Virus record (IMG/VR): IMGVR_UViG_3300017722_003538
Coordinates: 29,071 to 93,070 of that record
Length of the DNA stretch: 64,000 nucleotides
Direction: 5' to 3' (one strand)
Origin: a virus
Lineage: Duplodnaviria > Caudoviricetes
Positions 1 to 64,000 of the stretch are shown in pieces (position 1 is the first letter of the stretch; every line of letters starts with the position of its first letter). A program made the translations under genes and the position numbers. The notes beneath the pieces were generated by a model. That model was not told where the DNA came from. It ran no database searches and saw only the letters and a list, made by a program, of their open reading frames with translations.

Positions 1-251
1 TTGATACTCACATGGAGGTTAAAAGATTAAATCATGTTACATTTTCATATGACACTACGAATATGCCCGGAATTATTGGACAGCGCTGGACGCTTAAAAA
101 TAATAATGAAAATGTAAATGATATATATTATAGTAATACATGGCTGACATATCTATTCAAATACAAAGGTGATTACACTATTGAATTAGAACTGACCGAC
201 GTTAATGGAAATAAAAACACAATAAATAAAAATATATTAAAAATCATTTAA
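1..251 (+). CDS. 3' end of a virion structural protein with PKD/Ig-like C-terminus (5'-truncated)
   Basis: Frame is open to the left edge (GAT ACT CAC ATG); GDYTIELELTDVNGN resembles a PKD-type beta-sandwich end. Confidence 0.5.
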   Translation, partial: DTHMEVKRLNHVTFSYDTTNMPGIIGQRWTLKNNNENVNDIYYSNTWLTYLFKYKGDYTIELELTDVNGNKNTINKNILKII

Positions 252-252
252 A

Positions 253-819
253 ATGGCGAGTATAACAACAATCCTAGGAACCGACAGTGTTTCTTCATCT
301 AGAATCGTAATCAATAACAATTTTGCAGCTCTTAATCAAGAGTTAGCAGATATTGCTAATTTGCTTAATACGACAAATCAAACTCTTACACTAACCGGAC
401 AAATTCAAGGTGGTACGTTAAAGGTTAATAATGGAACTATTGACACTTTTAAAGTTAATAACGCGGATGCTGATGTAAACGTACCTATTAACTTTAATCA
501 AGACGTTGTTTTAAACAATGGACTAAAGCATTCTGTATACGTTGGAGCCACATCTCTTCCAAGTGCACCAAACTCTTATGTTTATACTACATACGTTTTA
601 ACTGCAACTTCATTTCCAACTCCGGTACTGTTATCAGCAGCGGATCAAGGTCAAGAAATTACATTAATTGCAAATGGTGGTTCAGTAGATATCAATGATA
701 CTAACATAGCGGGAGTTACTACAGATATTGAGATTATAGATCAGGGATCGTTAACACTAAGATATATTGGAAGTGAATTCTTTGTAGTTGCTTCATCTAA
801 TTGCTCTGTAGTATACTAA
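253..819 (+). CDS. Putative virion structural protein (fibre/baseplate-associated)
   Basis: N-terminal SRIVINNNFAALN motif typical of fibre attachment segments; beta-rich; structural gene context. Confidence 0.5.
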   Translation: MASITTILGTDSVSSSRIVINNNFAALNQELADIANLLNTTNQTLTLTGQIQGGTLKVNNGTIDTFKVNNADADVNVPINFNQDVVLNNGLKHSVYVGATSLPSAPNSYVYTTYVLTATSFPTPVLLSAADQGQEITLIANGGSVDINDTNIAGVTTDIEIIDQGSLTLRYIGSEFFVVASSNCSVVY

Positions 820-844
820 TACTAATAAAAACAAAATAGCTTAA

Positions 845-2794
845 ATGGCAACACCATTAATAAGAATACCCCAAGAACAGGGAGGTACATTGTATGCATT
901 TTCAAGTGCTGCTCGAGATTTGACAAGGGCTTATTATAATCCTGACATAAATTTTGAGTACTCTAAGTTTGCTTTAATAGATATTCCAGTAGTATCGGCT
1001 CCTTCGCCAGGTAGTGGAGACAATTTCATTCAGTTTGACAATTTATACGAAGGTGGTATTGTTCCACCTGGAGGTCAGGCTCCATCATATACTCCTGATG
1101 GAAATGCAAATGTTGATTTTGCCCAGACCCTACAGAACTATGCGCTTAATTTTGAAAATTTTATCCTAACAGATGATGACTTCGACAATGCTTTATATTC
1201 TACTGACGCTGAAAAAATATTGTTTAAATGGTTACACCATTTAGGTGCATTTGATGTTAAAGCCGCAAATTCACAACAAGTTGTTAGTGGATATTCTAGA
1301 GCTATTGAAAATGAAGATACTACCGATACTGGTAATAATTATTCTAGAGTTGTAAAATACGTTGGAAATATCGATGTTTCGAATGACAAAAATTATCAAG
1401 GAAACACTTACAATGAAATATTTGTAAACGTTCCATCTTCAGTAGGTTATACTCCTGAAATATTATTTAAGTCAACTCCCTATAATACAACTGCAACGAC
1501 ATACCAGCCAGATACTGAAATAAACGGAAGAAGCGGACAAACACATCCGGATGCCTTTTTAACTTTAGATTCTCTTGCAGATGCTGACAATGGTAAAATT
1601 AATATGGACCCTGTCGACCTATACAACTATGGTATTGAATGGAATACTTCAGTATATGCCAAAATTGCAAATGACCCCCAGTTAAATAACTTTTTAGAGT
1701 ATTCTAAAAGAGGAGGAGACTTTAGGTTTAATGCAATCTTAGTGTACTATGACTTGTATTCAAAATCGAACATTGCTAATAAGTCTACTAATCTATATGG
1801 TATATTAATACTAGACAATTTTAAGGATGACTCTCCAATTACTGGATGGTACATTCCTGAACTTGCCAAATATAAACCAAATGACGTTACAGGTTTAAAT
1901 GGAAATGCTTTTGCACTTAAATTAAATGTAAAATTTAACTCATCTTTAGATAATGTAGGCGTTGAACTAAATATTAACGACTACTCTACGTTTTCGATGG
2001 ATATTTTCTTGGACACAACAACTGCCCTTGAAAATGCTGCTAAACTCTTAGTTGACGCTGGAAATTCATACGCTGCAATTGCGCAAAGATTAGGTGAATT
2101 AGAAAATTTAATGGCGTATAGTACCTCAACCGATTTTTCTCAAAGAATATCTACTTTAGAAACTGCTATTGAAAACGCTTCTTTAAATTATGCGTCTTCA
2201 ACTTCAATACTAGACATGATTACCTCGGTAAACAAGAGGTTAAATCAAGTAATTAGTGGAGTTATTCCTACAGAAATTCAGTATAACACTAACGTGCTTG
2301 GGGCTGGAGATGGAATAAAAATCGACAAGTCAAATCCTAGCATGATTAAAATAGTCAACGACAATAATGGATATACATTAAATTCTGTTTTTGATTATGA
2401 TTTTATAGCGGGAACTGCTGGTTCTTTAATTGCTCTAAGTAATCCATTTAATTTGAATCTTACCGCTTCAAATGGTTTAATTACAAGAATACGACCATTT
2501 GATAATTTAATAAGAATCAATACGAATCAGGGTACAATGACCGGAGACTTGAATATATACCTAGATGACAGTATTAATTCTTGGAAAAACGGACAAACTG
2601 TTAAGTTTTCTTTTAAAAATTCGATTCCAAATCTAAACAATACTTACAAAATAAATATATACACAGATAAAAATAACGGATATGTTTTAAAGGCTTTTAT
2701 AGATAGCAGTAATATCTTAAGTCAAAAACCTTACTTTGAATTAATATGTGTCGACGAAATAAACAAGACATTTGAACTTGAAATAATAAGATAA
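845..2794 (+). CDS. Putative baseplate/tail structural protein
   Basis: 649 aa ORF tightly coupled to neighbours; short coiled coil; context only. Confidence 0.45.
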   Translation: MATPLIRIPQEQGGTLYAFSSAARDLTRAYYNPDINFEYSKFALIDIPVVSAPSPGSGDNFIQFDNLYEGGIVPPGGQAPSYTPDGNANVDFAQTLQNYALNFENFILTDDDFDNALYSTDAEKILFKWLHHLGAFDVKAANSQQVVSGYSRAIENEDTTDTGNNYSRVVKYVGNIDVSNDKNYQGNTYNEIFVNVPSSVGYTPEILFKSTPYNTTATTYQPDTEINGRSGQTHPDAFLTLDSLADADNGKINMDPVDLYNYGIEWNTSVYAKIANDPQLNNFLEYSKRGGDFRFNAILVYYDLYSKSNIANKSTNLYGILILDNFKDDSPITGWYIPELAKYKPNDVTGLNGNAFALKLNVKFNSSLDNVGVELNINDYSTFSMDIFLDTTTALENAAKLLVDAGNSYAAIAQRLGELENLMAYSTSTDFSQRISTLETAIENASLNYASSTSILDMITSVNKRLNQVISGVIPTEIQYNTNVLGAGDGIKIDKSNPSMIKIVNDNNGYTLNSVFDYDFIAGTAGSLIALSNPFNLNLTASNGLITRIRPFDNLIRINTNQGTMTGDLNIYLDDSINSWKNGQTVKFSFKNSIPNLNNTYKINIYTDKNNGYVLKAFIDSSNILSQKPYFELICVDEINKTFELEIIR

Positions 2795-2795
2795 T

Positions 2796-5700
2796 ATGAG
2801 CGCTAGCAATTCAATATCACAATTACTTGAACAGTTTCTTGAGTTAAATACTAACTCGCTAGAAACATTTGTAAGAATTAATGAAGCTATCACTACCGAC
2901 AAGGAAACTGTTAGTATTGACCTTTTTAATAGTAAAACAAACAAGATGGAAACTATTCAAATACCTGCCTTTGGGTACTTGAAGAGAGAAATCGATCGTT
3001 TGAATAGTAATGTGAGCTCAATTAGTGGACTTGAAGGTTCGAATGCAAACGTAAGATTAAAAGACGGTACTTTTAGAACTATTCATACTTCAAGATTAAA
3101 AGGACCATCTCCTTCTATCACGTCACTTGCATCTCCTACCCAGTTTTCAACCAAGTTAAATGACTTTTTTGAAAACTTTTTAAATCCATTACTTACAATC
3201 AATTTAGATGTAAGTAACCAAATCCCTGTAGAAACAGAAAAGGTATATGTTGAAAGATATATTTTTAATGAAAATGACCTAGCTTCAATTACAGCATTTG
3301 ATGAACTTTACAGAGGAGGTAGTGAAATTGTTTATTCAGATTTTAAAAATCAGTTAACAGTTAATAACTTTGTCTACTATTTAGATTCTCAAGTTATTGA
3401 TATGCCAATTAGAACAATTCAGTACACCGGATTTTTTGATGTGGTTCGAATTGATAATGCTCAAAAGACAGTTGTTATTGATGGAACAACTCAAACAAAA
3501 ACTGTTAAATTATTTACGCTTAATAAGTTGACTTTTACCGATTCAACTAAAGCCCTAAAAGAAACTGAAACATTAAAAACTGGAGATTCTCTTATTGTTA
3601 ACTCTGGTAATTATAGAACAAGATACAGAATTCTTTCTATTGATGCTTCTACTTCACAAGTAGAGTTGCTATTACTTGAAGGTTCTGAGTCTATTAAGAT
3701 TGGAATCGATTCACTTGGAATTTATAAAGATGTTGATACTGATTTGAATATAGAAATCAATGTTGCATTTAATGAAAGACAGGTTATCTTTGTTAAACCA
3801 ATCGACCCTGTTTCAAAAATACCTGCTGAGAATTTTTCACCAGGAGTTGGATTCTATTCTAATAGTTTAGAAATGAACGACGTGTCTGGTAATAGAATGA
3901 CGCTAGCAGAATATTACAAAAATGAGGTTGCAGATTTTGGACAATTCCTTAAATCACTAAAGGTAGATTACATTCCACCTGCGGCATCTGGAATTAAGCC
4001 AACACCACCTGTTATTAATGTTGAAAACTTTAAAGTTGTTCAAATTAATAAGCACTTAACTGACAATACAACAACCGATAAAATTAAACAATTAAAGGCT
4101 GATAAATCATCGACAGAGCAGTCATTAAAACAGCTTGACGAATCGATTAAACAGAAAAAATCTTTAATTAATACAAAGAAATTTACTTCTCAGGCTGAGA
4201 GTGATACTAGTAAAAATGAATTAAATGCGCTTGTTTCTCAAAGAGATTCTGAATCAAAACTTTTTTCATCTGTAGTTAGCGAAATTAAATCTTCAGCGGA
4301 ATCTGCAGATTTACAAACAGCCGCTCCAAAATATAAAGTTAGAGGATTCTGGTCAGTTCCAGAGCCGAAAACAGTTGGAAACCAAGTATCACAAGAGGTT
4401 GTACAATTTAAAATTAGATACCGATACGTTTCTACTTCAGGAAAAACTTCAAATGTCGATCAATTAAAATTTATCGATGCAACAAACCAAACTGAAAAAA
4501 CAGCTGCTTTTTCAAATTGGGTAGAAGTTCTTGGACCTGTTAGAAAGAGAGCAATGGATGCCAAAGGAAAGTATGGTTGGATTCTTGAAAGCGAAGAGGA
4601 TGCTAATGCAGTAAACTTTAACTCTTTTGATATATCAATTAACCCTGGAGAGGTTGTCGAATTTATGATTAAATCAATTTCAGAAGCTGGATTCCCTGCG
4701 AATCCTCTAGAATCTGATTGGTCAGAAATTCAAAGAATAGAATTTCCACAAGGTGAAATTAATACCGACAGTTTAGGAAATGTTATTAAAGCAAATGAAC
4801 TTGACCTATTAAAAGTACAAATTCAACAGGACTTAGAATCAGCAGGCGTATTTAAACACGTTGGAGAATCTTTTACAGTTGGAAGTCAAACATTTGCCCA
4901 TAGTGCAAACACAATCGCTTCTGGATTTATTACTGACAATCAAGCGCCGATCACCGTATATGAAAAGTTATTGGCTCTTCAAAACGAGGTCTTGAGCTTA
5001 AGAGCGGTTATTGAAAAAACATCTGGTGAGTTACTTGTAAGAATTATTGATGAAAATGGAAACGTTACACCAGTAACAAACAATTCAACTGTACAGTTGT
5101 TTGCGGGTTACTATACTCAAGAAATACCAGCAGTTAATGGAAAAGGTGCAATCGTTACTAAAAACTTTAAAGTTGAATTATCAAATACTAAAGCGACTGA
5201 CCTCGAGTTAATATCCCGAATCGTAGGAGACATTACTCAACCTGCACCCGTTTCTACAGTAAATAACAGGTTTGGTCTTGGAACTGGTACAATAGATTCT
5301 GTTTACAATAGCGATTATTATACTAAAGAAGCCCGATATGATTTGGTTCCGGTAGTTTATCAAAATGTTAGCAACGCTACCGCTCAAGACTATTTTAACA
5401 ACGCGCCAGATCAGTCTTCTCAGCTAAAGGGACAATTTATATACTCTAGATTCAAAAATATTGCAAATGACGATAATCTATATGTAATCAATGAAGGTAC
5501 TTTAAGTGATGGTAATATTAATAACATATCGGCTTCGGCGGATCTTGGTATAAATAGTGCTTATGATTTATATGAATATGGAATCTCATATAAGTTTGGT
5601 GCGCTTGGAGCACCAAATACACCATCTATAGTTCCACCAAGTGGGAATGGATTTAAGAATTTCTCAAACAATATTGGAATCCCGTTTGCTACAGCGGCAG

Positions 5701-6548
5701 CTAGTCCAAACAACTTTATTTGGTCTGGTGGTTTTGCAGCTGGAGTTCCTGCCAAAGTTGCAATCGGAGTTGGAACAATAACAAATACAGAATATTCAAA
5801 TGGTATTTATTTACACGTAGACCATCCACTTTTGCAAACAATTAATGATACTGTTGTTATCGCCGGAATTCCTACTAATGTTCCAGGTACTGCTTTAAAA
5901 TATATTGCAAGTAATGGATTGGTTGGAATACCTAAAACTGCGACCTTAAGAGCGAACGATTTACATGGTAAAAAACAAACTCCACTCAGGTTAATAGATA
6001 CTATAAGTACTAATACACCTACTCCAAATACTCCAGGTATAAGAGGAACTGGTAAGGCAGGATTCTCTCCTGAAGACCAATATTTATTAGGAGGTCGATC
6101 ATGTGGTTCTTTCCTTTATATTTCTCCACTAAATACTACTTCATTGGTCGTAGATGCTTCTAATAAGAGTGGTAAAAAATTAATTCCAGGAGGAAGTGCA
6201 AATGCGATATCGATTGACTTAGTGTTTCAATATCGTATGACTGATTATTACGGACCTAAAGCTACCGGAACTGGTAGGATAGGAGGAATCTTAGATAATA
6301 CTTTTACAAATTTAAGTTATGCTAAAAAGATTGGTATTGATATAATCGATTTTGGAAGTAATGATTTTAAATTTGATGTTGAAGTAACTGCTAAATATGC
6401 TGCAGAAGGTAGAAATATTAACAATGTAACTAGTACAATGTTAACAAATTACCAAAACAATTATCAACCAGGATTTAGAGGAAGACGTAGATTTTTATCT
6501 TCAAGTTTCTTAAATCTTTCTTTCCCAGATATTAATCAGTACTACTAG
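2796..6548 (+). CDS. Large putative baseplate/tail structural protein with central coiled coil
   Basis: 1250 aa; coiled coil (KIKQLKADKSSTEQSLKQLDESIKQKK) followed by an FN3-like segment; ends in TAG. Confidence 0.5.
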   Translation: MSASNSISQLLEQFLELNTNSLETFVRINEAITTDKETVSIDLFNSKTNKMETIQIPAFGYLKREIDRLNSNVSSISGLEGSNANVRLKDGTFRTIHTSRLKGPSPSITSLASPTQFSTKLNDFFENFLNPLLTINLDVSNQIPVETEKVYVERYIFNENDLASITAFDELYRGGSEIVYSDFKNQLTVNNFVYYLDSQVIDMPIRTIQYTGFFDVVRIDNAQKTVVIDGTTQTKTVKLFTLNKLTFTDSTKALKETETLKTGDSLIVNSGNYRTRYRILSIDASTSQVELLLLEGSESIKIGIDSLGIYKDVDTDLNIEINVAFNERQVIFVKPIDPVSKIPAENFSPGVGFYSNSLEMNDVSGNRMTLAEYYKNEVADFGQFLKSLKVDYIPPAASGIKPTPPVINVENFKVVQINKHLTDNTTTDKIKQLKADKSSTEQSLKQLDESIKQKKSLINTKKFTSQAESDTSKNELNALVSQRDSESKLFSSVVSEIKSSAESADLQTAAPKYKVRGFWSVPEPKTVGNQVSQEVVQFKIRYRYVSTSGKTSNVDQLKFIDATNQTEKTAAFSNWVEVLGPVRKRAMDAKGKYGWILESEEDANAVNFNSFDISINPGEVVEFMIKSISEAGFPANPLESDWSEIQRIEFPQGEINTDSLGNVIKANELDLLKVQIQQDLESAGVFKHVGESFTVGSQTFAHSANTIASGFITDNQAPITVYEKLLALQNEVLSLRAVIEKTSGELLVRIIDENGNVTPVTNNSTVQLFAGYYTQEIPAVNGKGAIVTKNFKVELSNTKATDLELISRIVGDITQPAPVSTVNNRFGLGTGTIDSVYNSDYYTKEARYDLVPVVYQNVSNATAQDYFNNAPDQSSQLKGQFIYSRFKNIANDDNLYVINEGTLSDGNINNISASADLGINSAYDLYEYGISYKFGALGAPNTPSIVPPSGNGFKNFSNNIGIPFATAAASPNNFIWSGGFAAGVPAKVAIGVGTITNTEYSNGIYLHVDHPLLQTINDTVVIAGIPTNVPGTALKYIASNGLVGIPKTATLRANDLHGKKQTPLRLIDTISTNTPTPNTPGIRGTGKAGFSPEDQYLLGGRSCGSFLYISPLNTTSLVVDASNKSGKKLIPGGSANAISIDLVFQYRMTDYYGPKATGTGRIGGILDNTFTNLSYAKKIGIDIIDFGSNDFKFDVEVTAKYAAEGRNINNVTSTMLTNYQNNYQPGFRGRRRFLSSSFLNLSFPDINQYY

Positions 6549-6581
6549 GAACCCTACCTCTTATATTGTTCCATAATCTGG

Positions 6582-6598
6582 GATATATAATATAAATA
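6582..6598 (+). promoter_or_regulatory. Putative late promoter GATATATAA plus TATAAATA
   Basis: GATATATAA recurs upstream of transcription units; TATAAATA is the T4 late consensus. Confidence 0.6.
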
Positions 6599-6614
6599 AA
6601 AAGAGGTGTCCTAA

Positions 6615-9600
6615 ATGGCTATAATTAACGAAAGCGCTGTAAACAATTCAATAGATAATAAATCTTTTGCCTTATTAAGAACAAATCCAAAGTTAACAAG
6701 TAATATAAAGTTACTTGTTAACTCAAAGGGTGACCTGTTTTTAAGTTCTTTTAGGGCAAATAAAGAACTTTCTAAAATTGAGTATCAAAAATACGATGTT
6801 AAATCTTCAGGAATATATTCTATTGACATTGCAAATTTTTATAAACAACTTCCACTAACACAAAGATACGAAACTCTTAGAGCCTCTTCAGACGTTACCC
6901 TATTTTCTGATTATGAATTTCAATATGAGGATCAGTATCAGTATGGAGCCATTCAAAACGTTACCAAATTATATGATGAGCAATATAAAATATTTGCTCC
7001 AATTTGGCTTGAAAAAAATGTACCAACTAAATTCATAGTTTACAGAATTGAAGACGTTGATTTCAAGACCGACTATACTGAAGATACAGTTGGACAAAAT
7101 TCTAGGATTTTAGAACTTCTTAAAAATGCAACAATAATTAAGACGTTTGATTTAGGTAAATTTTCAAAAATTGGAGAGTACTTAAATACACATGTTAACG
7201 ATAAAAGATTTCCAAACTCATTAATTACAGTAAATTTTAAAGAGGGTTCACAGTCAACTTTTAATGGTATTGACTGTGCTAATGGTGGATTTGTTACAAG
7301 AACAGAACAGTTAGACAAAGATTATATTCAAATTGATTATCCAGAAATTTTTAGCAACGAAACTATTACAAACGGATTTGAAAGAAATGGTATTGTCTCT
7401 GCTAATATAGTTAATTTAGAATTCTTATTTGATGATTATACGGCAGAGAACTATAAAATTTATAGATACTTTGGTATTTATGCAGATGATATTGATGAAG
7501 GAAACTTTGGATCTGTTGGACTTGATAATAGTGGAAATTTGAGTATTGAATATAATAGTTATAGAACCCTTTATGACCTATCACAATCTACAACACCACT
7601 AGTTGACATCAATATGTTTCCTGGAACTGACCAATTTCAAATTCCAACACTACAATATCTTAAAGACAAATCTGGTAATTTTTGTAATGTTAAAAATACA
7701 TCTACTAAATTAATTGACGCCGGAGACCCTTTATTAAATATACCGGAAATATGGTCTTACAAGTTTTTGATATCACCAAATAGTAATTCTGCCGAATCTT
7801 TTATTGGATTTGCAAAAAATGGTAAAAAAATAACGGCAGATTTAAGAAACCCAAGTCCTAAAGGATTTCTTAAAGTTACCGTAAAGGATGTTCCAAGTGC
7901 TAATGATAGAATATTTATCGGAGACCGGACAGAACTTCAAATTTCGCAATACAATCTAGGAGACTATTTAGTTATTGCAGACCCTTCTTTACCCGCTGCA
8001 AGGGCAGATGGTAATAGGTTTTCAAATCTGGGAAGTTTGCAACAAATAGCAATTGCTCTTGCATCTGCTATTAATAATGGAGAAATCATAACGTATAAAA
8101 CAAAGGTTGTAGATACTTCGATAATTATCGAAGAGATTGTTAATGGAAATAAGAGAAGACAAACTGCTTTTGGAATATTTAACGCAAATTTAGTCGATTG
8201 GATCGAAGTTTCTAATGGTGAATTTAATGACATTGGCTTAAATAGTGTTGATGGAAAAATTAACGTTAGTATTGTTGGAGCATGTTCTATATTAGGAGGT
8301 ATTTGGAAAGAAACAGGAATGTATAATGGCAAAAAAGAATACTCTAAACTAACACAACCATCTAGAAAAATTTCATACGATGGAAATAAATGGGTCTTAT
8401 GGGACGGTCCATTAACTCCTAAATATTTTGAAAATTTAACAGTTCCACTTGATACTAATCCCCCAACAACAGGCTGGGCTGGTGTTACATGTGTAGGAGC
8501 TTCGATGTCCCTATCTTTTATAGTTAATAATTTTGTAAACAATTGGAACATTTGGACTACAATCGCTGGATCAGTCGAAGGCCAATCTATTCTTGTTAAA
8601 TCTTCAGAAATTGGAAATGTACAGGTTGGAGAATATTTAAAACAAAAAGATTCTGACTACTTTGTTAGAATTATAGAAATTGACCAAGACCCGTTTGACA
8701 CAGATTATTATAGAGTTATTTTAGATAGACCTACAAAACTTTCAAATGACAAAGTATTTGAAGTTTACAATGAATATAAAACGGTTCACGGTAGATTTGC
8801 AGCTTATGACTTTAAAGATTTTGATTTTGATTTTTACTCTACTAGAAATTCAAATTTAGGAGACCTTGTTTATGATAAAAAATTAGACAATACTGACGTA
8901 GATGCTCAATCGTTTTATTCAGGTCTTAGAGATATTTTATCCGGTGAAACTTCAAAGGCAGTTGTTAAAACTGAACTATTAAATGAATATGACCGTCTTA
9001 AAGAAAATAGTCTTAAAGAAACTTCTCTTTTAAGTAGAGTGGTTCCTACTATCTGTAAATATGAACTTAAAAATTCATCTAACGCTAGAAATTTACCTTA
9101 TGTTTTAAATGTGAATGAGGCATTTGGAGATGACAATTTATCGCCGAACATAGAATTAGATTCAACTAGAAATATTGAATTCTTAAACATGGAGCACTTT
9201 CATATAAATAAGATTCCAGTTAATGTATTAGGAGTAAGAAGAGACTTAAATAATTATTTAGATTTTGCAAATGATGGAGGGTTAACCGTTTACAAGTTAA
9301 AAAGAACTGATTTTAATTTCTTTGATAAACATTTTAATTGGACCGGATATTTTGACCCGTACACATTGTCTGGTGCAGTATCTGGAAAATGGCACGATAA
9401 CTCTTTTAAAAGATTATGGTCTAAATTTGATAGTGGTAATTTTGAAAAAAATTCATCAACTGTTTTCAGAGGTCTTCGATATGTGTTCCAAAAAAGAAAA
9501 GAACTTATTAATGAAATTCCAACCGAATTTTTAAAAGGAATAGACATTAGTGATTATAAGTTCGGTGCGTATCTTTCTTATAATACAAATGATAGTATTA

Positions 9601-11369
9601 AATCAAATTCAATAGTGTTTAACTGCATTAAAAATGACAAGTTTAAATTTATTTGTGTTAATGTTGAGTTAAATGTAGTTGAAAATGATATAGGAGAAGA
9701 TGAATTGTCTAGATACCTTTTATACACATTGACTGATTTAACATTAGGTTTAAATGGTGATGGGACTCCTAACGTTATAGATACTATAATTCCATTTCGT
9801 ATTGATTTTGTTGGAGCAGCTAATGCCGCAGATGCAGTCAATCCGGATGAACCTTTTACTATTAACGCTTCAACTTTAAATGCAGTAGGAACTGCTAAAT
9901 TTACAGATTTTGTTAAAAGAGATTCTCTTGGAGAATATTCTTGGATACATTTTTCTCTTTCTGCAGTAACATATGCCGTAAAAGTCGTCGATGTTATTGA
10001 TGACACTTCAATACTTGTGAGTGGATGGCCCTATGAGTATGATACGGTAAGCAATCTCCCTCTTGTGGGTAGATTATCCCCAGGTTCAATGGCATTAGTT
10101 GCTGAAACTGGACCTTTCTATTATGCACTGGGAGGTGCCAATGAATTTGCAAACTTATTGGATTCAATAAGTGCATATAGATATTCTAAAAGATTTAATT
10201 CATTTGGACAGGTAAATTACATTACAGTTGCTGAAGACGGAACAGAATCAAAGAATGACTATGTTCTTTCTATAGAATCAGGTGTTGATGTTGTTAAACC
10301 CTCTATTGTTCAGCCTGCTGCGGACCCAGAAAGACCAAAAGCATATAGATTATCTTCAAATCAAATCGGAAACGTTATAGAAGACAGAGAAGACGGTGGA
10401 TATGCTACTATTTTGAGAAGAATGAATGGAGACTATAACCCAATTTTTAATAACATTGTAACATTTTCCGATATTAATTCAGATAAAAAATTATTGTTAA
10501 ATTCGGCAGATCCTGCATTAGTAACATATAATCAATTAAACGGTAGGGGAATCGCATTTGATTCTTTTAAAGAAAATACAAACAACTATGGTTTTATTAA
10601 TAACTATTTTTATCATAAAGTTAATGAACAAGACTCGAAAAACATATTAAAACTTTCGCAGACAACTGATAAATTACCATTGTACCCTTTAATTGGTGAG
10701 ATAGCAATCGATAAAAAGGACATTAATGTTTTTAAATCTAAGTATTCAAAGGACTATTTTACAAGAGCCCTAAGTGCTGGAGAATCTGAAACAACAAATG
10801 GAACCCTAAGTCCAGTAGAAAAGAAAACTTTTATGACATCAACAATCATGAAGGTCCGAGATACGTATGACATAACGAAGTTTGATAGTACTCAAGAGGC
10901 TTCAATTGAAGCACTTGATAAAATAAGATTTGCACAGTCTAATAAAACAGCGATACATTGGATCGATGAAGATTCTCAGATTATTGCAGATTTTTATTTA
11001 CCAACGGCAATACTAAATGAATTAGTTGAAGATGGAATTGAACAAAAATTTAGAACATACGTTAATCCTTCTACATCTTATGGAGACAAATCATCCTTAA
11101 AAGATGACCTTCAAATATATTCAAAAGCAAATATATCTCCTCGTTTTATTATTGACGCTATTAAAATCTACGGAATTGAAGGCAAAGGGTTAGAAACTGG
11201 TTTTGTATCAGTTACCGAAACTTCTCAATTAACCGCTGATAATTATAGAGAGGTAACTAATTTTAACATTCAAAGTTATCAAAATGATGGTTTGAGTTTT
11301 AGACTAATATATAATAAACAGGGTAAATACTCATACAACTTTAAAGTACACGTTAAAATACAAGCATAA
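6615..11369 (+). CDS. Very large putative virion structural protein (baseplate wedge-like)
   Basis: 1584 aa; follows a late-promoter motif; directly upstream of fibre genes. Confidence 0.5.
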   Translation: MAIINESAVNNSIDNKSFALLRTNPKLTSNIKLLVNSKGDLFLSSFRANKELSKIEYQKYDVKSSGIYSIDIANFYKQLPLTQRYETLRASSDVTLFSDYEFQYEDQYQYGAIQNVTKLYDEQYKIFAPIWLEKNVPTKFIVYRIEDVDFKTDYTEDTVGQNSRILELLKNATIIKTFDLGKFSKIGEYLNTHVNDKRFPNSLITVNFKEGSQSTFNGIDCANGGFVTRTEQLDKDYIQIDYPEIFSNETITNGFERNGIVSANIVNLEFLFDDYTAENYKIYRYFGIYADDIDEGNFGSVGLDNSGNLSIEYNSYRTLYDLSQSTTPLVDINMFPGTDQFQIPTLQYLKDKSGNFCNVKNTSTKLIDAGDPLLNIPEIWSYKFLISPNSNSAESFIGFAKNGKKITADLRNPSPKGFLKVTVKDVPSANDRIFIGDRTELQISQYNLGDYLVIADPSLPAARADGNRFSNLGSLQQIAIALASAINNGEIITYKTKVVDTSIIIEEIVNGNKRRQTAFGIFNANLVDWIEVSNGEFNDIGLNSVDGKINVSIVGACSILGGIWKETGMYNGKKEYSKLTQPSRKISYDGNKWVLWDGPLTPKYFENLTVPLDTNPPTTGWAGVTCVGASMSLSFIVNNFVNNWNIWTTIAGSVEGQSILVKSSEIGNVQVGEYLKQKDSDYFVRIIEIDQDPFDTDYYRVILDRPTKLSNDKVFEVYNEYKTVHGRFAAYDFKDFDFDFYSTRNSNLGDLVYDKKLDNTDVDAQSFYSGLRDILSGETSKAVVKTELLNEYDRLKENSLKETSLLSRVVPTICKYELKNSSNARNLPYVLNVNEAFGDDNLSPNIELDSTRNIEFLNMEHFHINKIPVNVLGVRRDLNNYLDFANDGGLTVYKLKRTDFNFFDKHFNWTGYFDPYTLSGAVSGKWHDNSFKRLWSKFDSGNFEKNSSTVFRGLRYVFQKRKELINEIPTEFLKGIDISDYKFGAYLSYNTNDSIKSNSIVFNCIKNDKFKFICVNVELNVVENDIGEDELSRYLLYTLTDLTLGLNGDGTPNVIDTIIPFRIDFVGAANAADAVNPDEPFTINASTLNAVGTAKFTDFVKRDSLGEYSWIHFSLSAVTYAVKVVDVIDDTSILVSGWPYEYDTVSNLPLVGRLSPGSMALVAETGPFYYALGGANEFANLLDSISAYRYSKRFNSFGQVNYITVAEDGTESKNDYVLSIESGVDVVKPSIVQPAADPERPKAYRLSSNQIGNVIEDREDGGYATILRRMNGDYNPIFNNIVTFSDINSDKKLLLNSADPALVTYNQLNGRGIAFDSFKENTNNYGFINNYFYHKVNEQDSKNILKLSQTTDKLPLYPLIGEIAIDKKDINVFKSKYSKDYFTRALSAGESETTNGTLSPVEKKTFMTSTIMKVRDTYDITKFDSTQEASIEALDKIRFAQSNKTAIHWIDEDSQIIADFYLPTAILNELVEDGIEQKFRTYVNPSTSYGDKSSLKDDLQIYSKANISPRFIIDAIKIYGIEGKGLETGFVSVTETSQLTADNYREVTNFNIQSYQNDGLSFRLIYNKQGKYSYNFKVHVKIQA

Positions 11370-11372
11370 TTA

Positions 11373-13712
11373 ATGGCTATTAATATAAAAGAACTTTTTG
11401 TAACCGACCTGAATCCAAACAGTAACTTCTGGTGGTCTAGAGACAAAGTCGATAAGATTAATTATAATTTTAATCAGCTTTCAAATGGTGGTATGCCAGG
11501 CCCTCAGGGTACTATCGGAGTAGATGGAGGGTTTGGTCCTATAGGAAATCAAGGAGACACTGGGTATCAAGGACCTCAGGGATACCAGGGACCTCAAGGT
11601 GAGGGTAGTTTAAATGATTGGGTTTATTTTCCAGAATCCGGAGGTCTGCCGGGGTATTTATATCCTAGAAAAAATCCTGTTGGAATCGACCAAACCACAC
11701 CAGTTGCCCTAAGAATAGGATATTTAGAAAATCCACAAGACCCTGAGTACTTAGTAGGAGAAACACCTACTGATACTCCAATTCAAATTGTAAAAGCTCC
11801 AAATAGCTCTTGGGTTAATTTCAGAGTAGAAGACAATAATAATATAAATGGTTACAGTTTCAGTTTTAAAGGTTCTGACTTAAACCCTGAATTTGAAATT
11901 TCTCCAAATATGAGCGGTGCCCGATTTCAAATTATTTGGAATGCTCAAACTATAGTATTGAGAACTGGAACCAACCCTAATTCATTAATTGATTCGATTA
12001 AGATTACTGATTCTCAAATTACTATCAATGGACCGATATTTAATTTAAGTAATGTTTTAGGTAAATTTACAAAATCTGAAGACGAATTTAGATATACACC
12101 AGGAGCTAATATAAATAAAGTTCTAGTTTCAATAAATGCAAATGGTGATGTTGAGTGGAAAAATATTAAGGATGTTTTTGGGACATTTCCAATTGGTTCT
12201 ATAATTTCAATTAGAGAGAGTGAATTTATACCTGCTCATTTTTGGTTAAATGATTCTATTAATGTAACATCAGGTTCTCCATTAAATAATATTTATGGAC
12301 GAGGAAAGGCAGGTACTGATTATGAAGGATGGTACCTTTGTAATGGAGAGACTTGGGAAACAGAACAAGGGTTTAACCAAACACTAACACCAAATCTAAA
12401 TAATTTTAGTTATACTATAGATGCAAATGGAGATGTACAAAATCTAATTACCGTCCCTGAAGATAACCCAGTTTTAATCGGTGGATATGACCTGAGAATT
12501 GCAGTAATACCAGATATGAATGGACTATATGATGTTCAATATACTACTCCATTCCTATCTAATAATACTTCTCCTGGAAATAACACGATTTCTATGGAAA
12601 CAGCAACCGGAGGTGCGCATTATACAAGTCGAATGATTCATCTTGTTTATCTAGAAAGAACAGATTTAAAATGGTCAAATACCGGAGTTTTTGCACCGCC
12701 TGTTTCTACAACTCAAATTCTTTTAACTCAACCTCAAAATTTAATACTGTGTGATGAAGCACCTGGTTTTGATTACAGTTGGACCGGTCCTAACCCATTA
12801 GTTTGGAATACATTTTCACCTCTTTCCTTATATAGTCTATTTAATTTAGGTACCACAAATTTTGCTCCGGCTGGATGGTATATTAATATCGATGGATATC
12901 CAATATACTGGAATGGTACAAACTTTACACAAAGAGGAACTACATGTATCAGTGCACCACCACCTGATCCTAATACCACACCTAATCTTACATATAGTTT
13001 ATTAGTAGATGACTTAAATGGACCAGTGCCTGGCTTTGGTGGTGACCTTCTATATCTAGATACAACTTCAACTGTGGGTGCACATGTAAGTTTAGCATTG
13101 GCAACAGGTTTATTCTGGTCCGATGACCAAACAGTATATCCAACTGGAGACCCTGCACCTACTGGATGGTATCGAGATGTAGATACTGGACTTAGAAGAT
13201 ATTGGAATCAAGGTACACAAAGTTTTGAAGGTGTTTCATTTAATCAAGATTATGTTAATAGAGTTCGATTTGAATTTGGTGAATTTAGTCCAGGTTACAA
13301 CAATGCGCTAGGAAACCAAACAACTTTTGACTCAAATGGAAATCCGGTTACTACTAGTATTTGTAACCAAGAACAAGAGATACATCTAACATATGTTGCA
13401 GGAAACTTAAATTTACTTAATAGTACAGGGGTAATTACCCACACAAATAATGTTAGAAATTACCAAAATAATCTGGGACTTTACCAAAATCCTCCAGCCA
13501 ACGGTACAGGTCTATTTGTTACAGTTCAATGGCAAACGCCGATGATGGATATTAACGGTGAAGTAGTAAATACTCCACCTTTGATAAATGTAAAAGACCA
13601 AAATAGACCATTTGCAACAAATAAATATACTAAAGTCTATATGGATGGATCCGATTATGGTACAATAGCATCGACGACTGGTAAAATACAAAATATCTTG
13701 GGTTGTCCTTAA
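11373..13712 (+). CDS. Collagen-repeat tail fibre protein 1
   Basis: DKINYNFNQL-NGG N-terminus, about 13 Gly-X-Y triplets, tail-collar-like GSIISI...GWYLCNG...PNLN. Confidence 0.75.
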   Translation: MAINIKELFVTDLNPNSNFWWSRDKVDKINYNFNQLSNGGMPGPQGTIGVDGGFGPIGNQGDTGYQGPQGYQGPQGEGSLNDWVYFPESGGLPGYLYPRKNPVGIDQTTPVALRIGYLENPQDPEYLVGETPTDTPIQIVKAPNSSWVNFRVEDNNNINGYSFSFKGSDLNPEFEISPNMSGARFQIIWNAQTIVLRTGTNPNSLIDSIKITDSQITINGPIFNLSNVLGKFTKSEDEFRYTPGANINKVLVSINANGDVEWKNIKDVFGTFPIGSIISIRESEFIPAHFWLNDSINVTSGSPLNNIYGRGKAGTDYEGWYLCNGETWETEQGFNQTLTPNLNNFSYTIDANGDVQNLITVPEDNPVLIGGYDLRIAVIPDMNGLYDVQYTTPFLSNNTSPGNNTISMETATGGAHYTSRMIHLVYLERTDLKWSNTGVFAPPVSTTQILLTQPQNLILCDEAPGFDYSWTGPNPLVWNTFSPLSLYSLFNLGTTNFAPAGWYINIDGYPIYWNGTNFTQRGTTCISAPPPDPNTTPNLTYSLLVDDLNGPVPGFGGDLLYLDTTSTVGAHVSLALATGLFWSDDQTVYPTGDPAPTGWYRDVDTGLRRYWNQGTQSFEGVSFNQDYVNRVRFEFGEFSPGYNNALGNQTTFDSNGNPVTTSICNQEQEIHLTYVAGNLNLLNSTGVITHTNNVRNYQNNLGLYQNPPANGTGLFVTVQWQTPMMDINGEVVNTPPLINVKDQNRPFATNKYTKVYMDGSDYGTIASTTGKIQNILGCP

Positions 13713-13733
13713 TTAAAATAATATATAGTCTAT

Positions 13734-15119
13734 ATGACAATTAACCTTAAACAAATAAGAGTATTAGATACTAATAATATCAAGCTTGACAAAATTAATT
13801 ATAATTTTGACCAGTTAATTGTCAATGGTGGAGGTCCTAAAGGTTACAATGGTCCAGATGGACCACTAGGTCCTCAAGGATTTCAAGGAGCATTAGGTAA
13901 TCAAGGAGATAGAGGACCTCAAGGACCTCAAGGACCAGATGCATCGTCTTCATCTTCATATTGGGATGTTGTTCCTCAAAATTTAACAACTGGAGATGTT
14001 GCGGCAACCCTATTTTCAAAGCATCCTATCGGATCGCCAACCCCAACCTTTCCAACAGTTGTCGGTGCTGGTTATATAGATTCAGAAAACGGATATGATG
14101 CAATACCGAGTCCAAATAATGGTTTACCTAATTATCAATGGATTATTAATAGAAGGAGTGCTAAAGTTTCTAGTAATTTAAGATTCACAAGTGCTGGAGT
14201 TATAGGGAATGCATTTGATATTACAATGGATAATTCTGCGCCAATATCATCTCCAACAACATACAAACTGCGTTTAGGTTTTATTAATGATACCATAGAC
14301 TCTCAATTAAATTTACAAGCTAAAGAACATATTATTAGAAGTGTTACTGGAACTGGAGCCGATTTATTAAAGGTTTCAAATACGGGTGGAGAGATTAATG
14401 TCGATACTGTTTTTGAAAATCCAGTTAAATTAAATCAGCAATTAACTGTTAAAAATTCTGGTGAGGGTGTTAACAAAGTTGCAGCTGCGATTGATAGTAC
14501 AGGAGAGATAGAATTTAAAACAACAGCAGAACTTGGAGGTTCCGTTAAAATCGGTACAATAATTTCTATATTGCCTTCAATATTTAGCGACTCATCAAAA
14601 TTTGTATGTGCTCAAACAATAGATTCAAGTACTGACCCAAATAATCCATTAAAAATAAGGATGGGCGCCGGTCTTGGAGATTATGCAGGTTGGTATGTTT
14701 GTAATGGACAATCATGGACAGATGGAAGCAGTTCTGGAACATTAGTTCCAGACCTTAATTCATTTTCATACCAAATTGTTTCGAATCCGATTACTGATAA
14801 TTTGAATAGTCAAGGTACAGTTAACGTAACCAATGATGAAGTTCATCTAATTGGAGGAGCTAATATTGAAGTTGTCGTAGACCAGACTAACCCACCAGGA
14901 TCGAGTAGTGCGATGTATGTCAATACTCTTGATGATAACTCATTTGACCCAGAAATCGCAACAAATACTGCAGGAAACATATTCAATATTAAAAAGCTTC
15001 CTCAAATTATTTATCTAGGATCCACAAATTTATATTGGTCACAATTAGGAACCGGACAACTTACAACATCAGATTATAATTCATCTGATTATAATGTTGC
15101 AGATTTTGACGCATCTTAA
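13734..15119 (+). CDS. Collagen-repeat tail fibre protein 2
   Basis: Paralogous N-terminus DKINYNFDQL, about 12 Gly-X-Y triplets, GTIISI...GWYVCNG...PDLN. Confidence 0.75.
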   Translation: MTINLKQIRVLDTNNIKLDKINYNFDQLIVNGGGPKGYNGPDGPLGPQGFQGALGNQGDRGPQGPQGPDASSSSSYWDVVPQNLTTGDVAATLFSKHPIGSPTPTFPTVVGAGYIDSENGYDAIPSPNNGLPNYQWIINRRSAKVSSNLRFTSAGVIGNAFDITMDNSAPISSPTTYKLRLGFINDTIDSQLNLQAKEHIIRSVTGTGADLLKVSNTGGEINVDTVFENPVKLNQQLTVKNSGEGVNKVAAAIDSTGEIEFKTTAELGGSVKIGTIISILPSIFSDSSKFVCAQTIDSSTDPNNPLKIRMGAGLGDYAGWYVCNGQSWTDGSSSGTLVPDLNSFSYQIVSNPITDNLNSQGTVNVTNDEVHLIGGANIEVVVDQTNPPGSSSAMYVNTLDDNSFDPEIATNTAGNIFNIKKLPQIIYLGSTNLYWSQLGTGQLTTSDYNSSDYNVADFDAS

Positions 15120-15143
15120 AAATAAAAAATAAAAATTTAAAAC

Positions 15144-15806
15144 ATGGCAACATACAATTCAGTACTAACATTAATCCAAACCTTATTACAAACTAATAGT
15201 GATATAACAGCGACTGAACATCGACAGGTTGAAGAGGCTATTTTAACTTTTGCTAGAGACCAATGGTTAACTGGAGATATAAAAGAAGTCGATTGCGATA
15301 ACGCGTATATTGCACAAAATTTCGACAACACTGGAAAAGGAATAGTAGGTGGAGAAAGAGAGGGCTGGGCAATATGCAACGGACAAAATGGAACAAAAAA
15401 CCGAACAGGTTTGGTTTCTGTAGCTTATGGCTTAACTGCTCCTACACTAAATTCGGCAGCATTTCCAAGCATAGAAAGTGCACTTACACCAGGAGCTCCT
15501 AGGTATGGAGGTAATAAAAATGCGATATTGATTTCGCATAAACATGATTCTGTGGTATTTAGCAATTTAGCTGGTAATAAAACTTTAGCTAATAATGCAG
15601 GAAATGGCGCGCCACAACTGTCACAAACCGTTCACATGACCACAACCAACGTAAACGCTAATTCTCCAGCAAACGTAACATCTGTAAACGGAATAACAAA
15701 TACCGTTAATGATGTTTTCATCGAATCATCAACAGTAACCGGTGTCGATAAAAACATGCAACCATACATAGTTACCCTATTTATTCAAAAAATACCAAAC
15801 CCATAA
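15144..15806 (+). CDS. Tail-collar domain protein (short fibre/baseplate)
   Basis: GDIKEV...GWAICNGQNGT and C-terminal NMQPYIVTLFIQK are typical tail-collar family motifs. Confidence 0.7.
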   Translation: MATYNSVLTLIQTLLQTNSDITATEHRQVEEAILTFARDQWLTGDIKEVDCDNAYIAQNFDNTGKGIVGGEREGWAICNGQNGTKNRTGLVSVAYGLTAPTLNSAAFPSIESALTPGAPRYGGNKNAILISHKHDSVVFSNLAGNKTLANNAGNGAPQLSQTVHMTTTNVNANSPANVTSVNGITNTVNDVFIESSTVTGVDKNMQPYIVTLFIQKIPNP

Positions 15807-15849
15807 TACCTTCTAAAAATTAGAATATATAATCTAAATATAGATAGGT

Positions 15850-18297
15850 ATGCCAATTACTCTCAAACATATAAACTACTCAGATTCTGACACTATTAAA
15901 CTTGACAAAGTCAATTATAATTTTGATCAGTTAGTCGCAAATGGAGGAGGACCCTTGGGGCCTCAAGGTGCTATAGGACAGAGTGGACCTCAGGGTACAA
16001 CCGGACAACAAGGATTTCAAGGACCTATAGGAGACATTGGAAACCAAGGTACTCCAGGTCCTGTTACAGATAATTACTGGTACAAACCACCAACATCAAT
16101 TATTTTATTACCAACAAGCTCTACTGTTGATTATATAGTTCCAGTCTATACACCGCTAGACCAATTTGCACCTGTTGTAAATATTGGGTATATTGATACA
16201 GAGGCCCAGTACGGAACAAAAGAGGCTCTTGTTGGAGGAAAAACCCCATATCAATGGTTAATTAATCGAAAAGCATATTCAAGTTCAAATTTAACACTAT
16301 TAAATGGTGATTCTCTTGGAAACGGTATTGATTTTAAATTAGAAAAAAGTCTAGGAAAGGACAAATTAACTATAGGTTTTATTAATTATAGTAATTCTAC
16401 AAAAAGTATTTATAAGGCAGCTATAACATTTTTTAAAGGTACTAACATTTCGTCAGATACCTTAGTAGTTGATGATGGTTCTGCTAAATTTAGAACAAAT
16501 ACAGAAATTAATTCACCTGTTATTGTTCATCGAAGGTTAATTATTCAAGATCCAACAGCAGGTACTAATAAAATTGTTATTTCAGAAGACTCAACGGGTC
16601 TTGCTAAATTTAAAAGTGTGCAAGAACTTGGAGGAACTGTTCCATACGGTACTATAGTTTCAATATTACCTTCTGTATTTTTAAATAACAATAATTTTAT
16701 TAACAGCGAAACTGTTAACCCTGGATCTGGTGTTGTCACTATATCAGTAGGTAAAGGAGTTAACAATTATGATGGATGGTATCTTTGTCACGGCAAGGAC
16801 TGGACCGACGGTACACCTGCAGGAACATATCCAGTTCCTATGTTAGGAAATTTTAACTATGCTATAGAAGATAATCCATTTTCAACGGATCCATCTAGTC
16901 AAGGTGGTAAAACTACTTCAAATTTTAGAACGCATATTACTGGAGGTTCTGATATAGATATGACCGCGACTTCGGCTCCGGGAATGGTTTATAATATTAC
17001 ATCTACTGTTAGTACATCAACAGTTCAGGTAGGTCCTGGTAGCGGATCAATTTATAAAATTAAACAACTACCTCAAATTATTTATTTGGGTAGAAGTGAT
17101 TTATATTGGTTTGACCCTGGAAGCGGACAAGCGCCTTCAGTACCAGTATCGTGGTTATTAGATGATTCAAACCCAAACCCATCAAAATTAAACCCGGATC
17201 CTTACCCATTAGGTACAGTAGGAAATCAACCTGAAGGTGCTTCATATTCTTTTGCATCTGAAGTTGAGACTCCAAATGGATATTACTGGGAGAGAGTGCC
17301 AACCCCTGGAGATATTACCGGAGTTCCAACGTGGGCTACAATTACTAGTATATCTTTAGTTCCAGGTCAGGGAGCATATCCAACGAGAATTGCAATAAGT
17401 ATTAGTGTAAGTTCGCATCCAGCAGCTTCGCAAAATCAATCACCAGTAAACTTAGGTATTAATACAAACCAATCTGGTAATGTTTTTATTGAACCAGCTA
17501 CTGTACAAATAACACTTGTTAGACAAGACCTTGGAACACAATATTATACATGTTCTACACCAAATACAACAGCTATACAATACAATTTTAATACAGGTTA
17601 TAATTATCAATTAGTATTTACAGCAGCGGCAGGACAAAAATTTTACAATTCTCAATTTCAAGGTATATTTTCCGGAGTTTCCTATACTGGAGGGATATTT
17701 TTTGCGCCACCCTTAGGAGCTGGTGTTATAACTATTTTAAATTGGGCGGTATCAAATAATGATACAACTTTAACCGTAAACCTTAAATTAGATCAAGTCC
17801 CACTTACTGGTTATTTAACAACACAGGGATATGCAATAACAGCCGTTACATATCCTACTGCCCCAAGAATTACTACTCCAATTAACGCTATTGCTGAAAT
17901 TACATCATCAAATGGAACAGGAATAGTTACTAAAAATCTTGCAATTGACAATGGAACCGGAGCTCCTGTTTATTTATGGATTGGAATATATCAATTTTAT
18001 ACAGGAAGCGGAATTAATGCAGCAGTAAATGCAGAAGCTAGCTTTACATATATAGATCCATTTCTAGGATTTCCATCTACTCAAACAATATCGGTTAGTG
18101 CACCTGCAACAACAACAAACACTCAATATTATAGTACTAATTCGTATCAATTAGGAGGAGGAGTTTTTAATATCCAATCAGTTACTTCTGCTTTTAAAAG
18201 ATTTGCAACAAGCGATGGCGGTCATACCGTAAAATTATTTTGGTCTACTTCTAGTTCGCCAACAGCACCAAAAACACAACTTATATATAGCCCATGA
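15850..18297 (+). CDS. Collagen-repeat tail fibre protein 3
   Basis: DKVNYNFDQL-NGG, about 13 Gly-X-Y triplets, GTIVSI...GWYLCHG, variable beta-rich C-terminus. Confidence 0.75.
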   Translation: MPITLKHINYSDSDTIKLDKVNYNFDQLVANGGGPLGPQGAIGQSGPQGTTGQQGFQGPIGDIGNQGTPGPVTDNYWYKPPTSIILLPTSSTVDYIVPVYTPLDQFAPVVNIGYIDTEAQYGTKEALVGGKTPYQWLINRKAYSSSNLTLLNGDSLGNGIDFKLEKSLGKDKLTIGFINYSNSTKSIYKAAITFFKGTNISSDTLVVDDGSAKFRTNTEINSPVIVHRRLIIQDPTAGTNKIVISEDSTGLAKFKSVQELGGTVPYGTIVSILPSVFLNNNNFINSETVNPGSGVVTISVGKGVNNYDGWYLCHGKDWTDGTPAGTYPVPMLGNFNYAIEDNPFSTDPSSQGGKTTSNFRTHITGGSDIDMTATSAPGMVYNITSTVSTSTVQVGPGSGSIYKIKQLPQIIYLGRSDLYWFDPGSGQAPSVPVSWLLDDSNPNPSKLNPDPYPLGTVGNQPEGASYSFASEVETPNGYYWERVPTPGDITGVPTWATITSISLVPGQGAYPTRIAISISVSSHPAASQNQSPVNLGINTNQSGNVFIEPATVQITLVRQDLGTQYYTCSTPNTTAIQYNFNTGYNYQLVFTAAAGQKFYNSQFQGIFSGVSYTGGIFFAPPLGAGVITILNWAVSNNDTTLTVNLKLDQVPLTGYLTTQGYAITAVTYPTAPRITTPINAIAEITSSNGTGIVTKNLAIDNGTGAPVYLWIGIYQFYTGSGINAAVNAEASFTYIDPFLGFPSTQTISVSAPATTTNTQYYSTNSYQLGGGVFNIQSVTSAFKRFATSDGGHTVKLFWSTSSSPTAPKTQLIYSP

Positions 18298-19109
18298 TAG
18301 ACTTTAAAAAATACATACCGACAAACCGAAACATTATCCTATTTGGAGCCATAGTAATATTGGTTTTATTACTAATGCAACAATGTGATAGAAATGCAAC
18401 TCTTAAAGAGGAAGCCACAACTGCTCAAGGGATTGCAACCCGAAATTTTAACAATTATAAAGCGTCACAAGATACTATTAAGTTTGAAAGAAACAAGAAT
18501 GGTCAATTAGTTGCTATTAAATTGGCTTATGAATTTGATATTAATACTCTAACCGCTGAAAATAAGAGGGTTATTGGTGATTATCAAAGGGCTCTAGGTC
18601 TTAATAAAGACCTTAAGGGTGTAAATTCACTCTTAAGAGCCGAAATCAAAATCAAAGATTCTATCATTAATGCCCGAAGTTCAGTTGCAACTACAAGTGA
18701 TTCAACTGCTACCGTTTCGATTAGTGATGAAAAAAAATGGGATAAATATAATTGGAGAACCTTTAATGGAACTGTTGACCTTTTAAGGGATAAAAAGACA
18801 AACACCATTAGTGTTGTTTCAAATAAATTTAACTTTGAGCAAGGAATTGAACTTAAGGCTGCAATTATAAACGAAGAGGGTATTAACAAGTTAAAAATTA
18901 CATCACCTTCCCCTGGAGTTCTATTTACTAATATTGAAAATATTAACCTGGTTAACGACAAACTGAACCAAAAACATGAAAAAAAGGCAGGTTGGTCTCT
19001 TGGAGTTGGAGTTGGTTATGGAATTAACCTCAACAATAATCAAGTAATTAGTATCGGACCATCGATAAATGTAGGACTTATATGGTCTCCAAAGTGGCTT
19101 AGGTTTTAA
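18294..19109 (+). CDS. Membrane-anchored protein with coiled coil and C-terminal beta-hairpin (possible spanin-like lysis protein)
   Basis: N-terminal hydrophobic IILFGAIVILVLLLMQQC; C-terminal WSLGVGVGYG...GLIWSPKWLRF. Confidence 0.45.
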   Translation: MIDFKKYIPTNRNIILFGAIVILVLLLMQQCDRNATLKEEATTAQGIATRNFNNYKASQDTIKFERNKNGQLVAIKLAYEFDINTLTAENKRVIGDYQRALGLNKDLKGVNSLLRAEIKIKDSIINARSSVATTSDSTATVSISDEKKWDKYNWRTFNGTVDLLRDKKTNTISVVSNKFNFEQGIELKAAIINEEGINKLKITSPSPGVLFTNIENINLVNDKLNQKHEKKAGWSLGVGVGYGINLNNNQVISIGPSINVGLIWSPKWLRF

Positions 19110-19123
19110 AAAATTATAGAGTA

Positions 19124-21184
19124 ATGGCAAAATCATCAAGATTCGTTAAATTAGACGAAGACGTATTATTAGAATTCATGTATCATGACCAATCAGAACC
19201 TGATTTGGTTAAAATTGAGAATGACAATAATGGAAGTCAAATCAAGTATTTAGATACAATTGATGGTGACACTAGTGCTTCGAGGTTTTTAATACATGAA
19301 CTTGGATCAGATGTTGTAGAATTTACAGTGACAACCTCGAATGGATTTGTTGTTATTAATAGTTTTGCATCTCGCGCCCTATTACTAAAAAATGGAAGTA
19401 CTTATAAATTTGACCTAAGTGATGGTACTATAAATAACCCAGCAGGATTTAATATTCCTGGTGGTGGAGGTTTTCTATCGGGAACGACATACATTTATAC
19501 TCCAACAACTAATGGTAAATATGCATACACTTATACCAATTTAGCAGGAGTTGAATTCTCTGGAGGAGAAATCCAAGTATCTGACCGTGCAAGTTCACTA
19601 TTTTCAGTTCCTTTTGCAGAAACTGGAAATGATATTAGAACCGCACCTGGACAGTCTGGAAGATACTATGCAGTTCCAACAGAAGAAGCAAGCACATGGG
19701 CCATTCTACAAAATAACCTTGATTATCTAGATTCAACTGAATGGTTAGGAACCAATTCCAATGATTTACAACCCGTTGCTATTGGAGATGTTGCAGCAGT
19801 ATGGTATGACACTATAAGATTACACTTAAGAACAGGGTACTCATTTAACGGTAGAGGATACGATGGATTCTTATTCCAAACCAAGGTTAAAAGAAACTCT
19901 GGAGTCTATAATTATTTTAATTCAACGGTTTATTTAAATCAGTCAAATTTTGAAATTCAAAACCCAAATCCATTTATATTAGGGGAGTCTTCATATTCTA
20001 AGTATATTGAAATCAAAGTACCTTCATTGGTTGATATGTTTTCAGTTGCTACAAATGAAGAATTTAAAGATACATTCTTTGCACCTTCAGGTGTTGATTC
20101 AATTCCACCAACCGCAAATTATGAATTTGATTTTAAATTAATTGATAGTGTAGTTACTCTTAGTGGTTATGATTACATTAAATTAGCAGAAGGAAAATCG
20201 CTAACCCTAGCCCAAGAGGACGAATACGCTGATATCGTTGTTAATGTCGAACATGCAAATGATGGAGACTATTTTAAAATCTATGGTACTTATAATGGAG
20301 ACCAAGCCGCTTTTGAAAATTATATAACAGGTAGAATTGCAACATCAGGAGATGACATTACTATATTTTATGAAGTTCAAGTTGCTGAACAGCTGGGTCT
20401 TAATTACATTAATACGTTCAATAATACATTTACACAAACTTCAAATTATGATGAGGCAATCGTATTTAGACCCGTTATTTTAAATTCATCAGTATCAAGT
20501 AACTTCTTGATAACTGTTAACATGAGAATTTATAACGAAACTGATAATACTCAAATTGTAAAAACCGCTTCTCTAATATATACACAACCTAAAAAGTACG
20601 GTAAAAAATTACTAAAACTGGCTCTTAATTCAAATTTTGCTCCAAGTGTAGTTTACAATACCCTACCAAATACAAGCGTTAACCGAGAATTGAATCAATT
20701 TGTAAATTCTATTCGACCTAGTGTTGGAGAAACTAAATATGTTCCTGTAGCCCTTGATACTTATAGAATTATGGGTGGAAGTACTCAAGTAACAGTTGAT
20801 GGAGCCGCGGTAAATGATATAACTTCGATGGATTACAAAAAAGAGGGAGATGGAATTATTACACTTTCAAAAGTTTCTGATAATTACATTAAGTTTAAAG
20901 TTGCTCAACCTGACGGAGATTCTATGAAGAGTATTAGTCTTGTAAATGCCGAAGACCTAATACTTATTATTAAAAGTGGAACAATTGAACAACAAATATC
21001 GCACGACCCTAGTTTTCCAGGAGTGGACTTAGGAATCGGAGAAGTTTTCTTTAAAGTACCAAAAAGTGTAGCAGTCCGATTTGACCAAAGTGATACGAAT
21101 CAAACGTCAGACAAATTTTATATTAACATTAAAAACGGAAGTACTGAATCACTATTGTACTACGGAACAGTAAACATCATATAA
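19124..21184 (+). CDS. Putative virion structural protein
   Basis: 686 aa, beta-rich, stop overlaps start of the tail-tube-like gene. Confidence 0.45.
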   Translation: MAKSSRFVKLDEDVLLEFMYHDQSEPDLVKIENDNNGSQIKYLDTIDGDTSASRFLIHELGSDVVEFTVTTSNGFVVINSFASRALLLKNGSTYKFDLSDGTINNPAGFNIPGGGGFLSGTTYIYTPTTNGKYAYTYTNLAGVEFSGGEIQVSDRASSLFSVPFAETGNDIRTAPGQSGRYYAVPTEEASTWAILQNNLDYLDSTEWLGTNSNDLQPVAIGDVAAVWYDTIRLHLRTGYSFNGRGYDGFLFQTKVKRNSGVYNYFNSTVYLNQSNFEIQNPNPFILGESSYSKYIEIKVPSLVDMFSVATNEEFKDTFFAPSGVDSIPPTANYEFDFKLIDSVVTLSGYDYIKLAEGKSLTLAQEDEYADIVVNVEHANDGDYFKIYGTYNGDQAAFENYITGRIATSGDDITIFYEVQVAEQLGLNYINTFNNTFTQTSNYDEAIVFRPVILNSSVSSNFLITVNMRIYNETDNTQIVKTASLIYTQPKKYGKKLLKLALNSNFAPSVVYNTLPNTSVNRELNQFVNSIRPSVGETKYVPVALDTYRIMGGSTQVTVDGAAVNDITSMDYKKEGDGIITLSKVSDNYIKFKVAQPDGDSMKSISLVNAEDLILIIKSGTIEQQISHDPSFPGVDLGIGEVFFKVPKSVAVRFDQSDTNQTSDKFYINIKNGSTESLLYYGTVNII

Positions 21185-21738
21185 TGATATTAAATAGTAG
21201 AAATAATTTATTCAATTTTAAGTTTCCTAGGACTTTTATTCCTAAGGAGGTAGCTGAGAAATATCGAAAGTATTTGAATAGACTTCCAGGTAATTTAATT
21301 ACTGAACCTATTGATTTTATAAATTACTCAATTCAAGGTGTTGGTCTTCCAGGAATCAGTTTTGACCCAATCGAAACCTCACCAAATGACGGTACAATAA
21401 CATATCATAGAGGTTCGATTCCAATACAAAATACAATCGATAGACAGTTCAAAGTAACAATGCAACTCCTTGATGGTTATATAAATTATTGGATTATGCA
21501 GGACACCCTACTATATTACTATTCGAAGGGGGTTAAAGATCCGTTTATCAACGACATTAAACTTCAGATAATGGACGCAGAAGGAATTCACCTTATGAGC
21601 GCTGTTTTTGAAAAACCAATACTTAATTCAATTTCAGACCTTGAGTTAAATATGAGTTCAAATATTGCAGAATTTACGACGTTTGAACTGAACTTTTATT
21701 ATAATAAATTCGACATAACATTAGAAATAGATAATTAA
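21184..21738 (+). CDS. Tail tube-fold protein (T4 gp19/gp54/gp3-like)
   Basis: IQGVGLPGISF...F.VTM.L.DG..NYW...ISDLELN...FTTFELNFYY pattern and size. Confidence 0.55.
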   Translation: MILNSRNNLFNFKFPRTFIPKEVAEKYRKYLNRLPGNLITEPIDFINYSIQGVGLPGISFDPIETSPNDGTITYHRGSIPIQNTIDRQFKVTMQLLDGYINYWIMQDTLLYYYSKGVKDPFINDIKLQIMDAEGIHLMSAVFEKPILNSISDLELNMSSNIAEFTTFELNFYYNKFDITLEIDN

Positions 21739-21739
21739 T

Positions 21740-22108
21740 ATGAAAACATTTTTAGATTACATAGCAGAACAGAACATAACTGAAAATGAGTTACAAGTAC
21801 TGAACGAATCCCTTCAAACTGAATGGACCGAAGAACTTGAAGCGAAAGTTGACGCTGCTCTAGAACAATTTTCAAATACTTATAAAAATCCTGATGGAAC
21901 CTATAATATCCAAGCGTTCAACGAAGAGATTACTAACGAAGGTGTTTTAGGTAGTATCTTTGGAGGACTTGCAGGTTTTGCTCTTGGTAAAACTATTGGG
22001 AAAACTATTGCCAATATCTTGGGAATCCAAAGTGGTATAATGTATGACATGTTAACCTCAAGACTAGTAGGAGCCGCTCTTGGTTCTTCTCTTGGTAGTA
22101 GATTATAA
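21740..22108 (+). CDS. Putative head-internal protein with capsid-targeting leader and glycine-zipper C-terminus
   Basis: MKTFLDYIAE resembles the T4 IPIII CTS MKTYQEFIAE; GxxxG-rich hydrophobic C-terminal half. Confidence 0.55.
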   Translation: MKTFLDYIAEQNITENELQVLNESLQTEWTEELEAKVDAALEQFSNTYKNPDGTYNIQAFNEEITNEGVLGSIFGGLAGFALGKTIGKTIANILGIQSGIMYDMLTSRLVGAALGSSLGSRL

Positions 22109-22110
22109 AT

Positions 22111-22767
22111 ATGAATTTCGTAACAATTGACTTTTCCTTAAATTCTCCAGGTATTTGTATCTTCTCAGATAATAAATATCATTTTATTGGGTATTTAAAA
22201 CCAAACACAGGCACCAAAGCCGAACAAAAGATTCAAGAGGAACTACACCTACTTGAAGATTGTCAGATTCACGATCAGCCGGATTGGACGAATAACGAGG
22301 CCTATTCGAAGAGTGAAATGATTAAAATCCAAAGACACACTCGAACTGCAAATGACATTATTGATATGGTTATTGAAATTACAGGAGAAGACCCTGAAGT
22401 TGTTGTTGCGTTTGAGGGCTCCTCTTATGGTTCTTCAGGTGGAACTAATAACATTATTGATATGGCGGCTGGAGCAGCAATCTTAAAGATGGAACTCATG
22501 TCGAGGCTTAAAGTCAAGGATATGATGACGATCGCACCTTCGACAATTAAGAAGCATGCTGGAAAGGGTAACATGAAGAAGGATGAACTTTGGGTTAAAT
22601 TCTTGGATAACGTTTTAAACGATTCAGTGCTTGAAAACTCATCACTGCTTAGATACTGTAAAACCCAAATCGGAGAGGTTAAAAAAGTCCCAAAACCCTT
22701 AGATGATTTGGTGGATGCCTACTTTCTGAATCATCTAGCCCGAACTCTATTTTACCCGGAGGCTTAA
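22111..22767 (+). CDS. RuvC-like Holliday junction resolvase (RNase H fold)
   Basis: IDFSLNSPG, VAFEGSSY, APSTIKKHAGKGN..K, DDLVDAY catalytic motifs. Confidence 0.8.
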   Translation: MNFVTIDFSLNSPGICIFSDNKYHFIGYLKPNTGTKAEQKIQEELHLLEDCQIHDQPDWTNNEAYSKSEMIKIQRHTRTANDIIDMVIEITGEDPEVVVAFEGSSYGSSGGTNNIIDMAAGAAILKMELMSRLKVKDMMTIAPSTIKKHAGKGNMKKDELWVKFLDNVLNDSVLENSSLLRYCKTQIGEVKKVPKPLDDLVDAYFLNHLARTLFYPEA

Positions 22768-22775
22768 AGACTTTA

Positions 22776-22805
22776 GTTATATTCAACATGTAAGTTTTTG
22801 TTTCA
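22776..22805 (-). promoter_or_regulatory. Putative antisense promoter TGAAAC-N18-TATAAC
   Basis: Reverse-strand match to the promoter motif seen eight times on +; spacer 18 rather than 17. Confidence 0.4.
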
Positions 22806-22895
22806 AGAATCTTAAAAAATATTTTAAGGTGGTAAATTTGTGCCTCCAGGGACAGGTTCCCCTAATAAAAAAGATATATAATCTATATAGAATCT

Positions 22896-22924
22896 TGAAA
22901 CAAAAAAGAGAGTTTCTATATAAC
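22896..22924 (+). promoter_or_regulatory. Putative early/middle promoter TGAAAC-N17-TATAAC for the SSB gene
   Basis: Exact 17-nt spacing shared with seven other intergenic copies; GATATATAA also at 22873-22881. Confidence 0.65.
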
Positions 22925-22928
22925 TATC

Positions 22929-22996
22929 ATAAGTAATTAAAGGGCCCTTAAGACTTATTAAATTTAAAGTTTAACAAAATTAAAGCAATTAAAGAC
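22929..22996 (+). promoter_or_regulatory. Putative gp32-type autogenous translational operator
   Basis: Hairpin followed by seven TTAA elements within 56 nt before the SSB start, as in the T4 gene 32 leader. Confidence 0.5.
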
Positions 22997-23920
22997 ATGC
23001 AAGAATTTGACATTTTTAATCTTGGCGTAAATGACGTCGACACACACGAAACACAAGCTTCATCTGGAAGCGATCTTTACAAACCTACCGCAGATGACGG
23101 TAAGGATGGAACTTATAAAGCAATGATTCGCTTTGTTCCTAACCCAACAAACCCACGAAACTCTTTAGTAAAAAAATACGTACATTGGCTAACAAACGCT
23201 AATGGTGACGGTAAAATGGTAGACTCTCCATCGACAGTTGGAGCTCCATGTCCTATCGCAGACGTATTCTTTAAGTTACGTAAAAGTGACTCAGCAGTTG
23301 ACCGTAAAATGAGTGATAAACTTAAAAGACGTGAGCAATACTTTGCACTTATTAAAATTATCAAAGACCCACAAAATCCTGAACTAGAAGGACAATACAA
23401 AGTCTTCAAATTTGGTTACAAAATCAAAGAGAAAATCGATGAGGAATTAAAACCAGCTTTTGGAGAACCAACTCAAGTATTTGACCTATTTGCAGGTAAA
23501 AACTTCGAATTGATTATTACTCGTCAAGGTGATTTCAACAACTACGATAAATCAAAGTTCTCTTCAAAAACATCACCTATTGAGATTGATGGTAAAGCAG
23601 CGACTCGTACTCCTGAATCGATGGGTGCTATTAAAACCGAGTTGGAAACGGCTCCAAGTTTAGAGCCATACGAATACAAAGCATGGGACGGAGAAACTCT
23701 TGATTTTGTTAATTCTATTCTTAGAAATTACTTAAATCCCGGAAGTTCAATAGATTCAGTTGTTAACAAACCTGCTGCTAAAAAAGCACCAGCGAAATCT
23801 GAACCGGTTGCAGAAGCTAATGATTTTGAGTTCCCATCAGATATGGTAGGAAATCCAGACTCTACGAATGTAGACTCTTCAGATGACTTAGATTCATTCT
23901 TGAATGACTTAGATATTTAA
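22997..23920 (+). CDS. gp32: Single-stranded DNA-binding protein (T4 gp32-like)
   Basis: YKPTADDGKDG.YKAMIRF.P, CPI, IKDPQNPELEGQ...FKFG.KI..KI, NYDKSKF, acidic tail DDLDSFLNDLDI. Confidence 0.92.
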   Translation: MQEFDIFNLGVNDVDTHETQASSGSDLYKPTADDGKDGTYKAMIRFVPNPTNPRNSLVKKYVHWLTNANGDGKMVDSPSTVGAPCPIADVFFKLRKSDSAVDRKMSDKLKRREQYFALIKIIKDPQNPELEGQYKVFKFGYKIKEKIDEELKPAFGEPTQVFDLFAGKNFELIITRQGDFNNYDKSKFSSKTSPIEIDGKAATRTPESMGAIKTELETAPSLEPYEYKAWDGETLDFVNSILRNYLNPGSSIDSVVNKPAAKKAPAKSEPVAEANDFEFPSDMVGNPDSTNVDSSDDLDSFLNDLDI

Positions 23921-23941
23921 TCTAAGTTACTTTTATAAACT

Positions 23942-23971
23942 AAAGGGCTAATTAAACTTAGCCCTTTTTTT
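23942..23971 (+). terminator. Rho-independent terminator overlapping a TAAAC-N17-TATAAT promoter (23953-23980)
   Basis: aaagggctaa/ttagcccttt stem followed by T-run. Confidence 0.75.
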
Positions 23972-23983
23972 CTATATAATAGT

Positions 23984-25108
23984 ATGCAGAGTCAAAAAAT
24001 CACAGAAGATTTAAAGATAAAAATCAGAAGCTTGGTAAAACAAGCAATTGTAAAGGCTCATAATGAGCCCAACAAGCATATGATTAAAGAGATGCCGGGT
24101 AGAATTACGATGGCATGTCCCTATTGTGGTGACTCGACGACTGACCATAAAAAGAAGCGTGGAAATCTCTACTGGGACACCTTACAATTCCATTGTTTTA
24201 ACTGCGGAGTCCACTCAAATGCATACCAATTATTAAAAGACCATCACGTAAAATTCCAAAGTACTGATGATTCTATCCAAGTTATTGACTACATTCAAGA
24301 ACATAAGATGGAAACAAATGAAATCGAAGTGCTTGAACATGATGTGTTTAAATTAACTTATGATATGGCTCCTACCAGAAAGGAACTTATGGAATGGTTT
24401 AAATTTAAAGAGGTCGAACCTGGAGACCCTGCATTTTTCTATCTTAAGAATCGTTTATTAGCCAGCCAAATGCACCGTTTTATGTACTCACCCAAAGATA
24501 AAAGAATTGTGGTACTCAATGTAGCTCCAAATGACAAAGTTATCGGTTTTCAAACTCGTTCAATCGACAAGCGTTCTAATTCTCGTTATTTAACTTATGA
24601 CCTTGAGAAAATATATCAAGAAACTCAACGGGAGATTGTGCTGACTGATGAAGAGCTGATTGGCGTTAAGAAACTGTCAACCCTGTTCGGTGTAATGATA
24701 GTTGACTTTGAACGCGATGTTACGATGTTTGAAGGACCTATTGACGCAATGTTTATGCAGAATTCGATTGGATTGGCAACTGCTGGTCGTTCAACTCTAG
24801 AATTTGATGAGATACCTACAATACGATATATGTTTGATAATGATACTACCGGTAAAAAGAAGATGATGGAGAAGATCCGAAGAGGCAAACAAATATTTAC
24901 ATGGGAGAAATTCTTTAAAGATACTAAAATTGACCAGGACTGGGAAGAGTATTTGCTAAAATTGAACAAAGATGAAAGAGATAAATATCCTAAACAAATA
25001 GGTGATTTAAACGATTTAGTGATTGCGTCATGGCTAACCAAAAATAAATGCTTAGCCCAAATTCAAAAATATTTTACTAACTCCAGGCTAGATGCATATT
25101 ACCTATGA
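23984..25108 (+). CDS. gp61: DNA primase (T4 gp61-like)
   Basis: Zn finger CPYCGDS...HCFNCG; TOPRIM FEGPIDAMF and MFDND; DLNDL. Confidence 0.92.
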   Translation: MQSQKITEDLKIKIRSLVKQAIVKAHNEPNKHMIKEMPGRITMACPYCGDSTTDHKKKRGNLYWDTLQFHCFNCGVHSNAYQLLKDHHVKFQSTDDSIQVIDYIQEHKMETNEIEVLEHDVFKLTYDMAPTRKELMEWFKFKEVEPGDPAFFYLKNRLLASQMHRFMYSPKDKRIVVLNVAPNDKVIGFQTRSIDKRSNSRYLTYDLEKIYQETQREIVLTDEELIGVKKLSTLFGVMIVDFERDVTMFEGPIDAMFMQNSIGLATAGRSTLEFDEIPTIRYMFDNDTTGKKKMMEKIRRGKQIFTWEKFFKDTKIDQDWEEYLLKLNKDERDKYPKQIGDLNDLVIASWLTKNKCLAQIQKYFTNSRLDAYYL

Positions 25109-25323
25109 TAAAAATAGATTTTTTAGAAATGGTTGCCCAAGAATTCGAAGAATTTGAAAACGAAAAAAACAAAAGAAAGAATATTAAGATGATGCTTGAT
25201 TTTAGCACTTCAACATATTCTCACACCGAAAAAGAATTTAAAATGACTAAGCCGCGATTAAAGGCAAAGTTAAAAAGTTCAGTATTTATTAAGGACAAGA
25301 ACAAAGGAAATTCACTTTTTTAA
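25105..25323 (+). CDS. Hypothetical protein
   Basis: ATGA overlap with primase stop; 72 aa. Confidence 0.6.
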   Translation: MIKIDFLEMVAQEFEEFENEKNKRKNIKMMLDFSTSTYSHTEKEFKMTKPRLKAKLKSSVFIKDKNKGNSLF

Positions 25324-25334
25324 AAAAGAATTAT

Positions 25335-25763
25335 ATGACAGACGTCAAAGACAAAATAACACAGCTCGACGAATACTTAGTTAAACAGCGAGAGGATTGG
25401 ACCCAAAAAATAAAAGGCCTAACCGAGGAACTTAAGTTAGGTAACAATCTAGAGAGCGTAAGTGCATTCACACTTAGCTATCGACAAATATTGGTTGAAC
25501 ACTTAGCAACCATGGGTAATCGAATCAAAACCCAAAAATCAGTAGTAGATAGAAAATATAAAGATAAATGGATTGAGTACTATAGTTACGACTATAAACT
25601 CACCGATAAAATGCGTGAAAAATTCGTCGAAGCAGACATTGCCGATGACACGAATATCCTTGAGTTGCTGATAACTCAGAAAAACTTTTTTGAGGGTTCA
25701 ATTAAGACACTCGATAATATGGGCTTTGCAATTAAGAATCGCCTCGATATTAGTCGTTTATAA
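25335..25763 (+). CDS. uvsY: Recombination mediator UvsY-like
   Basis: Helical, YY.Y, ...FFEGSIKTLDNMGFAIKNRLD C-terminus; immediately upstream of UvsW. Confidence 0.7.
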   Translation: MTDVKDKITQLDEYLVKQREDWTQKIKGLTEELKLGNNLESVSAFTLSYRQILVEHLATMGNRIKTQKSVVDRKYKDKWIEYYSYDYKLTDKMREKFVEADIADDTNILELLITQKNFFEGSIKTLDNMGFAIKNRLDISRL

Positions 25764-25779
25764 AAAGATCACATGAGAT

Positions 25780-27288
25780 TTGATTTTAACATTAACGGAT
25801 GATAATCAATTTTTAAGAATTGATGAAGCAACCGAAATTGAGTTAGAGCAGATTAGAATCTCTCTGACCAAAAGAATAGAAAGCTGGAGGTTTCACCCTC
25901 TAGTTAAACGTGGAGTTTGGGATGGATACGTATCATATATTAAAGATGATAAATGGATTCCTGCCGGACTTTGGCGTCATGTTATGACAATATGTAAAGA
26001 ATACCGATACGAACTTAAAATCGAGGATATTAAGAGGCTTATTGACTCCAATATTAATGCAGAACAGTTTGAGGAATGGGCTCTAGAATTTTTTAAAGGT
26101 TCACAGTTTACTCCTCGTGATTATCAAATAGAAACTGCATATAACATTCTAAAATTTAGAAAGTGTCTAGCAGAGCTTGCAACTTCAGCAGGTAAGACAC
26201 TGATTAGCTTTTTGACCGTTGCTTACATGCTTGAAAAGGGACATGCACAACGGATTCTTTTTATTGTACCTAACGTTTCATTGGTAGTTCAGGCACACGA
26301 AGATTTCCACGAATATAACGTTAGAAATAGAATTGACCTAAGAATCCAACAAATATTTGCGGGACAAGAGGTTAAAAAGAACAAAAACATAATTATTGGA
26401 ACCTATCAATCATTGATTAAAAAGGATGCCGCCTATTTTGCAGAATTTGACGCAGTTATTGTCGATGAAACTCACAAGGCAAAAGGAGCCAGTATTAAAG
26501 AAATCCTTGGTAAATGTGTAAATGCAAAGTACAGATTTGGACTTTCAGGTACAATTCCAAAGGATGGTACACTTGACAAATTAACCCTAATGAGTCAGAC
26601 TGGCCCGGTTATTAGTGAAGTTAAGGCAAGTTTCTTACAAGAGCAGGGACATATTGCTCAATGTGTTGTTAAGGTTATTGAAATGAACTATGCAACTCCA
26701 AAACAGCGAACAGCTTTCATGGAATTGGCCCAAAACCGATATGAAAATAAAGATGTGTTCTCATTGGAGCAAAACTTTGTAATCACTAGTGAGGCACGAC
26801 TTAATTTTATATCAAACGTAATTGCAAGAGTACCCAGAAATTCATTAGTGCTTTTCCATCGAATTGAACATGGACAGAGACTATATGAGAAGTTAAGACA
26901 AGAAAGTAACAAGAGGGTATTTTATGTTGATGGTGGAACTGATTCAGATATTAGAGAGGAATATAAAAAGAAGATGGAGGCTGGAGATGAAATTGTAATT
27001 GTTGCAAGTTTCGGAACCTTCTCAACTGGTATCTCTATTAAAAAAATTCACAACATATTTTTTACTGAATCATTCAAATCAGAGGTAATTATTAGACAAT
27101 CGATTGGACGTGGTCTAAGGCAACATGCATCAAAAGACAAGGTATTAATTGTTGATTTTGTCGATGATATTAGAACCTTAGAGTGGGATAATTATTTGTA
27201 CAAACACGGAAAGGTACGCCAATCTATTTATAAACAAGAGAAATTTGAATACACTGTAAAGAAAGTGGATTTTGATGGGGATATATAA
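25780..27288 (+). CDS. uvsW: SF2 DNA helicase UvsW
   Basis: WDG, PRDYQ, ATSAGKT, DETH, GLSGT, FSTGISIK, QSIGRGLR. Confidence 0.93.
   Translation: MILTLTDDNQFLRIDEATEIELEQIRISLTKRIESWRFHPLVKRGVWDGYVSYIKDDKWIPAGLWRHVMTICKEYRYELKIEDIKRLIDSNINAEQFEEWALEFFKGSQFTPRDYQIETAYNILKFRKCLAELATSAGKTLISFLTVAYMLEKGHAQRILFIVPNVSLVVQAHEDFHEYNVRNRIDLRIQQIFAGQEVKKNKNIIIGTYQSLIKKDAAYFAEFDAVIVDETHKAKGASIKEILGKCVNAKYRFGLSGTIPKDGTLDKLTLMSQTGPVISEVKASFLQEQGHIAQCVVKVIEMNYATPKQRTAFMELAQNRYENKDVFSLEQNFVITSEARLNFISNVIARVPRNSLVLFHRIEHGQRLYEKLRQESNKRVFYVDGGTDSDIREEYKKKMEAGDEIVIVASFGTFSTGISIKKIHNIFFTESFKSEVIIRQSIGRGLRQHASKDKVLIVDFVDDIRTLEWDNYLYKHGKVRQSIYKQEKFEYTVKKVDFDGDI
27280..27288 (+). promoter_or_regulatory. Putative late promoter GATATATAA
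   Basis: Recurrent motif overlapping the uvsW stop, upstream of the internal-protein block. Confidence 0.55.
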
Positions 27289-27321
27289 ACATATTAACGT
27301 AATAAAAAAACATATTAAAAA

Positions 27322-28248
27322 ATGGCACAAGTAAATAAAATTTCTTCATTTAAGAGTTTTACTGAAGTTAAGAATCAGGAAGCTACATTGAAACTAAGAG
27401 AAACAAACAATGCAAAAAGACAGGAAACTGTTGGTAAAATTGGAGCAATCCTTGACGAAATGGGTTTAACTTCTCTATCTGAATTGGATGAAGTTAAAAA
27501 ACAGGCACTAATCAACAAAATGTTTGGAAATGTTTCAGAAGATGAAGCAGAAGATATTGAAGATGAAATTAATAAATTAGGAGAACCTAAAAAACTAGAA
27601 GAGAGAAATGCATTCTTAGGAGCTAGAGCAAAGGCTATTGAAGAGGACAAAACTGAATTTGAGTTTAACGGTAAAACCTACAAAGTAAAAGTAAACGAAG
27701 GTAATGCTTTCGGAGACGCTGTTAGAAAAGCTAAAGAGGCTGGAGAGAAAGAATTTGAATTCGATGGTAAAACTTACAAAGTTGAGGAAGGTAATGCCTT
27801 TGGAGACGCTGTTAGAAAAGCAAAAGAGGATGGAGAAGAGGAATTTGAATTTGACGGTAAAACTTTTAAAGTTGAAGAGGCTTTAAATGCCATAAATGAA
27901 GGTCGAGTTAAAGCGGCTACCCTACTACAAGAATTAATTGACGGAAATACTTCTAGAGCAGAAGGTATTAAAATGTCAAAAGACTTAGCTGAACATTATT
28001 TATATTGGTTAAGAACTTCTCCTTATGGCAAGAAAAATGCTGACCTACCTCTTTACATGTTAATCAAAGCAAGTTTTGTTTGGGGAATTGAAAGACAATT
28101 AGACCCTAAATTAAAAGTAGAACTTGAAGCCCTAAAAGGTAGTATTAAAGAATCAGTAGATTTTATTAATGAGGCTCGTACAATTGCTAAAATTCAATAT
28201 GACTGGTCTAAACTGACAACTACAATGGCTGCAACTGCACAAAATTAG
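27322..28248 (+). CDS. Modular head-internal polyprotein, N-terminal part (ends at an in-frame TAG)
   Basis: Leader ISSFKSFTE; three EGNAF...EFEFDGKTYKV repeats; same frame as 28276..30549. Confidence 0.7.
   Translation: MAQVNKISSFKSFTEVKNQEATLKLRETNNAKRQETVGKIGAILDEMGLTSLSELDEVKKQALINKMFGNVSEDEAEDIEDEINKLGEPKKLEERNAFLGARAKAIEEDKTEFEFNGKTYKVKVNEGNAFGDAVRKAKEAGEKEFEFDGKTYKVEEGNAFGDAVRKAKEDGEEEFEFDGKTFKVEEALNAINEGRVKAATLLQELIDGNTSRAEGIKMSKDLAEHYLYWLRTSPYGKKNADLPLYMLIKASFVWGIERQLDPKLKVELEALKGSIKESVDFINEARTIAKIQYDWSKLTTTMAATAQN
27598..27880 (+). repeat. Three tandem repeats of about 30-33 codons
   Basis: gaaggtaatgc(t/c)tt(c/t)ggagacgctgttagaaaagc at 27697 and 27787 (90-bp period), plus a diverged first copy. 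Confidence 0.85.
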
Positions 28249-28275
28249 AAAACTGCCGAAGGTCCTGCTAAAGAA

Positions 28276-30549
28276 ATGTTACTTGGAAAATTAAAAGAGA
28301 TGACAGCTCAAAAGAAAGGATTAGAAACTGAATTGGATGCTGCTATCGCTGATAAAGACAAAGACATCGAATTGGTAGTTTCTGAAGCATTCTTTAGATT
28401 ACCAAAAGATGTTATTGGAAATGAGTTATATATGGCAACCCAAAATTTAGCTAACCTATATGGTTCAATTTTAGCTGGAAATGATGTTGATGCTGGTGTT
28501 ATTGATACAGTTATTAAAGCACTTACCACTGTTAAAAAATCTGTTAAGAAATTTAATAACAAAGAAGAGGTTTTAGGAACTGTTTACGAAGGAGAAGTTA
28601 ATGAAGCCGATATGACTAAATTCTACGATGGTTTTAAAGTTCTTGACGACAAAACCGGAAAGATGACTAAATTTCATTATGTCAAAGGTAGAAAAAATAC
28701 AGATGTAGAAAACGAAGCTATTGCCAAGTTAATGAAGGCAACTGGATCATCGAGAGCAAATTTTGGAGTTCATGGATTTGTTAAAAAGGGTGAATGGAAT
28801 ATGGATAAAACTCCAGTATTTGAATCTACAGTTAATGAAGCTGACTCTGTAAAATCAGAAGCAATATCTAGACTTGCAGATTTTTTCCGTATAAGTCCTT
28901 ACGCTCTTTCAAAATTTAATTTTGATGGAAACGATAATATTAAAGAACTTACCAAAGTTTTAAACTCTACGTCAGATGAAGGTACTAAACTTTATTACGA
29001 CACATGCATTAAATTAGCCAAAAAAGATTTAGGAATTAATGAATCTACAGTTAATGAAGCTGAAAAATTCAAAAGTACTCAAGATTTTGAAGAGTTCTTA
29101 GAGGAAATCGATGGTATGCCAGAGGTTAGAATCAAAAGAATCATGGGTAAAGATTACATCGATACTCCAGGAGGTTTTAGAGATGAAGCAGATGATTACG
29201 ATAATGACATAGTAGAGTATACTCTTTCTAACATGGGTCGTAAAGATTTTGAAGCACTTAAAGCATGGTGGGAAAACAATGTTCAAGAATCTTTAACTGA
29301 AGGAATGATTAGCCCTAAAATGGCAAATAGTTTTAAAATTGGAAACAAAATTAAAACTCAAAAAGATACTTACACAATAACTGGATTCGGTTCAAAGACT
29401 GGGGCAACCAGAGATTTTGAAGCTGAAAATGAAAACGGAGAACAATTTAACTTGAGAGTTTCATTAAAAGGCGCTACTGGAATTCAAGTTGCTGTTGGAG
29501 CTAGAAATTTAAACTTTCCAGAACAACAGGAAATGTTAGAGTCAGTAGTTACTGAAGCAGCCGCTAAACAATTCGATGTTGACTTCACGTCGATGGTTAG
29601 AAATATTAAATCAGGATATGGTTGGATCGATCCAGAATACGTTGCAGATACTTGGGAAAATTCAAGTGACTCTATCGATTTTGAATTAGTTAAAGGAGAA
29701 ATCTACAAAAGATTAATAGCAGCTGGTTTATTAGCCTACGCTGATGATGAGGACGAAGAAGTAGCAGGAAAATATGTTAAATCATTAAAAGAACTTGGAA
29801 TTAAAGAATCTTTTGTTAATGAAGCAGTTTCAAACCCAAGTGAATTAACTAGCTTTATTAATAAGAATGAAAGTCATTTTGCAGCATTTTTAAAACCTAA
29901 AAAAATAAACACTTCAGTTGAAGGTAATAAAGCAATTATCAAACCTGCATCTGGTAGTTTTACTATAACTGTTGATTTTGACAAATCAACTATAGATAGC
30001 ACAGGAAAACCAAAAAACCCAGAATCAACTTCATACGTTGAAATAATAGAGTACATCAAAGGAAACACTAAATTTAAAGTTCTTAATGAGTCTGCAGAAG
30101 TAAATGAAGCTGAAGTTAAATCTGACGATGAATTTAAAGAATATGCAATGACTGTCTTGAAAAAAGCATTTGGAGATGACTTTGATGAGGCTAAAGCTAC
30201 CGAAGTAGTTGATGGAATTCTTAAAAAATGTGGAGATGATTATGGTGCATGTGTTGGAATGTTAACAAGTTCATTAGGAGAATCAGTAGTTACTGAAGCA
30301 TTTGATGCAAACTACTGGGAAGATTACCAAGAAGGTGCTCAAAAAACAAAAAACCCAACTGCTATGGTAATCATGCAAGACGTACAAGCTGCAGTTGAAG
30401 AGTGGAATGATAATAATGAAAACGGAGTTGAAAATGAAGTAACTCCGGCTGGAGAAAAGAAAGTCCTGAAACTTGCAAAAGAATTTGTTAAAGCAAAAGG
30501 ATATATCTCATTCGATATTATTGATGCAATGATCGCTCAGGAATCTTAA
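28276..30549 (+). CDS. Modular head-internal polyprotein, C-terminal part
   Basis: Repeated linkers EGEVNEA, ESTVNEA x2, ESLTEG, ESVVTEA x2, ESFVNEA, ESAEVNEA separate 60-90 aa modules. Confidence 0.7.
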   Translation: MLLGKLKEMTAQKKGLETELDAAIADKDKDIELVVSEAFFRLPKDVIGNELYMATQNLANLYGSILAGNDVDAGVIDTVIKALTTVKKSVKKFNNKEEVLGTVYEGEVNEADMTKFYDGFKVLDDKTGKMTKFHYVKGRKNTDVENEAIAKLMKATGSSRANFGVHGFVKKGEWNMDKTPVFESTVNEADSVKSEAISRLADFFRISPYALSKFNFDGNDNIKELTKVLNSTSDEGTKLYYDTCIKLAKKDLGINESTVNEAEKFKSTQDFEEFLEEIDGMPEVRIKRIMGKDYIDTPGGFRDEADDYDNDIVEYTLSNMGRKDFEALKAWWENNVQESLTEGMISPKMANSFKIGNKIKTQKDTYTITGFGSKTGATRDFEAENENGEQFNLRVSLKGATGIQVAVGARNLNFPEQQEMLESVVTEAAAKQFDVDFTSMVRNIKSGYGWIDPEYVADTWENSSDSIDFELVKGEIYKRLIAAGLLAYADDEDEEVAGKYVKSLKELGIKESFVNEAVSNPSELTSFINKNESHFAAFLKPKKINTSVEGNKAIIKPASGSFTITVDFDKSTIDSTGKPKNPESTSYVEIIEYIKGNTKFKVLNESAEVNEAEVKSDDEFKEYAMTVLKKAFGDDFDEAKATEVVDGILKKCGDDYGACVGMLTSSLGESVVTEAFDANYWEDYQEGAQKTKNPTAMVIMQDVQAAVEEWNDNNENGVENEVTPAGEKKVLKLAKEFVKAKGYISFDIIDAMIAQES

Positions 30550-30566
30550 AAATAATCTAAATAAAT

Positions 30567-30599
30567 AATACCTGATGTTTTACCATGTCAGGTATTTTT
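30567..30599 (+). terminator. Rho-independent terminator
   Basis: aatacctga/tcaggtatt stem plus T-run. Confidence 0.7.
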
Positions 30600-30613
30600 A
30601 TTATATTTACACT

Positions 30614-30886
30614 ATGAAACATATTAACCTATTTGAAGAGTTTTTAAATGAGTCTGACTATGCAGAGGCCAAAGCTGACCTTTCATTAAAGGCATCTGAT
30701 TTACTCCAAAAAAGAAAGGAACTTAGAAATAAAGTTAATGACCTAAACCAAAATGCGGATGACCCAAAGTCTGCAATTCAAGCCCAAATAGCAACCCTTA
30801 AAATGGCAGCCCTTGACCTTGATAATCAAAAAAATAGAATCAACGCAAACATACTTGATTTAAGCAGAAAATTAGAAAGTTTATAA
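30614..30886 (+). CDS. CTS-leader protein (coiled coil); start reassigned from 30575
   Basis: MKHINLFEEFLNE leader at in-frame ATG 30614; the upstream extension spans a terminator. Confidence 0.75.
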   Translation: MKHINLFEEFLNESDYAEAKADLSLKASDLLQKRKELRNKVNDLNQNADDPKSAIQAQIATLKMAALDLDNQKNRINANILDLSRKLESL

Positions 30887-30888
30887 CA

Positions 30889-31437
30889 ATGAAACACATC
30901 CAATTATTCGAACAATTTATTAATGAGGCAAAGGTTGACTACGCTAAATATGTAAAAGACACATCTAAAAAAATATTTGCAAGAGGTGGTAACGGTCAAA
31001 ATGTACTTGATTACCTGGTAGACCTTGGAAAATATATTAATAGTACGATTGACCCAAAGGCAGACCAATGGTATGGTCCACAAACACCTTCACTATTTCA
31101 AGAATTGGTTAATGGTATGGGAATTGATGATATCGAGCATAATAATGTTTCAGGTAAGAAAAGTAGTAAAAAACCAGAAGCATTCAGAGGTGCAAGCGAT
31201 TTAATTGCTGTTACAAATGACGCAATTAACCGTGCAAAATCCAACGGAGGAAACGATGCTGGATGGGGTAAAGCCGCTTTAGAACTTGCTGGACACCTTC
31301 AAGCATATAAAGTAGGTGCTGGTAATCCAGGTCCTGGAGAAGACGGATTCTATACTGCTCCAACCTTAAGTACATTCACAAGATTGGTTGATGATATTGC
31401 CATGGAAAATATCAAAAAGAATAGAGTAACACAATAA
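30889..31437 (+). CDS. CTS-leader protein with internal duplication
   Basis: MKHIQLFEQFINE leader; two related halves (WYGPQTPSLFQELVNGM / FYTAPTLSTFTRLVDDI). Confidence 0.7.
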   Translation: MKHIQLFEQFINEAKVDYAKYVKDTSKKIFARGGNGQNVLDYLVDLGKYINSTIDPKADQWYGPQTPSLFQELVNGMGIDDIEHNNVSGKKSSKKPEAFRGASDLIAVTNDAINRAKSNGGNDAGWGKAALELAGHLQAYKVGAGNPGPGEDGFYTAPTLSTFTRLVDDIAMENIKKNRVTQ

Positions 31438-31444
31438 TAAAACT

Positions 31445-32734
31445 ATGAAAACAAGAATCCTTAATTTTAACCGTTTCATAACTGAAAAGTATGAAGTTAA
31501 ATTGAATGAGCAGTTATTATTAGAAGGTGGAGCAGCTGGACATATGTCCCATCCATTCGATAATAATGACCTAACATTTGGAGACTTTAAGAATATGATT
31601 ATTGGTGGACTTCAAGGAGAATTAAACTTCGAAGAGGAGCCTACTGAAAAAACCGATGGTCAAAACGTATTTGCAACAATTCAAAATGGCGAGGTTAAAT
31701 TTGCCAGAAATAAAACTGAGTTGCAAAACCCTATGAGTCTTAAGGATTTTCAAAATAAATTTGAGGGACATGCAAGTAAACTGGTACAAGATACTTTTCA
31801 ATTTGCAGCCGCTGATTTAGCAACCCTGCTTATAAAGTTACCCGCTAAAACACAAGAGGAAGTGTTCCAGAATGGGCTGAACTTCATGAACATGGAGTTG
31901 ATATATTCTGCTAACCCTAATGTAATTCACTATGATGTTGATGTAATTCAATTCCATGGTATTAAGAAGACTGATGGGGCTGGAAATATAGTTGGAGATG
32001 ACAATAGTGCGGCAAAAAGTGTTAGTGGAGTACTTAAATCCTTAAATGCTAATGTCGGAAAAACATTTACAATTATCCCTCCTCAAGTTATTAAACTACA
32101 AAAAGACATAAACTTTGAAGAGAATCAGACCAAATTCTTAGGAAAACTTGAAGCTCTTAAAAATCGTTATAATTTAACCGATGCTGATGCTGTTGCTCGC
32201 TACCATGAAATGTGGTGGAGAGAACAAATTGAAACTATATTCGGTGACCTACCACAAAATATCAAAGAGGGTCTATTATTAAGATGGGCATATGACGATA
32301 AGAAAACCCTAAACCTTCGTTCATTGGACAAAGAATTAACTCCAGCTCAAGCTGAAGCAGTTAAGAAATTTGACAAAGAGGATGTTAAAAAGAAATTCAA
32401 AGAAAATATTCGACCATTTGAAGACCTTTTCTTAGAATTAGGAAGTGTTATCTTAAAGAATGCTAGTAACTTTGTTGCTGCTTCACCAGACAAAGAAATG
32501 CAAAGGTTACATAATGAAATCCGAACCGAAGCCGATAAGATTAAACTTAATGGAGATGTAACTCAAATTGAGAAAGTTGCAAAAGAACTTGACCGACTTG
32601 AAAGAATTGGAGGAATCCAATCTATTATACCGACTGAAGGTATTGTATTTTCATACAAAGGACACATGTACAAATTAACAGGAACATTCGCTGCTATTAA
32701 TCAGTTGATGGGAATTATAAAATACGGAAGATAA
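31445..32734 (+). CDS. Ligase/covalent nucleotidyltransferase-fold protein (DUF6267-like) with CTS-like leader
   Basis: LLEGGAAGHMSHPFD; motif I TEKTDGQN; motif IV EGIVF; motif V YKLTG. Confidence 0.65.
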   Translation: MKTRILNFNRFITEKYEVKLNEQLLLEGGAAGHMSHPFDNNDLTFGDFKNMIIGGLQGELNFEEEPTEKTDGQNVFATIQNGEVKFARNKTELQNPMSLKDFQNKFEGHASKLVQDTFQFAAADLATLLIKLPAKTQEEVFQNGLNFMNMELIYSANPNVIHYDVDVIQFHGIKKTDGAGNIVGDDNSAAKSVSGVLKSLNANVGKTFTIIPPQVIKLQKDINFEENQTKFLGKLEALKNRYNLTDADAVARYHEMWWREQIETIFGDLPQNIKEGLLLRWAYDDKKTLNLRSLDKELTPAQAEAVKKFDKEDVKKKFKENIRPFEDLFLELGSVILKNASNFVAASPDKEMQRLHNEIRTEADKIKLNGDVTQIEKVAKELDRLERIGGIQSIIPTEGIVFSYKGHMYKLTGTFAAINQLMGIIKYGR

Positions 32735-32735
32735 A

Positions 32736-33104
32736 ATGAAACACTTTAAACTATACGAGGAATTCGTAAATGAGTCTATAATTAACGAAGGCATAAGTAT
32801 GCCAAAAGGATATAATCCATCTAAAGATGTTAAAGATGGTCCTGAAATTTGCAAATCTATAATAGAAATAGTTAATAAATATGCAAAACTAAATCCTATG
32901 AAATTCAAAAAATTGATTAAGAAATCTACTGAAGACTATCCGTACATTGAACACACTGCAACAGAAGCATCTATCATTGATTTTTATATAATCTTAGCTG
33001 ATTATGTTGTATTAGAAACAGATACTTCTAAAGAGGATAAATTAAAAATGGAAAAAGAAATAACAGACTTAATCAATAAAAAAACTGGGATAAACTTTTA
33101 TTAA
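32736..33104 (+). CDS. CTS-leader hypothetical protein
   Basis: MKHFKLYEEFVNESIINE. Confidence 0.7.
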   Translation: MKHFKLYEEFVNESIINEGISMPKGYNPSKDVKDGPEICKSIIEIVNKYAKLNPMKFKKLIKKSTEDYPYIEHTATEASIIDFYIILADYVVLETDTSKEDKLKMEKEITDLINKKTGINFY

Positions 33105-33117
33105 AACAATATATAAT

Positions 33118-33438
33118 ATGAAACACATTAAACTATTTGAAGAGCATATAAACGAGGCTATCGATAAACCATCATTAGATTCTCAAACAGGATTAATTTA
33201 TTATTTTGATATACCATTCACATCTGAAGATATTGAGGAAATATTAAGTTCTTCTAAAACTGTGTTGAACGCAAAATTTACACCTAATAAACAATTTGAA
33301 ATTCAACCAATGATTTTTATCAAAGATAAAGTTAATGGTGGAGAACACACTTTTAGTGTTTCACAAATTGGTATATTAGGTTCATTTTACGAAAAGAATA
33401 AAAACAACACAGCATCCCGAAAAGATTTTACCAATTAA
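33118..33438 (+). CDS. CTS-leader hypothetical protein
   Basis: MKHIKLFEEHINE. Confidence 0.7.
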   Translation: MKHIKLFEEHINEAIDKPSLDSQTGLIYYFDIPFTSEDIEEILSSSKTVLNAKFTPNKQFEIQPMIFIKDKVNGGEHTFSVSQIGILGSFYEKNKNNTASRKDFTN

Positions 33439-33449
33439 AAAACAAAGAG

Positions 33450-35321
33450 ATGGCATTACAAAAATTAAGAGAGTACTTTAACGAAACCAATAGAGAAACC
33501 TTTATTGATATGTTAAAAAATAGAGTGTTAGTGACTGAGAAAGTTGCAGCACCTACATTTCTTGTTAAAAGAAATCTTGATGGGTTTGAATATTTTAAAT
33601 CTTCAAATTCAGACAAATTAAATCTAGTTGACCGAACTGTTATCTCCCTATATGAGATTGCAATCAACTACATGCAAAGTTTGCCAAGCTCTACTAAAAA
33701 CCAAATGCCACTTGATTGGAGATTTGGTTTTGAATACCTACCAGAAGTTAATGTATCTAAAATTAAATACGGAAAGACCCCAAAAAATAACCTAATCCTA
33801 ACACATATTCAACAATTAGGAGAAGCAGACAGGGTTAAGAAAACCATAAATGATCCGGTAATCCTAAATAAATGGGCAAAAATTCTGGATGTTCAACAAC
33901 CAAGCGTAATTTTTGATGGCTATTTATCTCAATTACAGAGAGATGAACTTCTTGAATTACTTGGAATGAGCGATAGAGAATTTAGCGAATCATTTGATTA
34001 TTTAGAGGAAACAAAAGACAAGCTTAGTTTTACCAGTAAAATAGTTAAACTTTTTAATTCAAGCGCGTTTGAAACTGCCTTAAATTCAGATATTGATGAT
34101 GAATTTGATGGATTGGTTGTTAATTTTATTGACGAAAAATCGATGAAGTCTTTTAAATTAGAGGATTTTACCAGAAAAACTGGAATGGATAACTCTTCAA
34201 GCCACATGTACCAAATTGCAGTGACTGACTTTTTAGAATTTGCAACTCAATTTAATATCGACGAAATCCAACTCGAAGACGAGAGAGCAGACTACAGATA
34301 TCTTGAAATAATGTCGATAATGTTTAATGAATATGTTGACAAGAATTCCTCAAAATATATTGGAGTTAATTTTGAAAGCGCTGAATTTTCATCAGCACAA
34401 TCTTTTAAATTAAATACAAAATACATTCTTGACGAAAAGACCCTAAAATATACATCAAACGATATTTTAGCAGAGTTACTAAAAATGGTTTTAAGTTCTT
34501 TTAGAAAGAAGAGAACCAAAACAAGCGACCTAATCGACGAGGACACTATGAATCGTATGAATGAAATTATCGAAAAAATCAATCAGAAAATATTTGTTGA
34601 AAGTACTGACGAGAATGCAATATATGATTACCAAAATTTTATGTTGCGCGACAGGATTAAAACTTCAGTCAACCTAAATGAGGCACTTAAACTGACTCAT
34701 GTTGAACAAGGAAAACAGCCAGTAAATATGTTTGTTGGAAGATTTCAGCCCTTTACATTAGGACATGCTAAAGTTTTAGAGACTATTCATAAAGAAAATG
34801 GCTATCCAGTAGTTGTATTTCTAGTTAAAGCAAAAACCAAAAAGAAGGGTGATGAATTTAGCAGACCATACGATGAGAAGACCCAAATTGAAATGTTTAA
34901 AAACGTTCAAAAACAATACACATTCCTTAAAGAGATATATGTAATTCCAACTGGAGGTATAGATATTATGTTTAATGAAATGAGACCTAAATATGAACCA
35001 GTACTTTGGGGAACGGGAAGCGACAGAATGACAAGTTATGGTTATCAAGTAAACAATGATGCATATAGAGACCAATTAAATTGTAGAGCTGATTTTGGAC
35101 TTTTTGAAATTCCAAGAAATGATGATGATATTTCGGCTACTGCAGTTAGAAATGCGCTATTAGCAGGTGATGAAAAACAATTTCAGAATTTAACACCAAA
35201 GGCAGTTCATGGAATGTATAATGAACTTAAATCTAAAATTGAAGATTCAATGGGAGTAGTTGCTGAAGGATTTACCAATGAAATTATGACATTCGAACAA
35301 TTTATTAACAAAGATATATAA
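33450..35321 (+). CDS. Fusion of degenerate ligase-like domain and HIGH-superfamily cytidylyl/adenylyltransferase
   Basis: N-terminal VTEKVAAP and FDGLVV; C-terminal GRFQPFTLGH, GSDR, DISATAVRNAL; linker VNLNEA. Confidence 0.7.
   Translation: MALQKLREYFNETNRETFIDMLKNRVLVTEKVAAPTFLVKRNLDGFEYFKSSNSDKLNLVDRTVISLYEIAINYMQSLPSSTKNQMPLDWRFGFEYLPEVNVSKIKYGKTPKNNLILTHIQQLGEADRVKKTINDPVILNKWAKILDVQQPSVIFDGYLSQLQRDELLELLGMSDREFSESFDYLEETKDKLSFTSKIVKLFNSSAFETALNSDIDDEFDGLVVNFIDEKSMKSFKLEDFTRKTGMDNSSSHMYQIAVTDFLEFATQFNIDEIQLEDERADYRYLEIMSIMFNEYVDKNSSKYIGVNFESAEFSSAQSFKLNTKYILDEKTLKYTSNDILAELLKMVLSSFRKKRTKTSDLIDEDTMNRMNEIIEKINQKIFVESTDENAIYDYQNFMLRDRIKTSVNLNEALKLTHVEQGKQPVNMFVGRFQPFTLGHAKVLETIHKENGYPVVVFLVKAKTKKKGDEFSRPYDEKTQIEMFKNVQKQYTFLKEIYVIPTGGIDIMFNEMRPKYEPVLWGTGSDRMTSYGYQVNNDAYRDQLNCRADFGLFEIPRNDDDISATAVRNALLAGDEKQFQNLTPKAVHGMYNELKSKIEDSMGVVAEGFTNEIMTFEQFINKDI
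35313..35321 (+). promoter_or_regulatory. Putative late promoter GATATATAA
   Basis: Recurrent motif overlapping a stop codon. Confidence 0.55.
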
Positions 35322-35345
35322 AACATAAATAAATATAAAAATCCT

Positions 35346-37676
35346 ATGAATTTTAATGAATTCCTAAATGAAGGTAGTACCTCAACTTATGGTGGACCTG
35401 CTGGACTTACTAAAGATGAGACATTTAAAATTGCTCAAAAATTTGCAGATGCTGCCGCTAGCGTTGACCCTGAAAAAGGAAAATGGGGTGTAAACAAAAG
35501 AACCTTAGAAGAGGATGGGTTTGACCTGGACTACAATGACGTGGAATTCGACGGTGGTTCATATAACATTTACAAAAATGGTAATGTCGTAAATATGGCT
35601 CTTCGTGAAAATCCAGTTTTAGGTAAAATAGGAGATGATATTAAAACTATTGCAAAAGGTTTTAAAAAGATGATGGCAAATGAATCTGCTACAAACGAGG
35701 CTAATTTAGTTTTGGGTTTATCAACTAACAATTATCCAGCCGGAACAATCGCAAGATATCGTATAGAATCTAGTGTTATTAACCTAAGAAAAGTTGCTGA
35801 TTTATCAAAAGATTCATGGAGTAAATATTCAAGAGCATTTGCTGATAGTGAAATTGGTTTTGAAAAATCAAGCGATAGAAAAGAGGCATTAGACGCTATT
35901 CAAAAATCATTTGACAATGGACAGAATGATATCAGAGAGTTTGGTATAAATGAATCAGCAGTTACTGAAAATGAGCATCTTGATATATCAAAATGGAAGA
36001 TAGGAGATACTGTTGAATTTTCTAATGGTGAAATTTGGAAAGTAGCAAAGCCAGGATATAAAAAATCAAATGACTCGATTTTTCTAGCTCCATTTAATGA
36101 TGTTGCAAAAAAAGGACATATTTCATTACCAATTGAATTTACAGCAGATCAATTAACAAATACAGTAACAGAATCAGTAGTTAACGAAAGAAACATCACA
36201 ATCAAAAGACAATATACTGAAAAAAATCCTGCAATTACTGTAGGTAAAGCTGCTAAAATTCGTAATAGAATGTTAGAGGCTATTAAAGATGGTAAAATTT
36301 CTCAAGAGGAATTTAACACAATTCTTGGAGAAATGACCACAGATTCTAAAAGATGGTTGAGAAGAAACGCTCAGTGTTTTAATGTATCTGAAGATGGAAT
36401 TAGTTTATCAAAGACAGGTTCTAGAATCCTTAAAAATGTAATGGTTTCAGAAGCAACTACAAAGGCCCCAAAGATTTGGGTTCCTGGAGGATTTGACAAA
36501 GAAATTGCAAAATACCCAAACCAAAAAATTACCCGAAAAATCGTATTAGATGCGGCACTTAAATGGGATGTAAATCCAGAAGATGCTATCAAATACGTCG
36601 AATTTGCTTGGGTTATTGACTTAGACGAAAACAAAAATAACAACGATATGAAAACAAAATTTATCTACGAATCTTTCGCAGAATTTGTTGAAAACAAATT
36701 AAACGAAGGTACCTTAAATGAAGCATTTAAAAGTGCTAAATTAGCTAACCTTTTCTCAGTGGGAAGTGCTAGTACTAAAGACTTAGCAGGAGCTTTTTAT
36801 AATTTCTCAAAATTAGCACTTGATAAAATCGAGGATTATGACATTATTGAAATGGACCCTCAAACTGCACGTAAAGAAAAAAGAGCAAACGCTATTTATT
36901 TTTACGTAGTAACTAACCAAAAAGTAAATCCATACGCTGAAACTAGTAACCCATCTACATGGAATAATGGACTTATTCAGTCAAATACCCTATTAGCAAT
37001 AACCAACGGTCAAAACGAATGGTATTCAACTGCATATAATAGATATGGAAAAACTAGTACTGAAACTTTAAAAGTTGCTAGTTCAAGAGAAGCTGCCGCA
37101 GGATTTGATAAAAGAGACTCTAAAAGATACGATGGTTCTGGAATTACTTCTGTTACAAAAGTAGCTGAATTAGCTGATATTGCTTATGTTATTGACTTAG
37201 ACGTTCTTAAAGCCCGTTATTCTACGCAATCATTATTATTTAAAAGATCTGAAGATAAACGTGGAGCTACTGCTTTTGTAGATGATAAAGAATTTAAAGC
37301 AGCAAACAAAGCACGTTATAACGAAATCTTAGCGCAAAAAGCAGCTGCAATGCCAATAGACTCAGTTGTATTAGGAGCTATTGATACTCTTGCTACACAA
37401 ATTAAAGATGCTTTAGCTAAATCTGAGAAAGGAAGATACGGAGAACTTATTATTGGATTAGACACTAGAGGTAGAGAAATCAAAATGAGTGATGCTTCTA
37501 ACTTAATGAGAAATATCTTAGACGAGTACAATAGATACGTTGGATATGTTGCTGAATCTGAAAAAGAAGTTGCAACTGGATATAGTGGTAAATTCTACGA
37601 AGGTAGACTAAAAGAAAGTGCTAAAACAATTACAGACTACGTTAAGAAAGTAGACGCTAAAAATTACGCTTGGTAA
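35346..37676 (+). CDS. Second modular head-internal polyprotein
   Basis: MNFNEFLNE leader; linkers ESATNEA, ESAVTE, ESVVNE, MVSEA, KLNEGTLNEA; internal CTS-like segment at 36648. Confidence 0.7.
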   Translation: MNFNEFLNEGSTSTYGGPAGLTKDETFKIAQKFADAAASVDPEKGKWGVNKRTLEEDGFDLDYNDVEFDGGSYNIYKNGNVVNMALRENPVLGKIGDDIKTIAKGFKKMMANESATNEANLVLGLSTNNYPAGTIARYRIESSVINLRKVADLSKDSWSKYSRAFADSEIGFEKSSDRKEALDAIQKSFDNGQNDIREFGINESAVTENEHLDISKWKIGDTVEFSNGEIWKVAKPGYKKSNDSIFLAPFNDVAKKGHISLPIEFTADQLTNTVTESVVNERNITIKRQYTEKNPAITVGKAAKIRNRMLEAIKDGKISQEEFNTILGEMTTDSKRWLRRNAQCFNVSEDGISLSKTGSRILKNVMVSEATTKAPKIWVPGGFDKEIAKYPNQKITRKIVLDAALKWDVNPEDAIKYVEFAWVIDLDENKNNNDMKTKFIYESFAEFVENKLNEGTLNEAFKSAKLANLFSVGSASTKDLAGAFYNFSKLALDKIEDYDIIEMDPQTARKEKRANAIYFYVVTNQKVNPYAETSNPSTWNNGLIQSNTLLAITNGQNEWYSTAYNRYGKTSTETLKVASSREAAAGFDKRDSKRYDGSGITSVTKVAELADIAYVIDLDVLKARYSTQSLLFKRSEDKRGATAFVDDKEFKAANKARYNEILAQKAAAMPIDSVVLGAIDTLATQIKDALAKSEKGRYGELIIGLDTRGREIKMSDASNLMRNILDEYNRYVGYVAESEKEVATGYSGKFYEGRLKESAKTITDYVKKVDAKNYAW

Positions 37677-37677
37677 A

Positions 37678-37989
37678 ATGAAACACATAAAAACCTTTGA
37701 GAACTTCTTAAATGAAGGGTCTAAAGAAACATGGATAGTTTTTCTTCCTATTGAAAAGGGTGACATCATTGATATCGATAGCTCTCTATTTGGCGTTTTT
37801 AACGATGAAGAATATGACCGAATAGCACCTTTTGACAAAGTCGACAACTACTCAACTTCTGCATCTTTTTCAGATATGAAAACAGCTCAAGAATATGCAG
37901 AACTTGTAAGAGCATCCAAAGGAAACATGAAGTCTGCTGATTACAAAAAAGTAATAGATTTTGAAAAGAAAAACAAAATAGCACAATGA
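37678..37989 (+). CDS. CTS-leader hypothetical protein
   Basis: MKHIKTFENFLNE. Confidence 0.7.
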   Translation: MKHIKTFENFLNEGSKETWIVFLPIEKGDIIDIDSSLFGVFNDEEYDRIAPFDKVDNYSTSASFSDMKTAQEYAELVRASKGNMKSADYKKVIDFEKKNKIAQ

Positions 37990-38495
37990 AACACATACCT
38001 ACATTCGAAAGTTTTGTTAATGAATCCCTAAATGAAGGTTGGGGAATGGATGACATTGTAAAAATCCATTTTGAAACTGACCCTGATAAACAACAAGAAC
38101 TTAAAAGAGCCTATGGTAAAAAAACTGGTGCAATGTCACGTACCAGTCAAATCGAGTCTGCTGATTATGCACTGGCTAAATATAGAAGACAAATTGGATA
38201 TGACAATGGTAAGTCAGGTAGTGCAGGTTTAACTGACGTATTTATTCCAAGTTCATCAATGGCCGCATTTTCTACTGTAGGTAATGGACCTCATTCTAAG
38301 CCTAGAAAATGGAACCAAAAGGAATACGATAAATGGATTAAAGATATGGCTGGAGACGGTGGAGCAAACCATGCATATGATATGGCGCAAAATGCCAAGT
38401 TTGAACCAGGTCTTATTGATTGGGTTAAGAGAAATGTAGCGTACGGCGAAAAACCATTAGATAGAATTCAATGGGACATCGAGGCCTATTCATAA
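37986..38495 (+). CDS. CTS-leader hypothetical protein
   Basis: MKHIPTFESFVNESLNE. Confidence 0.7.
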   Translation: MKHIPTFESFVNESLNEGWGMDDIVKIHFETDPDKQQELKRAYGKKTGAMSRTSQIESADYALAKYRRQIGYDNGKSGSAGLTDVFIPSSSMAAFSTVGNGPHSKPRKWNQKEYDKWIKDMAGDGGANHAYDMAQNAKFEPGLIDWVKRNVAYGEKPLDRIQWDIEAYS

Positions 38496-38515
38496 TAAAT
38501 AATAAGATATACAAT

Positions 38516-39052
38516 ATGAAACACATTAAACTATACGAGGAATTCGTAAATGAAAAAGTATACAGAATGACTGGACCCTATGCCTCTAAAGGTATTGTCG
38601 GTAAAGTTATGCAGGCATTTAAAAAAGAAATTGAAAGAGTCACTTTTGAAGGGGATGTTAAAGATACTTTAGAGCAGGTTAATGGCGCTTGGGGAGATTT
38701 TGGAAAAGATGCGCAAAAAATGATTCTAGCTGAAGTTGAAAAGGCGGTAAGAGACATGGACCAAGTTGTCTATGTTCATGTTCAAGGATTAAACAAAACA
38801 TGGGAGCCAGACACTGTTAATGGATTAAATAGAGACGGTGGACCATTACATATTAGAATTGCTGGAGATTTTGTAATTAATGTTGGTTTTATGGATGATG
38901 TCGATGGTAGCAAATTTAAGAATAAATTAGGTGGTATGTTAAATACCGCAATTGCAGGTGGAGAAGACATTTATGGTGCTTTCGATGCTGAAATTGGAGA
39001 AAATAATGTTGAAATCAGAGGTTCTGAGATTATGCAAATAGACGAAAAATAA
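38516..39052 (+). CDS. CTS-leader hypothetical protein; start reassigned from 38471
   Basis: MKHIKLYEEFVNE at in-frame ATG 38516. Confidence 0.75.
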   Translation: MKHIKLYEEFVNEKVYRMTGPYASKGIVGKVMQAFKKEIERVTFEGDVKDTLEQVNGAWGDFGKDAQKMILAEVEKAVRDMDQVVYVHVQGLNKTWEPDTVNGLNRDGGPLHIRIAGDFVINVGFMDDVDGSKFKNKLGGMLNTAIAGGEDIYGAFDAEIGENNVEIRGSEIMQIDEK

Positions 39053-39053
39053 T

Positions 39054-39896
39054 ATGCCAAGTACAAGTAAAGCTCAACAGCAACTTATGGGTATGGCCTA
39101 CGCTCTTAAAAAAGGAGATATGGACCCTAAAGATGCTAGCCAAGAGGTTAAAGACCTAGCAGATTCTATGACACTTAAACAGTTGAAAGATTTTGCAAGC
39201 ACAAAACATGAAGGATTACCTGACCGTGTTGCAGAGGCTGAAGACCATGAAGTTGGAATGGCAATGAGTCAACTTAATGCAATTTCAAAATCAGTTGGTG
39301 AACTACTTCAAAAAATTGGAAGAGAAGAGAAGGACCTTCCGGGATGGATTCAAGACCACATTTCACAGTCCTATAATTTTATTAAACAGGCAAACGACGG
39401 TTATCATGAACTTGAAGAGATGGTTTCTCCTGATAGCATTGGAGGAATGGGAGCTACCGCTCTACCTTCACCCACATCAGTAGGTTCTGGAGATATTCCA
39501 AAGGGTTCTAGAGATGCAAAAGAGGAAGAGGAAGAGGAAAAGAAGAGACGTAAAGAGTTCTTAAAGAAGTTTAAAACATTTGAAGAATTTCTTAATGAAG
39601 ACACTGAAGATGCAATCGAAGTGTTTGCAAAAGATGAACAAGAAGATGGATTTAATGCTAAAATTGTTTTAGCTAAATTTGATGGAACATCGATAAATGC
39701 CCAATCAACTGATAAAAAATGGCCAGACGGAACTCCAGTAACTAAATACTTTTCTAGAGGAGGATTTAAAAAATATGCAATTAAAGGAGAGTACCCCGTT
39801 ATAGATTCTTCTAGAGGATGGTGGTATTATCTAATTGGTAGAAATTGGTTTGCTGTTAATAAAAATGAATATCAAACTCCACCATTTGAATATTAA
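39054..39896 (+). CDS. DUF3008-like N-terminal domain protein with internal CTS-like motif
   Basis: MPSTSKAQQQLMGMAYALKKG...SMTLKQLKDFASTKHEGLP; internal KFKTFEEFLNE. Confidence 0.6.
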   Translation: MPSTSKAQQQLMGMAYALKKGDMDPKDASQEVKDLADSMTLKQLKDFASTKHEGLPDRVAEAEDHEVGMAMSQLNAISKSVGELLQKIGREEKDLPGWIQDHISQSYNFIKQANDGYHELEEMVSPDSIGGMGATALPSPTSVGSGDIPKGSRDAKEEEEEEKKRRKEFLKKFKTFEEFLNEDTEDAIEVFAKDEQEDGFNAKIVLAKFDGTSINAQSTDKKWPDGTPVTKYFSRGGFKKYAIKGEYPVIDSSRGWWYYLIGRNWFAVNKNEYQTPPFEY

Positions 39897-39904
39897 TAAA
39901 GAAT

Positions 39905-39933
39905 TGAAACAATATTTAAAACCTCAGTATAAT
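39905..39933 (+). promoter_or_regulatory. Putative promoter TGAAAC-N17-TATAAT
   Basis: Conserved motif and spacing; the -10 box lies in the loop of the terminator hairpin. Confidence 0.65.
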
Positions 39934-39948
39934 TACTGAGGTTTTTTT
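39918..39948 (+). terminator. Rho-independent terminator
   Basis: aaaacctcagta/tactgaggtttt stem plus T-run. Confidence 0.75.
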
Positions 39949-39957
39949 AATTTAACA

Positions 39958-40215
39958 ATGATGCAATACTTTTTTAAACCGGAAAATTTTGAAAGATGGT
40001 CAGGACTGGCTACCGAAAAGATAAACGTGACAATTGAATCATGTACTACACTGAGGCACATAGAATCTGCCAAAAGAATGATTGATACATTTATAATGAT
40101 TACCGCTCTAGAGGACAATATTGAAACAGAGGAGCTAGAATGGATTGTAAATCTATATTGGTTAAAAATATTTTTAAAAAAACAAACTCTTTTTGAAACA
40201 AAATTAAAACAATAA
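39958..40215 (+). CDS. Hypothetical protein
   Basis: 85 aa ORF downstream of a promoter motif. Confidence 0.55.
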   Translation: MMQYFFKPENFERWSGLATEKINVTIESCTTLRHIESAKRMIDTFIMITALEDNIETEELEWIVNLYWLKIFLKKQTLFETKLKQ

Positions 40216-40222
40216 GTATAAA
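40194..40222 (+). promoter_or_regulatory. Putative promoter TGAAAC-N17-TATAAA
   Basis: Conserved motif and spacing upstream of the DUF2828 gene. Confidence 0.65.
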
Positions 40223-40246
40223 TTACGAACTTAAAAATAAATTAAA

Positions 40247-41683
40247 ATGGAATTCTTAGACGCATTAAGACAAGAAGACATGGTAACTGAAAATGGAATG
40301 GCGACAAATTCGACATCGTTGAATGCTTGCGTTGACCTTTTCTTTAACATTGGAGCAATGAGAGGACAAGACAAACAACGTTTGATTGCAACCTTCTCTA
40401 AAGCGTTCAATGAAGATCCGAAGCGTGCTATGAAACTTCTTTTTTGGGCTAGAGATGTTCGAGGTGGAGCTGGAGAACGTCAAGTTTTCAAGGACATTTT
40501 AGTTTATTTGGCAGAAAACCATGACTTGGTTCTTAGACTTAATTTAAAACTAATCCCAGAGTACGGACGTTGGGATGATTTATTAGTCTTAACGGGAACA
40601 TATCTTGAAAAGCAAGCATTCACTTTAATTTCAAATGCAATAATCAACGAAAACGGCTTATGTGCAAAATGGATGCCACGTAAAGGACCAATCGCTGAAA
40701 AGTTACGTAAATTTACTGGAATGTCTCCAAAACAATACAGAAAATCTCTTGTAGGTTTAACAAACGTAGTTGAAACTAAGATGTGTGCTGGAGACTGGAA
40801 TTCTATCGACTTCGGTAAATTACCATCTGTCGCTTCAGCAAGATACCAAAAAGCATTTGGTAAAAACGCATACGAAAGTTATTCAGCCTATATTGCTTCT
40901 CTTGTAAAAGGTGAGGCTAAAATTAATGCAGGTGCAGTTTACCCATACGACGTGACTAAGTCTCTAAACTATGGAAACTCAAGCGTAGCAAACGAACAAT
41001 GGAAAGCTCTTCCAAACTATATGGAAGGCGCAAACGATATGATTTTACCAGTGGTTGATGTCTCAGGTTCTATGTCTTGCCCAGCAGGCGGTAGTAAATC
41101 TGTAACATGTATGGATGTTGCAATCTCTTTAGGTCTTTATATTTCTGAAAGAAATGTGGGTCCTTTCAAAGATGCATTCATTACTTTCTCAAGTAAACCA
41201 CAGTTACAAGTATTAAGTGGCTCATTGAGTGATCGCTACACACAGATGTCAAACTCCGATTGGGGAATGTCAACGGATCTTGAGGCGACCTTCAAATTGA
41301 TTTTAGATCAGGCCACTAAGCATAAACTATCGCAAGATAAAATGCCAAATAAAATCCTAATCCTATCGGATATGGAATTTAATGCCGCAGTTTCTTCTGG
41401 TGGTTACAGTACTAGATTTAAAGGTGGAAAATGGAATCCAGCTGCTCAGCAAATGATTGAGCAAATGTATGCCGATGCAGGTTACAAAGTACCTCAAATT
41501 GTTTACTGGAATATTCAATCCCGAAATGGAGGAGTACCGGTTGCATTTGATACTCAAGGAACTGCACTGGTTTCAGGATTCTCTCCAGCAATTATGACTA
41601 GTTTACTTGGAGGAGACATTGAATCTCCACAGCAAATCATGGATAAAACAATTTTGAGTGAGAGATACGCTCCAGTTGTTTAA
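40247..41683 (+). CDS. DUF2828-family TROVE/Ro60-like helical domain plus vWA protein
   Basis: TENG, DLFF, ARDVRGGAGER, EYGRWDDL, AKWMPR, YRK, VETKMC, vWA MIDAS VDVSGSM, ILSDMEFN, IVYWN, VSGFSP. Confidence 0.85.
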   Translation: MEFLDALRQEDMVTENGMATNSTSLNACVDLFFNIGAMRGQDKQRLIATFSKAFNEDPKRAMKLLFWARDVRGGAGERQVFKDILVYLAENHDLVLRLNLKLIPEYGRWDDLLVLTGTYLEKQAFTLISNAIINENGLCAKWMPRKGPIAEKLRKFTGMSPKQYRKSLVGLTNVVETKMCAGDWNSIDFGKLPSVASARYQKAFGKNAYESYSAYIASLVKGEAKINAGAVYPYDVTKSLNYGNSSVANEQWKALPNYMEGANDMILPVVDVSGSMSCPAGGSKSVTCMDVAISLGLYISERNVGPFKDAFITFSSKPQLQVLSGSLSDRYTQMSNSDWGMSTDLEATFKLILDQATKHKLSQDKMPNKILILSDMEFNAAVSSGGYSTRFKGGKWNPAAQQMIEQMYADAGYKVPQIVYWNIQSRNGGVPVAFDTQGTALVSGFSPAIMTSLLGGDIESPQQIMDKTILSERYAPVV

Positions 41684-41684
41684 A

Positions 41685-41693
41685 GATATATAA
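41685..41693 (+). promoter_or_regulatory. Putative late promoter GATATATAA driving the non-coding transcript
   Basis: Exact motif 7 nt upstream of the first RNA stem. Confidence 0.55.
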
Positions 41694-41700
41694 AGAAAAT

Positions 41701-41757
41701 TGGTTCCTTACAGCAATCCATACAAGCAATTTATAAAGTAAGCAAACATTGGAACCA
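41701..41757 (+). ncRNA. Candidate small RNA unit 1 (end-pairing stem plus ACAGCAA)
   Basis: tggttcc (41701-07) pairs with ggaacca (41751-57); stem followed by ttACAGCAA. Confidence 0.5.
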
Positions 41758-41760
41758 GGT

Positions 41761-41993
41761 GGATCGGTACAGCAAAAAGTACACACAGCTATGATAGCCA
41801 ACGTATTACAGAGATAGTATCAAGTATAACAGGCAAATGGAAGTCTAACCAGGATAAAAAATGGACAAACGTCATACCACCCCAATAGGTGATAAGTAGG
41901 ATGGGTCGAAGTTTAGTAGACGCTCGCGAAAATCAAAGCCGAAGACGTTAAACAGGGTTATTCCGCCGGGAAGAAAATCACGAACAACGATCC
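41761..41993 (+). ncRNA. Candidate structured RNA unit 2 (end-pairing stem plus ACAGCAA)
   Basis: ggatcg (41761-66) pairs with cgatcc (41988-93); followed by gtACAGCAA; short internal hairpins; no ORF of 60 aa or more; GC-richer than other intergenic DNA. Confidence 0.5.
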
Positions 41994-42004
41994 CGTAATA
42001 ATTT

Positions 42005-42049
42005 AATCCTGACAAAATTGTTAATAACTTTTTTAGTCAGGATTTTTTT
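42005..42049 (+). terminator. Rho-independent terminator closing the ncRNA unit
   Basis: aatcctgac/gtcaggatt stem plus T-run. Confidence 0.7.
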
Positions 42050-42095
42050 ATGTCGTTTTTAGTATTATATTTACATATCAAATTAAAGTACATAA

Positions 42096-42123
42096 AAAAC
42101 AAAACCAATATATAACATATAAT
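42096..42123 (+). promoter_or_regulatory. Putative promoter AAAAC-N17-TATAAT, preceded by a TTATATTTACA element (42065-42075)
   Basis: Same spacing as the other copies; TTATATTTACA also at 30601-30611 and resembles the Bacteroidota -7 TAnnTTTG element. Confidence 0.5.
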
Positions 42124-42138
42124 ACTTAAACACAAACT

Positions 42139-42414
42139 ATGAATATTCTAGACGAAGCAAGCGGAATAGTTAATAACCGCTCAGAAGAAGCAGACAGACA
42201 ATATGGTCCTTTCTCAGAAGGTATGGACAGAGCTGCAATGATTTTTAATGGTATGACCGGACTTAATGTTACTGGTCGCGAAATGTTTATGGCACTAGTT
42301 GCACTTAAATTCAGTAGAGAGTCTTACAATCACAAGCGTGATAATTTATTAGATGCAGTTGCATATATCCAAGGATTAGACAACTACATTAACGAAAAGC
42401 AAAACAATGGTTAA
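42139..42414 (+). CDS. DUF6378-like all-alpha nucleotide pyrophosphatase-associated protein
   Basis: IL.EA..IV..R...YG.F...MVALK.SR...HKRDNLLDAVAY. Confidence 0.65.
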   Translation: MNILDEASGIVNNRSEEADRQYGPFSEGMDRAAMIFNGMTGLNVTGREMFMALVALKFSRESYNHKRDNLLDAVAYIQGLDNYINEKQNNG

Positions 42415-43456
42415 TATTTACACAGTTTTAGATTCATTAAAGGGTAAGAAGATTGCAATCGATGATGTTGTAACTACTTATAGTTCAAAGAAGGCCAGCC
42501 ATAAAAGTGCATGGGCTTTCTTATTAGCTAATCAATTAAGGTCCCTAGGACTGGATGCTGAAGTACTTACAAAGTCAGAAGATATTCACCAATATGATGT
42601 TTGGTTAGTAGCACTTCCAATGGAATTCCAAGGGTCTTATAACCTATTTGGTGGAGCCACTGACGAACCAGCAGAAAGGATTAAAAGATTTTTAGATTTT
42701 GGTGGAACAATATATTGTTTGAATCGAGAAATGCCAGATGTTGGAGCATTCGCACAAAGTCGAATGAAATCATGTTCACCTCTATGGGCATCTCTTAATG
42801 TTGAAGCACTTACAAAGAGGAGTAAAGAAACCGAAACAATTGAATTAAAATTGGCTTCCGGAACTTTTGTCCTAGGTGATTCCCATTCAGTTTCAGTATA
42901 CCAACCGGGCGCAAATATTAGCCGAAATGATGGTAAAACCCTATTTGGAGTTATGAAAGAAGGAATGGCATCTTATATTCCTGAAGGAACTGACCACCTA
43001 ATCACATACTTTGGAAACATCGATGTTCGTCATCACTTATGTCGACAAGAAAAACCTGTCGATGCGGTTAAAGCACTTGTAAAAAATTACTTTGAACACT
43101 TACAATCACTAGGAATTCAAAAGAATACGGTTGTAAAATTGCTACCTATCGAATTTGAAGGTCGCAGAATTCCTAAAACTGGGTACTACAAAGGAACTCC
43201 ATTTATCGGTACTCAACGGGAACGGACTCAATTAATGGAAATATTTAATGAAGAGGTTGACAAACTCTCGGCAATATATAATATGAACGTAATCGAATGG
43301 CCGATTCACTGGTATTCAGCAGACCCTCAATACTTTGCCGATACTTACATGGAAAAGCCAGGTTCAGTTCACCTATCTAGAGAGTTTTACCAATATGATT
43401 TCGAGACGTCCGAAAAAAATGTTGCCCTAAAGAAGACTATCAATACTCTTTTTTGA
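42407..43456 (+). CDS. Protein with C-terminal SGNH/GDSL-like domain
   Basis: VLGDSHS (block I), YFGNID (block III), GSVHLS (block V). Confidence 0.55.
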   Translation: MVNIYTVLDSLKGKKIAIDDVVTTYSSKKASHKSAWAFLLANQLRSLGLDAEVLTKSEDIHQYDVWLVALPMEFQGSYNLFGGATDEPAERIKRFLDFGGTIYCLNREMPDVGAFAQSRMKSCSPLWASLNVEALTKRSKETETIELKLASGTFVLGDSHSVSVYQPGANISRNDGKTLFGVMKEGMASYIPEGTDHLITYFGNIDVRHHLCRQEKPVDAVKALVKNYFEHLQSLGIQKNTVVKLLPIEFEGRRIPKTGYYKGTPFIGTQRERTQLMEIFNEEVDKLSAIYNMNVIEWPIHWYSADPQYFADTYMEKPGSVHLSREFYQYDFETSEKNVALKKTINTLF

Positions 43457-43482
43457 AACTTTTTAAATAAACCAAGTATAAA
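43454..43482 (+). promoter_or_regulatory. Putative promoter TGAAAC-N17-TATAAA
   Basis: Conserved motif and spacing upstream of ino1. Confidence 0.65.
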
Positions 43483-43507
43483 AATTATAAATTAAATTTT
43501 AAGAAAA

Positions 43508-44695
43508 ATGAACAAAATTAAAGTAGGAATTATTGGAACTGGAAATTGTGCCAAATCATTAGTTGAAGGTGTACAATATTACACAGAGAACCCAAATGAT
43601 ATTACTGGGATGATGAAATCCGACATCGGAGGTTACAAAGCAGAAAACATCGAGTTTGTATGTGGATTCGAAATTGATGAACGTAAAGTTAATCAAACAT
43701 TAGGATACGCACTTAAACAAAGACCAAACTCTGCATGGGACATTGTTGATGTTATTCACTCTGAAGCGCCAGTTTACGAGGCTCCAGTAATTGATGGTTA
43801 TGCAGCGCTTATGGATAACTATCCAGAACAAAATCGCTTCTTAGTTGACGAAAAACTGAGAAATTCTACGGACATGAATCGTACTGATTGGACTCCAAAA
43901 AAAGCACGTGAATGGAAGGATTCAATCATTGCTAAATTAAAAGACCATGGTGTTGAAGTATTGATTAACTACTTACCAGTAGGTTCTCAAAAAACAACTG
44001 AATTCTGGGCTGAAATTTGTCTTGAAACAGGAATCTCTCTAGTAAACTGTATTCCAGTATTTATTGCATCTGACCCTGCATGGGAGCAAAGATTCATCGA
44101 CGCTGGTATTCCAATTATCGGAGATGATATGCGTTCTCAATTTGGAGCAAGTATTCTTTCTCAAATGTTACAAGAACTTGCCTTTGAAAGAGGACATCAT
44201 GTAAAAGCCCACATCCAAAGAAATGTTGGAGGTAACACGGACTTCTTAAATATGGAAGATAAATCTCGTCTTGCTTCTAAAAAGATTTCTAAAGAAAACG
44301 TTATCCGTGCACAAAACGAAATCAGAGGAATTTCAACTGAAGATTCATTCCTACATGCCGGTCCTTCTGAGTATATCGCATTCTACGGTGATAATAAAGT
44401 TGCTAACTTCCGCTTAGAACTTACAGGATTCGGTGGAGCACCAGTTCTTTTTGATGCTCAATTAAGTGTACAAGACTCTCCAAACTCAGCTGGAGTAGTA
44501 ATCGATGCAGTTCGTTATTTAAGAGTTGCAAGAGAATTAGGAGTTGTAGGAGCCTTAAGAGGTCCTTCAGCGTTCACACAAAAAACTCCACCAGATCAAA
44601 TGATGTTTGCTGATGCGGTTTATGAGTGTACTGAATTGGCTGCAAGACGCTTAACAGATTCTACAAGAAAACAGTTAGTTGCTAAAAAAGCCTAA
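43508..44695 (+). CDS. ino1: myo-Inositol-1-phosphate synthase
   Basis: GTGNCAKSLVEG, NYLPVGS, NCIPVFIA, IGDDMRSQFGA, NVGGNTDFLNM, SKKISK, GPSEY, DNK, DSPNSAGVVIDA. Confidence 0.95.
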   Translation: MNKIKVGIIGTGNCAKSLVEGVQYYTENPNDITGMMKSDIGGYKAENIEFVCGFEIDERKVNQTLGYALKQRPNSAWDIVDVIHSEAPVYEAPVIDGYAALMDNYPEQNRFLVDEKLRNSTDMNRTDWTPKKAREWKDSIIAKLKDHGVEVLINYLPVGSQKTTEFWAEICLETGISLVNCIPVFIASDPAWEQRFIDAGIPIIGDDMRSQFGASILSQMLQELAFERGHHVKAHIQRNVGGNTDFLNMEDKSRLASKKISKENVIRAQNEIRGISTEDSFLHAGPSEYIAFYGDNKVANFRLELTGFGGAPVLFDAQLSVQDSPNSAGVVIDAVRYLRVARELGVVGALRGPSAFTQKTPPDQMMFADAVYECTELAARRLTDSTRKQLVAKKA

Positions 44696-44710
44696 CAATT
44701 AGATTAACCC

Positions 44711-44742
44711 AAAAAGGGAGAGAAGTAACTCTCCCTTTTTTT
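44711..44742 (+). terminator. Rho-independent terminator (possibly bidirectional)
   Basis: aaaaagggagag/ctctcccttttt. Confidence 0.75.
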
Positions 44743-44757
44743 ATCAAAACTTTACGC

Positions 44758-45156
44758 ATGTTAAACATATTTAAAACCAAAAAACCAGTCGATATCTACG
44801 GATATGATTTTGACGGAGTAATTTCAATTGGAATAACTCCAAGAGCCACTACCGATTTTGTTATTACCGGAAGATGCATTGATGAACAAGACGAAATCCG
44901 TGCAATCCTTAAAGAGAGAGGAATTAAATGCAAGGTGTATTTTAATCCAATGACTCTTGAGGAACGTGGAAACCATACAGTTGCCGCAAGAAGACATTCC
45001 GGGCATCACAAAGCGCATACAATTAACCGTTTAAAAAATGAAGGTGTTATTGTTTCACGTTTTTTTGAAGATGACCCAATACAATACCAAATTATTCAGG
45101 AAAACTGTCCAGATGTGGAATTAGTTAACATTGTATCAAAATTAGTACAGAAATAA
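44758..45156 (+). CDS. Minimal HAD-family phosphatase
   Basis: YDFDGV motif I, ITGR motif II, K motif III, FFEDD motif IV. Confidence 0.8.
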   Translation: MLNIFKTKKPVDIYGYDFDGVISIGITPRATTDFVITGRCIDEQDEIRAILKERGIKCKVYFNPMTLEERGNHTVAARRHSGHHKAHTINRLKNEGVIVSRFFEDDPIQYQIIQENCPDVELVNIVSKLVQK

Positions 45157-45157
45157 G

Positions 45158-45859
45158 ATGAGCAGAGTTAAACTTCCTGAGCTTCCAATTTCAAAATTGG
45201 AAAAAACCCGACTTAAAAAGAAATACGTTAAAATACTAGGAGCATCTGAAGGTGTTGATGATAGTATGATTGGCGAAAGTATTGCTAATTATTTAATCCC
45301 TGAGGTTGACTATAAGGGAATGGTTTGTCTTGACCTTGGAGCCAATATTGGAGCATTTACTCAAATTGCACTAGACGCTGGAGCAAGTAAAGTTTGTACT
45401 GTAGAATGCGATGCCCGAAACTTTGAGAAACTACAATCAACATACAAGAATGACGATTATGTCGATTTAGTTTATGCTGCCGTTTCTGGACTGCCTGATA
45501 AGACCTTAAAAATATTCAAATCTTCAAGCCAAAATGCACATTGTTCAACATCAATTGAGAGCAAAATGAAGTTCAGCGAATATGACTATGTTGAAAATAT
45601 ACACCTAAAAAAGTTACTTAAGAAATACAATCCAGATATTATTAAAATGGATATCGAATCTGCTGAGTATACCTTAATTGATACTTTAATAGATTACCAA
45701 CCTAAATATTTGTTTATTGAATTACATGCTGGAAAACACAGGGTTGAAATGTATCAGGTAATGGAAAGACTATTAGAAATTTACCCACATTCAAAAATAG
45801 TTCCATTGATTATATTTACCGACAATTTGATAGCACATGACTGCTTCTTTAAAAAATAA
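45158..45859 (+). CDS. FkbM-family SAM-dependent methyltransferase
   Basis: LDLGANIGAF, VEC...NF..L, AAVS, IIKMDIESAEY, IELH. Confidence 0.85.
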   Translation: MSRVKLPELPISKLEKTRLKKKYVKILGASEGVDDSMIGESIANYLIPEVDYKGMVCLDLGANIGAFTQIALDAGASKVCTVECDARNFEKLQSTYKNDDYVDLVYAAVSGLPDKTLKIFKSSSQNAHCSTSIESKMKFSEYDYVENIHLKKLLKKYNPDIIKMDIESAEYTLIDTLIDYQPKYLFIELHAGKHRVEMYQVMERLLEIYPHSKIVPLIIFTDNLIAHDCFFKK

Positions 45860-45867
45860 AACTTAAA

Positions 45868-47055
45868 ATGACTTCAAATAAACAACTGCTTGAGATGGAT
45901 TCTCAAGCACTGTTGGATTTAATACCAACAGAAAAAAGACAACTCATTCGAGACTTTGTTCATGAAATGAATCGTCGAGAATATGAGGTTCGTTTTGCAA
46001 AAACATGTACGTTCGATACATTTAGGCATCGAGAGGGTACTGGAGAGGACATTTTCGGTCATGGATTTATTGTAGAGGGACGCTCAGTTCCATACTTCCA
46101 CCCAAATCGTTCGTTTCACGACGAGATTATTTGGTTAAATGAAAATGTGTTCTACAATCCCGACTGTACCTTTGAAGACCGATTAATTAATGCAGCAATT
46201 GTAAAGTTCTATGGTCCGTCGAATACAATTAACTTATTAACTCAAGATACTGGTTATCCTTTTGTCAAGTATGAAAAATTGGTTAATGACGAAAAATATG
46301 TTCTCCAATGCATGGTTAACATGGAGAATGCAAAGAGGCGTGGAGAAAAGATTTATGGTACAACTGAATTACGAACAAGTTTACAGACCGAATCAAGAAA
46401 TCATGCAAGAGTAATTAAAACTCCTTATGACGTATTAATTGGCGCCGAACCGGATCCAACCAGACAAAGTCGAACTAGTGACATGTTCTTTTGGTTTACC
46501 CTATTGGGTCCGCGTTTTGTTGAATTCTATACAAAGAAACCGACAATGGAAGAGTCGTTTGAATTCTTAACATCGCATCGAGGAATTGGAAACTATTATG
46601 GTTACCATTTTAGTACCAACCTTGCCCGAATGCCAGAAATCGGTACTCCCGACCTATTGCGACCTAATGCACCTTTTGGAAATCTTAACGAAGACGATGA
46701 TTTTGTTGCACCCGGAGTTGGAGCGATGACCACAATCAACTGGTTCTATGAGGACTTAGGTTTTTCAATTTCATCCGATGTGGGAGCCAAGGTTATTAGA
46801 CAAATCCGGGACACTCAACATGAATTCTTTGATTTTACCGGAGAGAACCTTGACTATTTAGAAACTATTACAGAGACCGGAAGGTTTACAACGTTTGGTA
46901 CAGAAATTAGCTGTTGTCAGTTTGGCGTATTTTTACGATTGAGAGACAGTAAAAAGATGGCCTTAAACCGTGCAAATGCTCCAATTTCTAAAGAACAAAT
47001 TGGTGAATCTTGCGAAGTTGATGAACCAACATTTAAAAGTTCATGTTTATTTTAA
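45868..47055 (+). CDS. aGPT-PPlase / amino acid:DNA transferase-like helical protein (DNA base hypermodification)
   Basis: F.HEMNRRE, Y.HPNRSFHD, HhH-like RGIGNYYGY, NEDDDFVAPGVGA, E...CQF. Confidence 0.65.
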   Translation: MTSNKQLLEMDSQALLDLIPTEKRQLIRDFVHEMNRREYEVRFAKTCTFDTFRHREGTGEDIFGHGFIVEGRSVPYFHPNRSFHDEIIWLNENVFYNPDCTFEDRLINAAIVKFYGPSNTINLLTQDTGYPFVKYEKLVNDEKYVLQCMVNMENAKRRGEKIYGTTELRTSLQTESRNHARVIKTPYDVLIGAEPDPTRQSRTSDMFFWFTLLGPRFVEFYTKKPTMEESFEFLTSHRGIGNYYGYHFSTNLARMPEIGTPDLLRPNAPFGNLNEDDDFVAPGVGAMTTINWFYEDLGFSISSDVGAKVIRQIRDTQHEFFDFTGENLDYLETITETGRFTTFGTEISCCQFGVFLRLRDSKKMALNRANAPISKEQIGESCEVDEPTFKSSCLF

Positions 47056-47096
47056 ACAAGTTTAAAATTACCTATAAAACTATTATATAAAAACTT

Positions 47097-47564
47097 ATGG
47101 CAAATATAGACAATCAATGTAAAGACCTGGAAGTTAAAGACTTCTATTCAGATTCGACCACCCACCTGGCGGATATTATGGAAAACCAAAAGAAAATGCA
47201 GGAGCAAACTTATGGTTTCAATTTTGAAAATATGTCAATTAGAGAAATTATGAACTTTTGGCATGTTAATACCCATGCAGTAGTTGATGAAATTCACGAG
47301 ATGACAGATGCCCTTGGAGGTATTAAAGATGGTAGTGGAAATGCAGTTTGGAAATACTGGAAAAAAGACTTTTCAAAGTATGAAACCATGAAAATCAGCG
47401 ACCTATCTGAAGAGGACAAGAAAGAACTTTATATGGAATGGGTAGACATACTACACTTCTTTATAAATTATGCGTCTTCAATCGGATTAGATGCAAAAAC
47501 AGCGTACAATTATTACTTCGCGAAAGCAGAAGAAAATGTTAACCGTCAAAAAAGAGGATATTAA
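47097..47564 (+). CDS. Dimeric dUTPase/dCTPase (MazG fold, T4 gp56-like)
   Basis: DEIHEM, WKYWK, EWVDILHF, YFAKAEENVNRQKRGY. Confidence 0.85.
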   Translation: MANIDNQCKDLEVKDFYSDSTTHLADIMENQKKMQEQTYGFNFENMSIREIMNFWHVNTHAVVDEIHEMTDALGGIKDGSGNAVWKYWKKDFSKYETMKISDLSEEDKKELYMEWVDILHFFINYASSIGLDAKTAYNYYFAKAEENVNRQKRGY

Positions 47565-48961
47565 TGATTTTAGACATCGAACAGCGTGAAAAAGATGTTA
47601 TCATTTCATACTACAATGACAAAGGTGAAGTAGCATTCAAACAATATCCAGTGGATAAATTCCAAAATTGGTATGTTTGTGATGACAAAGACAAAGCGGC
47701 TAGCCCAGACTATAAAAACTGGGATGGCCGTCCTGTTAAACTAGGATATGGAAAACAATTCAATAAGTTTTCTATCCTTTATTTTTTAGATAATCTTTCA
47801 GAGAAAGACAAAAAGGATTTGACAGCATATAATATGCCAAAAACCTATTTTGTCGATATTGAAACTGAAATTGTTGATGGCTTTCCAAAAGCCGAAGAGG
47901 CCAAAAGTAGAATTCTTTCATTCTCAATAATCACTCCAGACCGTAAAGCAATCGTCTTAGGTTTGGAAGATATGGCCTCAGATAAAATCCAAAAGATTCA
48001 AGATGATACTAATGAGTATTTCAAAGACTTTGACCAGGACTGGGAATTTAAGTACCACAAGTTTAAGTCTGAATATGACATGGTGTACACATTCTTAATG
48101 AAATTCTTACCAAAGTTTCCAATGATGACTGGGTGGAATTTTATTAACTATGACTGGCAATATATTGTTAATCGATGCAAGAGACTTCAAATCGATATTA
48201 AAGAAGTTGGTATGACAAATTCAATCGATCATACTGATGGTCGACCTCTTCATATTGGAATTCTTGACTACATGCAATTGTATGATAAATACGACCGAAC
48301 TGTAAAAGTTAAAGAATCTAACTCTTTGGATTATGTTTCAAGTCAAGTTTTGAACGTTAACAAAATCAAGTTCACTGGCTCACTACAGGACTTATACCGC
48401 GATAATTTTGTCAAGTACATATATTACAATGTTGTCGATTCAGTGTTGGTGTACTACATTGACCAGAAGTTGAAGTCCATGGAGGTACTACTAACCTTGG
48501 CAAATATTACAAATATGCCATTGTATAAAGCAAGTTCTCCAGTGGCGGTTACTGAAGCTATTATGGCTAGAAAACTTGCTGAGCAAGGAATGCGAATTGG
48601 AAGCGAAGAGAAAAATGATAGTCAAAAAGATGGTCAATACGCCGGAGCATTTGTAAAAGAACCTATACTTGGATTCTATGAAGGTGTAAGTGCATTCGAT
48701 TTTGCGTCACTATACCCTTCTATCATGAGACAATTTAATATATCTCCAGATGCCTACATCGAAAAGATTTATAAGAGTGAAATTGAAGAGAGACGTAAAG
48801 ACAAAGAGGTTATCGTTTGTGATAATGGTGTAGTTTATAAAACTGAGGATTCAATCTTAAGAAAGATATTAAGTGACCTTTATGCACAACGTAAAGATTA
48901 TAAAAAAACTTCTTATGAATACTTCACAAAAGCTGACCGGTTGAAAAAACTGCTCCAATAA
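47564..48961 (+). CDS. gp43: Family B DNA polymerase, N-terminal subunit (exonuclease, motif A, first fingers helix)
   Basis: DIETE ExoI, GWNFINYD ExoII, YNVVD ExoIII, YAGAFVKEP, FDFASLYPS; lacks motifs B and C. Confidence 0.92.
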   Translation: MILDIEQREKDVIISYYNDKGEVAFKQYPVDKFQNWYVCDDKDKAASPDYKNWDGRPVKLGYGKQFNKFSILYFLDNLSEKDKKDLTAYNMPKTYFVDIETEIVDGFPKAEEAKSRILSFSIITPDRKAIVLGLEDMASDKIQKIQDDTNEYFKDFDQDWEFKYHKFKSEYDMVYTFLMKFLPKFPMMTGWNFINYDWQYIVNRCKRLQIDIKEVGMTNSIDHTDGRPLHIGILDYMQLYDKYDRTVKVKESNSLDYVSSQVLNVNKIKFTGSLQDLYRDNFVKYIYYNVVDSVLVYYIDQKLKSMEVLLTLANITNMPLYKASSPVAVTEAIMARKLAEQGMRIGSEEKNDSQKDGQYAGAFVKEPILGFYEGVSAFDFASLYPSIMRQFNISPDAYIEKIYKSEIEERRKDKEVIVCDNGVVYKTEDSILRKILSDLYAQRKDYKKTSYEYFTKADRLKKLLQ

Positions 48962-49004
48962 CATGTATATATATTAACCGCTAAACTTAAAAAAACAATC
49001 AACA

Positions 49005-49982
49005 ATGAGCAATATCTTCGAAAAAAGGGTAAATATTTTACCTTACGAATACCCTTCGCTATTAGCATACAAAGATGCAATCCGACACTCGTACTGGATT
49101 CACACAGAATTTAACTTTACAACAGATATTGATGACTTTATGACTAAAGTAACAGAATCAGAGCGTGAAGTAATTAAAAGATCGATGCTTGCAATCGCAC
49201 AAATCGAGGTTAACGTTAAAACATTTTGGGCGGATCTTTATAAAAGAATGCCAATCACTGAAATTGGAGATGTTGGAATGACATTTGCTGAAAGTGAAGT
49301 GAGACACAAAGACGCTTACGCACAATTATTAAGAGTCCTAGGATTAGAAGACGAATTCCAACATGTAGTAGAGATTCCAGCAATTAAAGATAGAATTGCA
49401 TACTTAAGTAAGTATTTGGACGGTACAAGAAGTAAGGACAATAAAATGTATACAAAATCCGTATTGCTATTTTCATTGTTTATAGAACATGTTAGTCTAT
49501 TTAGCCAATTCTTTATTATGATGTCTTTTAACAAAGAGAAAAACCTATTTAAGGGTATTTCAAATGTAGTTGAGGCGACAAGTAAAGAGGAGGAAATCCA
49601 CGGAAACTTCGGATCTGAGCTAATCAACATTATTAAGAGAGAAAATCCAGAATGGTTTGATGAGGAATTCGAACAACTTATAGATTCTGCCTGTAAAAAA
49701 GCATACCTAGCAGAGGTTAAAATTCTTGATTGGATTTTTGAAAAGGGTGAACTTGATTTCCTATCAAAAGAAACTATCAAACAATTTATTCAAAATCGTT
49801 TTAATAATTCTCTACAACGAATTGGAATGAAACCTGTATTTGATGTTGATTTTACAGAAATTGAAAAATCTTTATGGTTTGATGTTGAGATTCTTTCAAC
49901 AAAAGAAGGTGATTTCTTCTACAAAAAATCAATTGACTACAACAAAAAGTCTAAGGCAATCACCGAAGACGACTTATTTTAA
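49005..49982 (+). CDS. nrdB: Ribonucleotide reductase class I beta subunit
   Basis: ESEVRHKDAY, EHVSLFSQF, EEEIHG iron-ligand motifs; DFF C-terminus. Confidence 0.93.
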   Translation: MSNIFEKRVNILPYEYPSLLAYKDAIRHSYWIHTEFNFTTDIDDFMTKVTESEREVIKRSMLAIAQIEVNVKTFWADLYKRMPITEIGDVGMTFAESEVRHKDAYAQLLRVLGLEDEFQHVVEIPAIKDRIAYLSKYLDGTRSKDNKMYTKSVLLFSLFIEHVSLFSQFFIMMSFNKEKNLFKGISNVVEATSKEEEIHGNFGSELINIIKRENPEWFDEEFEQLIDSACKKAYLAEVKILDWIFEKGELDFLSKETIKQFIQNRFNNSLQRIGMKPVFDVDFTEIEKSLWFDVEILSTKEGDFFYKKSIDYNKKSKAITEDDLF

Positions 49983-50004
49983 TTTTAAAAACAAAGAATA
50001 CAGA

Positions 50005-51630
50005 ATGGAATATGAAAAGAATTACTGGCTTAACGAAGACAGTAGAACATTTTTATCTAGAGGTTATATTACTGAATCTCCAGAGCAGCGAATTAAAGAT
50101 GTAGCAAACACAGCAGAAAGATACTTAAAAATCGAAGGGTTTGCAAAAAAGTTTGAGGACTATATGGGTAGAGGATTCTATAGTTTATCAACTCCAGTTT
50201 GGATTAATTTTGGAAAAGACAAAGGACTTCCGGTTAGTTGTTATGGAAGTAATGTAGATGATACACTAGATAGTATCTTAAATGGTAGTAGAGAGGTTGG
50301 AATGATGTCAAAATACGGAGGAGGAACTTCGGCATTTTTAGGAAATATTAGAGCAAGAGGTTCTAAAATTTCGACAGGTGGAACTGCAGATGGTCCAGTA
50401 CATTATGCCAGATTATATGATACAACAGTTGATGTATGTAAACAATCAGAGGCCAGAAGAGGAGCATGCGCAGTTTGGTTACCAGTTGAACACAATGACA
50501 TTTTAGAATTTTTAGATATTGGAACCGATGGTAATCCAATTCAAAACCTACAATATGGAGTTACCGTTACCGATGCTTGGATCGCTGATATGAAGGCAGG
50601 AGACGCAGACAAACGTAAAATTTGGGCTAAAATAATTCAAAGACGTAATGAGTTTGGTTTTCCTTACATTATGTTTAAAGATAATACCAACAACAATTCA
50701 CCGTATAAAGAGTTAGGTTTGGAAATCACTGCAAGTAACCTTTGTAGTGAAATTCAATTACCAACAGATAGTTTTAATTCATTTGTTTGTTGTTTAGGTT
50801 CTATTAATTTATTACATTGGGACGAAATTAAAGAGACTGATGCAATTGAAGTTTATACAATGTTCTTAAATGCAGTTATGGACGAATTCGTTAATAAGTC
50901 TTATAATATGCCTGGAATGAAAAGAGCATGGAGATTTGCAAATGACCACAGAGCACTGGGTCTTGGAGTATTGGGTTACCATTCATTATTTCAGGCTAAA
51001 TTAATTACATTTGATTCTCTTCAAGCAAAACAATTAAATCACGAAATCTTCTCAACTCTTAAAGAAAAGAGCGAAGAGGCTTCAAGATGGTTGCACGATG
51101 AGAAAGGTTACCGTTCAATCCGACCAGGATATGCTAACACTACCCTAGTTGCGATTGCTCCAACCAAAAGTAGTTCATTTATCCTAGGACAGGTAAGTAT
51201 GGGAATTGAACCAATCAAATCTAATTATTTTATTAAGGATTTGGCTAAGTCAAAAACAATTTACAAAAATCCTTTCTTAATTCAAGAGTTAGACAAATAT
51301 GGTTTAAATACACCAGACGTTTGGGAAGGAATATTAAAACGTGACGGAAGCGTACAACATTTAGACTTTCCAACTAAAGAGGTTTTTAAATCTTTTGTTG
51401 AAATCTCTCCAAAAGAAATAGTACTACAAGCGGCTCAAAGACAACATTTTATTGACCAATCACAGTCACTAAATTTAATGATACATCCATCAGTTTCGGC
51501 TAAGGATATTAATACACTATACCTTTACGCTCATGAGGAAGGGGTTAAAACTCTATACTATCAATTTAGTCAAAGTTCAGCCCAGTCTTTTGCAAGAGAC
51601 ATTCTTGAATGCTCAAGCTGCGAGGCATAA
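50005..51630 (+). CDS. nrdA: Ribonucleotide reductase class I alpha subunit without ATP cone; start reassigned from 49840
   Basis: LPVSC, GGGTS, SNLCSEI, CCLGS, APTKSSS, KTLYY, C-terminal CSSC; ATG 50005 follows the nrdB stop. Confidence 0.93.
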   Translation: MEYEKNYWLNEDSRTFLSRGYITESPEQRIKDVANTAERYLKIEGFAKKFEDYMGRGFYSLSTPVWINFGKDKGLPVSCYGSNVDDTLDSILNGSREVGMMSKYGGGTSAFLGNIRARGSKISTGGTADGPVHYARLYDTTVDVCKQSEARRGACAVWLPVEHNDILEFLDIGTDGNPIQNLQYGVTVTDAWIADMKAGDADKRKIWAKIIQRRNEFGFPYIMFKDNTNNNSPYKELGLEITASNLCSEIQLPTDSFNSFVCCLGSINLLHWDEIKETDAIEVYTMFLNAVMDEFVNKSYNMPGMKRAWRFANDHRALGLGVLGYHSLFQAKLITFDSLQAKQLNHEIFSTLKEKSEEASRWLHDEKGYRSIRPGYANTTLVAIAPTKSSSFILGQVSMGIEPIKSNYFIKDLAKSKTIYKNPFLIQELDKYGLNTPDVWEGILKRDGSVQHLDFPTKEVFKSFVEISPKEIVLQAAQRQHFIDQSQSLNLMIHPSVSAKDINTLYLYAHEEGVKTLYYQFSQSSAQSFARDILECSSCEA

Positions 51631-51690
51631 GGAACCGGCAATCTGAAACATGATTGCATTTTAGGACCGGGACTAGTTCACGGAGGTGTT

Positions 51691-51721
51691 AAGCAGGGAA
51701 TTCGCTACTCCCTGCTTTTTT
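51691..51721 (+). terminator. Rho-independent terminator
   Basis: aagcaggga/tccctgctt stem plus T-run. Confidence 0.8.
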
Positions 51722-51737
51722 ATGTTTAAAAACTAAG

Positions 51738-51749
51738 GATATATAAATA
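51738..51749 (+). promoter_or_regulatory. Putative late promoter GATATATAAATA
   Basis: Contains both GATATATAA and TATAAATA. Confidence 0.6.
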
Positions 51750-51768
51750 AAATAAAAATCTTTTGCAA

Positions 51769-52860
51769 ATGATTCCAATCAGGCTTTTCGAAGAATTCGT
51801 ATACAAAGAAAATCTTAAAAACAAATATGCTAAAAAAGTAGCATGGATTATGATGTCTAATGACATTCAAGCAACTTCAGGAGATGTTAATGATCGCGAA
51901 AAGAAATATAATATTTCCGCTAAAGGTAATCTATTCCTGAACTATGCAACAAAAGAGGACTTCGAAGACAAGAAAGTTGTGGTACCTTCTGATGTGCCAA
52001 TACTTTATTATGGTGGTTTTGGAGGACCAAATCACCCTGAAGCCGTTGCATTTTTAAAGAATAAAGGTATCAACAATGATAATTTATACAATAAAAGAGA
52101 ATTGCTTCAACTTTCAGGAGACAAGGTAAAATTTGCCAAAGCAGCTGCAAAATTTGATTGGCTTCCAAAGACGTGTTTTTCAAAAGAGGGTGCGGTTAAA
52201 GGAGACGTTGGTTTTCCAGTAATTGCAAAAATAAAAGATGGACATAGTGGAGTTGGAATTCAAAAATTCGACACTGCTAAGGAACTAGAAGAGAGCAAAG
52301 ATACATTCGATATCTTTTGTCAATTTATAGATTTTGCTAGAGAATACAGAGTAATGTTTTGTAGAGACAAGATTTTTGTTATCAATGAAAGAGTACCAAG
52401 AATTGAAGATGACCGTTCGATTAAAACTAAAACTGCCGATGAAAAAATCAGTTTTACTTATGTTTATCAAGACAGAAAGAAAGTTGACCCTAAATTTATT
52501 GAAAATGTGCTATCAATTTGTAAAGACGTTAAAACATTCCTGGACCTAGACTTATGGGCCCTAGATATTGTTGTAGACAAAAAAGGAAAAATGTGGATTA
52601 TGGAAACATCATCTGCTACCGGACTTGGAAGCGTTAAAATGTGCGAAGTTTATAAGGCAATGTACGAAGATTTTTATGGAGAACCCTTAAACGATGAATT
52701 CTTAGAGGAAATTTACCTAAAATATGTAGTTCCTGGACATCAGAATTACTACCCAAAATTTAAAAAAGAAATCGATTCGTCTCAATGGCCAATGGATTAC
52801 AAGATATTGACAGATCCAAAGGCAAAAGATGGATATCGATATTTTTTCAATTTAGACTAA
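51769..52860 (+). CDS. ATP-grasp ligase (RimK-like) with CTS-like leader
   Basis: DK, FPVIAK...GHSGVGI, QFI...EYRV, ALDIV...WIMETSS; N-terminus MIPIRLFEEFVYKE. Confidence 0.75.
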   Translation: MIPIRLFEEFVYKENLKNKYAKKVAWIMMSNDIQATSGDVNDREKKYNISAKGNLFLNYATKEDFEDKKVVVPSDVPILYYGGFGGPNHPEAVAFLKNKGINNDNLYNKRELLQLSGDKVKFAKAAAKFDWLPKTCFSKEGAVKGDVGFPVIAKIKDGHSGVGIQKFDTAKELEESKDTFDIFCQFIDFAREYRVMFCRDKIFVINERVPRIEDDRSIKTKTADEKISFTYVYQDRKKVDPKFIENVLSICKDVKTFLDLDLWALDIVVDKKGKMWIMETSSATGLGSVKMCEVYKAMYEDFYGEPLNDEFLEEIYLKYVVPGHQNYYPKFKKEIDSSQWPMDYKILTDPKAKDGYRYFFNLD

Positions 52861-52861
52861 T

Positions 52862-53920
52862 ATGAAAACAGGAATTTTTAAAACATCGCTAAAGGAAAAC
52901 GAAAAACGTATTCCAATCCATCCAGCCCATATTGAAAGACTATCTAGAGACATTATCAAAGAACTCCTTTTTGAAGAGGGATATGGAATCGACTACGGAT
53001 ATTCAGACAATCAACTTGAACAAATAGGTTGTAATTTTGCCAGTCGTGAGGATCTTTTTAAAGAGTGTAGCATAATTATACTACCAAAGCCCGTTGCCGA
53101 AGACCTAAAACAAATGCAAGATGGTGCAACATTATGTGGTTGGACCCATGCAGTTCAACAACGAGACATTACAGATATTGCAATCGAAAAGAAATTAACA
53201 TTGATTGCTTGGGAAGAGATGAATTACATTAGTAAAAGCTCAAAATTGCATTCATTCTATCGTAACAATGAATTAGCCGGATATGCTGGAGTTATTCATT
53301 ACCTACAATTAGCAGGTCTTGATGGACATTATGGTGACCGCAAGAAGGTTGTTATTTTTGGATTTGGTTCTGTAAGTAAAGGAGCAATCTATGCCCTACA
53401 AGGTAGAGGGTTTAACAACATTGTAGTTTACACACAGCGACCAACGCACTTGGTAGCAGACAAAAATCCAGATGTTTGGTACAAAAACTTTAACGATGAT
53501 GATATTTGGGAAGACATGTACTCTGCCAATATAATATTTAATGGAGTCCTACAGGACGTAAATAATCCAATAATGTTTATTCGTGATAAGGACCAATTGG
53601 CTCAATTACGTAGAAATTGTGCAATCATCGATATTAGTTGTGACAAGGGAATGGGATTCTATTTTGCCGAACCTACAACATTTGAAAATCCAATTATCAA
53701 ACTGGACAGGGGAGTACAATATTATTCAGTCGATCATACTCCAACATACCTATGGAATGCTGCATCTAGAGAAATCTCTGCCGCATTGGTTCCACACTTA
53801 GAAACTATAATCGACCCATCTAAATGGGAAGGTAATCCGGTAGTTAATTGCGCTATCGATATTGCATGTGGAACTATTATTAATCAAAACATAAACAAAT
53901 TTCAAAAAAGAAATATATAA
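52862..53920 (+). CDS. ceo: N5-(carboxyethyl)ornithine synthase (AlaDH/PNT family)
   Basis: KENEKRIPIHP, GWTHAVQ, IAWEEM, FYRNNELAGYAGV, GFGSVSKG, IDISCD, VDHTPTYLWNAASREIS. Confidence 0.85.
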   Translation: MKTGIFKTSLKENEKRIPIHPAHIERLSRDIIKELLFEEGYGIDYGYSDNQLEQIGCNFASREDLFKECSIIILPKPVAEDLKQMQDGATLCGWTHAVQQRDITDIAIEKKLTLIAWEEMNYISKSSKLHSFYRNNELAGYAGVIHYLQLAGLDGHYGDRKKVVIFGFGSVSKGAIYALQGRGFNNIVVYTQRPTHLVADKNPDVWYKNFNDDDIWEDMYSANIIFNGVLQDVNNPIMFIRDKDQLAQLRRNCAIIDISCDKGMGFYFAEPTTFENPIIKLDRGVQYYSVDHTPTYLWNAASREISAALVPHLETIIDPSKWEGNPVVNCAIDIACGTIINQNINKFQKRNI

Positions 53921-53945
53921 ATAAAATAAAAATAATAAATACACA

Positions 53946-54146
53946 ATGAAAAAAATTCAAACATTTGAAAGCTTTATTAATGAGGCATCAAAAAGTCACA
54001 AGCACAATATAGGTGATTATGTTAAATTTAATAATGACAAAGCTAGAATCGAAAATGTCTATCATGCTAGTAATGGAAAACCTATGTACACTATAGGTAG
54101 TTCTAAATACGGAACCATCGATATTGAAGCGGAAGACGTCGATTAA
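53946..54146 (+). CDS. CTS-leader small SH3/KOW-like protein
   Basis: MKKIQTFESFINE leader; IGDYVKF...ARIENV...MYTI; AATATATAAATA upstream. Confidence 0.65.
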   Translation: MKKIQTFESFINEASKSHKHNIGDYVKFNNDKARIENVYHASNGKPMYTIGSSKYGTIDIEAEDVD

Positions 54147-54156
54147 TAATTAACCA

Positions 54157-54329
54157 CTCCTCAGGATAGAATCGGAGACGTAAGATAAAAATATAATTTC
54201 ACAAAGTGGAACCTGATCCAAATTGCCTGCCCTTTTTTATTGGTATGATTGGACTATTTTTTATAGTCATGGTCTTTGACGAATTTAAAAAACATTAAAC
54301 AAGAACCCCTCCTCAGGATAGAATCGGAG
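54157..54329 (+). repeat. 21-bp exact direct repeat CTCCTCAGGATAGAATCGGAG (54157-54177 and 54309-54329)
   Basis: Identical copies, each able to fold CTCC/GGAG with inner GAT/ATC. Confidence 0.85.
54206..54298 (+). CDS. Putative 30-aa single-TM peptide
   Basis: GTG start; MEPDPNCLPFFIGMIGLFFIVMVFDEFKKH; below the ORF-track cutoff. Confidence 0.4.
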   Translation: MEPDPNCLPFFIGMIGLFFIVMVFDEFKKH

Positions 54330-54348
54330 GACCGACTCATAAGAGTTT

Positions 54349-54375
54349 AACCTGTCAGTAATGACAGGTTTTTTT
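54349..54375 (+). terminator. Rho-independent terminator
   Basis: aacctgtca/tgacaggtt stem plus T-run. Confidence 0.75.
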
Positions 54376-54378
54376 ATG

Positions 54379-54407
54379 TGAAACAAAACCACTTTTTTGT
54401 CTATAAT
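54379..54407 (+). promoter_or_regulatory. Putative promoter TGAAAC-N17-TATAAT
   Basis: Conserved motif and spacing. Confidence 0.65.
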
Positions 54408-54431
54408 ATTAAAATAATTTAAACAATAAAT

Positions 54432-55187
54432 ATGAAAATTAAAATTGACAAAGTAGACCAAAACAATTTCATCGGTTTTGTGAATAGACTTAAGGTTATC
54501 GATACCTTCATCTACTTTAAAATCAAGGATGAAGTGGTACAGGCATCCGCCTATCTTCCACAAAGAGATGCTGTTAAACATCACAGAGTTCCTGTGTCAC
54601 AGGTATTCCAATTGGAAGATGGTGCTATTAACACATCAAAAGAATTAAAAATTGCATTCTTTGATGCGGGTCGTTTAACTGACGCATTTAAACAATTTGA
54701 ATTTGGAAATATCCAAGCTGAAATTGAATTCGTAGAAAATGACGAGGATTTTGTAGCAACTGAATTCCGTATTTTCAACAACGAATTAGAGATTAAACTT
54801 GCATGTTCCGAGCCTTCATTAGGTTATAAAGACCTTACAGATGCTCAAATTGCCGGAATCTTTAACATTGACGCAGCAAACTATGTATTTGACATGGACT
54901 ACACTGCAACTTCAAAAGTTCGTTCTCTTTTCGGACTGGACAAAGAAGAAACTTTTACTATCGCAACTAACAAAGAAGGTGTACGAATGAAAGGTAAAAC
55001 TTACAACTACCTAGTTACTGACTCATTCCAAGGTAACAATCCTGGAAATGTAACTCTTTTCAAAAAATATTTAAACCTTTTAGACAAAGAAGATTATTCA
55101 GCGAATGTTATGGATAACCGAGTAGTTTTACGCTCAAAAGATTCAGAAACATTACTAACTATAGCTACTTGCCAAACTGCTGAATAA
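54432..55187 (+). CDS. Putative sliding clamp (gp45-like)
   Basis: 251 aa acidic alpha/beta pattern, directly upstream of the polymerase C-terminal subunit; no diagnostic motif. Confidence 0.45.
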   Translation: MKIKIDKVDQNNFIGFVNRLKVIDTFIYFKIKDEVVQASAYLPQRDAVKHHRVPVSQVFQLEDGAINTSKELKIAFFDAGRLTDAFKQFEFGNIQAEIEFVENDEDFVATEFRIFNNELEIKLACSEPSLGYKDLTDAQIAGIFNIDAANYVFDMDYTATSKVRSLFGLDKEETFTIATNKEGVRMKGKTYNYLVTDSFQGNNPGNVTLFKKYLNLLDKEDYSANVMDNRVVLRSKDSETLLTIATCQTAE

Positions 55188-55190
55188 TTT

Positions 55191-56387
55191 ATGACAATCG
55201 AAGAATTAATACTAAAACCAGAAGGTGAGTTATCGCAAGATGAAATTAAAATATTGGTTGAGCATTATTCTATGTTGTCAGCAAAGTTCGGAGCCTATGA
55301 GCAAGCCGTAAAAGTAATGCTTAACTCGATCTACGGCGCCTTCGGTAACAAATGGTTTCACTTTTTTAATATAGACATCGCAGAATCGATCACATTACAA
55401 GGTCAATCTGCGATTCTATATTCTGAGAAGATACTAAATAAGTATTTTCAAGAGTTCTGGACCAAGGATCGGGCAGTTCATGAGTTTTTTAACATTCAAG
55501 TTAAAAATAAACTTGTGCGACCTTCCGTAGTTTATATCGATACAGATTCTTGTTATGTTCAGTTTGAAGAGATGTATGAATCTATCGAATGGCTTAGAGA
55601 CAAGGTATCGATTGACCAATTCATTATGAAATTGTATAACTTCAGACTTAAAGATTATATTTTTAAGTGTATGGAGAAATATGCCGAAGCCACTAATACT
55701 GAAAACTTCCTCCAGTTTGAATTGGAAACAATTGCATACTCTGGGATTTGGTTAGCTAAGAAAAAATACTTGCAGAATATTGCATGGGAAGACAAGATTG
55801 GAATCGAAGAACGTTATCCATCTCTTAAGAAGGTTAAAACTATCGGATTTGATACGATTCAAAGTTCAACACCAGCACTTGCAAGAAAGCAGTTGACTGA
55901 GATTCTTAAACTGATTCTTTCAGAAAAACCTACCGCTTCCTTATTGAAAAGACTTGTAGACTATTTGAAACAATGTAAAAAAGAATTTCAATTAGCAAGT
56001 GTTGATGAGATATGTTTTAATAAAAGAACAAACAATCTTGAAAAATATATCGTAGATGATACCGTAGAATTTCAATATGGTTTAAAATGTCCGCCAAACG
56101 TAAAAGCCGCAGGTTTTTATAATTTCTTAATGAATCAAAATCCAAAGTTCAAGAACAAGTACAAGATGATTGGTAATGGTGAAAAGTTAAAATTGTACCA
56201 CTGTAAACATGCGACTTGCGAGATATTTGCATACCAACCTGGAGCTCACCCTTATGAAATTGCACCGACAGTTGACTATGAAATGCAATTTGAAAAGAGC
56301 GTTATAGACCCATTGAACCGGGTTCTAACCGCAGTTGGACTACACACATTAAATAGAAACTTAATTTATTCAACCTCATTATTTTAA
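55191..56387 (+). CDS. gp43: Family B DNA polymerase, C-terminal subunit (motifs B and C, thumb)
   Basis: KVMLNSIYGAFG, AESITLQGQ, YIDTDS, AKKKY, SSTP, QFEKS, C-terminal SLF clamp-binding-like tail. Confidence 0.93.
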   Translation: MTIEELILKPEGELSQDEIKILVEHYSMLSAKFGAYEQAVKVMLNSIYGAFGNKWFHFFNIDIAESITLQGQSAILYSEKILNKYFQEFWTKDRAVHEFFNIQVKNKLVRPSVVYIDTDSCYVQFEEMYESIEWLRDKVSIDQFIMKLYNFRLKDYIFKCMEKYAEATNTENFLQFELETIAYSGIWLAKKKYLQNIAWEDKIGIEERYPSLKKVKTIGFDTIQSSTPALARKQLTEILKLILSEKPTASLLKRLVDYLKQCKKEFQLASVDEICFNKRTNNLEKYIVDDTVEFQYGLKCPPNVKAAGFYNFLMNQNPKFKNKYKMIGNGEKLKLYHCKHATCEIFAYQPGAHPYEIAPTVDYEMQFEKSVIDPLNRVLTAVGLHTLNRNLIYSTSLF

Positions 56388-56389
56388 AC

Positions 56390-56581
56390 ATGGACATAAA
56401 TATCGATGACTTAACCCCAGACCAAAAAGAATATGTCAATCATTATAAAAGAATCAACACTCGACTTGAGGCTCTTATGACACAAATGGCAGTAATACAA
56501 AACGAAACCCAAGGGCTAATAGAGGAACTTGAAGACCTTAGAAAAAAAGAAATAAAACAATACAAAAATGGCAAAAAATAA
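56390..56581 (+). CDS. Small coiled-coil hypothetical protein
   Basis: 63 aa, coupled between pol and uvsX. Confidence 0.6.
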   Translation: MDINIDDLTPDQKEYVNHYKRINTRLEALMTQMAVIQNETQGLIEELEDLRKKEIKQYKNGKK

Positions 56582-57686
56582 ATTTACATTTGACGACTTA
56601 AATGCAGAACTTGCGGGATTAAATCCATTAGGTTCTGTTATGGACAAATCAGACTTCTCTGAAGTTACTGAATGGATTCATACCGGAAACTATCACTTAA
56701 ATGCATGCCTATCTGGTAGTTTATTTGGTGGATGGCCTAACAACCGATCTTGTTCGATCGCTGGACCTTCAGGAACGGGTAAAACTTTCTTGACCTTGAA
56801 TTCAGTTCGAGAGGCAATTAACATGGGTTACTATGTAATCTATTATGATTCAGAAGCCGCAGTCGACAAAGACCAAATGTTGAAATTTGGTATTGATGTA
56901 ACTAAAGTAAACTACCAGCCTGTAAATACAGTGCAGGAGTTTAGAACTTCAGTAACTTCAATCACTCAAAAAATGCAAGAGGTTAAAAGAAAGGGTGGAG
57001 ACATTCAAAAGATTATGATTATCTTAGATAGTGCCGGTAACCTTGCAACTGCAAAAGAAATTGAAGATGCTGCGACTGGAAGCGAGAAAGCTGATATGAC
57101 ACGTTCTAAAATCTTAAAGTCAATCTTTAGAATTATTATGACCCCATTGGCTGACTTAAAGATTCCATTCTTATTTACAAATCACACTTACCAAACCCAA
57201 GACTTTATTTCACGACAAGTTGCTGGAGGTGGTACTGGACCTGAATACGCCGCTTCAATAGTTCTTATGTTAAATAAGGCACAATTGAAAGATGGAGCTG
57301 AAAAAGTTGGTATCATTGTAACCGCTAAGCCTGATAAGAATCGTTTTGCAAAACCTCACCCAATTAAATTCCATTTAGACTTTACTAAAGGTATGAATCC
57401 TTATGTTGGATTAGAACAATACGCAACATGGGATATTTGTGGAATTACCAGAGGTTCTATCGAGAAGGGTGTTAAAATTCCTAAAGCAACTGCAAGAGGA
57501 TGGATTTGTAAACATTTAGATGAGACTGTTTCAAACGCAGAATTCTTTACTGAAAAGGTTTTCACCCAAGAAGTATTGGAGAAAATCAATGAGTACATTA
57601 AACCACTTTTTAACTACAACACTTCGGCAGAAACTCTTGATAATGAAATTGGAGAGTTATTAAACGACGACTTACACATGGAATAA
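56568..57686 (+). CDS. uvsX: RecA-like recombinase UvsX
   Basis: TGNY.LNA.LSG, GPSGTGKT, YDSE, LDSAGNL, DMTR, NHTY, GGGTG..YAAS. Confidence 0.92.
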   Translation: MAKNKFTFDDLNAELAGLNPLGSVMDKSDFSEVTEWIHTGNYHLNACLSGSLFGGWPNNRSCSIAGPSGTGKTFLTLNSVREAINMGYYVIYYDSEAAVDKDQMLKFGIDVTKVNYQPVNTVQEFRTSVTSITQKMQEVKRKGGDIQKIMIILDSAGNLATAKEIEDAATGSEKADMTRSKILKSIFRIIMTPLADLKIPFLFTNHTYQTQDFISRQVAGGGTGPEYAASIVLMLNKAQLKDGAEKVGIIVTAKPDKNRFAKPHPIKFHLDFTKGMNPYVGLEQYATWDICGITRGSIEKGVKIPKATARGWICKHLDETVSNAEFFTEKVFTQEVLEKINEYIKPLFNYNTSAETLDNEIGELLNDDLHME

Positions 57687-57687
57687 T

Positions 57688-57999
57688 ATGGAAGTGAATC
57701 TTAATCGACTAGATGAAGACAAACTACCCATAAAATATATTTTAGGCATCCATGAACAACTAGAAAGTTTTCCGGATGCCTTCGATATTATACATGTTTA
57801 TGTTGTCGAAACTATGAAAAAACCAGACCGACCTCGTATCAATTTTACAAAACACTCATTGATGACATATCATGCATGCGGTAATATTGAAAACGCGGAG
57901 AAGGGTTTAAAACAAGCAATCGAACTTGGTTTAATTGAACAAACGCATTTCGAAGAGGGAAAAGAGGCCTACAAAATATTGATTAACCCTTTCCAATAA
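57688..57999 (+). CDS. Hypothetical protein (possible winged helix)
   Basis: EKGLKQAIELGLIEQ...YKI pattern. Confidence 0.5.
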   Translation: MEVNLNRLDEDKLPIKYILGIHEQLESFPDAFDIIHVYVVETMKKPDRPRINFTKHSLMTYHACGNIENAEKGLKQAIELGLIEQTHFEEGKEAYKILINPFQ

Positions 58000-58027
58000 G
58001 AAACTTTACCCCAAACAGGCTTATAAT
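58000..58027 (+). promoter_or_regulatory. Putative promoter GAAAC-N17-TATAAT
   Basis: Conserved motif and spacing upstream of the helicase. Confidence 0.6.
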
Positions 58028-58039
58028 CTAAAAAAATAT

Positions 58040-59353
58040 ATGAAATTCGGACAAGATTTTGAAAAAATATTCTTTAAGTTATCTTTGGCAAAACCAAAGT
58101 ACCTAGAGAAAATACATAAAGGCTTTTATACTTCAGACGAAATAGACACGATGCACTTTTTGGCAACAAAGTTCTATGAGAAATTCCACGAGTCGCCAAA
58201 AGCGGATCAAATGAAAATCCTTTCTCAAAGTCCTAAATTTAAAGGAAAAGTAGAGGATAGTATTATTGAATTGGTTTACAAAACTGATTTGACTCAATAC
58301 GATGAGGAATGGCTAGTTTCTACGGCTGAGGCTTGGATTAAATGGAGAACATTTGATACTACACTAATCGATACGATTGAGTACATCAAAACTACTGAAG
58401 TTACTCCAGAAAATGCAGATTCAATCATCTCAAAAGTTAAAAGTTTAATCAATGACCGAAATTCAATTGTATTTAACTCAGATATTGGATTAGATTTCTT
58501 TAATGCAGGAGACCACTTCCAAGAAGGTCGAGCCAAATTTTCGACTGGATATAACTTTTTAGACAGGTTATTATCCGGTGGTTATGACAAAGATGGTTCA
58601 TTAATAGTTTATGTTGGAGAACAAAATATTGGTAAGTCTATTTTCTTAGCAAATGACGCCGCAAATTTTGTTAAAATGGGTGTTAACACTGCATTTGTTT
58701 CAGCGGAGATGGCAGCTCATAAAGTTCTTAAAAGAATCGGAGCAAACCTACTTACAATTCCAATGAATGAATATGATGTAAAAGCCCAAAACAAAGACCT
58801 AATCAAAAGAAAACTTGAAAATGTCGGAGATGGTTTAACACCACCTGGAAATCTTTTTGTAAAACAATTTCCAACTTCTCAAGCCACCGTACCAGATATT
58901 GAAGCCTATTTAAAACAAATCGAAGAGGAACGTAAAATAAAACTAGGAGCTATTGTTATTGACTACATAAATATCTTAGCAAACTACAGAAATCCAAACT
59001 CTGAAAATATGTACCTTAAAATCAAGCAAATCGCCGAAGATTTAAGAGCAATGGGAGTAAGAAATGGTTGGTTGATAGTTACTGCAACACAGATTAATCG
59101 TAACAACTATAATTCAAGTGATATTGGAATGGGAGATGTGGCAGAATCCGCTGGTCTTTCACATACCGCAGATTTGATGCTTGGAATTATTCAAGATGAT
59201 ATTATGCGAGCATCATTTGAATACTGGCTTAAAGTACTAAAAATTAGAGATGGTGAAGGTAAGGGTGTTAAATGCCGACTAGATATTAATTATCAATATA
59301 TGCGACTTACAGAAACTGACGATGTTACAAATTCAAACATACACAACTTATAA
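58040..59353 (+). CDS. gp41: Replicative DnaB-like helicase (T4 gp41)
   Basis: GEQNIGKS, SAEM, IDYINI, IAEDLR, TATQINR, AESAGL..TAD, KIRDG. Confidence 0.92.
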   Translation: MKFGQDFEKIFFKLSLAKPKYLEKIHKGFYTSDEIDTMHFLATKFYEKFHESPKADQMKILSQSPKFKGKVEDSIIELVYKTDLTQYDEEWLVSTAEAWIKWRTFDTTLIDTIEYIKTTEVTPENADSIISKVKSLINDRNSIVFNSDIGLDFFNAGDHFQEGRAKFSTGYNFLDRLLSGGYDKDGSLIVYVGEQNIGKSIFLANDAANFVKMGVNTAFVSAEMAAHKVLKRIGANLLTIPMNEYDVKAQNKDLIKRKLENVGDGLTPPGNLFVKQFPTSQATVPDIEAYLKQIEEERKIKLGAIVIDYINILANYRNPNSENMYLKIKQIAEDLRAMGVRNGWLIVTATQINRNNYNSSDIGMGDVAESAGLSHTADLMLGIIQDDIMRASFEYWLKVLKIRDGEGKGVKCRLDINYQYMRLTETDDVTNSNIHNL

Positions 59354-59355
59354 AA

Positions 59356-59799
59356 ATGAGAACACAAAGAGACAAAATATTCGACAATACATTTTCTGAA
59401 AGCGAATTTGAACTAGACACTTCATTTTCCTTTGATATTGCACCAAGTTACCTAGACAATCGTGACGAAGAGGACAAAATTGAAACACAAATAATTATTA
59501 CTAAAATCCACGAGTTAATTGAATCTTCTCGATTCAAACACTTTAATAACATTAATGAATTTAACGAGACTGTTAAATTAAAAAAGAATGAAATTAACGA
59601 AATTTATGAATTTATTTCAGACGAGCTCCGACCAAATCATTCAATCATTGAAGTATTTTCGGAATTGTGTGATTACTTTAATGTAAATCCAACAAAATTC
59701 TATCAGTCACTTGGTAATAAATTTAAAGAGGAGCTAATCGAGGTATTAGACAAGAAGACAAACGTACTAAAGAAAAAGCATATAAATAGATTATTCTAA
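59356..59799 (+). CDS. Hypothetical protein; C-terminus reminiscent of gp33 late-transcription coactivator
   Basis: IEVFSELCDYFNVNPTKFYQSLGNKFKEEL helical pattern; function call is weak. Confidence 0.35.
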   Translation: MRTQRDKIFDNTFSESEFELDTSFSFDIAPSYLDNRDEEDKIETQIIITKIHELIESSRFKHFNNINEFNETVKLKKNEINEIYEFISDELRPNHSIIEVFSELCDYFNVNPTKFYQSLGNKFKEELIEVLDKKTNVLKKKHINRLF

Positions 59800-59801
59800 C
59801 T

Positions 59802-60914
59802 ATGATTGAGCAAGAAACTTTAAACAAGCCAGTAAAAAGAATTTGGATTCTGGGTGATATGCACCTAGGCGTCCGATCGAGTTCATTGGAATGGTTAGAA
59901 ATGCAAAAAGATTTCTATGACAATCAATTTATTCCGACCCTATTAGAAAACTATGAAGAGGGAGATATATTGGTTCAGGTTGGAGATGCTTTCGATAATA
60001 GACAAAGTGTAAACATTCGAGTTCTACATTATTCAATTGACCTATTTGAAAGACTTGGTAAAATTTTACCAACTCATGTAATTTGCGGAAACCATGATAT
60101 TTGGGCAAAGAAAAGTAATGATGTAAGTTCTATTGACGCTCTTAAATGGATTCCAAACGTAAGTATTTACAAAGAACCCCAAACATTTCATTGGGGTGGA
60201 CGGGAAGTCTTATTAATGCCATGGAGACGGGACGTAGAACATGAAGTAGAAACACTGGATGCTTACCCAAATTCTGAAATTGTATTTTGCCATTCAGAAG
60301 TTCGAGGTATTAAATTAAACAAGAAGGTTGATAATCACCATGGTACGGATTCGACTACTTATGATCGATTTACTGCAGTTTATTCAGGACATATTCATTA
60401 TAGACAGAGAAGAGGCCAACTGAGAATGGTTGGTACACCTTACGAATTGACGCGATCTGACATGGATAACACTAAAGGATTTGACCTTGTTAATTTAGAA
60501 GACATGCAGGAAACTTTCTTTGAGAATACAATATCACCAAAGTTTGTTAAATTTAATCTAACAAATCTTTACAATACACCTCTTGGAGAATTTAAAGATG
60601 CAATTAGAAACAATTTTGTAGACCTTTATGTTCCATCAAATATTGCAACCACATCGGCTCTTTCAAGACTGATTAATAAAGTACAAACAATAAGTAGAAA
60701 AATTGACCCCAATATCTACGAACAGGACACATTCTTAGACGAGGATTCATACGACATGGACCAAATCGAAGACCTGTACAAAAACTATAATATCCTACAT
60801 CTTTGTAATATCTATGTTGATAATACTGTACATGCCGAAGATGTTAAAACGCAAATCAAAGATCGTTTAAAGAAACTTCATGATTTTTATGCGTATAATA
60901 ATCAAATGGATTAA
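59802..60914 (+). CDS. gp47: Mre11/SbcD-like nuclease (T4 gp47)
   Basis: GDMHLG, GDAFDNR, GNHD, CHSE, SGHIH. Confidence 0.92.
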   Translation: MIEQETLNKPVKRIWILGDMHLGVRSSSLEWLEMQKDFYDNQFIPTLLENYEEGDILVQVGDAFDNRQSVNIRVLHYSIDLFERLGKILPTHVICGNHDIWAKKSNDVSSIDALKWIPNVSIYKEPQTFHWGGREVLLMPWRRDVEHEVETLDAYPNSEIVFCHSEVRGIKLNKKVDNHHGTDSTTYDRFTAVYSGHIHYRQRRGQLRMVGTPYELTRSDMDNTKGFDLVNLEDMQETFFENTISPKFVKFNLTNLYNTPLGEFKDAIRNNFVDLYVPSNIATTSALSRLINKVQTISRKIDPNIYEQDTFLDEDSYDMDQIEDLYKNYNILHLCNIYVDNTVHAEDVKTQIKDRLKKLHDFYAYNNQMD

Positions 60915-60916
60915 AT

Positions 60917-62590
60917 ATGAAAATACAAAGTATTGAACTTAAAAACTTTGCATCTTACGGTAATCAAGTTCAAACTATAAGATTTGAAGATGATAAATCT
61001 GAACTATTTTTAACACTAGGAAAAAATGGTGAAGGCAAAACAACTATTGCTAACGCGATAGTTTTTGCGCTTTACGGTAAAGTCGAAGGTGTTAAAATGT
61101 CCGACCTTCCAAATCGAATTAATAAAGAACTTTGGGTCAGAATAACCCTACAATGTAAAAGTATTACTGTTGTTATAGAACGTGGACTGGCTCCTGGAAT
61201 ATTTAAAGTTCTCCTTAATGGAATTGAATTCGACAAGGCAGGAAAACGTTCAGTACAAGAATATCTAGAAGAGGAAATCTTTGGCATTCCATACCATGTA
61301 TTTAAAAATATTATTATTCTCTCTGTTAATGACTTTAAGTCTTTTTTAACAATGAGTAATAGTGACAAGCGCCAAATTATCGACAAAATGTTTGGATTCT
61401 CTATCTTAAACGATATGCAAAATGCACTTAAAGAGGAGAGACGAAACCTTAAAAGTGATATTGATGGATTTGCTAGAGAATTGGTACAAATAAATGAAAA
61501 CATAAAACAGGTTCAAATTAAATTGGACCAATTAATGGCTGAAAGCCAAGAAAAGGACAAAAAGAAAATCCAACATCTTAAAGATTCTCTTGTTAAATAT
61601 GATGAGAATAAAAAGAAGTTAGAAGAGGCACAAGGTAAAATCACTGCAAGTATCAAGGGTTTAAATTTAGACCTACAAACAAAACAATCTACTGAAACCG
61701 AACTTAAGTTTAAAATAACCGAACTTAAAAAGAAATTAGAATTGTATGAGAATAATGCATGCCCAACCTGCGAACATGAACTTACTGGAGAATTTCATAA
61801 CTCTAGAAAAGACGAACTTGAGTCTGAACTAAAGGATATTCCAAGTCGACTTCTAGAAGTTTCAAAAGAAGTTTCAAACGTAAAGGATTCTATTAGCGAT
61901 CTTAGAGACAAGGACAGCGCCGTTCGTGACAAAGTATCTTCCTTAAATATTAACATTGCAAACTTTAAAAAGGAACTATTGTCAATTTCAGCCGCAATTA
62001 AAGGTAGTACTGATTTCTCACACATGGAGCAAATTATATCGGACTTTGAAACTCAAGAGCTGGAGAAAGGAAATCTAAAAGATACTAAAACGGTTGACTA
62101 TAATTTCTTAGAAATGGTTGAAGAGGTTCTTGGAGAGGATGGAGTTAAAAATCTTGCAATCAAGACTATATTGCCCGGACTGAATGCGAATATCGCAGCT
62201 ATGACCCAGACAATGCACCTTCACTTTCACCTCAGGTTTGATGAGAAATTCAATTGTATTATCAATCACTTAGGGGAGGAGATTAATCCAATGACCCTTT
62301 CAACAGGTGAACGAAAGAAGGCAGACTTTATAATTATTATTGCAATTATCAAAATCTTAAAGTTAAGATTCCCACAATTAAACCTGCTTTTCTTAGATGA
62401 GTTGTTAAGTTCGGTCGATCAGGACGGGATCCACAATATCCTAAAAATCTTAAGTGGCGTAATTAAAGAGAGTAAAATAAATTGTTTTGTGATTAATCAT
62501 ACTCCGCTACCTCACGAGATATTTGATAAAAAGATTCAAATCTACAGAGAAAATGGATTCTCCAAGTTTGATATTGAACTAATAGAATAA
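60917..62590 (+). CDS. gp46: Rad50/SbcC-like ATPase (T4 gp46)
   Basis: GKNGEGKTT, Zn hook CPTC, LSTGERKK, LDE. Confidence 0.93.
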   Translation: MKIQSIELKNFASYGNQVQTIRFEDDKSELFLTLGKNGEGKTTIANAIVFALYGKVEGVKMSDLPNRINKELWVRITLQCKSITVVIERGLAPGIFKVLLNGIEFDKAGKRSVQEYLEEEIFGIPYHVFKNIIILSVNDFKSFLTMSNSDKRQIIDKMFGFSILNDMQNALKEERRNLKSDIDGFARELVQINENIKQVQIKLDQLMAESQEKDKKKIQHLKDSLVKYDENKKKLEEAQGKITASIKGLNLDLQTKQSTETELKFKITELKKKLELYENNACPTCEHELTGEFHNSRKDELESELKDIPSRLLEVSKEVSNVKDSISDLRDKDSAVRDKVSSLNINIANFKKELLSISAAIKGSTDFSHMEQIISDFETQELEKGNLKDTKTVDYNFLEMVEEVLGEDGVKNLAIKTILPGLNANIAAMTQTMHLHFHLRFDEKFNCIINHLGEEINPMTLSTGERKKADFIIIIAIIKILKLRFPQLNLLFLDELLSSVDQDGIHNILKILSGVIKESKINCFVINHTPLPHEIFDKKIQIYRENGFSKFDIELIE

Positions 62591-62599
62591 GATATATAA
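62591..62599 (+). promoter_or_regulatory. Putative late promoter GATATATAA
   Basis: Recurrent motif only 3 nt before the next ATG, so its role here is uncertain. Confidence 0.45.
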
Positions 62600-62602
62600 T
62601 AC

Positions 62603-63424
62603 ATGGCAAACTATAACCAGAAATATAATTCCGACGATAGTGTTATTAGACACATTATTATTGGATTTCTAGCCGATTTGAATGCTAAATTGTATTTTCA
62701 TCGACAATTATCTAATACAGAGCGAATAGTCGTAGATGTTCCATTCTACTACTCAATAACTGGGGATGACCAGTTCCTAAGAGACAATTTTTTGTTTTCA
62801 ACGGCATCTGGACCTTTTTGTATGCCTGATAAGGCCAATGCTGACGCAAATTACGACATTGTACCAAGAGGAATTGTAAACCTTACGGGCCTTACTATTG
62901 ATTCTGCTAAATTGGTTAATAAAAGAACCATGGGTAATTATACAAAAATGAACCCCGAAGGAATTGTAGAAGCCTATGTCGCTGAATTTGATATGATTCC
63001 AATAACTATGAGTTTTGATATTGAAATCCTGGTATCTTCAACACTTGATTCTTTTAAAATAGTGGAAGCAATTATCAAAAGAATGTACAAATCAAATTAC
63101 TTTAATGTTGAAGTTGGACATTTAGAAGAGGGTAACTATAGAATTGCATCATATTACGCCCTTCCTGAAGATTACAGTATGGAAAGACCTATTGGATTTA
63201 CATATGAGGACAAGGACCGATATAAAATAATGGTTCCAATTGAAGTTAACTCATTCCTTCCATCATTTAACTGGGGTAATGAACAAAGTTTTGGTATTAA
63301 CAAACGTTCTACTGAACAATTTGCAGGAAACCGAATGTTTACTATCGATACTAATGTAATTAATAAAGCATCCAATGAGGAAAGCAACAGGGTTATCGAT
63401 GAAACTGATATTGATAATCGATAA
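62603..63424 (+). CDS. Tail terminator/sheath stabiliser (T4 gp15-like)
   Basis: IRHIIIGF..L, VPFYY, VPRG...L, IPITMSFDIEI, KIVEAI. Confidence 0.6.
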   Translation: MANYNQKYNSDDSVIRHIIIGFLADLNAKLYFHRQLSNTERIVVDVPFYYSITGDDQFLRDNFLFSTASGPFCMPDKANADANYDIVPRGIVNLTGLTIDSAKLVNKRTMGNYTKMNPEGIVEAYVAEFDMIPITMSFDIEILVSSTLDSFKIVEAIIKRMYKSNYFNVEVGHLEEGNYRIASYYALPEDYSMERPIGFTYEDKDRYKIMVPIEVNSFLPSFNWGNEQSFGINKRSTEQFAGNRMFTIDTNVINKASNEESNRVIDETDIDNR

Positions 63425-63433
63425 ATAATTAAT

Positions 63434-63445
63434 GATATATAAATA
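63434..63445 (+). promoter_or_regulatory. Putative late promoter GATATATAAATA
   Basis: Contains GATATATAA and TATAAATA. Confidence 0.6.
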
Positions 63446-63465
63446 AAATAAAATAATAAAACAAT

Positions 63466-64000
63466 ATGACAACTAATATTCTTGCACCATTTGTTAAATT
63501 AGACGAATCTTTTCAGTTTTATGTAAGCGGAAGATTATTCGAAATGAGTGAAACTGAAATTAAAGAAGTTGAAGGTACACAAAATTCAACCTTAATTAAT
63601 GCAATCAATGCATTCGAATCTTTTCAATTTACAGAAGATTCAGTAAGATGGTTCCATGGACCAAGCAAATTTATCTACAATTTAGCCGAAGGTATTTTCC
63701 AACATAACAATTCAGAAATTATTGGTAATTCATTTTCAAATCACGTAATGGCTGCCGGTCATATTAGATACGGAGAAAAACCAATTGCTGAATTATTTGA
63801 ATCTCTTCCAACCCTATTAGAGAACTTTGTAACTCTTGATTTTGCTGCGACATTTGAAGGAAACGAAGTAACTGTAAATCTTTTTAAATTAAACGAAGAA
63901 GTTTACGTTGCACGTTTTAACAAAGCAAACAAAATTGCAAAATTCTTCAAAGCAAAAAATGCTAACGAAGCGGTTGAATATGTTACTAAAGAAACTGGAG
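63466..64000 (+). CDS. Hypothetical protein (3'-truncated by window edge)
   Basis: MTTNILAPFVKLDESFQFYV..., open to the window end. Confidence 0.75.
   Translation, partial: MTTNILAPFVKLDESFQFYVSGRLFEMSETEIKEVEGTQNSTLINAINAFESFQFTEDSVRWFHGPSKFIYNLAEGIFQHNNSEIIGNSFSNHVMAAGHIRYGEKPIAELFESLPTLLENFVTLDFAATFEGNEVTVNLFKLNEEVYVARFNKANKIAKFFKAKNANEAVEYVTKETG

Follow-up and report, generated by a model that had tools for sequence, protein, structure and literature searches.

A putative family of end-paired ACAGCAA RNAs encoded beside Ro60-like DUF2828 genes in phages

The window analysed here is a stretch of 64,000 nt from an IMG/VR virus record (IMGVR_UViG_3300017722_003538, positions 29,071 to 93,070), a record that carries phage tail-fibre and replication genes. 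On the + strand of the window a gene of the DUF2828 family (40247-41683) is followed by a stretch of 350 nt which does not appear to encode protein, and the question raised by this locus is whether the stretch encodes small RNAs and whether these are the partners of the protein encoded beside them. A sequence-only reading had proposed as much, labelling the protein as Ro60/TROVE-like with a vWA domain and the stretch as a transcript of two Y-RNA-like units.

The 478 aa product of the gene matches two Pfam families, DUF2828 (PF11443; E 2.5e-32, 112.7 bits where the cut-off is 29) and DUF7788 (PF25043; E 5e-53, 180.1 bits where it is 27.1), as well as PHROG 850, which is described as 'RNA-binding protein' (E 1e-155). 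Pfam does not recognise a TROVE domain in the protein, with DUF2828 and DUF7788 alone found at E <= 0.01, and phmmer against PDB sequences gave no Ro60 among its matches; a profile search of PDB sequences places TROVE/Ro60 chains first, weakly (E 0.04-0.17) and over the vWA part. The comparison with Ro60 that had been suggested was made with an AlphaFold2 model (pLDDT 92.7, pTM 0.91), for which the best 13 Foldseek matches in the PDB are all Ro60/TROVE (E 4e-9 to 1e-4), including Xenopus Ro60 with RNA, Deinococcus Rsr and a Thermus phage Ro60, with a TM of 0.62-0.63 to Xenopus Ro60 over the full length. A helical, TROVE-like domain makes up the N-terminal part and a vWA domain the C-terminal part. 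Within an alignment of 109 sequences many Arg and Lys residues of the helical domain are invariant, as are D271, S273, S275, T343 and D375, which we take to be the MIDAS motif (DxSxS, T, D) of the vWA domain. Judged by its predicted fold, the gene product is a Ro60-like ring protein of the DUF2828/DUF7788 family, with a TROVE-type helical domain and a vWA/MIDAS domain, and the label it had been given is upheld. The family is large, with 6621 clusters (50% identity) matching the protein at E <= 0.001 and a homologue present in 711 phage records. The near relatives listed among the homologues are 85-100% identical and have uninformative names, the Atlas matches listed are viral and bacterial DUF2828 clusters only, and DUF2828/DUF7788 are annotated in plants too.

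Directly after the DUF2828 stop region lies GATATATAA (41685-41693), within a promoter-like A/T box, GATATATAAA (41685-41694, + strand), that ends 6 nt before the first unit. The box at 41685 was not called by a sigma-70 consensus scan; related loci have a box of the TA(T/A)ATAAA type at the same distance before unit 1, and the distance is kept both where the DUF2828 stop codon comes before it and where a different gene does. There is no + strand ORF of at least 30 aa between 41684 and 42138. Unit 1 is a predicted small RNA of 57 nt (41701-41757, + strand), supported by covariance models and stem covariation, with a 5' arm TGGTTCC (41701-41707), a spacer TT (41708-41709), ACAGCAA (41710-41716) with an A/U-rich loop after it, and a 3' arm GGAACCA (41751-41757) followed by G. 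Unit 2 is larger, 233 nt on the same strand (41761-41993), and has a 5' arm GGATCG (41761-41766), a spacer GT (41767-41768), ACAGCAA (41769-41775) and a 3' arm CGATCC (41988-41993) followed by CGU; its structured insert contains a covarying hairpin (41961-41972, + strand) and a conserved GUCGAAG some 150 nt from the 5' end. The stretch closes with a putative intrinsic terminator (42005-42049, + strand), which in the predicted fold is a long hairpin with a T-run, and which a consensus terminator scan missed because its loop exceeds 8 nt. In each of the 35 distinct related loci listed, unit 2 is followed by a hairpin and T-run, the stem differing in sequence between loci. All of the elements described from the sequence alone, a promoter motif at 41685, about 300 nt free of any sizeable ORF, two units of 57 and 233 nt on a common stem-NN-ACAGCAA plan and a terminator at 42005-42049, were thus found where they had been placed.

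Both units follow one plan, in which the 5' arm of a closing stem is succeeded by a spacer of two bases, then ACAGCAA and an insert that varies, and the 3' arm is succeeded by a G. The inserts range from about 35 A/U-rich nt to more than 200 structured nt and are tRNA-like in some phages. Within the window the evidence that this is more than chance is weak: TACAGCAA is observed twice against 2.25 expected, albeit with both copies in the same gap, and the 361 nt fold with an ordinary energy (z = -0.71). Comparison of related sequences is decisive for the motif pair being real. The stem of unit 1 is 98.6% paired among 30 sequences, with four of its seven pairs changed on both sides, and its covariation score was reached by 0/500 shuffles. 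All seven pairs covary in two further alignments (A6 and A7), whose 100% pairing is partly circular, since pairing guided their selection or fitting. For unit 2 the closing stem occurs as GGATCG/CGATCC, GGATAG/CTATCC and GGAACG/CGTTCC, and in a 22-sequence alignment folded with RNAalifold 10 of the 19 predicted pairs are changed on both sides, the covariation falling in the closing stem and one internal hairpin. Unit 2 and many relatives keep only (N)CAGCAA of the longer motif in unit 1. On these alignments a stem-NN-ACAGCAA RNA family exists and covaries; it is absent from Rfam 15 and was previously undescribed, with no published description found in a literature search.

It is apparent from other genomes that this family travels with the DUF2828 gene. 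Two exact copies of ACAGCAA, 53-67 nt apart and no more than 700 nt downstream of the gene, are found in 44/80 related viral loci, many of which are close relatives of each other, and the pair is kept also in loci that have a further gene of some 380 nt in between. A strict descriptor run over 560 kb gave 84 matches on the gene strand and 2 on the opposite strand, with 0-4 matches on each of ten simple mononucleotide shuffles. A first covariance model, R1, was built on the window's clade alone and recovered a held-out unit (L076); it was too narrow for distant phages and was replaced by a second, R2. Unit 1 scores 69.8 bits with R1 and 53.2 bits with R2 and is the sole strong match in the 93-kb record. 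Three units (L038, HY02_a and Staph_c) had been left out of one alignment (A5) after MAFFT had put their 3' arms in the wrong place, and two of these three were later recovered by R2 as held-out units. In five complete phage genomes used in training all 14 R2 matches (E <= 0.005), three of them held-out units, fall within about 3 kb of the gene and on its strand. Amongst complete phage genomes not used in training the best match is on the gene strand in 5/5, adjoining the gene in Thrax4, VRE9_2, FBKp34 and FNU3. For 80 untrained DUF2828 loci of prokaryotic genomes, R2 found 84 matches in 49 loci, every one on the gene strand, and in 81 cases the unit precedes the gene. The sequence-only reading had staked its proposal on the motif being enriched and covarying around homologues of DUF2828; both were observed, the enrichment in these 84/84 matches and the covariation in the stems described above.

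The coupling to the DUF2828 gene is strand-specific, and it is not universal. R2 has no match within 4 kb at E <= 0.1 in 31/80 of the prokaryotic loci, 20/36 divergent viral loci are without a match, the matches in phiN3, phi-pp2 and phiAS5 are 7-11 kb from the gene, 3/7 matches in five whole bacterial genomes lie away from it, and FNU3 has a weak cluster of opposite-strand matches far from the gene. All three genome matches in Bas63, a phage of E. coli K-12, fall between tRNA genes, in gaps a short way downstream of the DUF2828 gene, at record positions 82069-82141, 82236-82299 and 82691-82764; Bas51, which has no DUF2828 gene, gave no match, a weak control as it is a single phage. Units of the family are found beside the gene in Felixounavirus and in phages of Listeria, Staphylococcus, Bacillus, Campylobacter, Enterococcus, Klebsiella and Fusobacterium as well as in mycobacteriophages, often between tRNA genes, and come as 2-5 non-identical tandem copies.

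Evidence of transcription comes from contigs of three freshwater metatranscriptome studies, which cover the window from 41697/41754 to 42008/42046, with the contig of one run (X1) starting at 41697 and ending at 42046. There is also a joint from 42046 to 41697, for which circular or head-to-tail forms would account. The depth of these contigs is far above that of contigs over the flanking genes, although as assembled contigs they cannot yield true expression levels, RNA ends or strand. Together with the constant distance from box to unit 1, this is best explained by the 350 nt being a separate, abundant non-coding transcript that runs from the box to the terminator, in line with the transcript originally proposed.

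Among the closest known arrangements is that of Ro60/Rsr and the Y RNAs of bacteria, YrlA and YrlB (RF02553), as described in the available text of Chen et al. (2014, PMC4201824). A ring-shaped protein with TROVE and vWA domains, one to several non-coding RNAs beside its gene on the same strand, 5' and 3' ends that pair in a stem near a short conserved motif, a tRNA-like domain in some of the RNAs and a tie to RNA repair genes such as RtcB are features of both. In the phages RtcB is found near the DUF2828 gene in A511, and a search of the 93-kb record, itself only about 34% complete, did not find it; Moostard, HY02 and L108 have the tRNA-like domain. The two systems differ in that the phage protein is DUF2828/DUF7788 and undetected by the Pfam TROVE model, in that the small phage units have no tRNA-like part, and in that the phage RNAs are often interleaved with tRNA genes. 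They differ also in their motifs, the phage one being a single-stranded ACAGCAA after the 5' arm and that of YrlA being GNCGAAN0-1G according to the same source, and whilst the GUCGAAG of unit 2 may be set against the latter, it is some 150 nt away from the 5' end of the unit, the YrlA motif being near the 5' end. An Infernal search of Rfam at gathering thresholds, which had been proposed as a check, found no match in the window, Y RNA (RF00019, RF02553) included, and no YrlA up to E 10; neither did ARAGORN find a tRNA or tmRNA in the window, nor Rfam a tRNA at E <= 10. Below the threshold of 69 bits there are YrlA matches at large units or their neighbours in two other loci (L084, 37.9 bits; L108, 37.7 bits). 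As no Rfam Y RNA threshold is reached, the likeness of the units to Y RNAs is confined to architecture and genomic context, and of the earlier description the end-paired stem and the same-strand gene neighbour stand.

It is probable that the RNAs are the Y-RNA equivalents of the Ro60-like phage protein, partner RNAs that act with it on RNA during infection. Here we infer that the protein binds the RNAs, with the invariant module of stem and ACAGCAA docking on it and the variable insert gating the ring or recruiting other factors or substrates. The particle might then act on RNA in the infected cell, by way of RNA surveillance or repair, or to counter host defence. The last of these has some precedent in the Felixounavirus Bas63, whose gp130 (bas63_0130) has been shown experimentally to counter the Ppl defence in a preprint on PhageMaP (PMC11482910, available in part). 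There gp130 alone, supplied on a plasmid or by insertion into T7, is enough to bring back plaque formation on Ppl hosts; its structure is noted to be Ro60-like and its gene to lie directly upstream of a stretch of tRNA genes, and the preprint's authors guessed that Y RNAs might be among the annotated tRNAs. gp130 is orthologous to the protein of the window (45% identity over residues 14-474). Whilst the RNAs are not identified in the available part of the preprint, the present analysis places them in the unannotated gaps between the tRNA genes, which would pinpoint the likely sites of the guessed Y RNAs and makes a role for RNA in anti-defence testable. Since gp130 alone suffices, the RNAs would be dispensable for its activity against Ppl unless host RNAs substitute for them.

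A further likeness, which together with the breadth of the family goes beyond what the sequence-only reading had contained, is to the Class I RNAs of Dictyostelium (RF01414). Across phage lineages RF01414 is the only Rfam family other than tRNA and YrlA to match the units repeatedly. It aligns over the whole of unit 1 with 24.9 bits and scores 23.1 to 32.4 bits on units of several phage lineages, all below its gathering score of 41.5, and unit 1 contains, letter for letter and in the same register, the CCUUACAGCAA of the RF01414 consensus. Class I RNAs, as far as the available text of Kjellin et al. (2021, PMC7919456) describes them, have a length of 42-65 nt, which unit 1 with its 57 nt fits and unit 2 with 233 nt does not. 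In both groups a short stem joins the 5' and 3' ends (7 bp and covarying in unit 1), a conserved motif (11 nt in Class I, with a full match in unit 1) comes right after the 5' arm, the remainder is variable and A/U-rich, and a G(U) tail follows the 3' arm. The upstream elements differ, a DUSE promoter about 60 nt upstream in Class I (PMC7919456) against a box of the TATATAAA type with no DUSE in the phages, and so do the hosts, which are amoebae for Class I and here are phages of bacteria. That the two are one family with a conserved DUF2828/DUF7788 Ro60-like partner is a tentative idea, and somewhat doubtful on present comparisons. A literature search found nothing relevant on Dictyostelium together with Ro60/TROVE, or on DUF2828. 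In 2011 Avesson et al. reportedly listed four protein interactors of Class I RNA, among them proteins pulled down with DdR-21. Were the idea true, there would be a second, overlooked Ro/Y-type ribonucleoprotein system across phages, prokaryotic genome bins and eukaryotes, and Class I RNAs, reported as unique to Dictyostelia, would gain a candidate protein partner and biochemical role; real kinship would also offer a direct experiment on their function, a long-standing question.

The look-alike in amoebae also serves a different account of the phage RNAs, in which they act in trans and independently of the DUF2828 protein, as decoys or sponges for a host factor (an RRM or Hfq-type protein or a defence nuclease), and lie near the gene only through the clustering of RNA genes and RNA-metabolism genes by phages. 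In Dictyostelium the RRM protein Rnp1A is a known direct binder of Class I RNA (in the available text of PMC7919456), gp130 counters Ppl without the RNAs, and units are embedded in tRNA arrays, each of which would suit such decoys. The clustering would have to account for a coupling that in most lineages is tight and confined to the strand of the gene, and that holds with no tRNA array nearby in the window, in a Staphylococcus phage and in the Fusobacterium phage FNU3. The absence of a match in Bas51, weak as a single control, points the same way, and independent decoys are considered unlikely.

The position of the units might instead suggest that they are cis-acting parts of the DUF2828 or tRNA-array transcripts, either autoregulatory protein-binding sites in the 5' or 3' UTR or signals for RNase processing or stability. 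The 81 matches that lie just upstream of the gene in prokaryotic genomes often end 40-150 nt before the start codon in the manner of a leader, and the tRNA arrays that harbour units in Felixounavirus and in Bacillus, Campylobacter and Enterococcus phages need processing. A leader or a processing signal sits poorly with the window's clade, where the units have their own conserved box and terminator, remain intact when another gene intervenes and are covered by contigs much deeper than those over the gene. Nor would it be expected 7-11 kb from the gene, as in some phages, or as 2-5 non-identical tandem copies with inserts that extend to tRNA-like domains, and a cis-acting role is likewise thought improbable.

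It is very improbable that protein and RNAs form a pair akin to a type III toxin-antitoxin system, with tandem RNAs neutralising a toxic protein. Tandem units do precede the gene in most loci, and when overexpressed the Ro-like protein from mycobacteriophage LeBron shows moderate toxicity towards M. smegmatis (PMC13148394, available in part), yet the units differ in sequence and length and are not identical repeats, the predicted fold of the protein is that of Ro60 and not of an endoribonuclease, and gp130 alone is tolerated and benefits the phage (from the accessible part of PMC11482910). The idea that the two motifs fell into an A/T-rich gap by chance, with which the unremarkable count of TACAGCAA and ordinary fold energy would agree, is refuted by all of the comparative results, that is by recurrence, covariation and strand-specific coupling.

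If the RNAs are the partners of the Ro60-like protein, as we think probable, then DUF2828/DUF7788, which has been labelled 'RNA-binding' or 'Ro-like' by resemblance only, gains a concrete candidate for its RNA partner, one that can be tested and is recognised by a simple signature. Stretches without annotation inside phage tRNA arrays would be explained, and the tiny ORFs annotated over units become doubtful. The 'Ro-like RNA binding protein' of mycobacteriophages (in Moostard, and gp53 in LeBron) is of the same family as the protein of the window, with 33-35% identity. LeBron has an RNA ligase and a polynucleotide kinase besides its Ro-like gene according to the available text of PMC13148394. 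In the record of Moostard the protein is annotated whilst the RNAs are without annotation, and here three stem-ACAGCAA units are found after the gene, the middle one with a YrlA-like tRNA mimic.

The DUF2828/DUF7788 gene of the window (40247-41683, + strand, an ORF of 478 aa) is followed on the same strand by a GATATATAA promoter-like box (41685-41693), two stem-NN-ACAGCAA units and a terminator made of a long-loop hairpin and a T-run (42005-42049), with no ORF of at least 30 aa on the + strand between the DUF2828 stop and the next gene (start at 42139); each feature listed in the sequence-only reading is present where that reading had put it. The small unit 1 (41701-41757) has the arms TGGTTCC/GGAACCA, the spacer TT and ACAGCAA at 41710-41716, with the large unit 2 (41761-41993) having the arms GGATCG/CGATCC, the spacer GT and ACAGCAA at 41769-41775. 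The window by itself would not prove anything; TACAGCAA is found there in 2 copies against 2.25 expected, the 361 nt fold with unremarkable energy (z = -0.71) and a consensus scan of the window called neither promoter nor terminator. Downstream of the RNA locus, 42139-44695 encodes a combination unusual in a phage, with a DUF6378 protein, a weak match to a GDSL-like hydrolase and a myo-inositol-1-phosphate synthase-domain protein. The family-B DNA polymerase is found as two ORFs (47564-48961 and 55191-56387), one matching the N-terminal and the other the C-terminal half of PHROG 262, the ~6 kb between them including the ribonucleotide reductase large subunit (49840-51630).

When 80 related viral loci were compared (protein identity 57-97%), two exact ACAGCAA motifs lying 53-67 nt apart were found no more than 700 nt downstream of the gene in 44, the pair being kept alike directly 3' of the stop codon or beyond an inserted gene of ~380 nt. 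The stem of unit 1 takes the forms TGGTTCC/GGAACCA, AGGTTCC/GGAACCT, TGGTTCT/AGAACCA, AGGTTTC/GAAACCT, GGGATAG/CTATCCC, AGGATAG/CTATCCT and TGAGTGG/CCACTCA, variants that are compensatory substitutions. Over 30 distinct sequences 98.6% of cells are paired, four of the seven pairs have changes on both sides, and pairing falls to ~54% if the partner is slid by one column; the covariation that the sequence-only reading had pointed to is upheld, its score being reached in none of 500 shuffles. Unit 2 varies in length between 181 and 259 nt among 35 distinct loci, always with a terminator hairpin of varying sequence 3' of it, and is closed by GGATCG/CGATCC, GGATAG/CTATCCC-type or GGAACG/CGTTCC stems. 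RNAalifold gave 19 pairs for 22 unit 2 sequences, with double-sided changes in 10 of these, which take in the closing stem and the hairpin at 41961-41972. A TA(T/A)ATAAA-type box stands 5' of unit 1 at a constant distance from the stem, whatever precedes it, and is replaced in one clade by a TTGACT...TATAT(A/T) pair. The viral contigs of one clade have two small units in tandem, the second in place of the large unit (L057, 4108-4169 and 4183-4242; likewise L058, L061-L063, L050 and L068), so the small plus large pair seen in the window is just one arrangement among several.

Visual inspection and a strict descriptor (a 7-bp stem, a two-base spacer, NCAGCAA and a 3' arm with G after it) revealed units beside the DUF2828 genes of six phages. 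There are four among the tRNA genes of E. coli phage HY02, three upstream of the gene in Listeria phage A511, three downstream in Mycobacteriophage Moostard, two upstream in Campylobacter phage CPX, three downstream, beneath tiny annotated ORFs, in Staphylococcus phage S-CoN_Ph10 and four among ~20 tRNA genes in Bacillus phage FADO. In 560 kb from 85 sources the descriptor matched 84 times on the gene strand (64 sources) and twice on the other, with 0-4 matches in ten simple mononucleotide shuffles. Twenty-two small units from these lineages went into a covariance model, R2; as their alignment had been selected for pairing, the 100% pairing in it does not count as independent evidence. All 14 R2 matches in five complete training genomes (E <= 0.005) lie within ~3 kb of the gene on the same strand, three of them being units held out of training. 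Each of five untrained complete genomes (755 kb) has its best match on the gene's strand; this match adjoins the gene in Thrax4, Enterococcus VRE9_2, Klebsiella FBKp34 and Fusobacterium FNU3, and lies 7 kb away in Sinorhizobium phiN3, with Bacillus phage Thrax4 having five matches in the tRNA array immediately upstream of the gene.

The enrichment of the motif near DUF2828 homologues that the sequence-only reading implied is borne out by 80 DUF2828 loci on which R2 had not been trained, taken from prokaryotic genomes and bins (639 kb searched on both strands, E <= 0.1), where 49 loci are positive and 84 of 84 matches are on the gene strand, 81 upstream and 3 downstream. Those at E <= 0.01 (62, from 41 loci) have an almost invariant CAGCAA, a G after the 3' arm in 61, and changes on both sides of all 7 stem pairs in an alignment fitted to the model. 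R2 finds one strong match, unit 1, on the window's 93-kb record, same-strand matches in Vibrio phi-pp2 and Aeromonas phiAS5 at 7 and 11 kb upstream of the gene, none in Bas51, a phage without a DUF2828 gene, and seven in five whole bacterial genomes (16 Mb), four adjoining the gene. The coupling of RNA and gene is not universal; 31 of the 80 prokaryotic loci have no R2 match within 4 kb at E <= 0.1, and 20 of 36 divergent viral loci have none, some of these bearing only a large unit. DUF2828 genes very often edge large phage tRNA arrays of up to ~30 tRNA genes (L081-L095, L112, L114), and because of this the coupling statistics should control for tRNA-array co-location. The FNU3 record has three weak tandem R2 matches (37341-37603, - strand, E 0.005-0.05) ~38 kb from the DUF2828 gene and on the opposite strand, which could be either noise or a further RNA cluster. 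Tiny 'hypothetical protein' ORFs lie over units in S-CoN_Ph10 (locus L086, 6510-6599 and 6662-6763), and the tiny ORF bas63_0137 overlaps a unit from the opposite strand in the Bas63 record (82748-82900); these ORFs are probably mis-annotations.

Part of the stretch is contained in 19 runs recorded as RNA, mostly freshwater metatranscriptomes, and contigs of four runs from four studies were placed on the window. In keeping with the transcript that had been proposed there, contigs are deeper over the ORF-free stretch than over the flanking genes in X1 (129 against 0-8), X2 (493-997 against 12-36 upstream and 0-8 downstream) and X4 (16-27 against 0-4), depths that agree with an abundant RNA from box to terminator, contigs alone being no proof of expression level, RNA ends or strand. 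In X5 a relative is present as a single flat contig with an end at 42014. The deep contig of X1, 382 nt at depth 129, covers precisely the 350 nt of 41697-42046 in permuted order, running on from 42046 into 41697. The RNA may be circular or head to tail, an abundant small RNA may have been ligated artefactually, or the assembler may have closed a cycle.

The window protein matches Pfam DUF2828 (E 2.5e-32) and DUF7788 (E 5e-53) and, in PHROGs, phrog_850, 'RNA-binding protein' (E 1e-155). The DUF2828 family comprises 6621 clusters at 50% identity (E <= 0.001), and homologues are encoded by 711 deposited phage genomes (near full length in 708), the hosts of these phages including Escherichia, Salmonella, Vibrio, Listeria, Staphylococcus, Campylobacter, Enterococcus, Bacillus and Mycobacterium. 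Sequence searches of Pfam and of PDB sequences with the window protein did not reach Ro60, and a profile of 109 representatives placed TROVE/Ro60 first among PDB chains, weakly (E 0.04-0.17). An AlphaFold2 model from the alignment of these representatives (pLDDT 92.7, pTM 0.91) has Ro60/TROVE structures as its best 13 PDB fold matches, including Xenopus Ro60 with RNA (TM 0.62-0.63, full length), Deinococcus Rsr, human Ro60 and Thermus phage phiLo Ro60, with isolated vWA domains ranking lower (E >= 0.006). Because the predicted fold matches Ro60/TROVE and the sequence searches do not reach it, the label of a Ro60/TROVE-like vWA protein, as the sequence-only reading had it, is supported as a statement about fold and not about sequence-family membership. 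In the 109-sequence alignment D271, S273, S275, T343 and D375, which we take to be the MIDAS motif, are invariant, as are numerous Arg/Lys residues in the helical domain.

The Felixounavirus Bas63 gene g130 (bas63_0130) encodes an orthologue of the window protein (45% identity). According to a 2024 preprint, its deletion impairs growth on Ppl-defended hosts and gp130 alone restores T7 plaquing on Ppl hosts, with the authors describing a Ro60-like structure and surmising that Y RNAs are among the neighbouring 'tRNAs' (PMC11482910). R2 puts three RNAs, its only matches in that genome, into unannotated gaps between Bas63 tRNA genes. The stem and ACAGCAA would be a putative docking module for the Ro60-like ring, with the insert as an adaptor, and the particle may serve RNA surveillance or repair as well as counter-defence. 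That gp130 alone suffices argues that the RNAs modulate rather than enable the protein, at least against Ppl. A511 has an RtcB-type ligase near its DUF2828 gene, and LeBron is described as encoding an RNA ligase and polynucleotide kinase and a Ro-like protein moderately toxic on overexpression (PMC13148394).

Rfam 15 has no family for the stem-NN-ACAGCAA RNAs; the small units repeatedly match just one of its families, Dictyostelium Class I RNA (RF01414), and always at full length. Every score is below its gathering score of 41.5 bits, with 24.9 bits for the window, 26.2 for the Staphylococcus phage, 24.4 for HY02, 23.1 for A511 and, for other DUF2828 loci, 32.4 (L162), 30.7 (L046), 28.8 (L041), 28.2 (L015), 28.1 (L115), 26.7 (L114) and 25.9 (L112). 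The complete CCUUACAGCAA of the RF01414 consensus is present in unit 1 in the same register after the stem. The small phage units fit the published description of Class I RNAs as RNAs of 42-65 nt with a short end-joining stem, an 11-nt motif beside the 5' arm, conserved termini and a variable remainder, which are reported there as unique to Dictyostelia and as interacting with four proteins, the one named being the RRM protein Rnp1A (PMC7919456). It is a tentative and somewhat doubtful possibility that Class I RNAs are eukaryotic members of the stem-NN-ACAGCAA family, with a DUF2828 protein as candidate partner. The Ro60 likeness of the protein, from database annotations and the 2024 preprint, and the general Ro60/Y RNA principle are already known; the RNA family with its signature, its breadth and its strict DUF2828 coupling, its placement inside phage tRNA arrays and its likeness to Class I RNAs were not found in Rfam 15 or the searchable literature.

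Some large units, or RNAs between units, are tRNA mimics with YrlA scores below the threshold of 69 bits, as in the arrays beside the DUF2828 genes of Moostard (L084, 4060-4168, 37.9 bits), where a stem-ACAGCAA closing module surrounds the mimic, and of locus L108 (3701-3814, 37.7 bits). These match the bacterial Ro60 paradigm, with YrlA adjoining rsr and having a Ro-binding stem and a tRNA-like domain (PMC4201824). A freshwater-1 RNA (RF02979, an orphan motif) is found at 1007-1068 of locus L115, with 82.7 bits against a threshold of 72, inside a tRNA and stem-ACAGCAA array directly upstream of the DUF2828 gene, and may belong to the same RNA module.

Follow-up and report, generated by a model that had tools for sequence, protein, structure and literature searches.

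A seven-gene cluster in a T4-like phage probably serves to decorate hydroxymethylcytosine DNA with a sugar-like ring. To the more specific reading, in which the products of the locus attach free inositol, optionally O-methylated, to 5-hydroxymethylcytosine (5hmC) in DNA, we give slightly better than an even chance. This proposal is built on gene identities, folds, conserved linkage, gene fusions and the nucleotide and DNA-modification genes found nearby, from which we infer the chemical steps and the ether linkage, which base is targeted and what the SGNH-fold protein does. No paper describing inositol-modified DNA was found in the literature.

The seven ORFs occupy positions 42139..47564 of the window (the entire 64,000-nt stretch analyzed) and are co-oriented on the + strand (Table 1). 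Their coordinates are exactly those of the original prediction, and its seven annotations were confirmed by ORF calling, Pfam searches, structure comparison and motif analysis. The set abuts an N-terminal fragment of DNA polymerase B (47564-48961), and the 3' end of the DUF6378 gene overlaps the start of the SGNH gene by 8 bases. A 62-base gap separates ino1 from the HAD gene, and the hairpin inside it is a possible bidirectional terminator or attenuator. A terminator had been predicted here; the hairpin and T-run are indeed present, but four terminator-like sites were observed in the region versus 3.5 from shuffles, so the site is statistically unremarkable.

Table 1. Features of the seven-gene locus, in window coordinates
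Feature	Coordinates	Strand	Basis
DUF6378 protein, 91 aa	42139..42414	+	PF19905 37.2 bits vs cut-off 27.1
Two-domain SGNH-fold protein, 349 aa	42407..43456	+	Fold and invariant motifs
MIPS (myo-inositol-1(3)-phosphate synthase, Ino1-like), 395 aa	43508..44695	+	PF01658 80.2 bits
Hairpin with A-run and T-run on its flanks	44716..44733		ino1/HAD gap
Capless (C0) HAD-superfamily phosphatase, 132 aa	44758..45156	+	Four conserved HAD motifs
FkbM-family SAM methyltransferase, 233 aa	45158..45859	+	PF05050 and TIGR01444
ORF8, helix-hairpin-helix (HhH) protein, 395 aa	45868..47055	+	PF18723 35.4 bits vs cut-off 25
T4 gp56-type dCTPase/dUTPase, 155 aa	47097..47564	+	tblastn and phrog_173

Genes for MIPS, HAD and SGNH proteins were found in 75, 74 and 73, respectively, of 80 viral loci seeded with ORF8, and in 42, 39 and 43 of the 43 well-flanked ones. 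This linkage persists across at least five gene orders and even where ORF8 identity drops to 24-46%. Conversely, 65 further loci seeded with MIPS, all of one lineage, contained an ORF8-family gene in all 46 cases with enough downstream DNA, so the proposed co-occurrence of ino1 with this family is near-exceptionless. The counted loci come mostly from a few related T4-like lineages and the numbers therefore overstate independence; recurrence in phage lineages that have diverged, with the genes reordered or fused, places the arrangement far beyond chance. Module neighbors include dCTPase, dCMP deaminase, dUTPase, thymidine kinase and nucleoside 2-deoxyribosyltransferase-like proteins. In the window's lineage and in the L037-L046 group, most loci have a DUF6378 homolog next to the module; in L038 and L042 it is flanked by a gp42-like gene and a dUTPase. 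Moreover, an extra methyltransferase and two sulfotransferases lie near the module in L042 and a GT4 glycosyltransferase in L067; tailoring genes differ from locus to locus, as they do in other hypermodification systems.

The SGNH protein, present in every well-flanked locus, is the obligate partner of ORF8. It consists of an N-terminal Rossmann-like domain (residues 1-145) and a C-terminal SGNH/GDSL-fold domain (150-338), and scores 17.6 against Pfam GDSL, under the cut-off of 23.6. A VIA-align comparison of its AF2 model (pLDDT 90.7) gave GDSL esterases and acetyltransferases as the top matches (Z 12.0-8.8). The GDSH and GNID motifs are conserved: G157-D158-S159-H160, G203, D206 and H322 are invariant among homologs, and N204 and I205 nearly so. 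SGNH-ORF8 fusions (P0123 and P0124), a fusion in the reverse order (P0122) and FkbM-ORF8 fusions (P0121, P0144 and P0146) were also detected.

The best solved relative of MIPS is M. tuberculosis Ino1 (1gr0, 263 bits). The phage protein reaches 286 bits against TIGR03450, under the NCBI equivalog cut-off of 638, and 142 bits against 6k96, which synthesizes a five-membered cyclitol; the cyclitol made here may therefore be something other than myo-inositol. The HAD protein, for which no Pfam match was obtained, is a putative inositol-phosphate phosphatase; across 22 homologs, its motifs (DxDGV, TGR, K85 and E104-D105-D106) show little or no variation. FkbM exceeds both cut-offs (PF05050, 51.7 bits; TIGR01444, 62.6 bits). 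Several relatives, L010, L013, L016, L078 and L079 among them, gave no tblastn match to it, and it is an optional tailoring enzyme, putatively an O-methylase.

The sequence of ORF8 places it in PF18723 (formerly aGPT-Pplase clade 1), whose current Pfam name is '5-hmdU DNA kinase, helical domain' and for which, to our knowledge, no activity has ever been demonstrated. The ORF8 profile, searched against a library of 1.84 billion proteins, reached canonical PF18723 proteins, and all 19 distant matches scanned belonged to PF18723. The same family is matched at 190 bits by M6 gp55, whose place in M6-like cassettes is labeled aGPT-Pplase1 (PMC9476957). The AF2 model of ORF8 (pLDDT 90.9) has as its top structural match the clade 2 protein 8z2m_A, the PaMx11 5-PmdU glycinyltransferase (231 residues aligned, rmsd 4.4), with a Z of 9.5 that lies, according to the search tool's own note, in the range reachable by unrelated helical proteins. 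The queuosine-salvage hydrolase QNG1/DUF2419 occupies ranks 2 and 3 (Z 8.6 and 8.4) and DNA glycosylases (AlkA, Nth, OGG and MutY) ranks 4-22 and 24, these QNG1 and HhH glycosylase matches spanning Z 8.6-4.7. The predicted aGPT-PPlase-like character is thus supported by PF18723, the library search and 8z2m, while membership of the amino-acid:DNA transferase clade (clade 2) was rejected: ORF8 has no sequence match to this proven clade, with PF18724 not matching it even at E<=10 and hhalign against M6 gp51 giving a probability of 0.2%.

Within the ORF8 family, E346, C350 and Q351 are invariant, together with many other polar residues. These three are also kept in type B, a form 25% identical to ORF8 that takes its slot in some loci. 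The family motifs YFHP, GTTELRTSL, G[IV]GxYYGYH, GPGA and E-x3-CQF were found only within the family itself; of these, GPGA and E-x3-C can be aligned to M6 gp55, the E346/C350 region falling on the E...C of that protein. We consider ORF8 a putative group transferase that would flip out 5hmC in DNA and act on it.

The dCTPase, an all-alpha NTP pyrophosphohydrolase, shares 30-42% identity by tblastn with gp56/dCTP pyrophosphatase genes (T2, JSE and others) and matches phrog_173 with an E value of 1.9e-13. Regarding the hydroxymethylase sought elsewhere in such genomes, a divergent, gp42-like thymidylate-synthase homolog is encoded in all ten related phage records with an ORF8-type gene that were examined. 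All ten enzymes have the motif MRS[NQ]D...G...D of T4 gp42, with the cytosine-specific Asp at the position of E. coli ThyA-177, and the predicted base is therefore 5hmC, not 5hmU. They keep Asp at position 169; D169N marks 5-hydroxy-dCMP synthases (PMC13326640), and by this rule they are not such enzymes. The gp42-like gene lies inside the ORF8 locus in 26 of the 80 loci, and within about 6 kb in six of eight distant loci scanned with Pfam. In the window's own record, which is 34% complete, no hydroxymethylase was found, so the 5hmC supply rests on relatives whose ORF8 is 93-96% identical. A canonical thymidylate synthase also occurs in six of the ten records (G001, G002, G003, G006, G008 and G010), in which T would thus be made normally. 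The window's record encodes a dCMP deaminase (C1:7967-8479), which is also found beside the module in five of the eight distant loci. The 5-hmdU DNA kinase for which the original prediction proposed a search was not found: PF18747 gave no match in four records (the positive control, RP13, was detected) and PF18748 none in five, its controls also being silent. This leaves the 'activated hydroxymethyl' (leaving-group) step without a candidate enzyme.

According to the pathway that we favor, a dCMP hydroxymethylase (gp42-like) acting with the dCTPase (gp56-like) would swap C for 5hmC in T-even style, MIPS would form inositol phosphate by cyclizing glucose-6-phosphate, and the small HAD enzyme would dephosphorylate this to free myo-inositol. 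ORF8, with its invariant Glu-x3-Cys, would flip out 5hmC and, together with its SGNH-fold partner, form an ether between the 5-methylene carbon of the base and a hydroxyl of inositol. By analogy with clade 2 enzymes, for which this route has been shown, the likely course would be a Cys-C6 adduct followed by an exocyclic methylene intermediate. Where encoded, FkbM may O-methylate the cyclitol. If this is true, the product would mask the DNA from host nucleases, replacing the glucosylation absent from these phages. The earlier idea of inositol on a hydroxymethylpyrimidine is partly supported and its core strengthened: all the computational tests proposed for it turned out favorably, with corrections to the clade (1 instead of 2), to the base (5hmC instead of 5hmU) and to the activation step, for which no kinase was found.

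The MIPS+HAD pair recurs independently among DNA-modification genes, so that ino1 keeps the predicted company in three other cultured phage lineages as well. In Caulobacter phage Cr30 it lies beside a PF18724 amino-acid:DNA transferase (179 bits); in Ralstonia phage RP13 it occurs with PF18723 (162 bits), a PF18747 5-hmdU DNA kinase (51 bits) and a dUMP-type hydroxymethylase; and in Stenotrophomonas Menderavirus it is inside a FolE/QueC/QueE cluster. The HAD relatives score 174 (Cr30), 142 (Mendera) and 95 bits (RP13). No ORF8 type A/B or SGNH homolog was found near these three pairs. As RP13 shows, a genome can carry clade 1 as its sole aGPT-Pplase-type protein, with clade 2 absent.

This last observation argues against the possibility that ORF8 is only a DNA-binding, base-flipping adaptor whose fused or associated partners do the chemistry on flipped 5hmC, leaving an SGNH acyl or FkbM methyl mark, with inositol acting indirectly or added later. 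Such a role is implied by the Pfam name of clade 1 and agrees with the fusions of ORF8 to SGNH or FkbM and with the missing kinase. Moreover, the kinase and glycine-transfer steps of M6 are described as proceeding in vitro without the clade 1 protein gp55 (PMC8989533). However, the many invariant polar residues retained even in type B speak for more than an adaptor, an indirect role for inositol would leave the near-universal MIPS linkage unexplained, and we regard this explanation as unlikely. The structural similarity to QNG1 and the nucleotide-pool enzymes nearby could also mean that the module acts on free nucleotides or nucleosides (e.g., 5hm-dCMP), the cyclitol-nucleotide being later incorporated or used elsewhere. 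This seems rather unlikely, as both the top structural match and the Pfam family come from DNA-acting hypermodification systems, and the known bulky pyrimidine hypermodifications covered by PMC13326640 and PMC8989533 are added post-replication.

A thymidine-type hypermodification, in which the phage dCMP deaminase would act on 5hm-dCMP and the target would be 5hmU, is suggested by the presence of that deaminase, by the dUMP-type hydroxymethylase of RP13 and by the fact that 5hmU systems are the only known source of PF18723 and PF18724 proteins (PMC8989533). It is very unlikely in view of the cytosine-type Asp in all ten hydroxymethylases, the canonical thymidylate synthases and the failure to find a 5-hmdU kinase. 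Still more improbable, in our opinion, is that MIPS and HAD form an auxiliary metabolic pair supplying inositol as an osmolyte, host envelope component or signal, with ORF8 adjacent merely through early-gene synteny. The pairs of Cr30, Mendera and RP13, which have no ORF8 or SGNH gene nearby, would suit it, and the Ps15 genome paper views the gene as a bacterial acquisition and assigns it no role (PMC9025141). However, these pairs are still surrounded by DNA-modification genes, the linkage is kept when genes are rearranged, when the type B paralog takes the place of ORF8 and when the flanks differ, and no CDP-alcohol phosphotransferase or other lipid gene, which the original prediction had named as the alternative companions of ino1, was detected among 128 neighboring proteins scanned.

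The proposed inositol pathway shares features with several known systems. Thymidine hypermodification (M6, PaMx11, ViI and PhiW-14), which involves a dUMP hydroxymethylase, a 5-hmdU DNA kinase and PF18723/PF18724 proteins, resembles it in the PF18723 membership of ORF8, the HhH fold seen in 8z2m, the conserved Glu...Cys pair, genome-encoded synthesis of a 5-hydroxymethylpyrimidine, dedicated genes supplying the attached group and variable tailoring enzymes. It differs in having a uracil-type rather than cytosine-type hydroxymethylase, in the kinase and clade 2 protein not found here, in an amino acid or polyamine instead of the presumed cyclitol as nucleophile, and in having no known counterpart of the obligatory SGNH-fold partner. 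The gp42-like and gp56-like enzymes in a T4-like genome and the expected post-replicative masking of 5hmC recall T-even glucosylation. Unlike T-even phages with their alpha/beta-glucosyltransferases, no glucosyltransferase is present and the attached group would be phage-made by MIPS and HAD; a cyclitol has no anomeric carbon, so the T-even nucleotide-sugar chemistry would not apply. ORF8 shares its overall fold with QNG1/DUF2419 and HhH DNA glycosylases, but differs in genomic context and has no detectable sequence similarity to them. In bacteria and archaea, Ino1 and inositol monophosphatase serve the synthesis of mycothiol, phosphatidylinositol or di-myo-inositol phosphate. The phage set likewise combines a MIPS, of actinobacterial Ino1 type, with a phosphatase, but the latter is a minimal HAD instead of an IMPase-family enzyme, the core set lacks a CDP-alcohol phosphotransferase or MshA-type gene, and its partners are DNA-modification genes. 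Finally, in the arabinosyl-5-hydroxycytosine pathway of RB69 and DLP3, a thymidylate-synthase homolog also makes a modified dCMP and the phage also encodes the supply of the attached group, a HAD phosphatase freeing the sugar from its phosphate; by contrast, the D169N enzymes there make 5hoC, and attachment uses GT-B glycosyltransferases and UDP-arabinose instead of an HhH protein (PMC13326640).

A variant of the locus is found in Aeromonas phage 44RR2.8t, which is described as having genes 42 and 56 and no glucosyltransferase (PMC2993671). Both MIPS and HAD are absent from this phage, the HAD gene thus missing where MIPS is missing, and an SGNH-ORF8 fusion adjoins a sodium:solute symporter, which would fit import in place of synthesis of the free solute.

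The seven plus-strand ORFs of the original prediction were all recovered with exactly the same boundaries (see the table), and the names assigned to their products, namely DUF6378, SGNH-like, myo-inositol-1-phosphate synthase (MIPS, encoded by ino1), HAD, FkbM, aGPT-PPlase-like and dCTPase, hold. The window makes up the final 64 kb of an IMG/VR virus record of 93,070 bases with a completeness rating of 34%, and its gene content, which includes gp32, UvsW, a RecA/UvsX-like protein, a DnaB-like helicase, an Mre11/Rad50-like pair, gp25, gp15-like proteins and ribonucleotide reductase, indicates a T4-like myovirus. Cultured phages matched the locus in a nucleotide search in short patches only. The family B DNA polymerase is encoded in two genes with ~6.2 kb between them, where ribonucleotide reductase subunits, an ATP-grasp protein, an AlaDh/PNT-like dehydrogenase and a 251-aa ORF are found; in Aeromonas phage 44RR2.8t the two halves are adjacent. 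A terminator had also been placed between ino1 and the HAD gene, and a hairpin with a T-run is indeed present there, but such sites are no commoner here than in shuffled sequence. The 623-aa cytidylyltransferase-like protein is conserved within the lineage of the window and is not near the module in other loci. A role for it as an inositol-phosphate activator is unsupported, with no such gene near the module in eight distant loci.

Coordinates of the module, its surroundings and related loci in other phages
Sequence	Feature	Position	Strand	Remark
Window	623-aa protein	33450-35321		Cytidylyltransferase-like C-terminal domain (PF01467; phrog_3041) and 420-residue N-terminal part without assignment
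Window	DUF2828/DUF7788 protein	40247-41683		phrog_850, annotated 'RNA-binding protein'; directly upstream of module, then 455-base gap
Window	DUF6378	42139-42414	+	PF19905, 37 bits
Window	SGNH	42407-43456	+	
Window	MIPS (ino1)	43508-44695	+	
Window	HAD	44758-45156	+	
Window	FkbM	45158-45859	+	
Window	ORF8	45868-47055	+	
Window	gp56-type dCTPase	47097-47564	+	
Window	Family B DNA polymerase, one gene	47564-48961		
Window	ATP-grasp protein (weak R2K clade match), then AlaDh/PNT-like dehydrogenase	51763-53920		Pair kept in some close relatives, missing from others; no PHROG match
Window	Family B DNA polymerase, other gene	55191-56387		
L042	Methyltransferase and sulfotransferase-like genes	8880-13238		
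L067	GT4 glycosyltransferase	10913-12205		
L038	GalE-like epimerase	12606-13592		
L051, L057, L065	Nucleoside 2-deoxyribosyltransferase-like protein	~9150-9620		PF15891, 119-133 bits
L106 (Caulobacter phage Cr30)	ino1 locus	2732-7257		
L107 (Ralstonia phage RP13)	ino1 locus	915-10535		
L005 (Stenotrophomonas phage Mendera)	ino1 locus	5098-10624		

The sole Pfam match of ORF8, the 395-aa candidate transferase, is PF18723 (35.4 bits, E 9.8e-9, cut-off 25), which Pfam lists as HMUDK_hel, '5-hmdU DNA kinase, helical domain'. M6 gp55 scores 190 bits on this family and M6 gp51 belongs to PF18724, and the M6-like cassette order is given in the SN1 genome announcement as Nmad5, aGPT-Pplase1, kinase, rSAM, PLP enzyme and aGPT-Pplase2 (PMC9476957). 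This order, together with the gp55 and gp51 matches, therefore identifies PF18723 as the family first named aGPT-Pplase clade 1. Searching 1.84 billion representative proteins with the ORF8 profile returned 66 matches at E<=0.001, with canonical PF18723 members among the weakest; all 19 distant matches that were scanned belong to PF18723, and two canonical members thus recovered (P0176 and P0180) score 195 and 182 bits on it. PF18724 was not detected in ORF8 even at E<=10. Alignment of the ORF8 profile by hhalign with M6 gp51 (clade 2) gave a probability of 0.2%, whereas comparison with M6 gp55 (clade 1) gave an E value of 6.6e-4 and placed the invariant E346...C350 of ORF8 on an E...C pair of gp55. 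Both residues are invariant in 40 sequences of the window form (type A) and are also kept in the ~25%-identical form (type B). Clade 1 is not known to have an activity of its own. Catalysis in clade 2 depends on one conserved Cys together with a Glu close to it, according to the cited sections of PMC8989533, in which the kinase and glycine-transfer reactions proceed in lysates without M6 gp55.

The AF2 model of ORF8 is all-helical with a pLDDT of 90.9. In a wide VIA-align search its top match was 8z2m, the PaMx11 5-PmdU glycinyltransferase (rmsd 4.4 over 231 residues), with a Z of 9.5 that is modest in itself for a helical protein; the weight of the fold match lies in the uniform ranking: QNG1/DUF2419 at ranks 2-3 and HhH DNA glycosylases at ranks 4-22 and 24, ranks 1-22 and 24 spanning Z 9.5-4.7. 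Foldseek comparison of the model with the PDB gave nothing at E<=0.001, and sequence and profile searches of PDB chains gave no match. Thus, with PF18723 above its cut-off and 8z2m as the top structural match, ORF8 is aGPT-PPlase-like as predicted, but it belongs to clade 1 and not, as the label amino acid:DNA transferase-like had implied, to clade 2.

Within the window lineage, the ORF8 slot is occupied either by the 395-aa form or by a 346-aa paralogue ~25% identical to it, in which the motifs YFHP, GTTELRTSL, GVGxYYGYH, GPGA and E-x3-CQF are kept. Contigs in the range L069-L085, with MIPS and SGNH 81-90% and 62-78% identical to those of the window, carry the paralogue in this slot, as if the presumed transferase had been exchanged in place. 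Homologues of 480-608 aa (P0014-P0048; L037-L046) have a C-terminal extension of ~100-200 residues matching neither Pfam nor the ESM Atlas. We rejected the possibility that a HAD protein is fused to ORF8 in the 480-600-aa homologues; the extension is C-terminal, unlike any window protein and without a Pfam family. A pattern-based scan of low sensitivity found no ORF8 relatives in 185,579 bacterial and archaeal species genomes.

An IMG/VR search seeded with the ORF8 alignment found 89 stretches encoding a relative, the best 80 of which were used. HMM searches of these 80 loci detected MIPS in 75, HAD in 74 and SGNH in 73, and in the 43 well-flanked loci (>=4.5 kb upstream and >=2.5 kb downstream) MIPS was present in 42, HAD in 39 and SGNH in all 43; these counts overstate the number of independent events, because the loci represent only a few T4-like lineages that are related to one another. 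The only well-flanked locus without MIPS is that of Aeromonas phage 44RR2.8t, and HAD is missing there and from L058, L059 and L063. The gene set persists at 24-46% ORF8 identity and in several gene orders, such as MIPS-x-HAD-ORF8-SGNH (L049-L059) and SGNH-MIPS-FkbM-HAD-ORF8 (L037-L046). Moreover, gene fusions join SGNH to ORF8 (P0123 and P0124, the latter being 44RR ORF233c), ORF8 to SGNH (P0122), and FkbM to ORF8 (P0121, P0144 and P0146). A reciprocal search seeded with MIPS found 521 viral stretches, the best 80 of which are all >=82% identical and represent one lineage. Among these 80, 65 were further loci, in which an ORF8-family gene was present in 46 of 46 with enough downstream DNA, HAD in 61 of 61 and SGNH in 59 of 59. 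The co-occurrence of ino1 with the ORF8-type gene across phages, proposed for testing in the original prediction, is therefore observed.

The MIPS protein matches PF01658 (80.2 bits) and M. tuberculosis Ino1 (1gr0, 263 bits), with which the GxGNCA, SKKISK, GGN.DF and DSPNSAG stretches align. It falls below the cut-off of the NCBIfam equivalog TIGR03450 (286.4 bits vs 638), and its product could be another cyclitol phosphate, because 6k96 scores 142 bits. The HAD protein has 132 aa, no cap domain and the four motifs DxDGV, TGR, K and EDD; all 22 aligned homologues share D17, D19-G20-V21, T37-G38-R39, K85 and D105-D106, and nearly all of them keep E104. The window protein has zero Pfam matches, a homologue reaches 20.9 bits on HAD IIIB (under the cut-off), and sequence and profile searches of PDB chains gave chance-level rows only. 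The FkbM methyltransferase exceeds both its Pfam (PF05050, 51.7 bits; cut-off 22.7) and TIGR01444 (62.6 bits; cut-off 37.7) thresholds. By sequence, the last module gene encodes a homologue of T4 gp56 dCTPase: alignments spanning 59-92% of the query show 30-42% identity to genes that carry the annotation gp56 or dCTP pyrophosphatase. In L051, L057 and L065, a nucleoside 2-deoxyribosyltransferase-like protein lies between MIPS and HAD.

The 349-aa SGNH protein scores 17.6 bits on Pfam GDSL, below the cut-off of 23.6. Its AF2 model (pLDDT 90.7) has an SGNH fold across residues 150-338, which matches 2hsj and 4rsh with Z 12.0, nearly all of the matches listed being SGNH-type esterases or acyltransferases, and the blocks GDSH 157-160, GNID 203-206 and H322 are conserved. 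The N-terminal domain is Rossmann-like in the model and of unassigned type, with no usable match in the ESM Atlas. This partner may form an ester that serves as the leaving group, or it may hold the polyol in place for transfer.

The original prediction left the modified base at the level of hydroxymethyl-pyrimidines and proposed a search for a hydroxymethylase and a 5hmdU kinase outside the window. No thymidylate-synthase homologue was found in the 34%-complete record of the window itself, but all 10 of the other ORF8-bearing records examined, four of which are rated 100% complete, encode a divergent homologue (59-82 bits on PF00303), and six of them also encode a canonical synthase. All ten divergent homologues have the motif MRS[NQ]D...G...D, which alignment and motif scanning also place in T4-type gp42, whereas canonical thymidylate synthases, the M6 dUMP hydroxymethylase and the RP13 enzyme have Asn at the last motif position. 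Asp at this position, that of ThyA N177, denotes cytosine specificity according to work on T4 gp42. E. coli ThyA N177 is a specificity determinant, and D169N homologues make 5-hydroxy-dCMP, according to the cited part of PMC13326640. Since Asp169 is kept in the homologues of ORF8 genomes, 5-hydroxymethyl-dCMP is predicted as their product. In L051, L057, L062 and L065 the enzyme is 55-59% identical to T4-type gp42. A hydroxymethylase gene lies inside 26 of the best 80 of the 89 ORF8 loci and, in a Pfam scan of 128 proteins, <= ~6 kb from ORF8 in six of eight distant loci, where the other neighbours include dCMP deaminase (5), dUTPase (3), nucleoside 2-deoxyribosyltransferase-like proteins (3) and thymidine kinase (2). 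The 5-hmdU DNA kinase families were not detected in the records searched, three of which are rated 100% complete: PF18747 in 0 of 4 ORF8 records, with a working positive control in RP13, and PF18748 in 0 of 5, with silent controls. Thus the hydroxymethylase exists in related records, and the evidence points to cytosine rather than thymine as the base and to a pathway without the kinase. A C5 cytosine DNA methyltransferase was considered as a core part and rejected; although it flanks six of the eight distant loci, no more than 4 of 10 records carry it, and the complete genome of 44RR2.8t has none.

Association of phage ino1 with lipid genes would have spoken against the original prediction, but no lipid-synthesis genes were found among the 128 proteins of the eight distant loci, and the opposite is seen in other lineages, where ino1 keeps DNA-modification company. 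Among cultured phages, MIPS is found in records from Stenotrophomonas (16), Caulobacter (2) and Ralstonia (1), and the gene for the same small HAD protein lies within 1.1 kb downstream of MIPS in every lineage (174 bits in Cr30, 142 in Mendera and 95 in RP13). In Caulobacter phage Cr30, a PF18724 amino-acid:DNA transferase (179 bits) is encoded two genes upstream of ino1, with a weak TET-associated glycosyltransferase-like (TAGT-like) protein between them; the canonical thymidylate synthase was the sole homologue found in this genome. In Ralstonia phage RP13, ino1 and HAD are flanked on one side by the gene for a PF18723 protein (162 bits) and on the other by that for a 5-hmdU DNA kinase of PF18747 (51 bits). 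The RP13 genome encodes a dUMP-type (Asn) hydroxymethylase, and PF18724 was not found in it, leaving the PF18723 protein as its only aGPT-Pplase-type protein. In Stenotrophomonas phage Mendera, ino1 and HAD lie between GTP cyclohydrolase and QueC/QueE-like genes of a 7-deazaguanine cluster, where the 403-aa gp042, between QueC and QueE, matches neither Pfam nor NCBIfam.

In Aeromonas phages 44RR2.8t, 31 and relatives (19 records), ORF8 occurs only as a 795-aa SGNH-ORF8 fusion. MIPS and HAD were not found in the 21-kb Aeromonas locus, PF18724 was not found in 44RR2.8t or in another ORF8-bearing record (G001), and the fusion adjoins a sodium:solute symporter (PF00474, 181 bits); a symporter in place of MIPS and HAD fits a putative need for a free solute. 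Gene 42 is annotated in 44RR2.8t. Petrov et al. 2010 describe phages 44RR, 31 and 25 as possessing genes 42 and 56 but lacking a glucosyltransferase, and leave their handling of 5hmC open (PMC2993671). A cyclitol attached to 5hmC would be a concrete answer to what 44RR2.8t-like phages do with this base.

The components and their folds are established, as is their linkage to one another and to 5hmC-making genes, and we infer the chemical steps as follows. MIPS and HAD would supply free inositol; ORF8 would flip out 5hmC and use Cys350 and Glu346 in the manner of clade 2 enzymes, an inositol hydroxyl acting as nucleophile; and FkbM would methylate the ring. The mature base of phage ViI is 5-NeOmdU, that is, 5-(2-aminoethoxy)methyl-dU. 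An oxygen nucleophile has precedent, because serine is added by gp247 of ViI and the mature base of this phage is O-linked, as described in the cited sections of PMC8989533. The observation behind the original prediction stands, and its interpretation is partly supported: with three corrections (clade 1 instead of clade 2, cytosine instead of thymine, and no kinase), the proposed inositol hypermodification has passed all available computational tests. We consider it possible, with somewhat less than even confidence, that aquatic T4-like phages, along with 44RR2.8t and 31 of Aeromonas, attach a cyclitol of phage origin (myo-inositol; O-methylated, sulfated or glycosylated in some phages) to 5hmC by an ether bond without a kinase, through a clade 1 aGPT-Pplase and its SGNH-fold partner, and that the same MIPS and HAD unit feeds at least two further base chemistries, those of 5hmU (Cr30, RP13) and 7-deazaguanine (Menderaviruses).

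If true, DNA bases would gain a first carbocyclic polyol modification and, with cyclitols, a new chemical class, and clade 1 a first assigned activity; aGPT-Pplase-type chemistry would reach beyond thymine to derivatives of cytosine, and there would be a kinase-independent route to 5hmC derivatives. Full-text literature searches revealed no description of inositol or any other cyclitol attached to a DNA base; for Cr30 and inositol, only unrelated papers were among the matches listed (10 of 214), and in the two hypermodification papers that mention it, 'inositol' occurs only within names of reference glycosyltransferases. Cyclitol adducts could have passed for glycosylation, because inosityl-5hmdC is isobaric with hexosyl-5hmdC. 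The module is common, with phage MIPS in 521 viral contig stretches, and the prediction is directly testable because several carriers are in culture. Phage hypermodifications decide escape from restriction, CRISPR and other nucleic-acid-targeting defences, and they are a source of enzymes for DNA labelling and epigenetic sequencing.

In addition, accessory genes adjoin the module in some loci: L042 encodes a further methyltransferase together with two sulfotransferase-like proteins, L067 a GT4 glycosyltransferase, and both L038 and L042 GalE-like epimerases. Their presence suggests diversification of the attached group.
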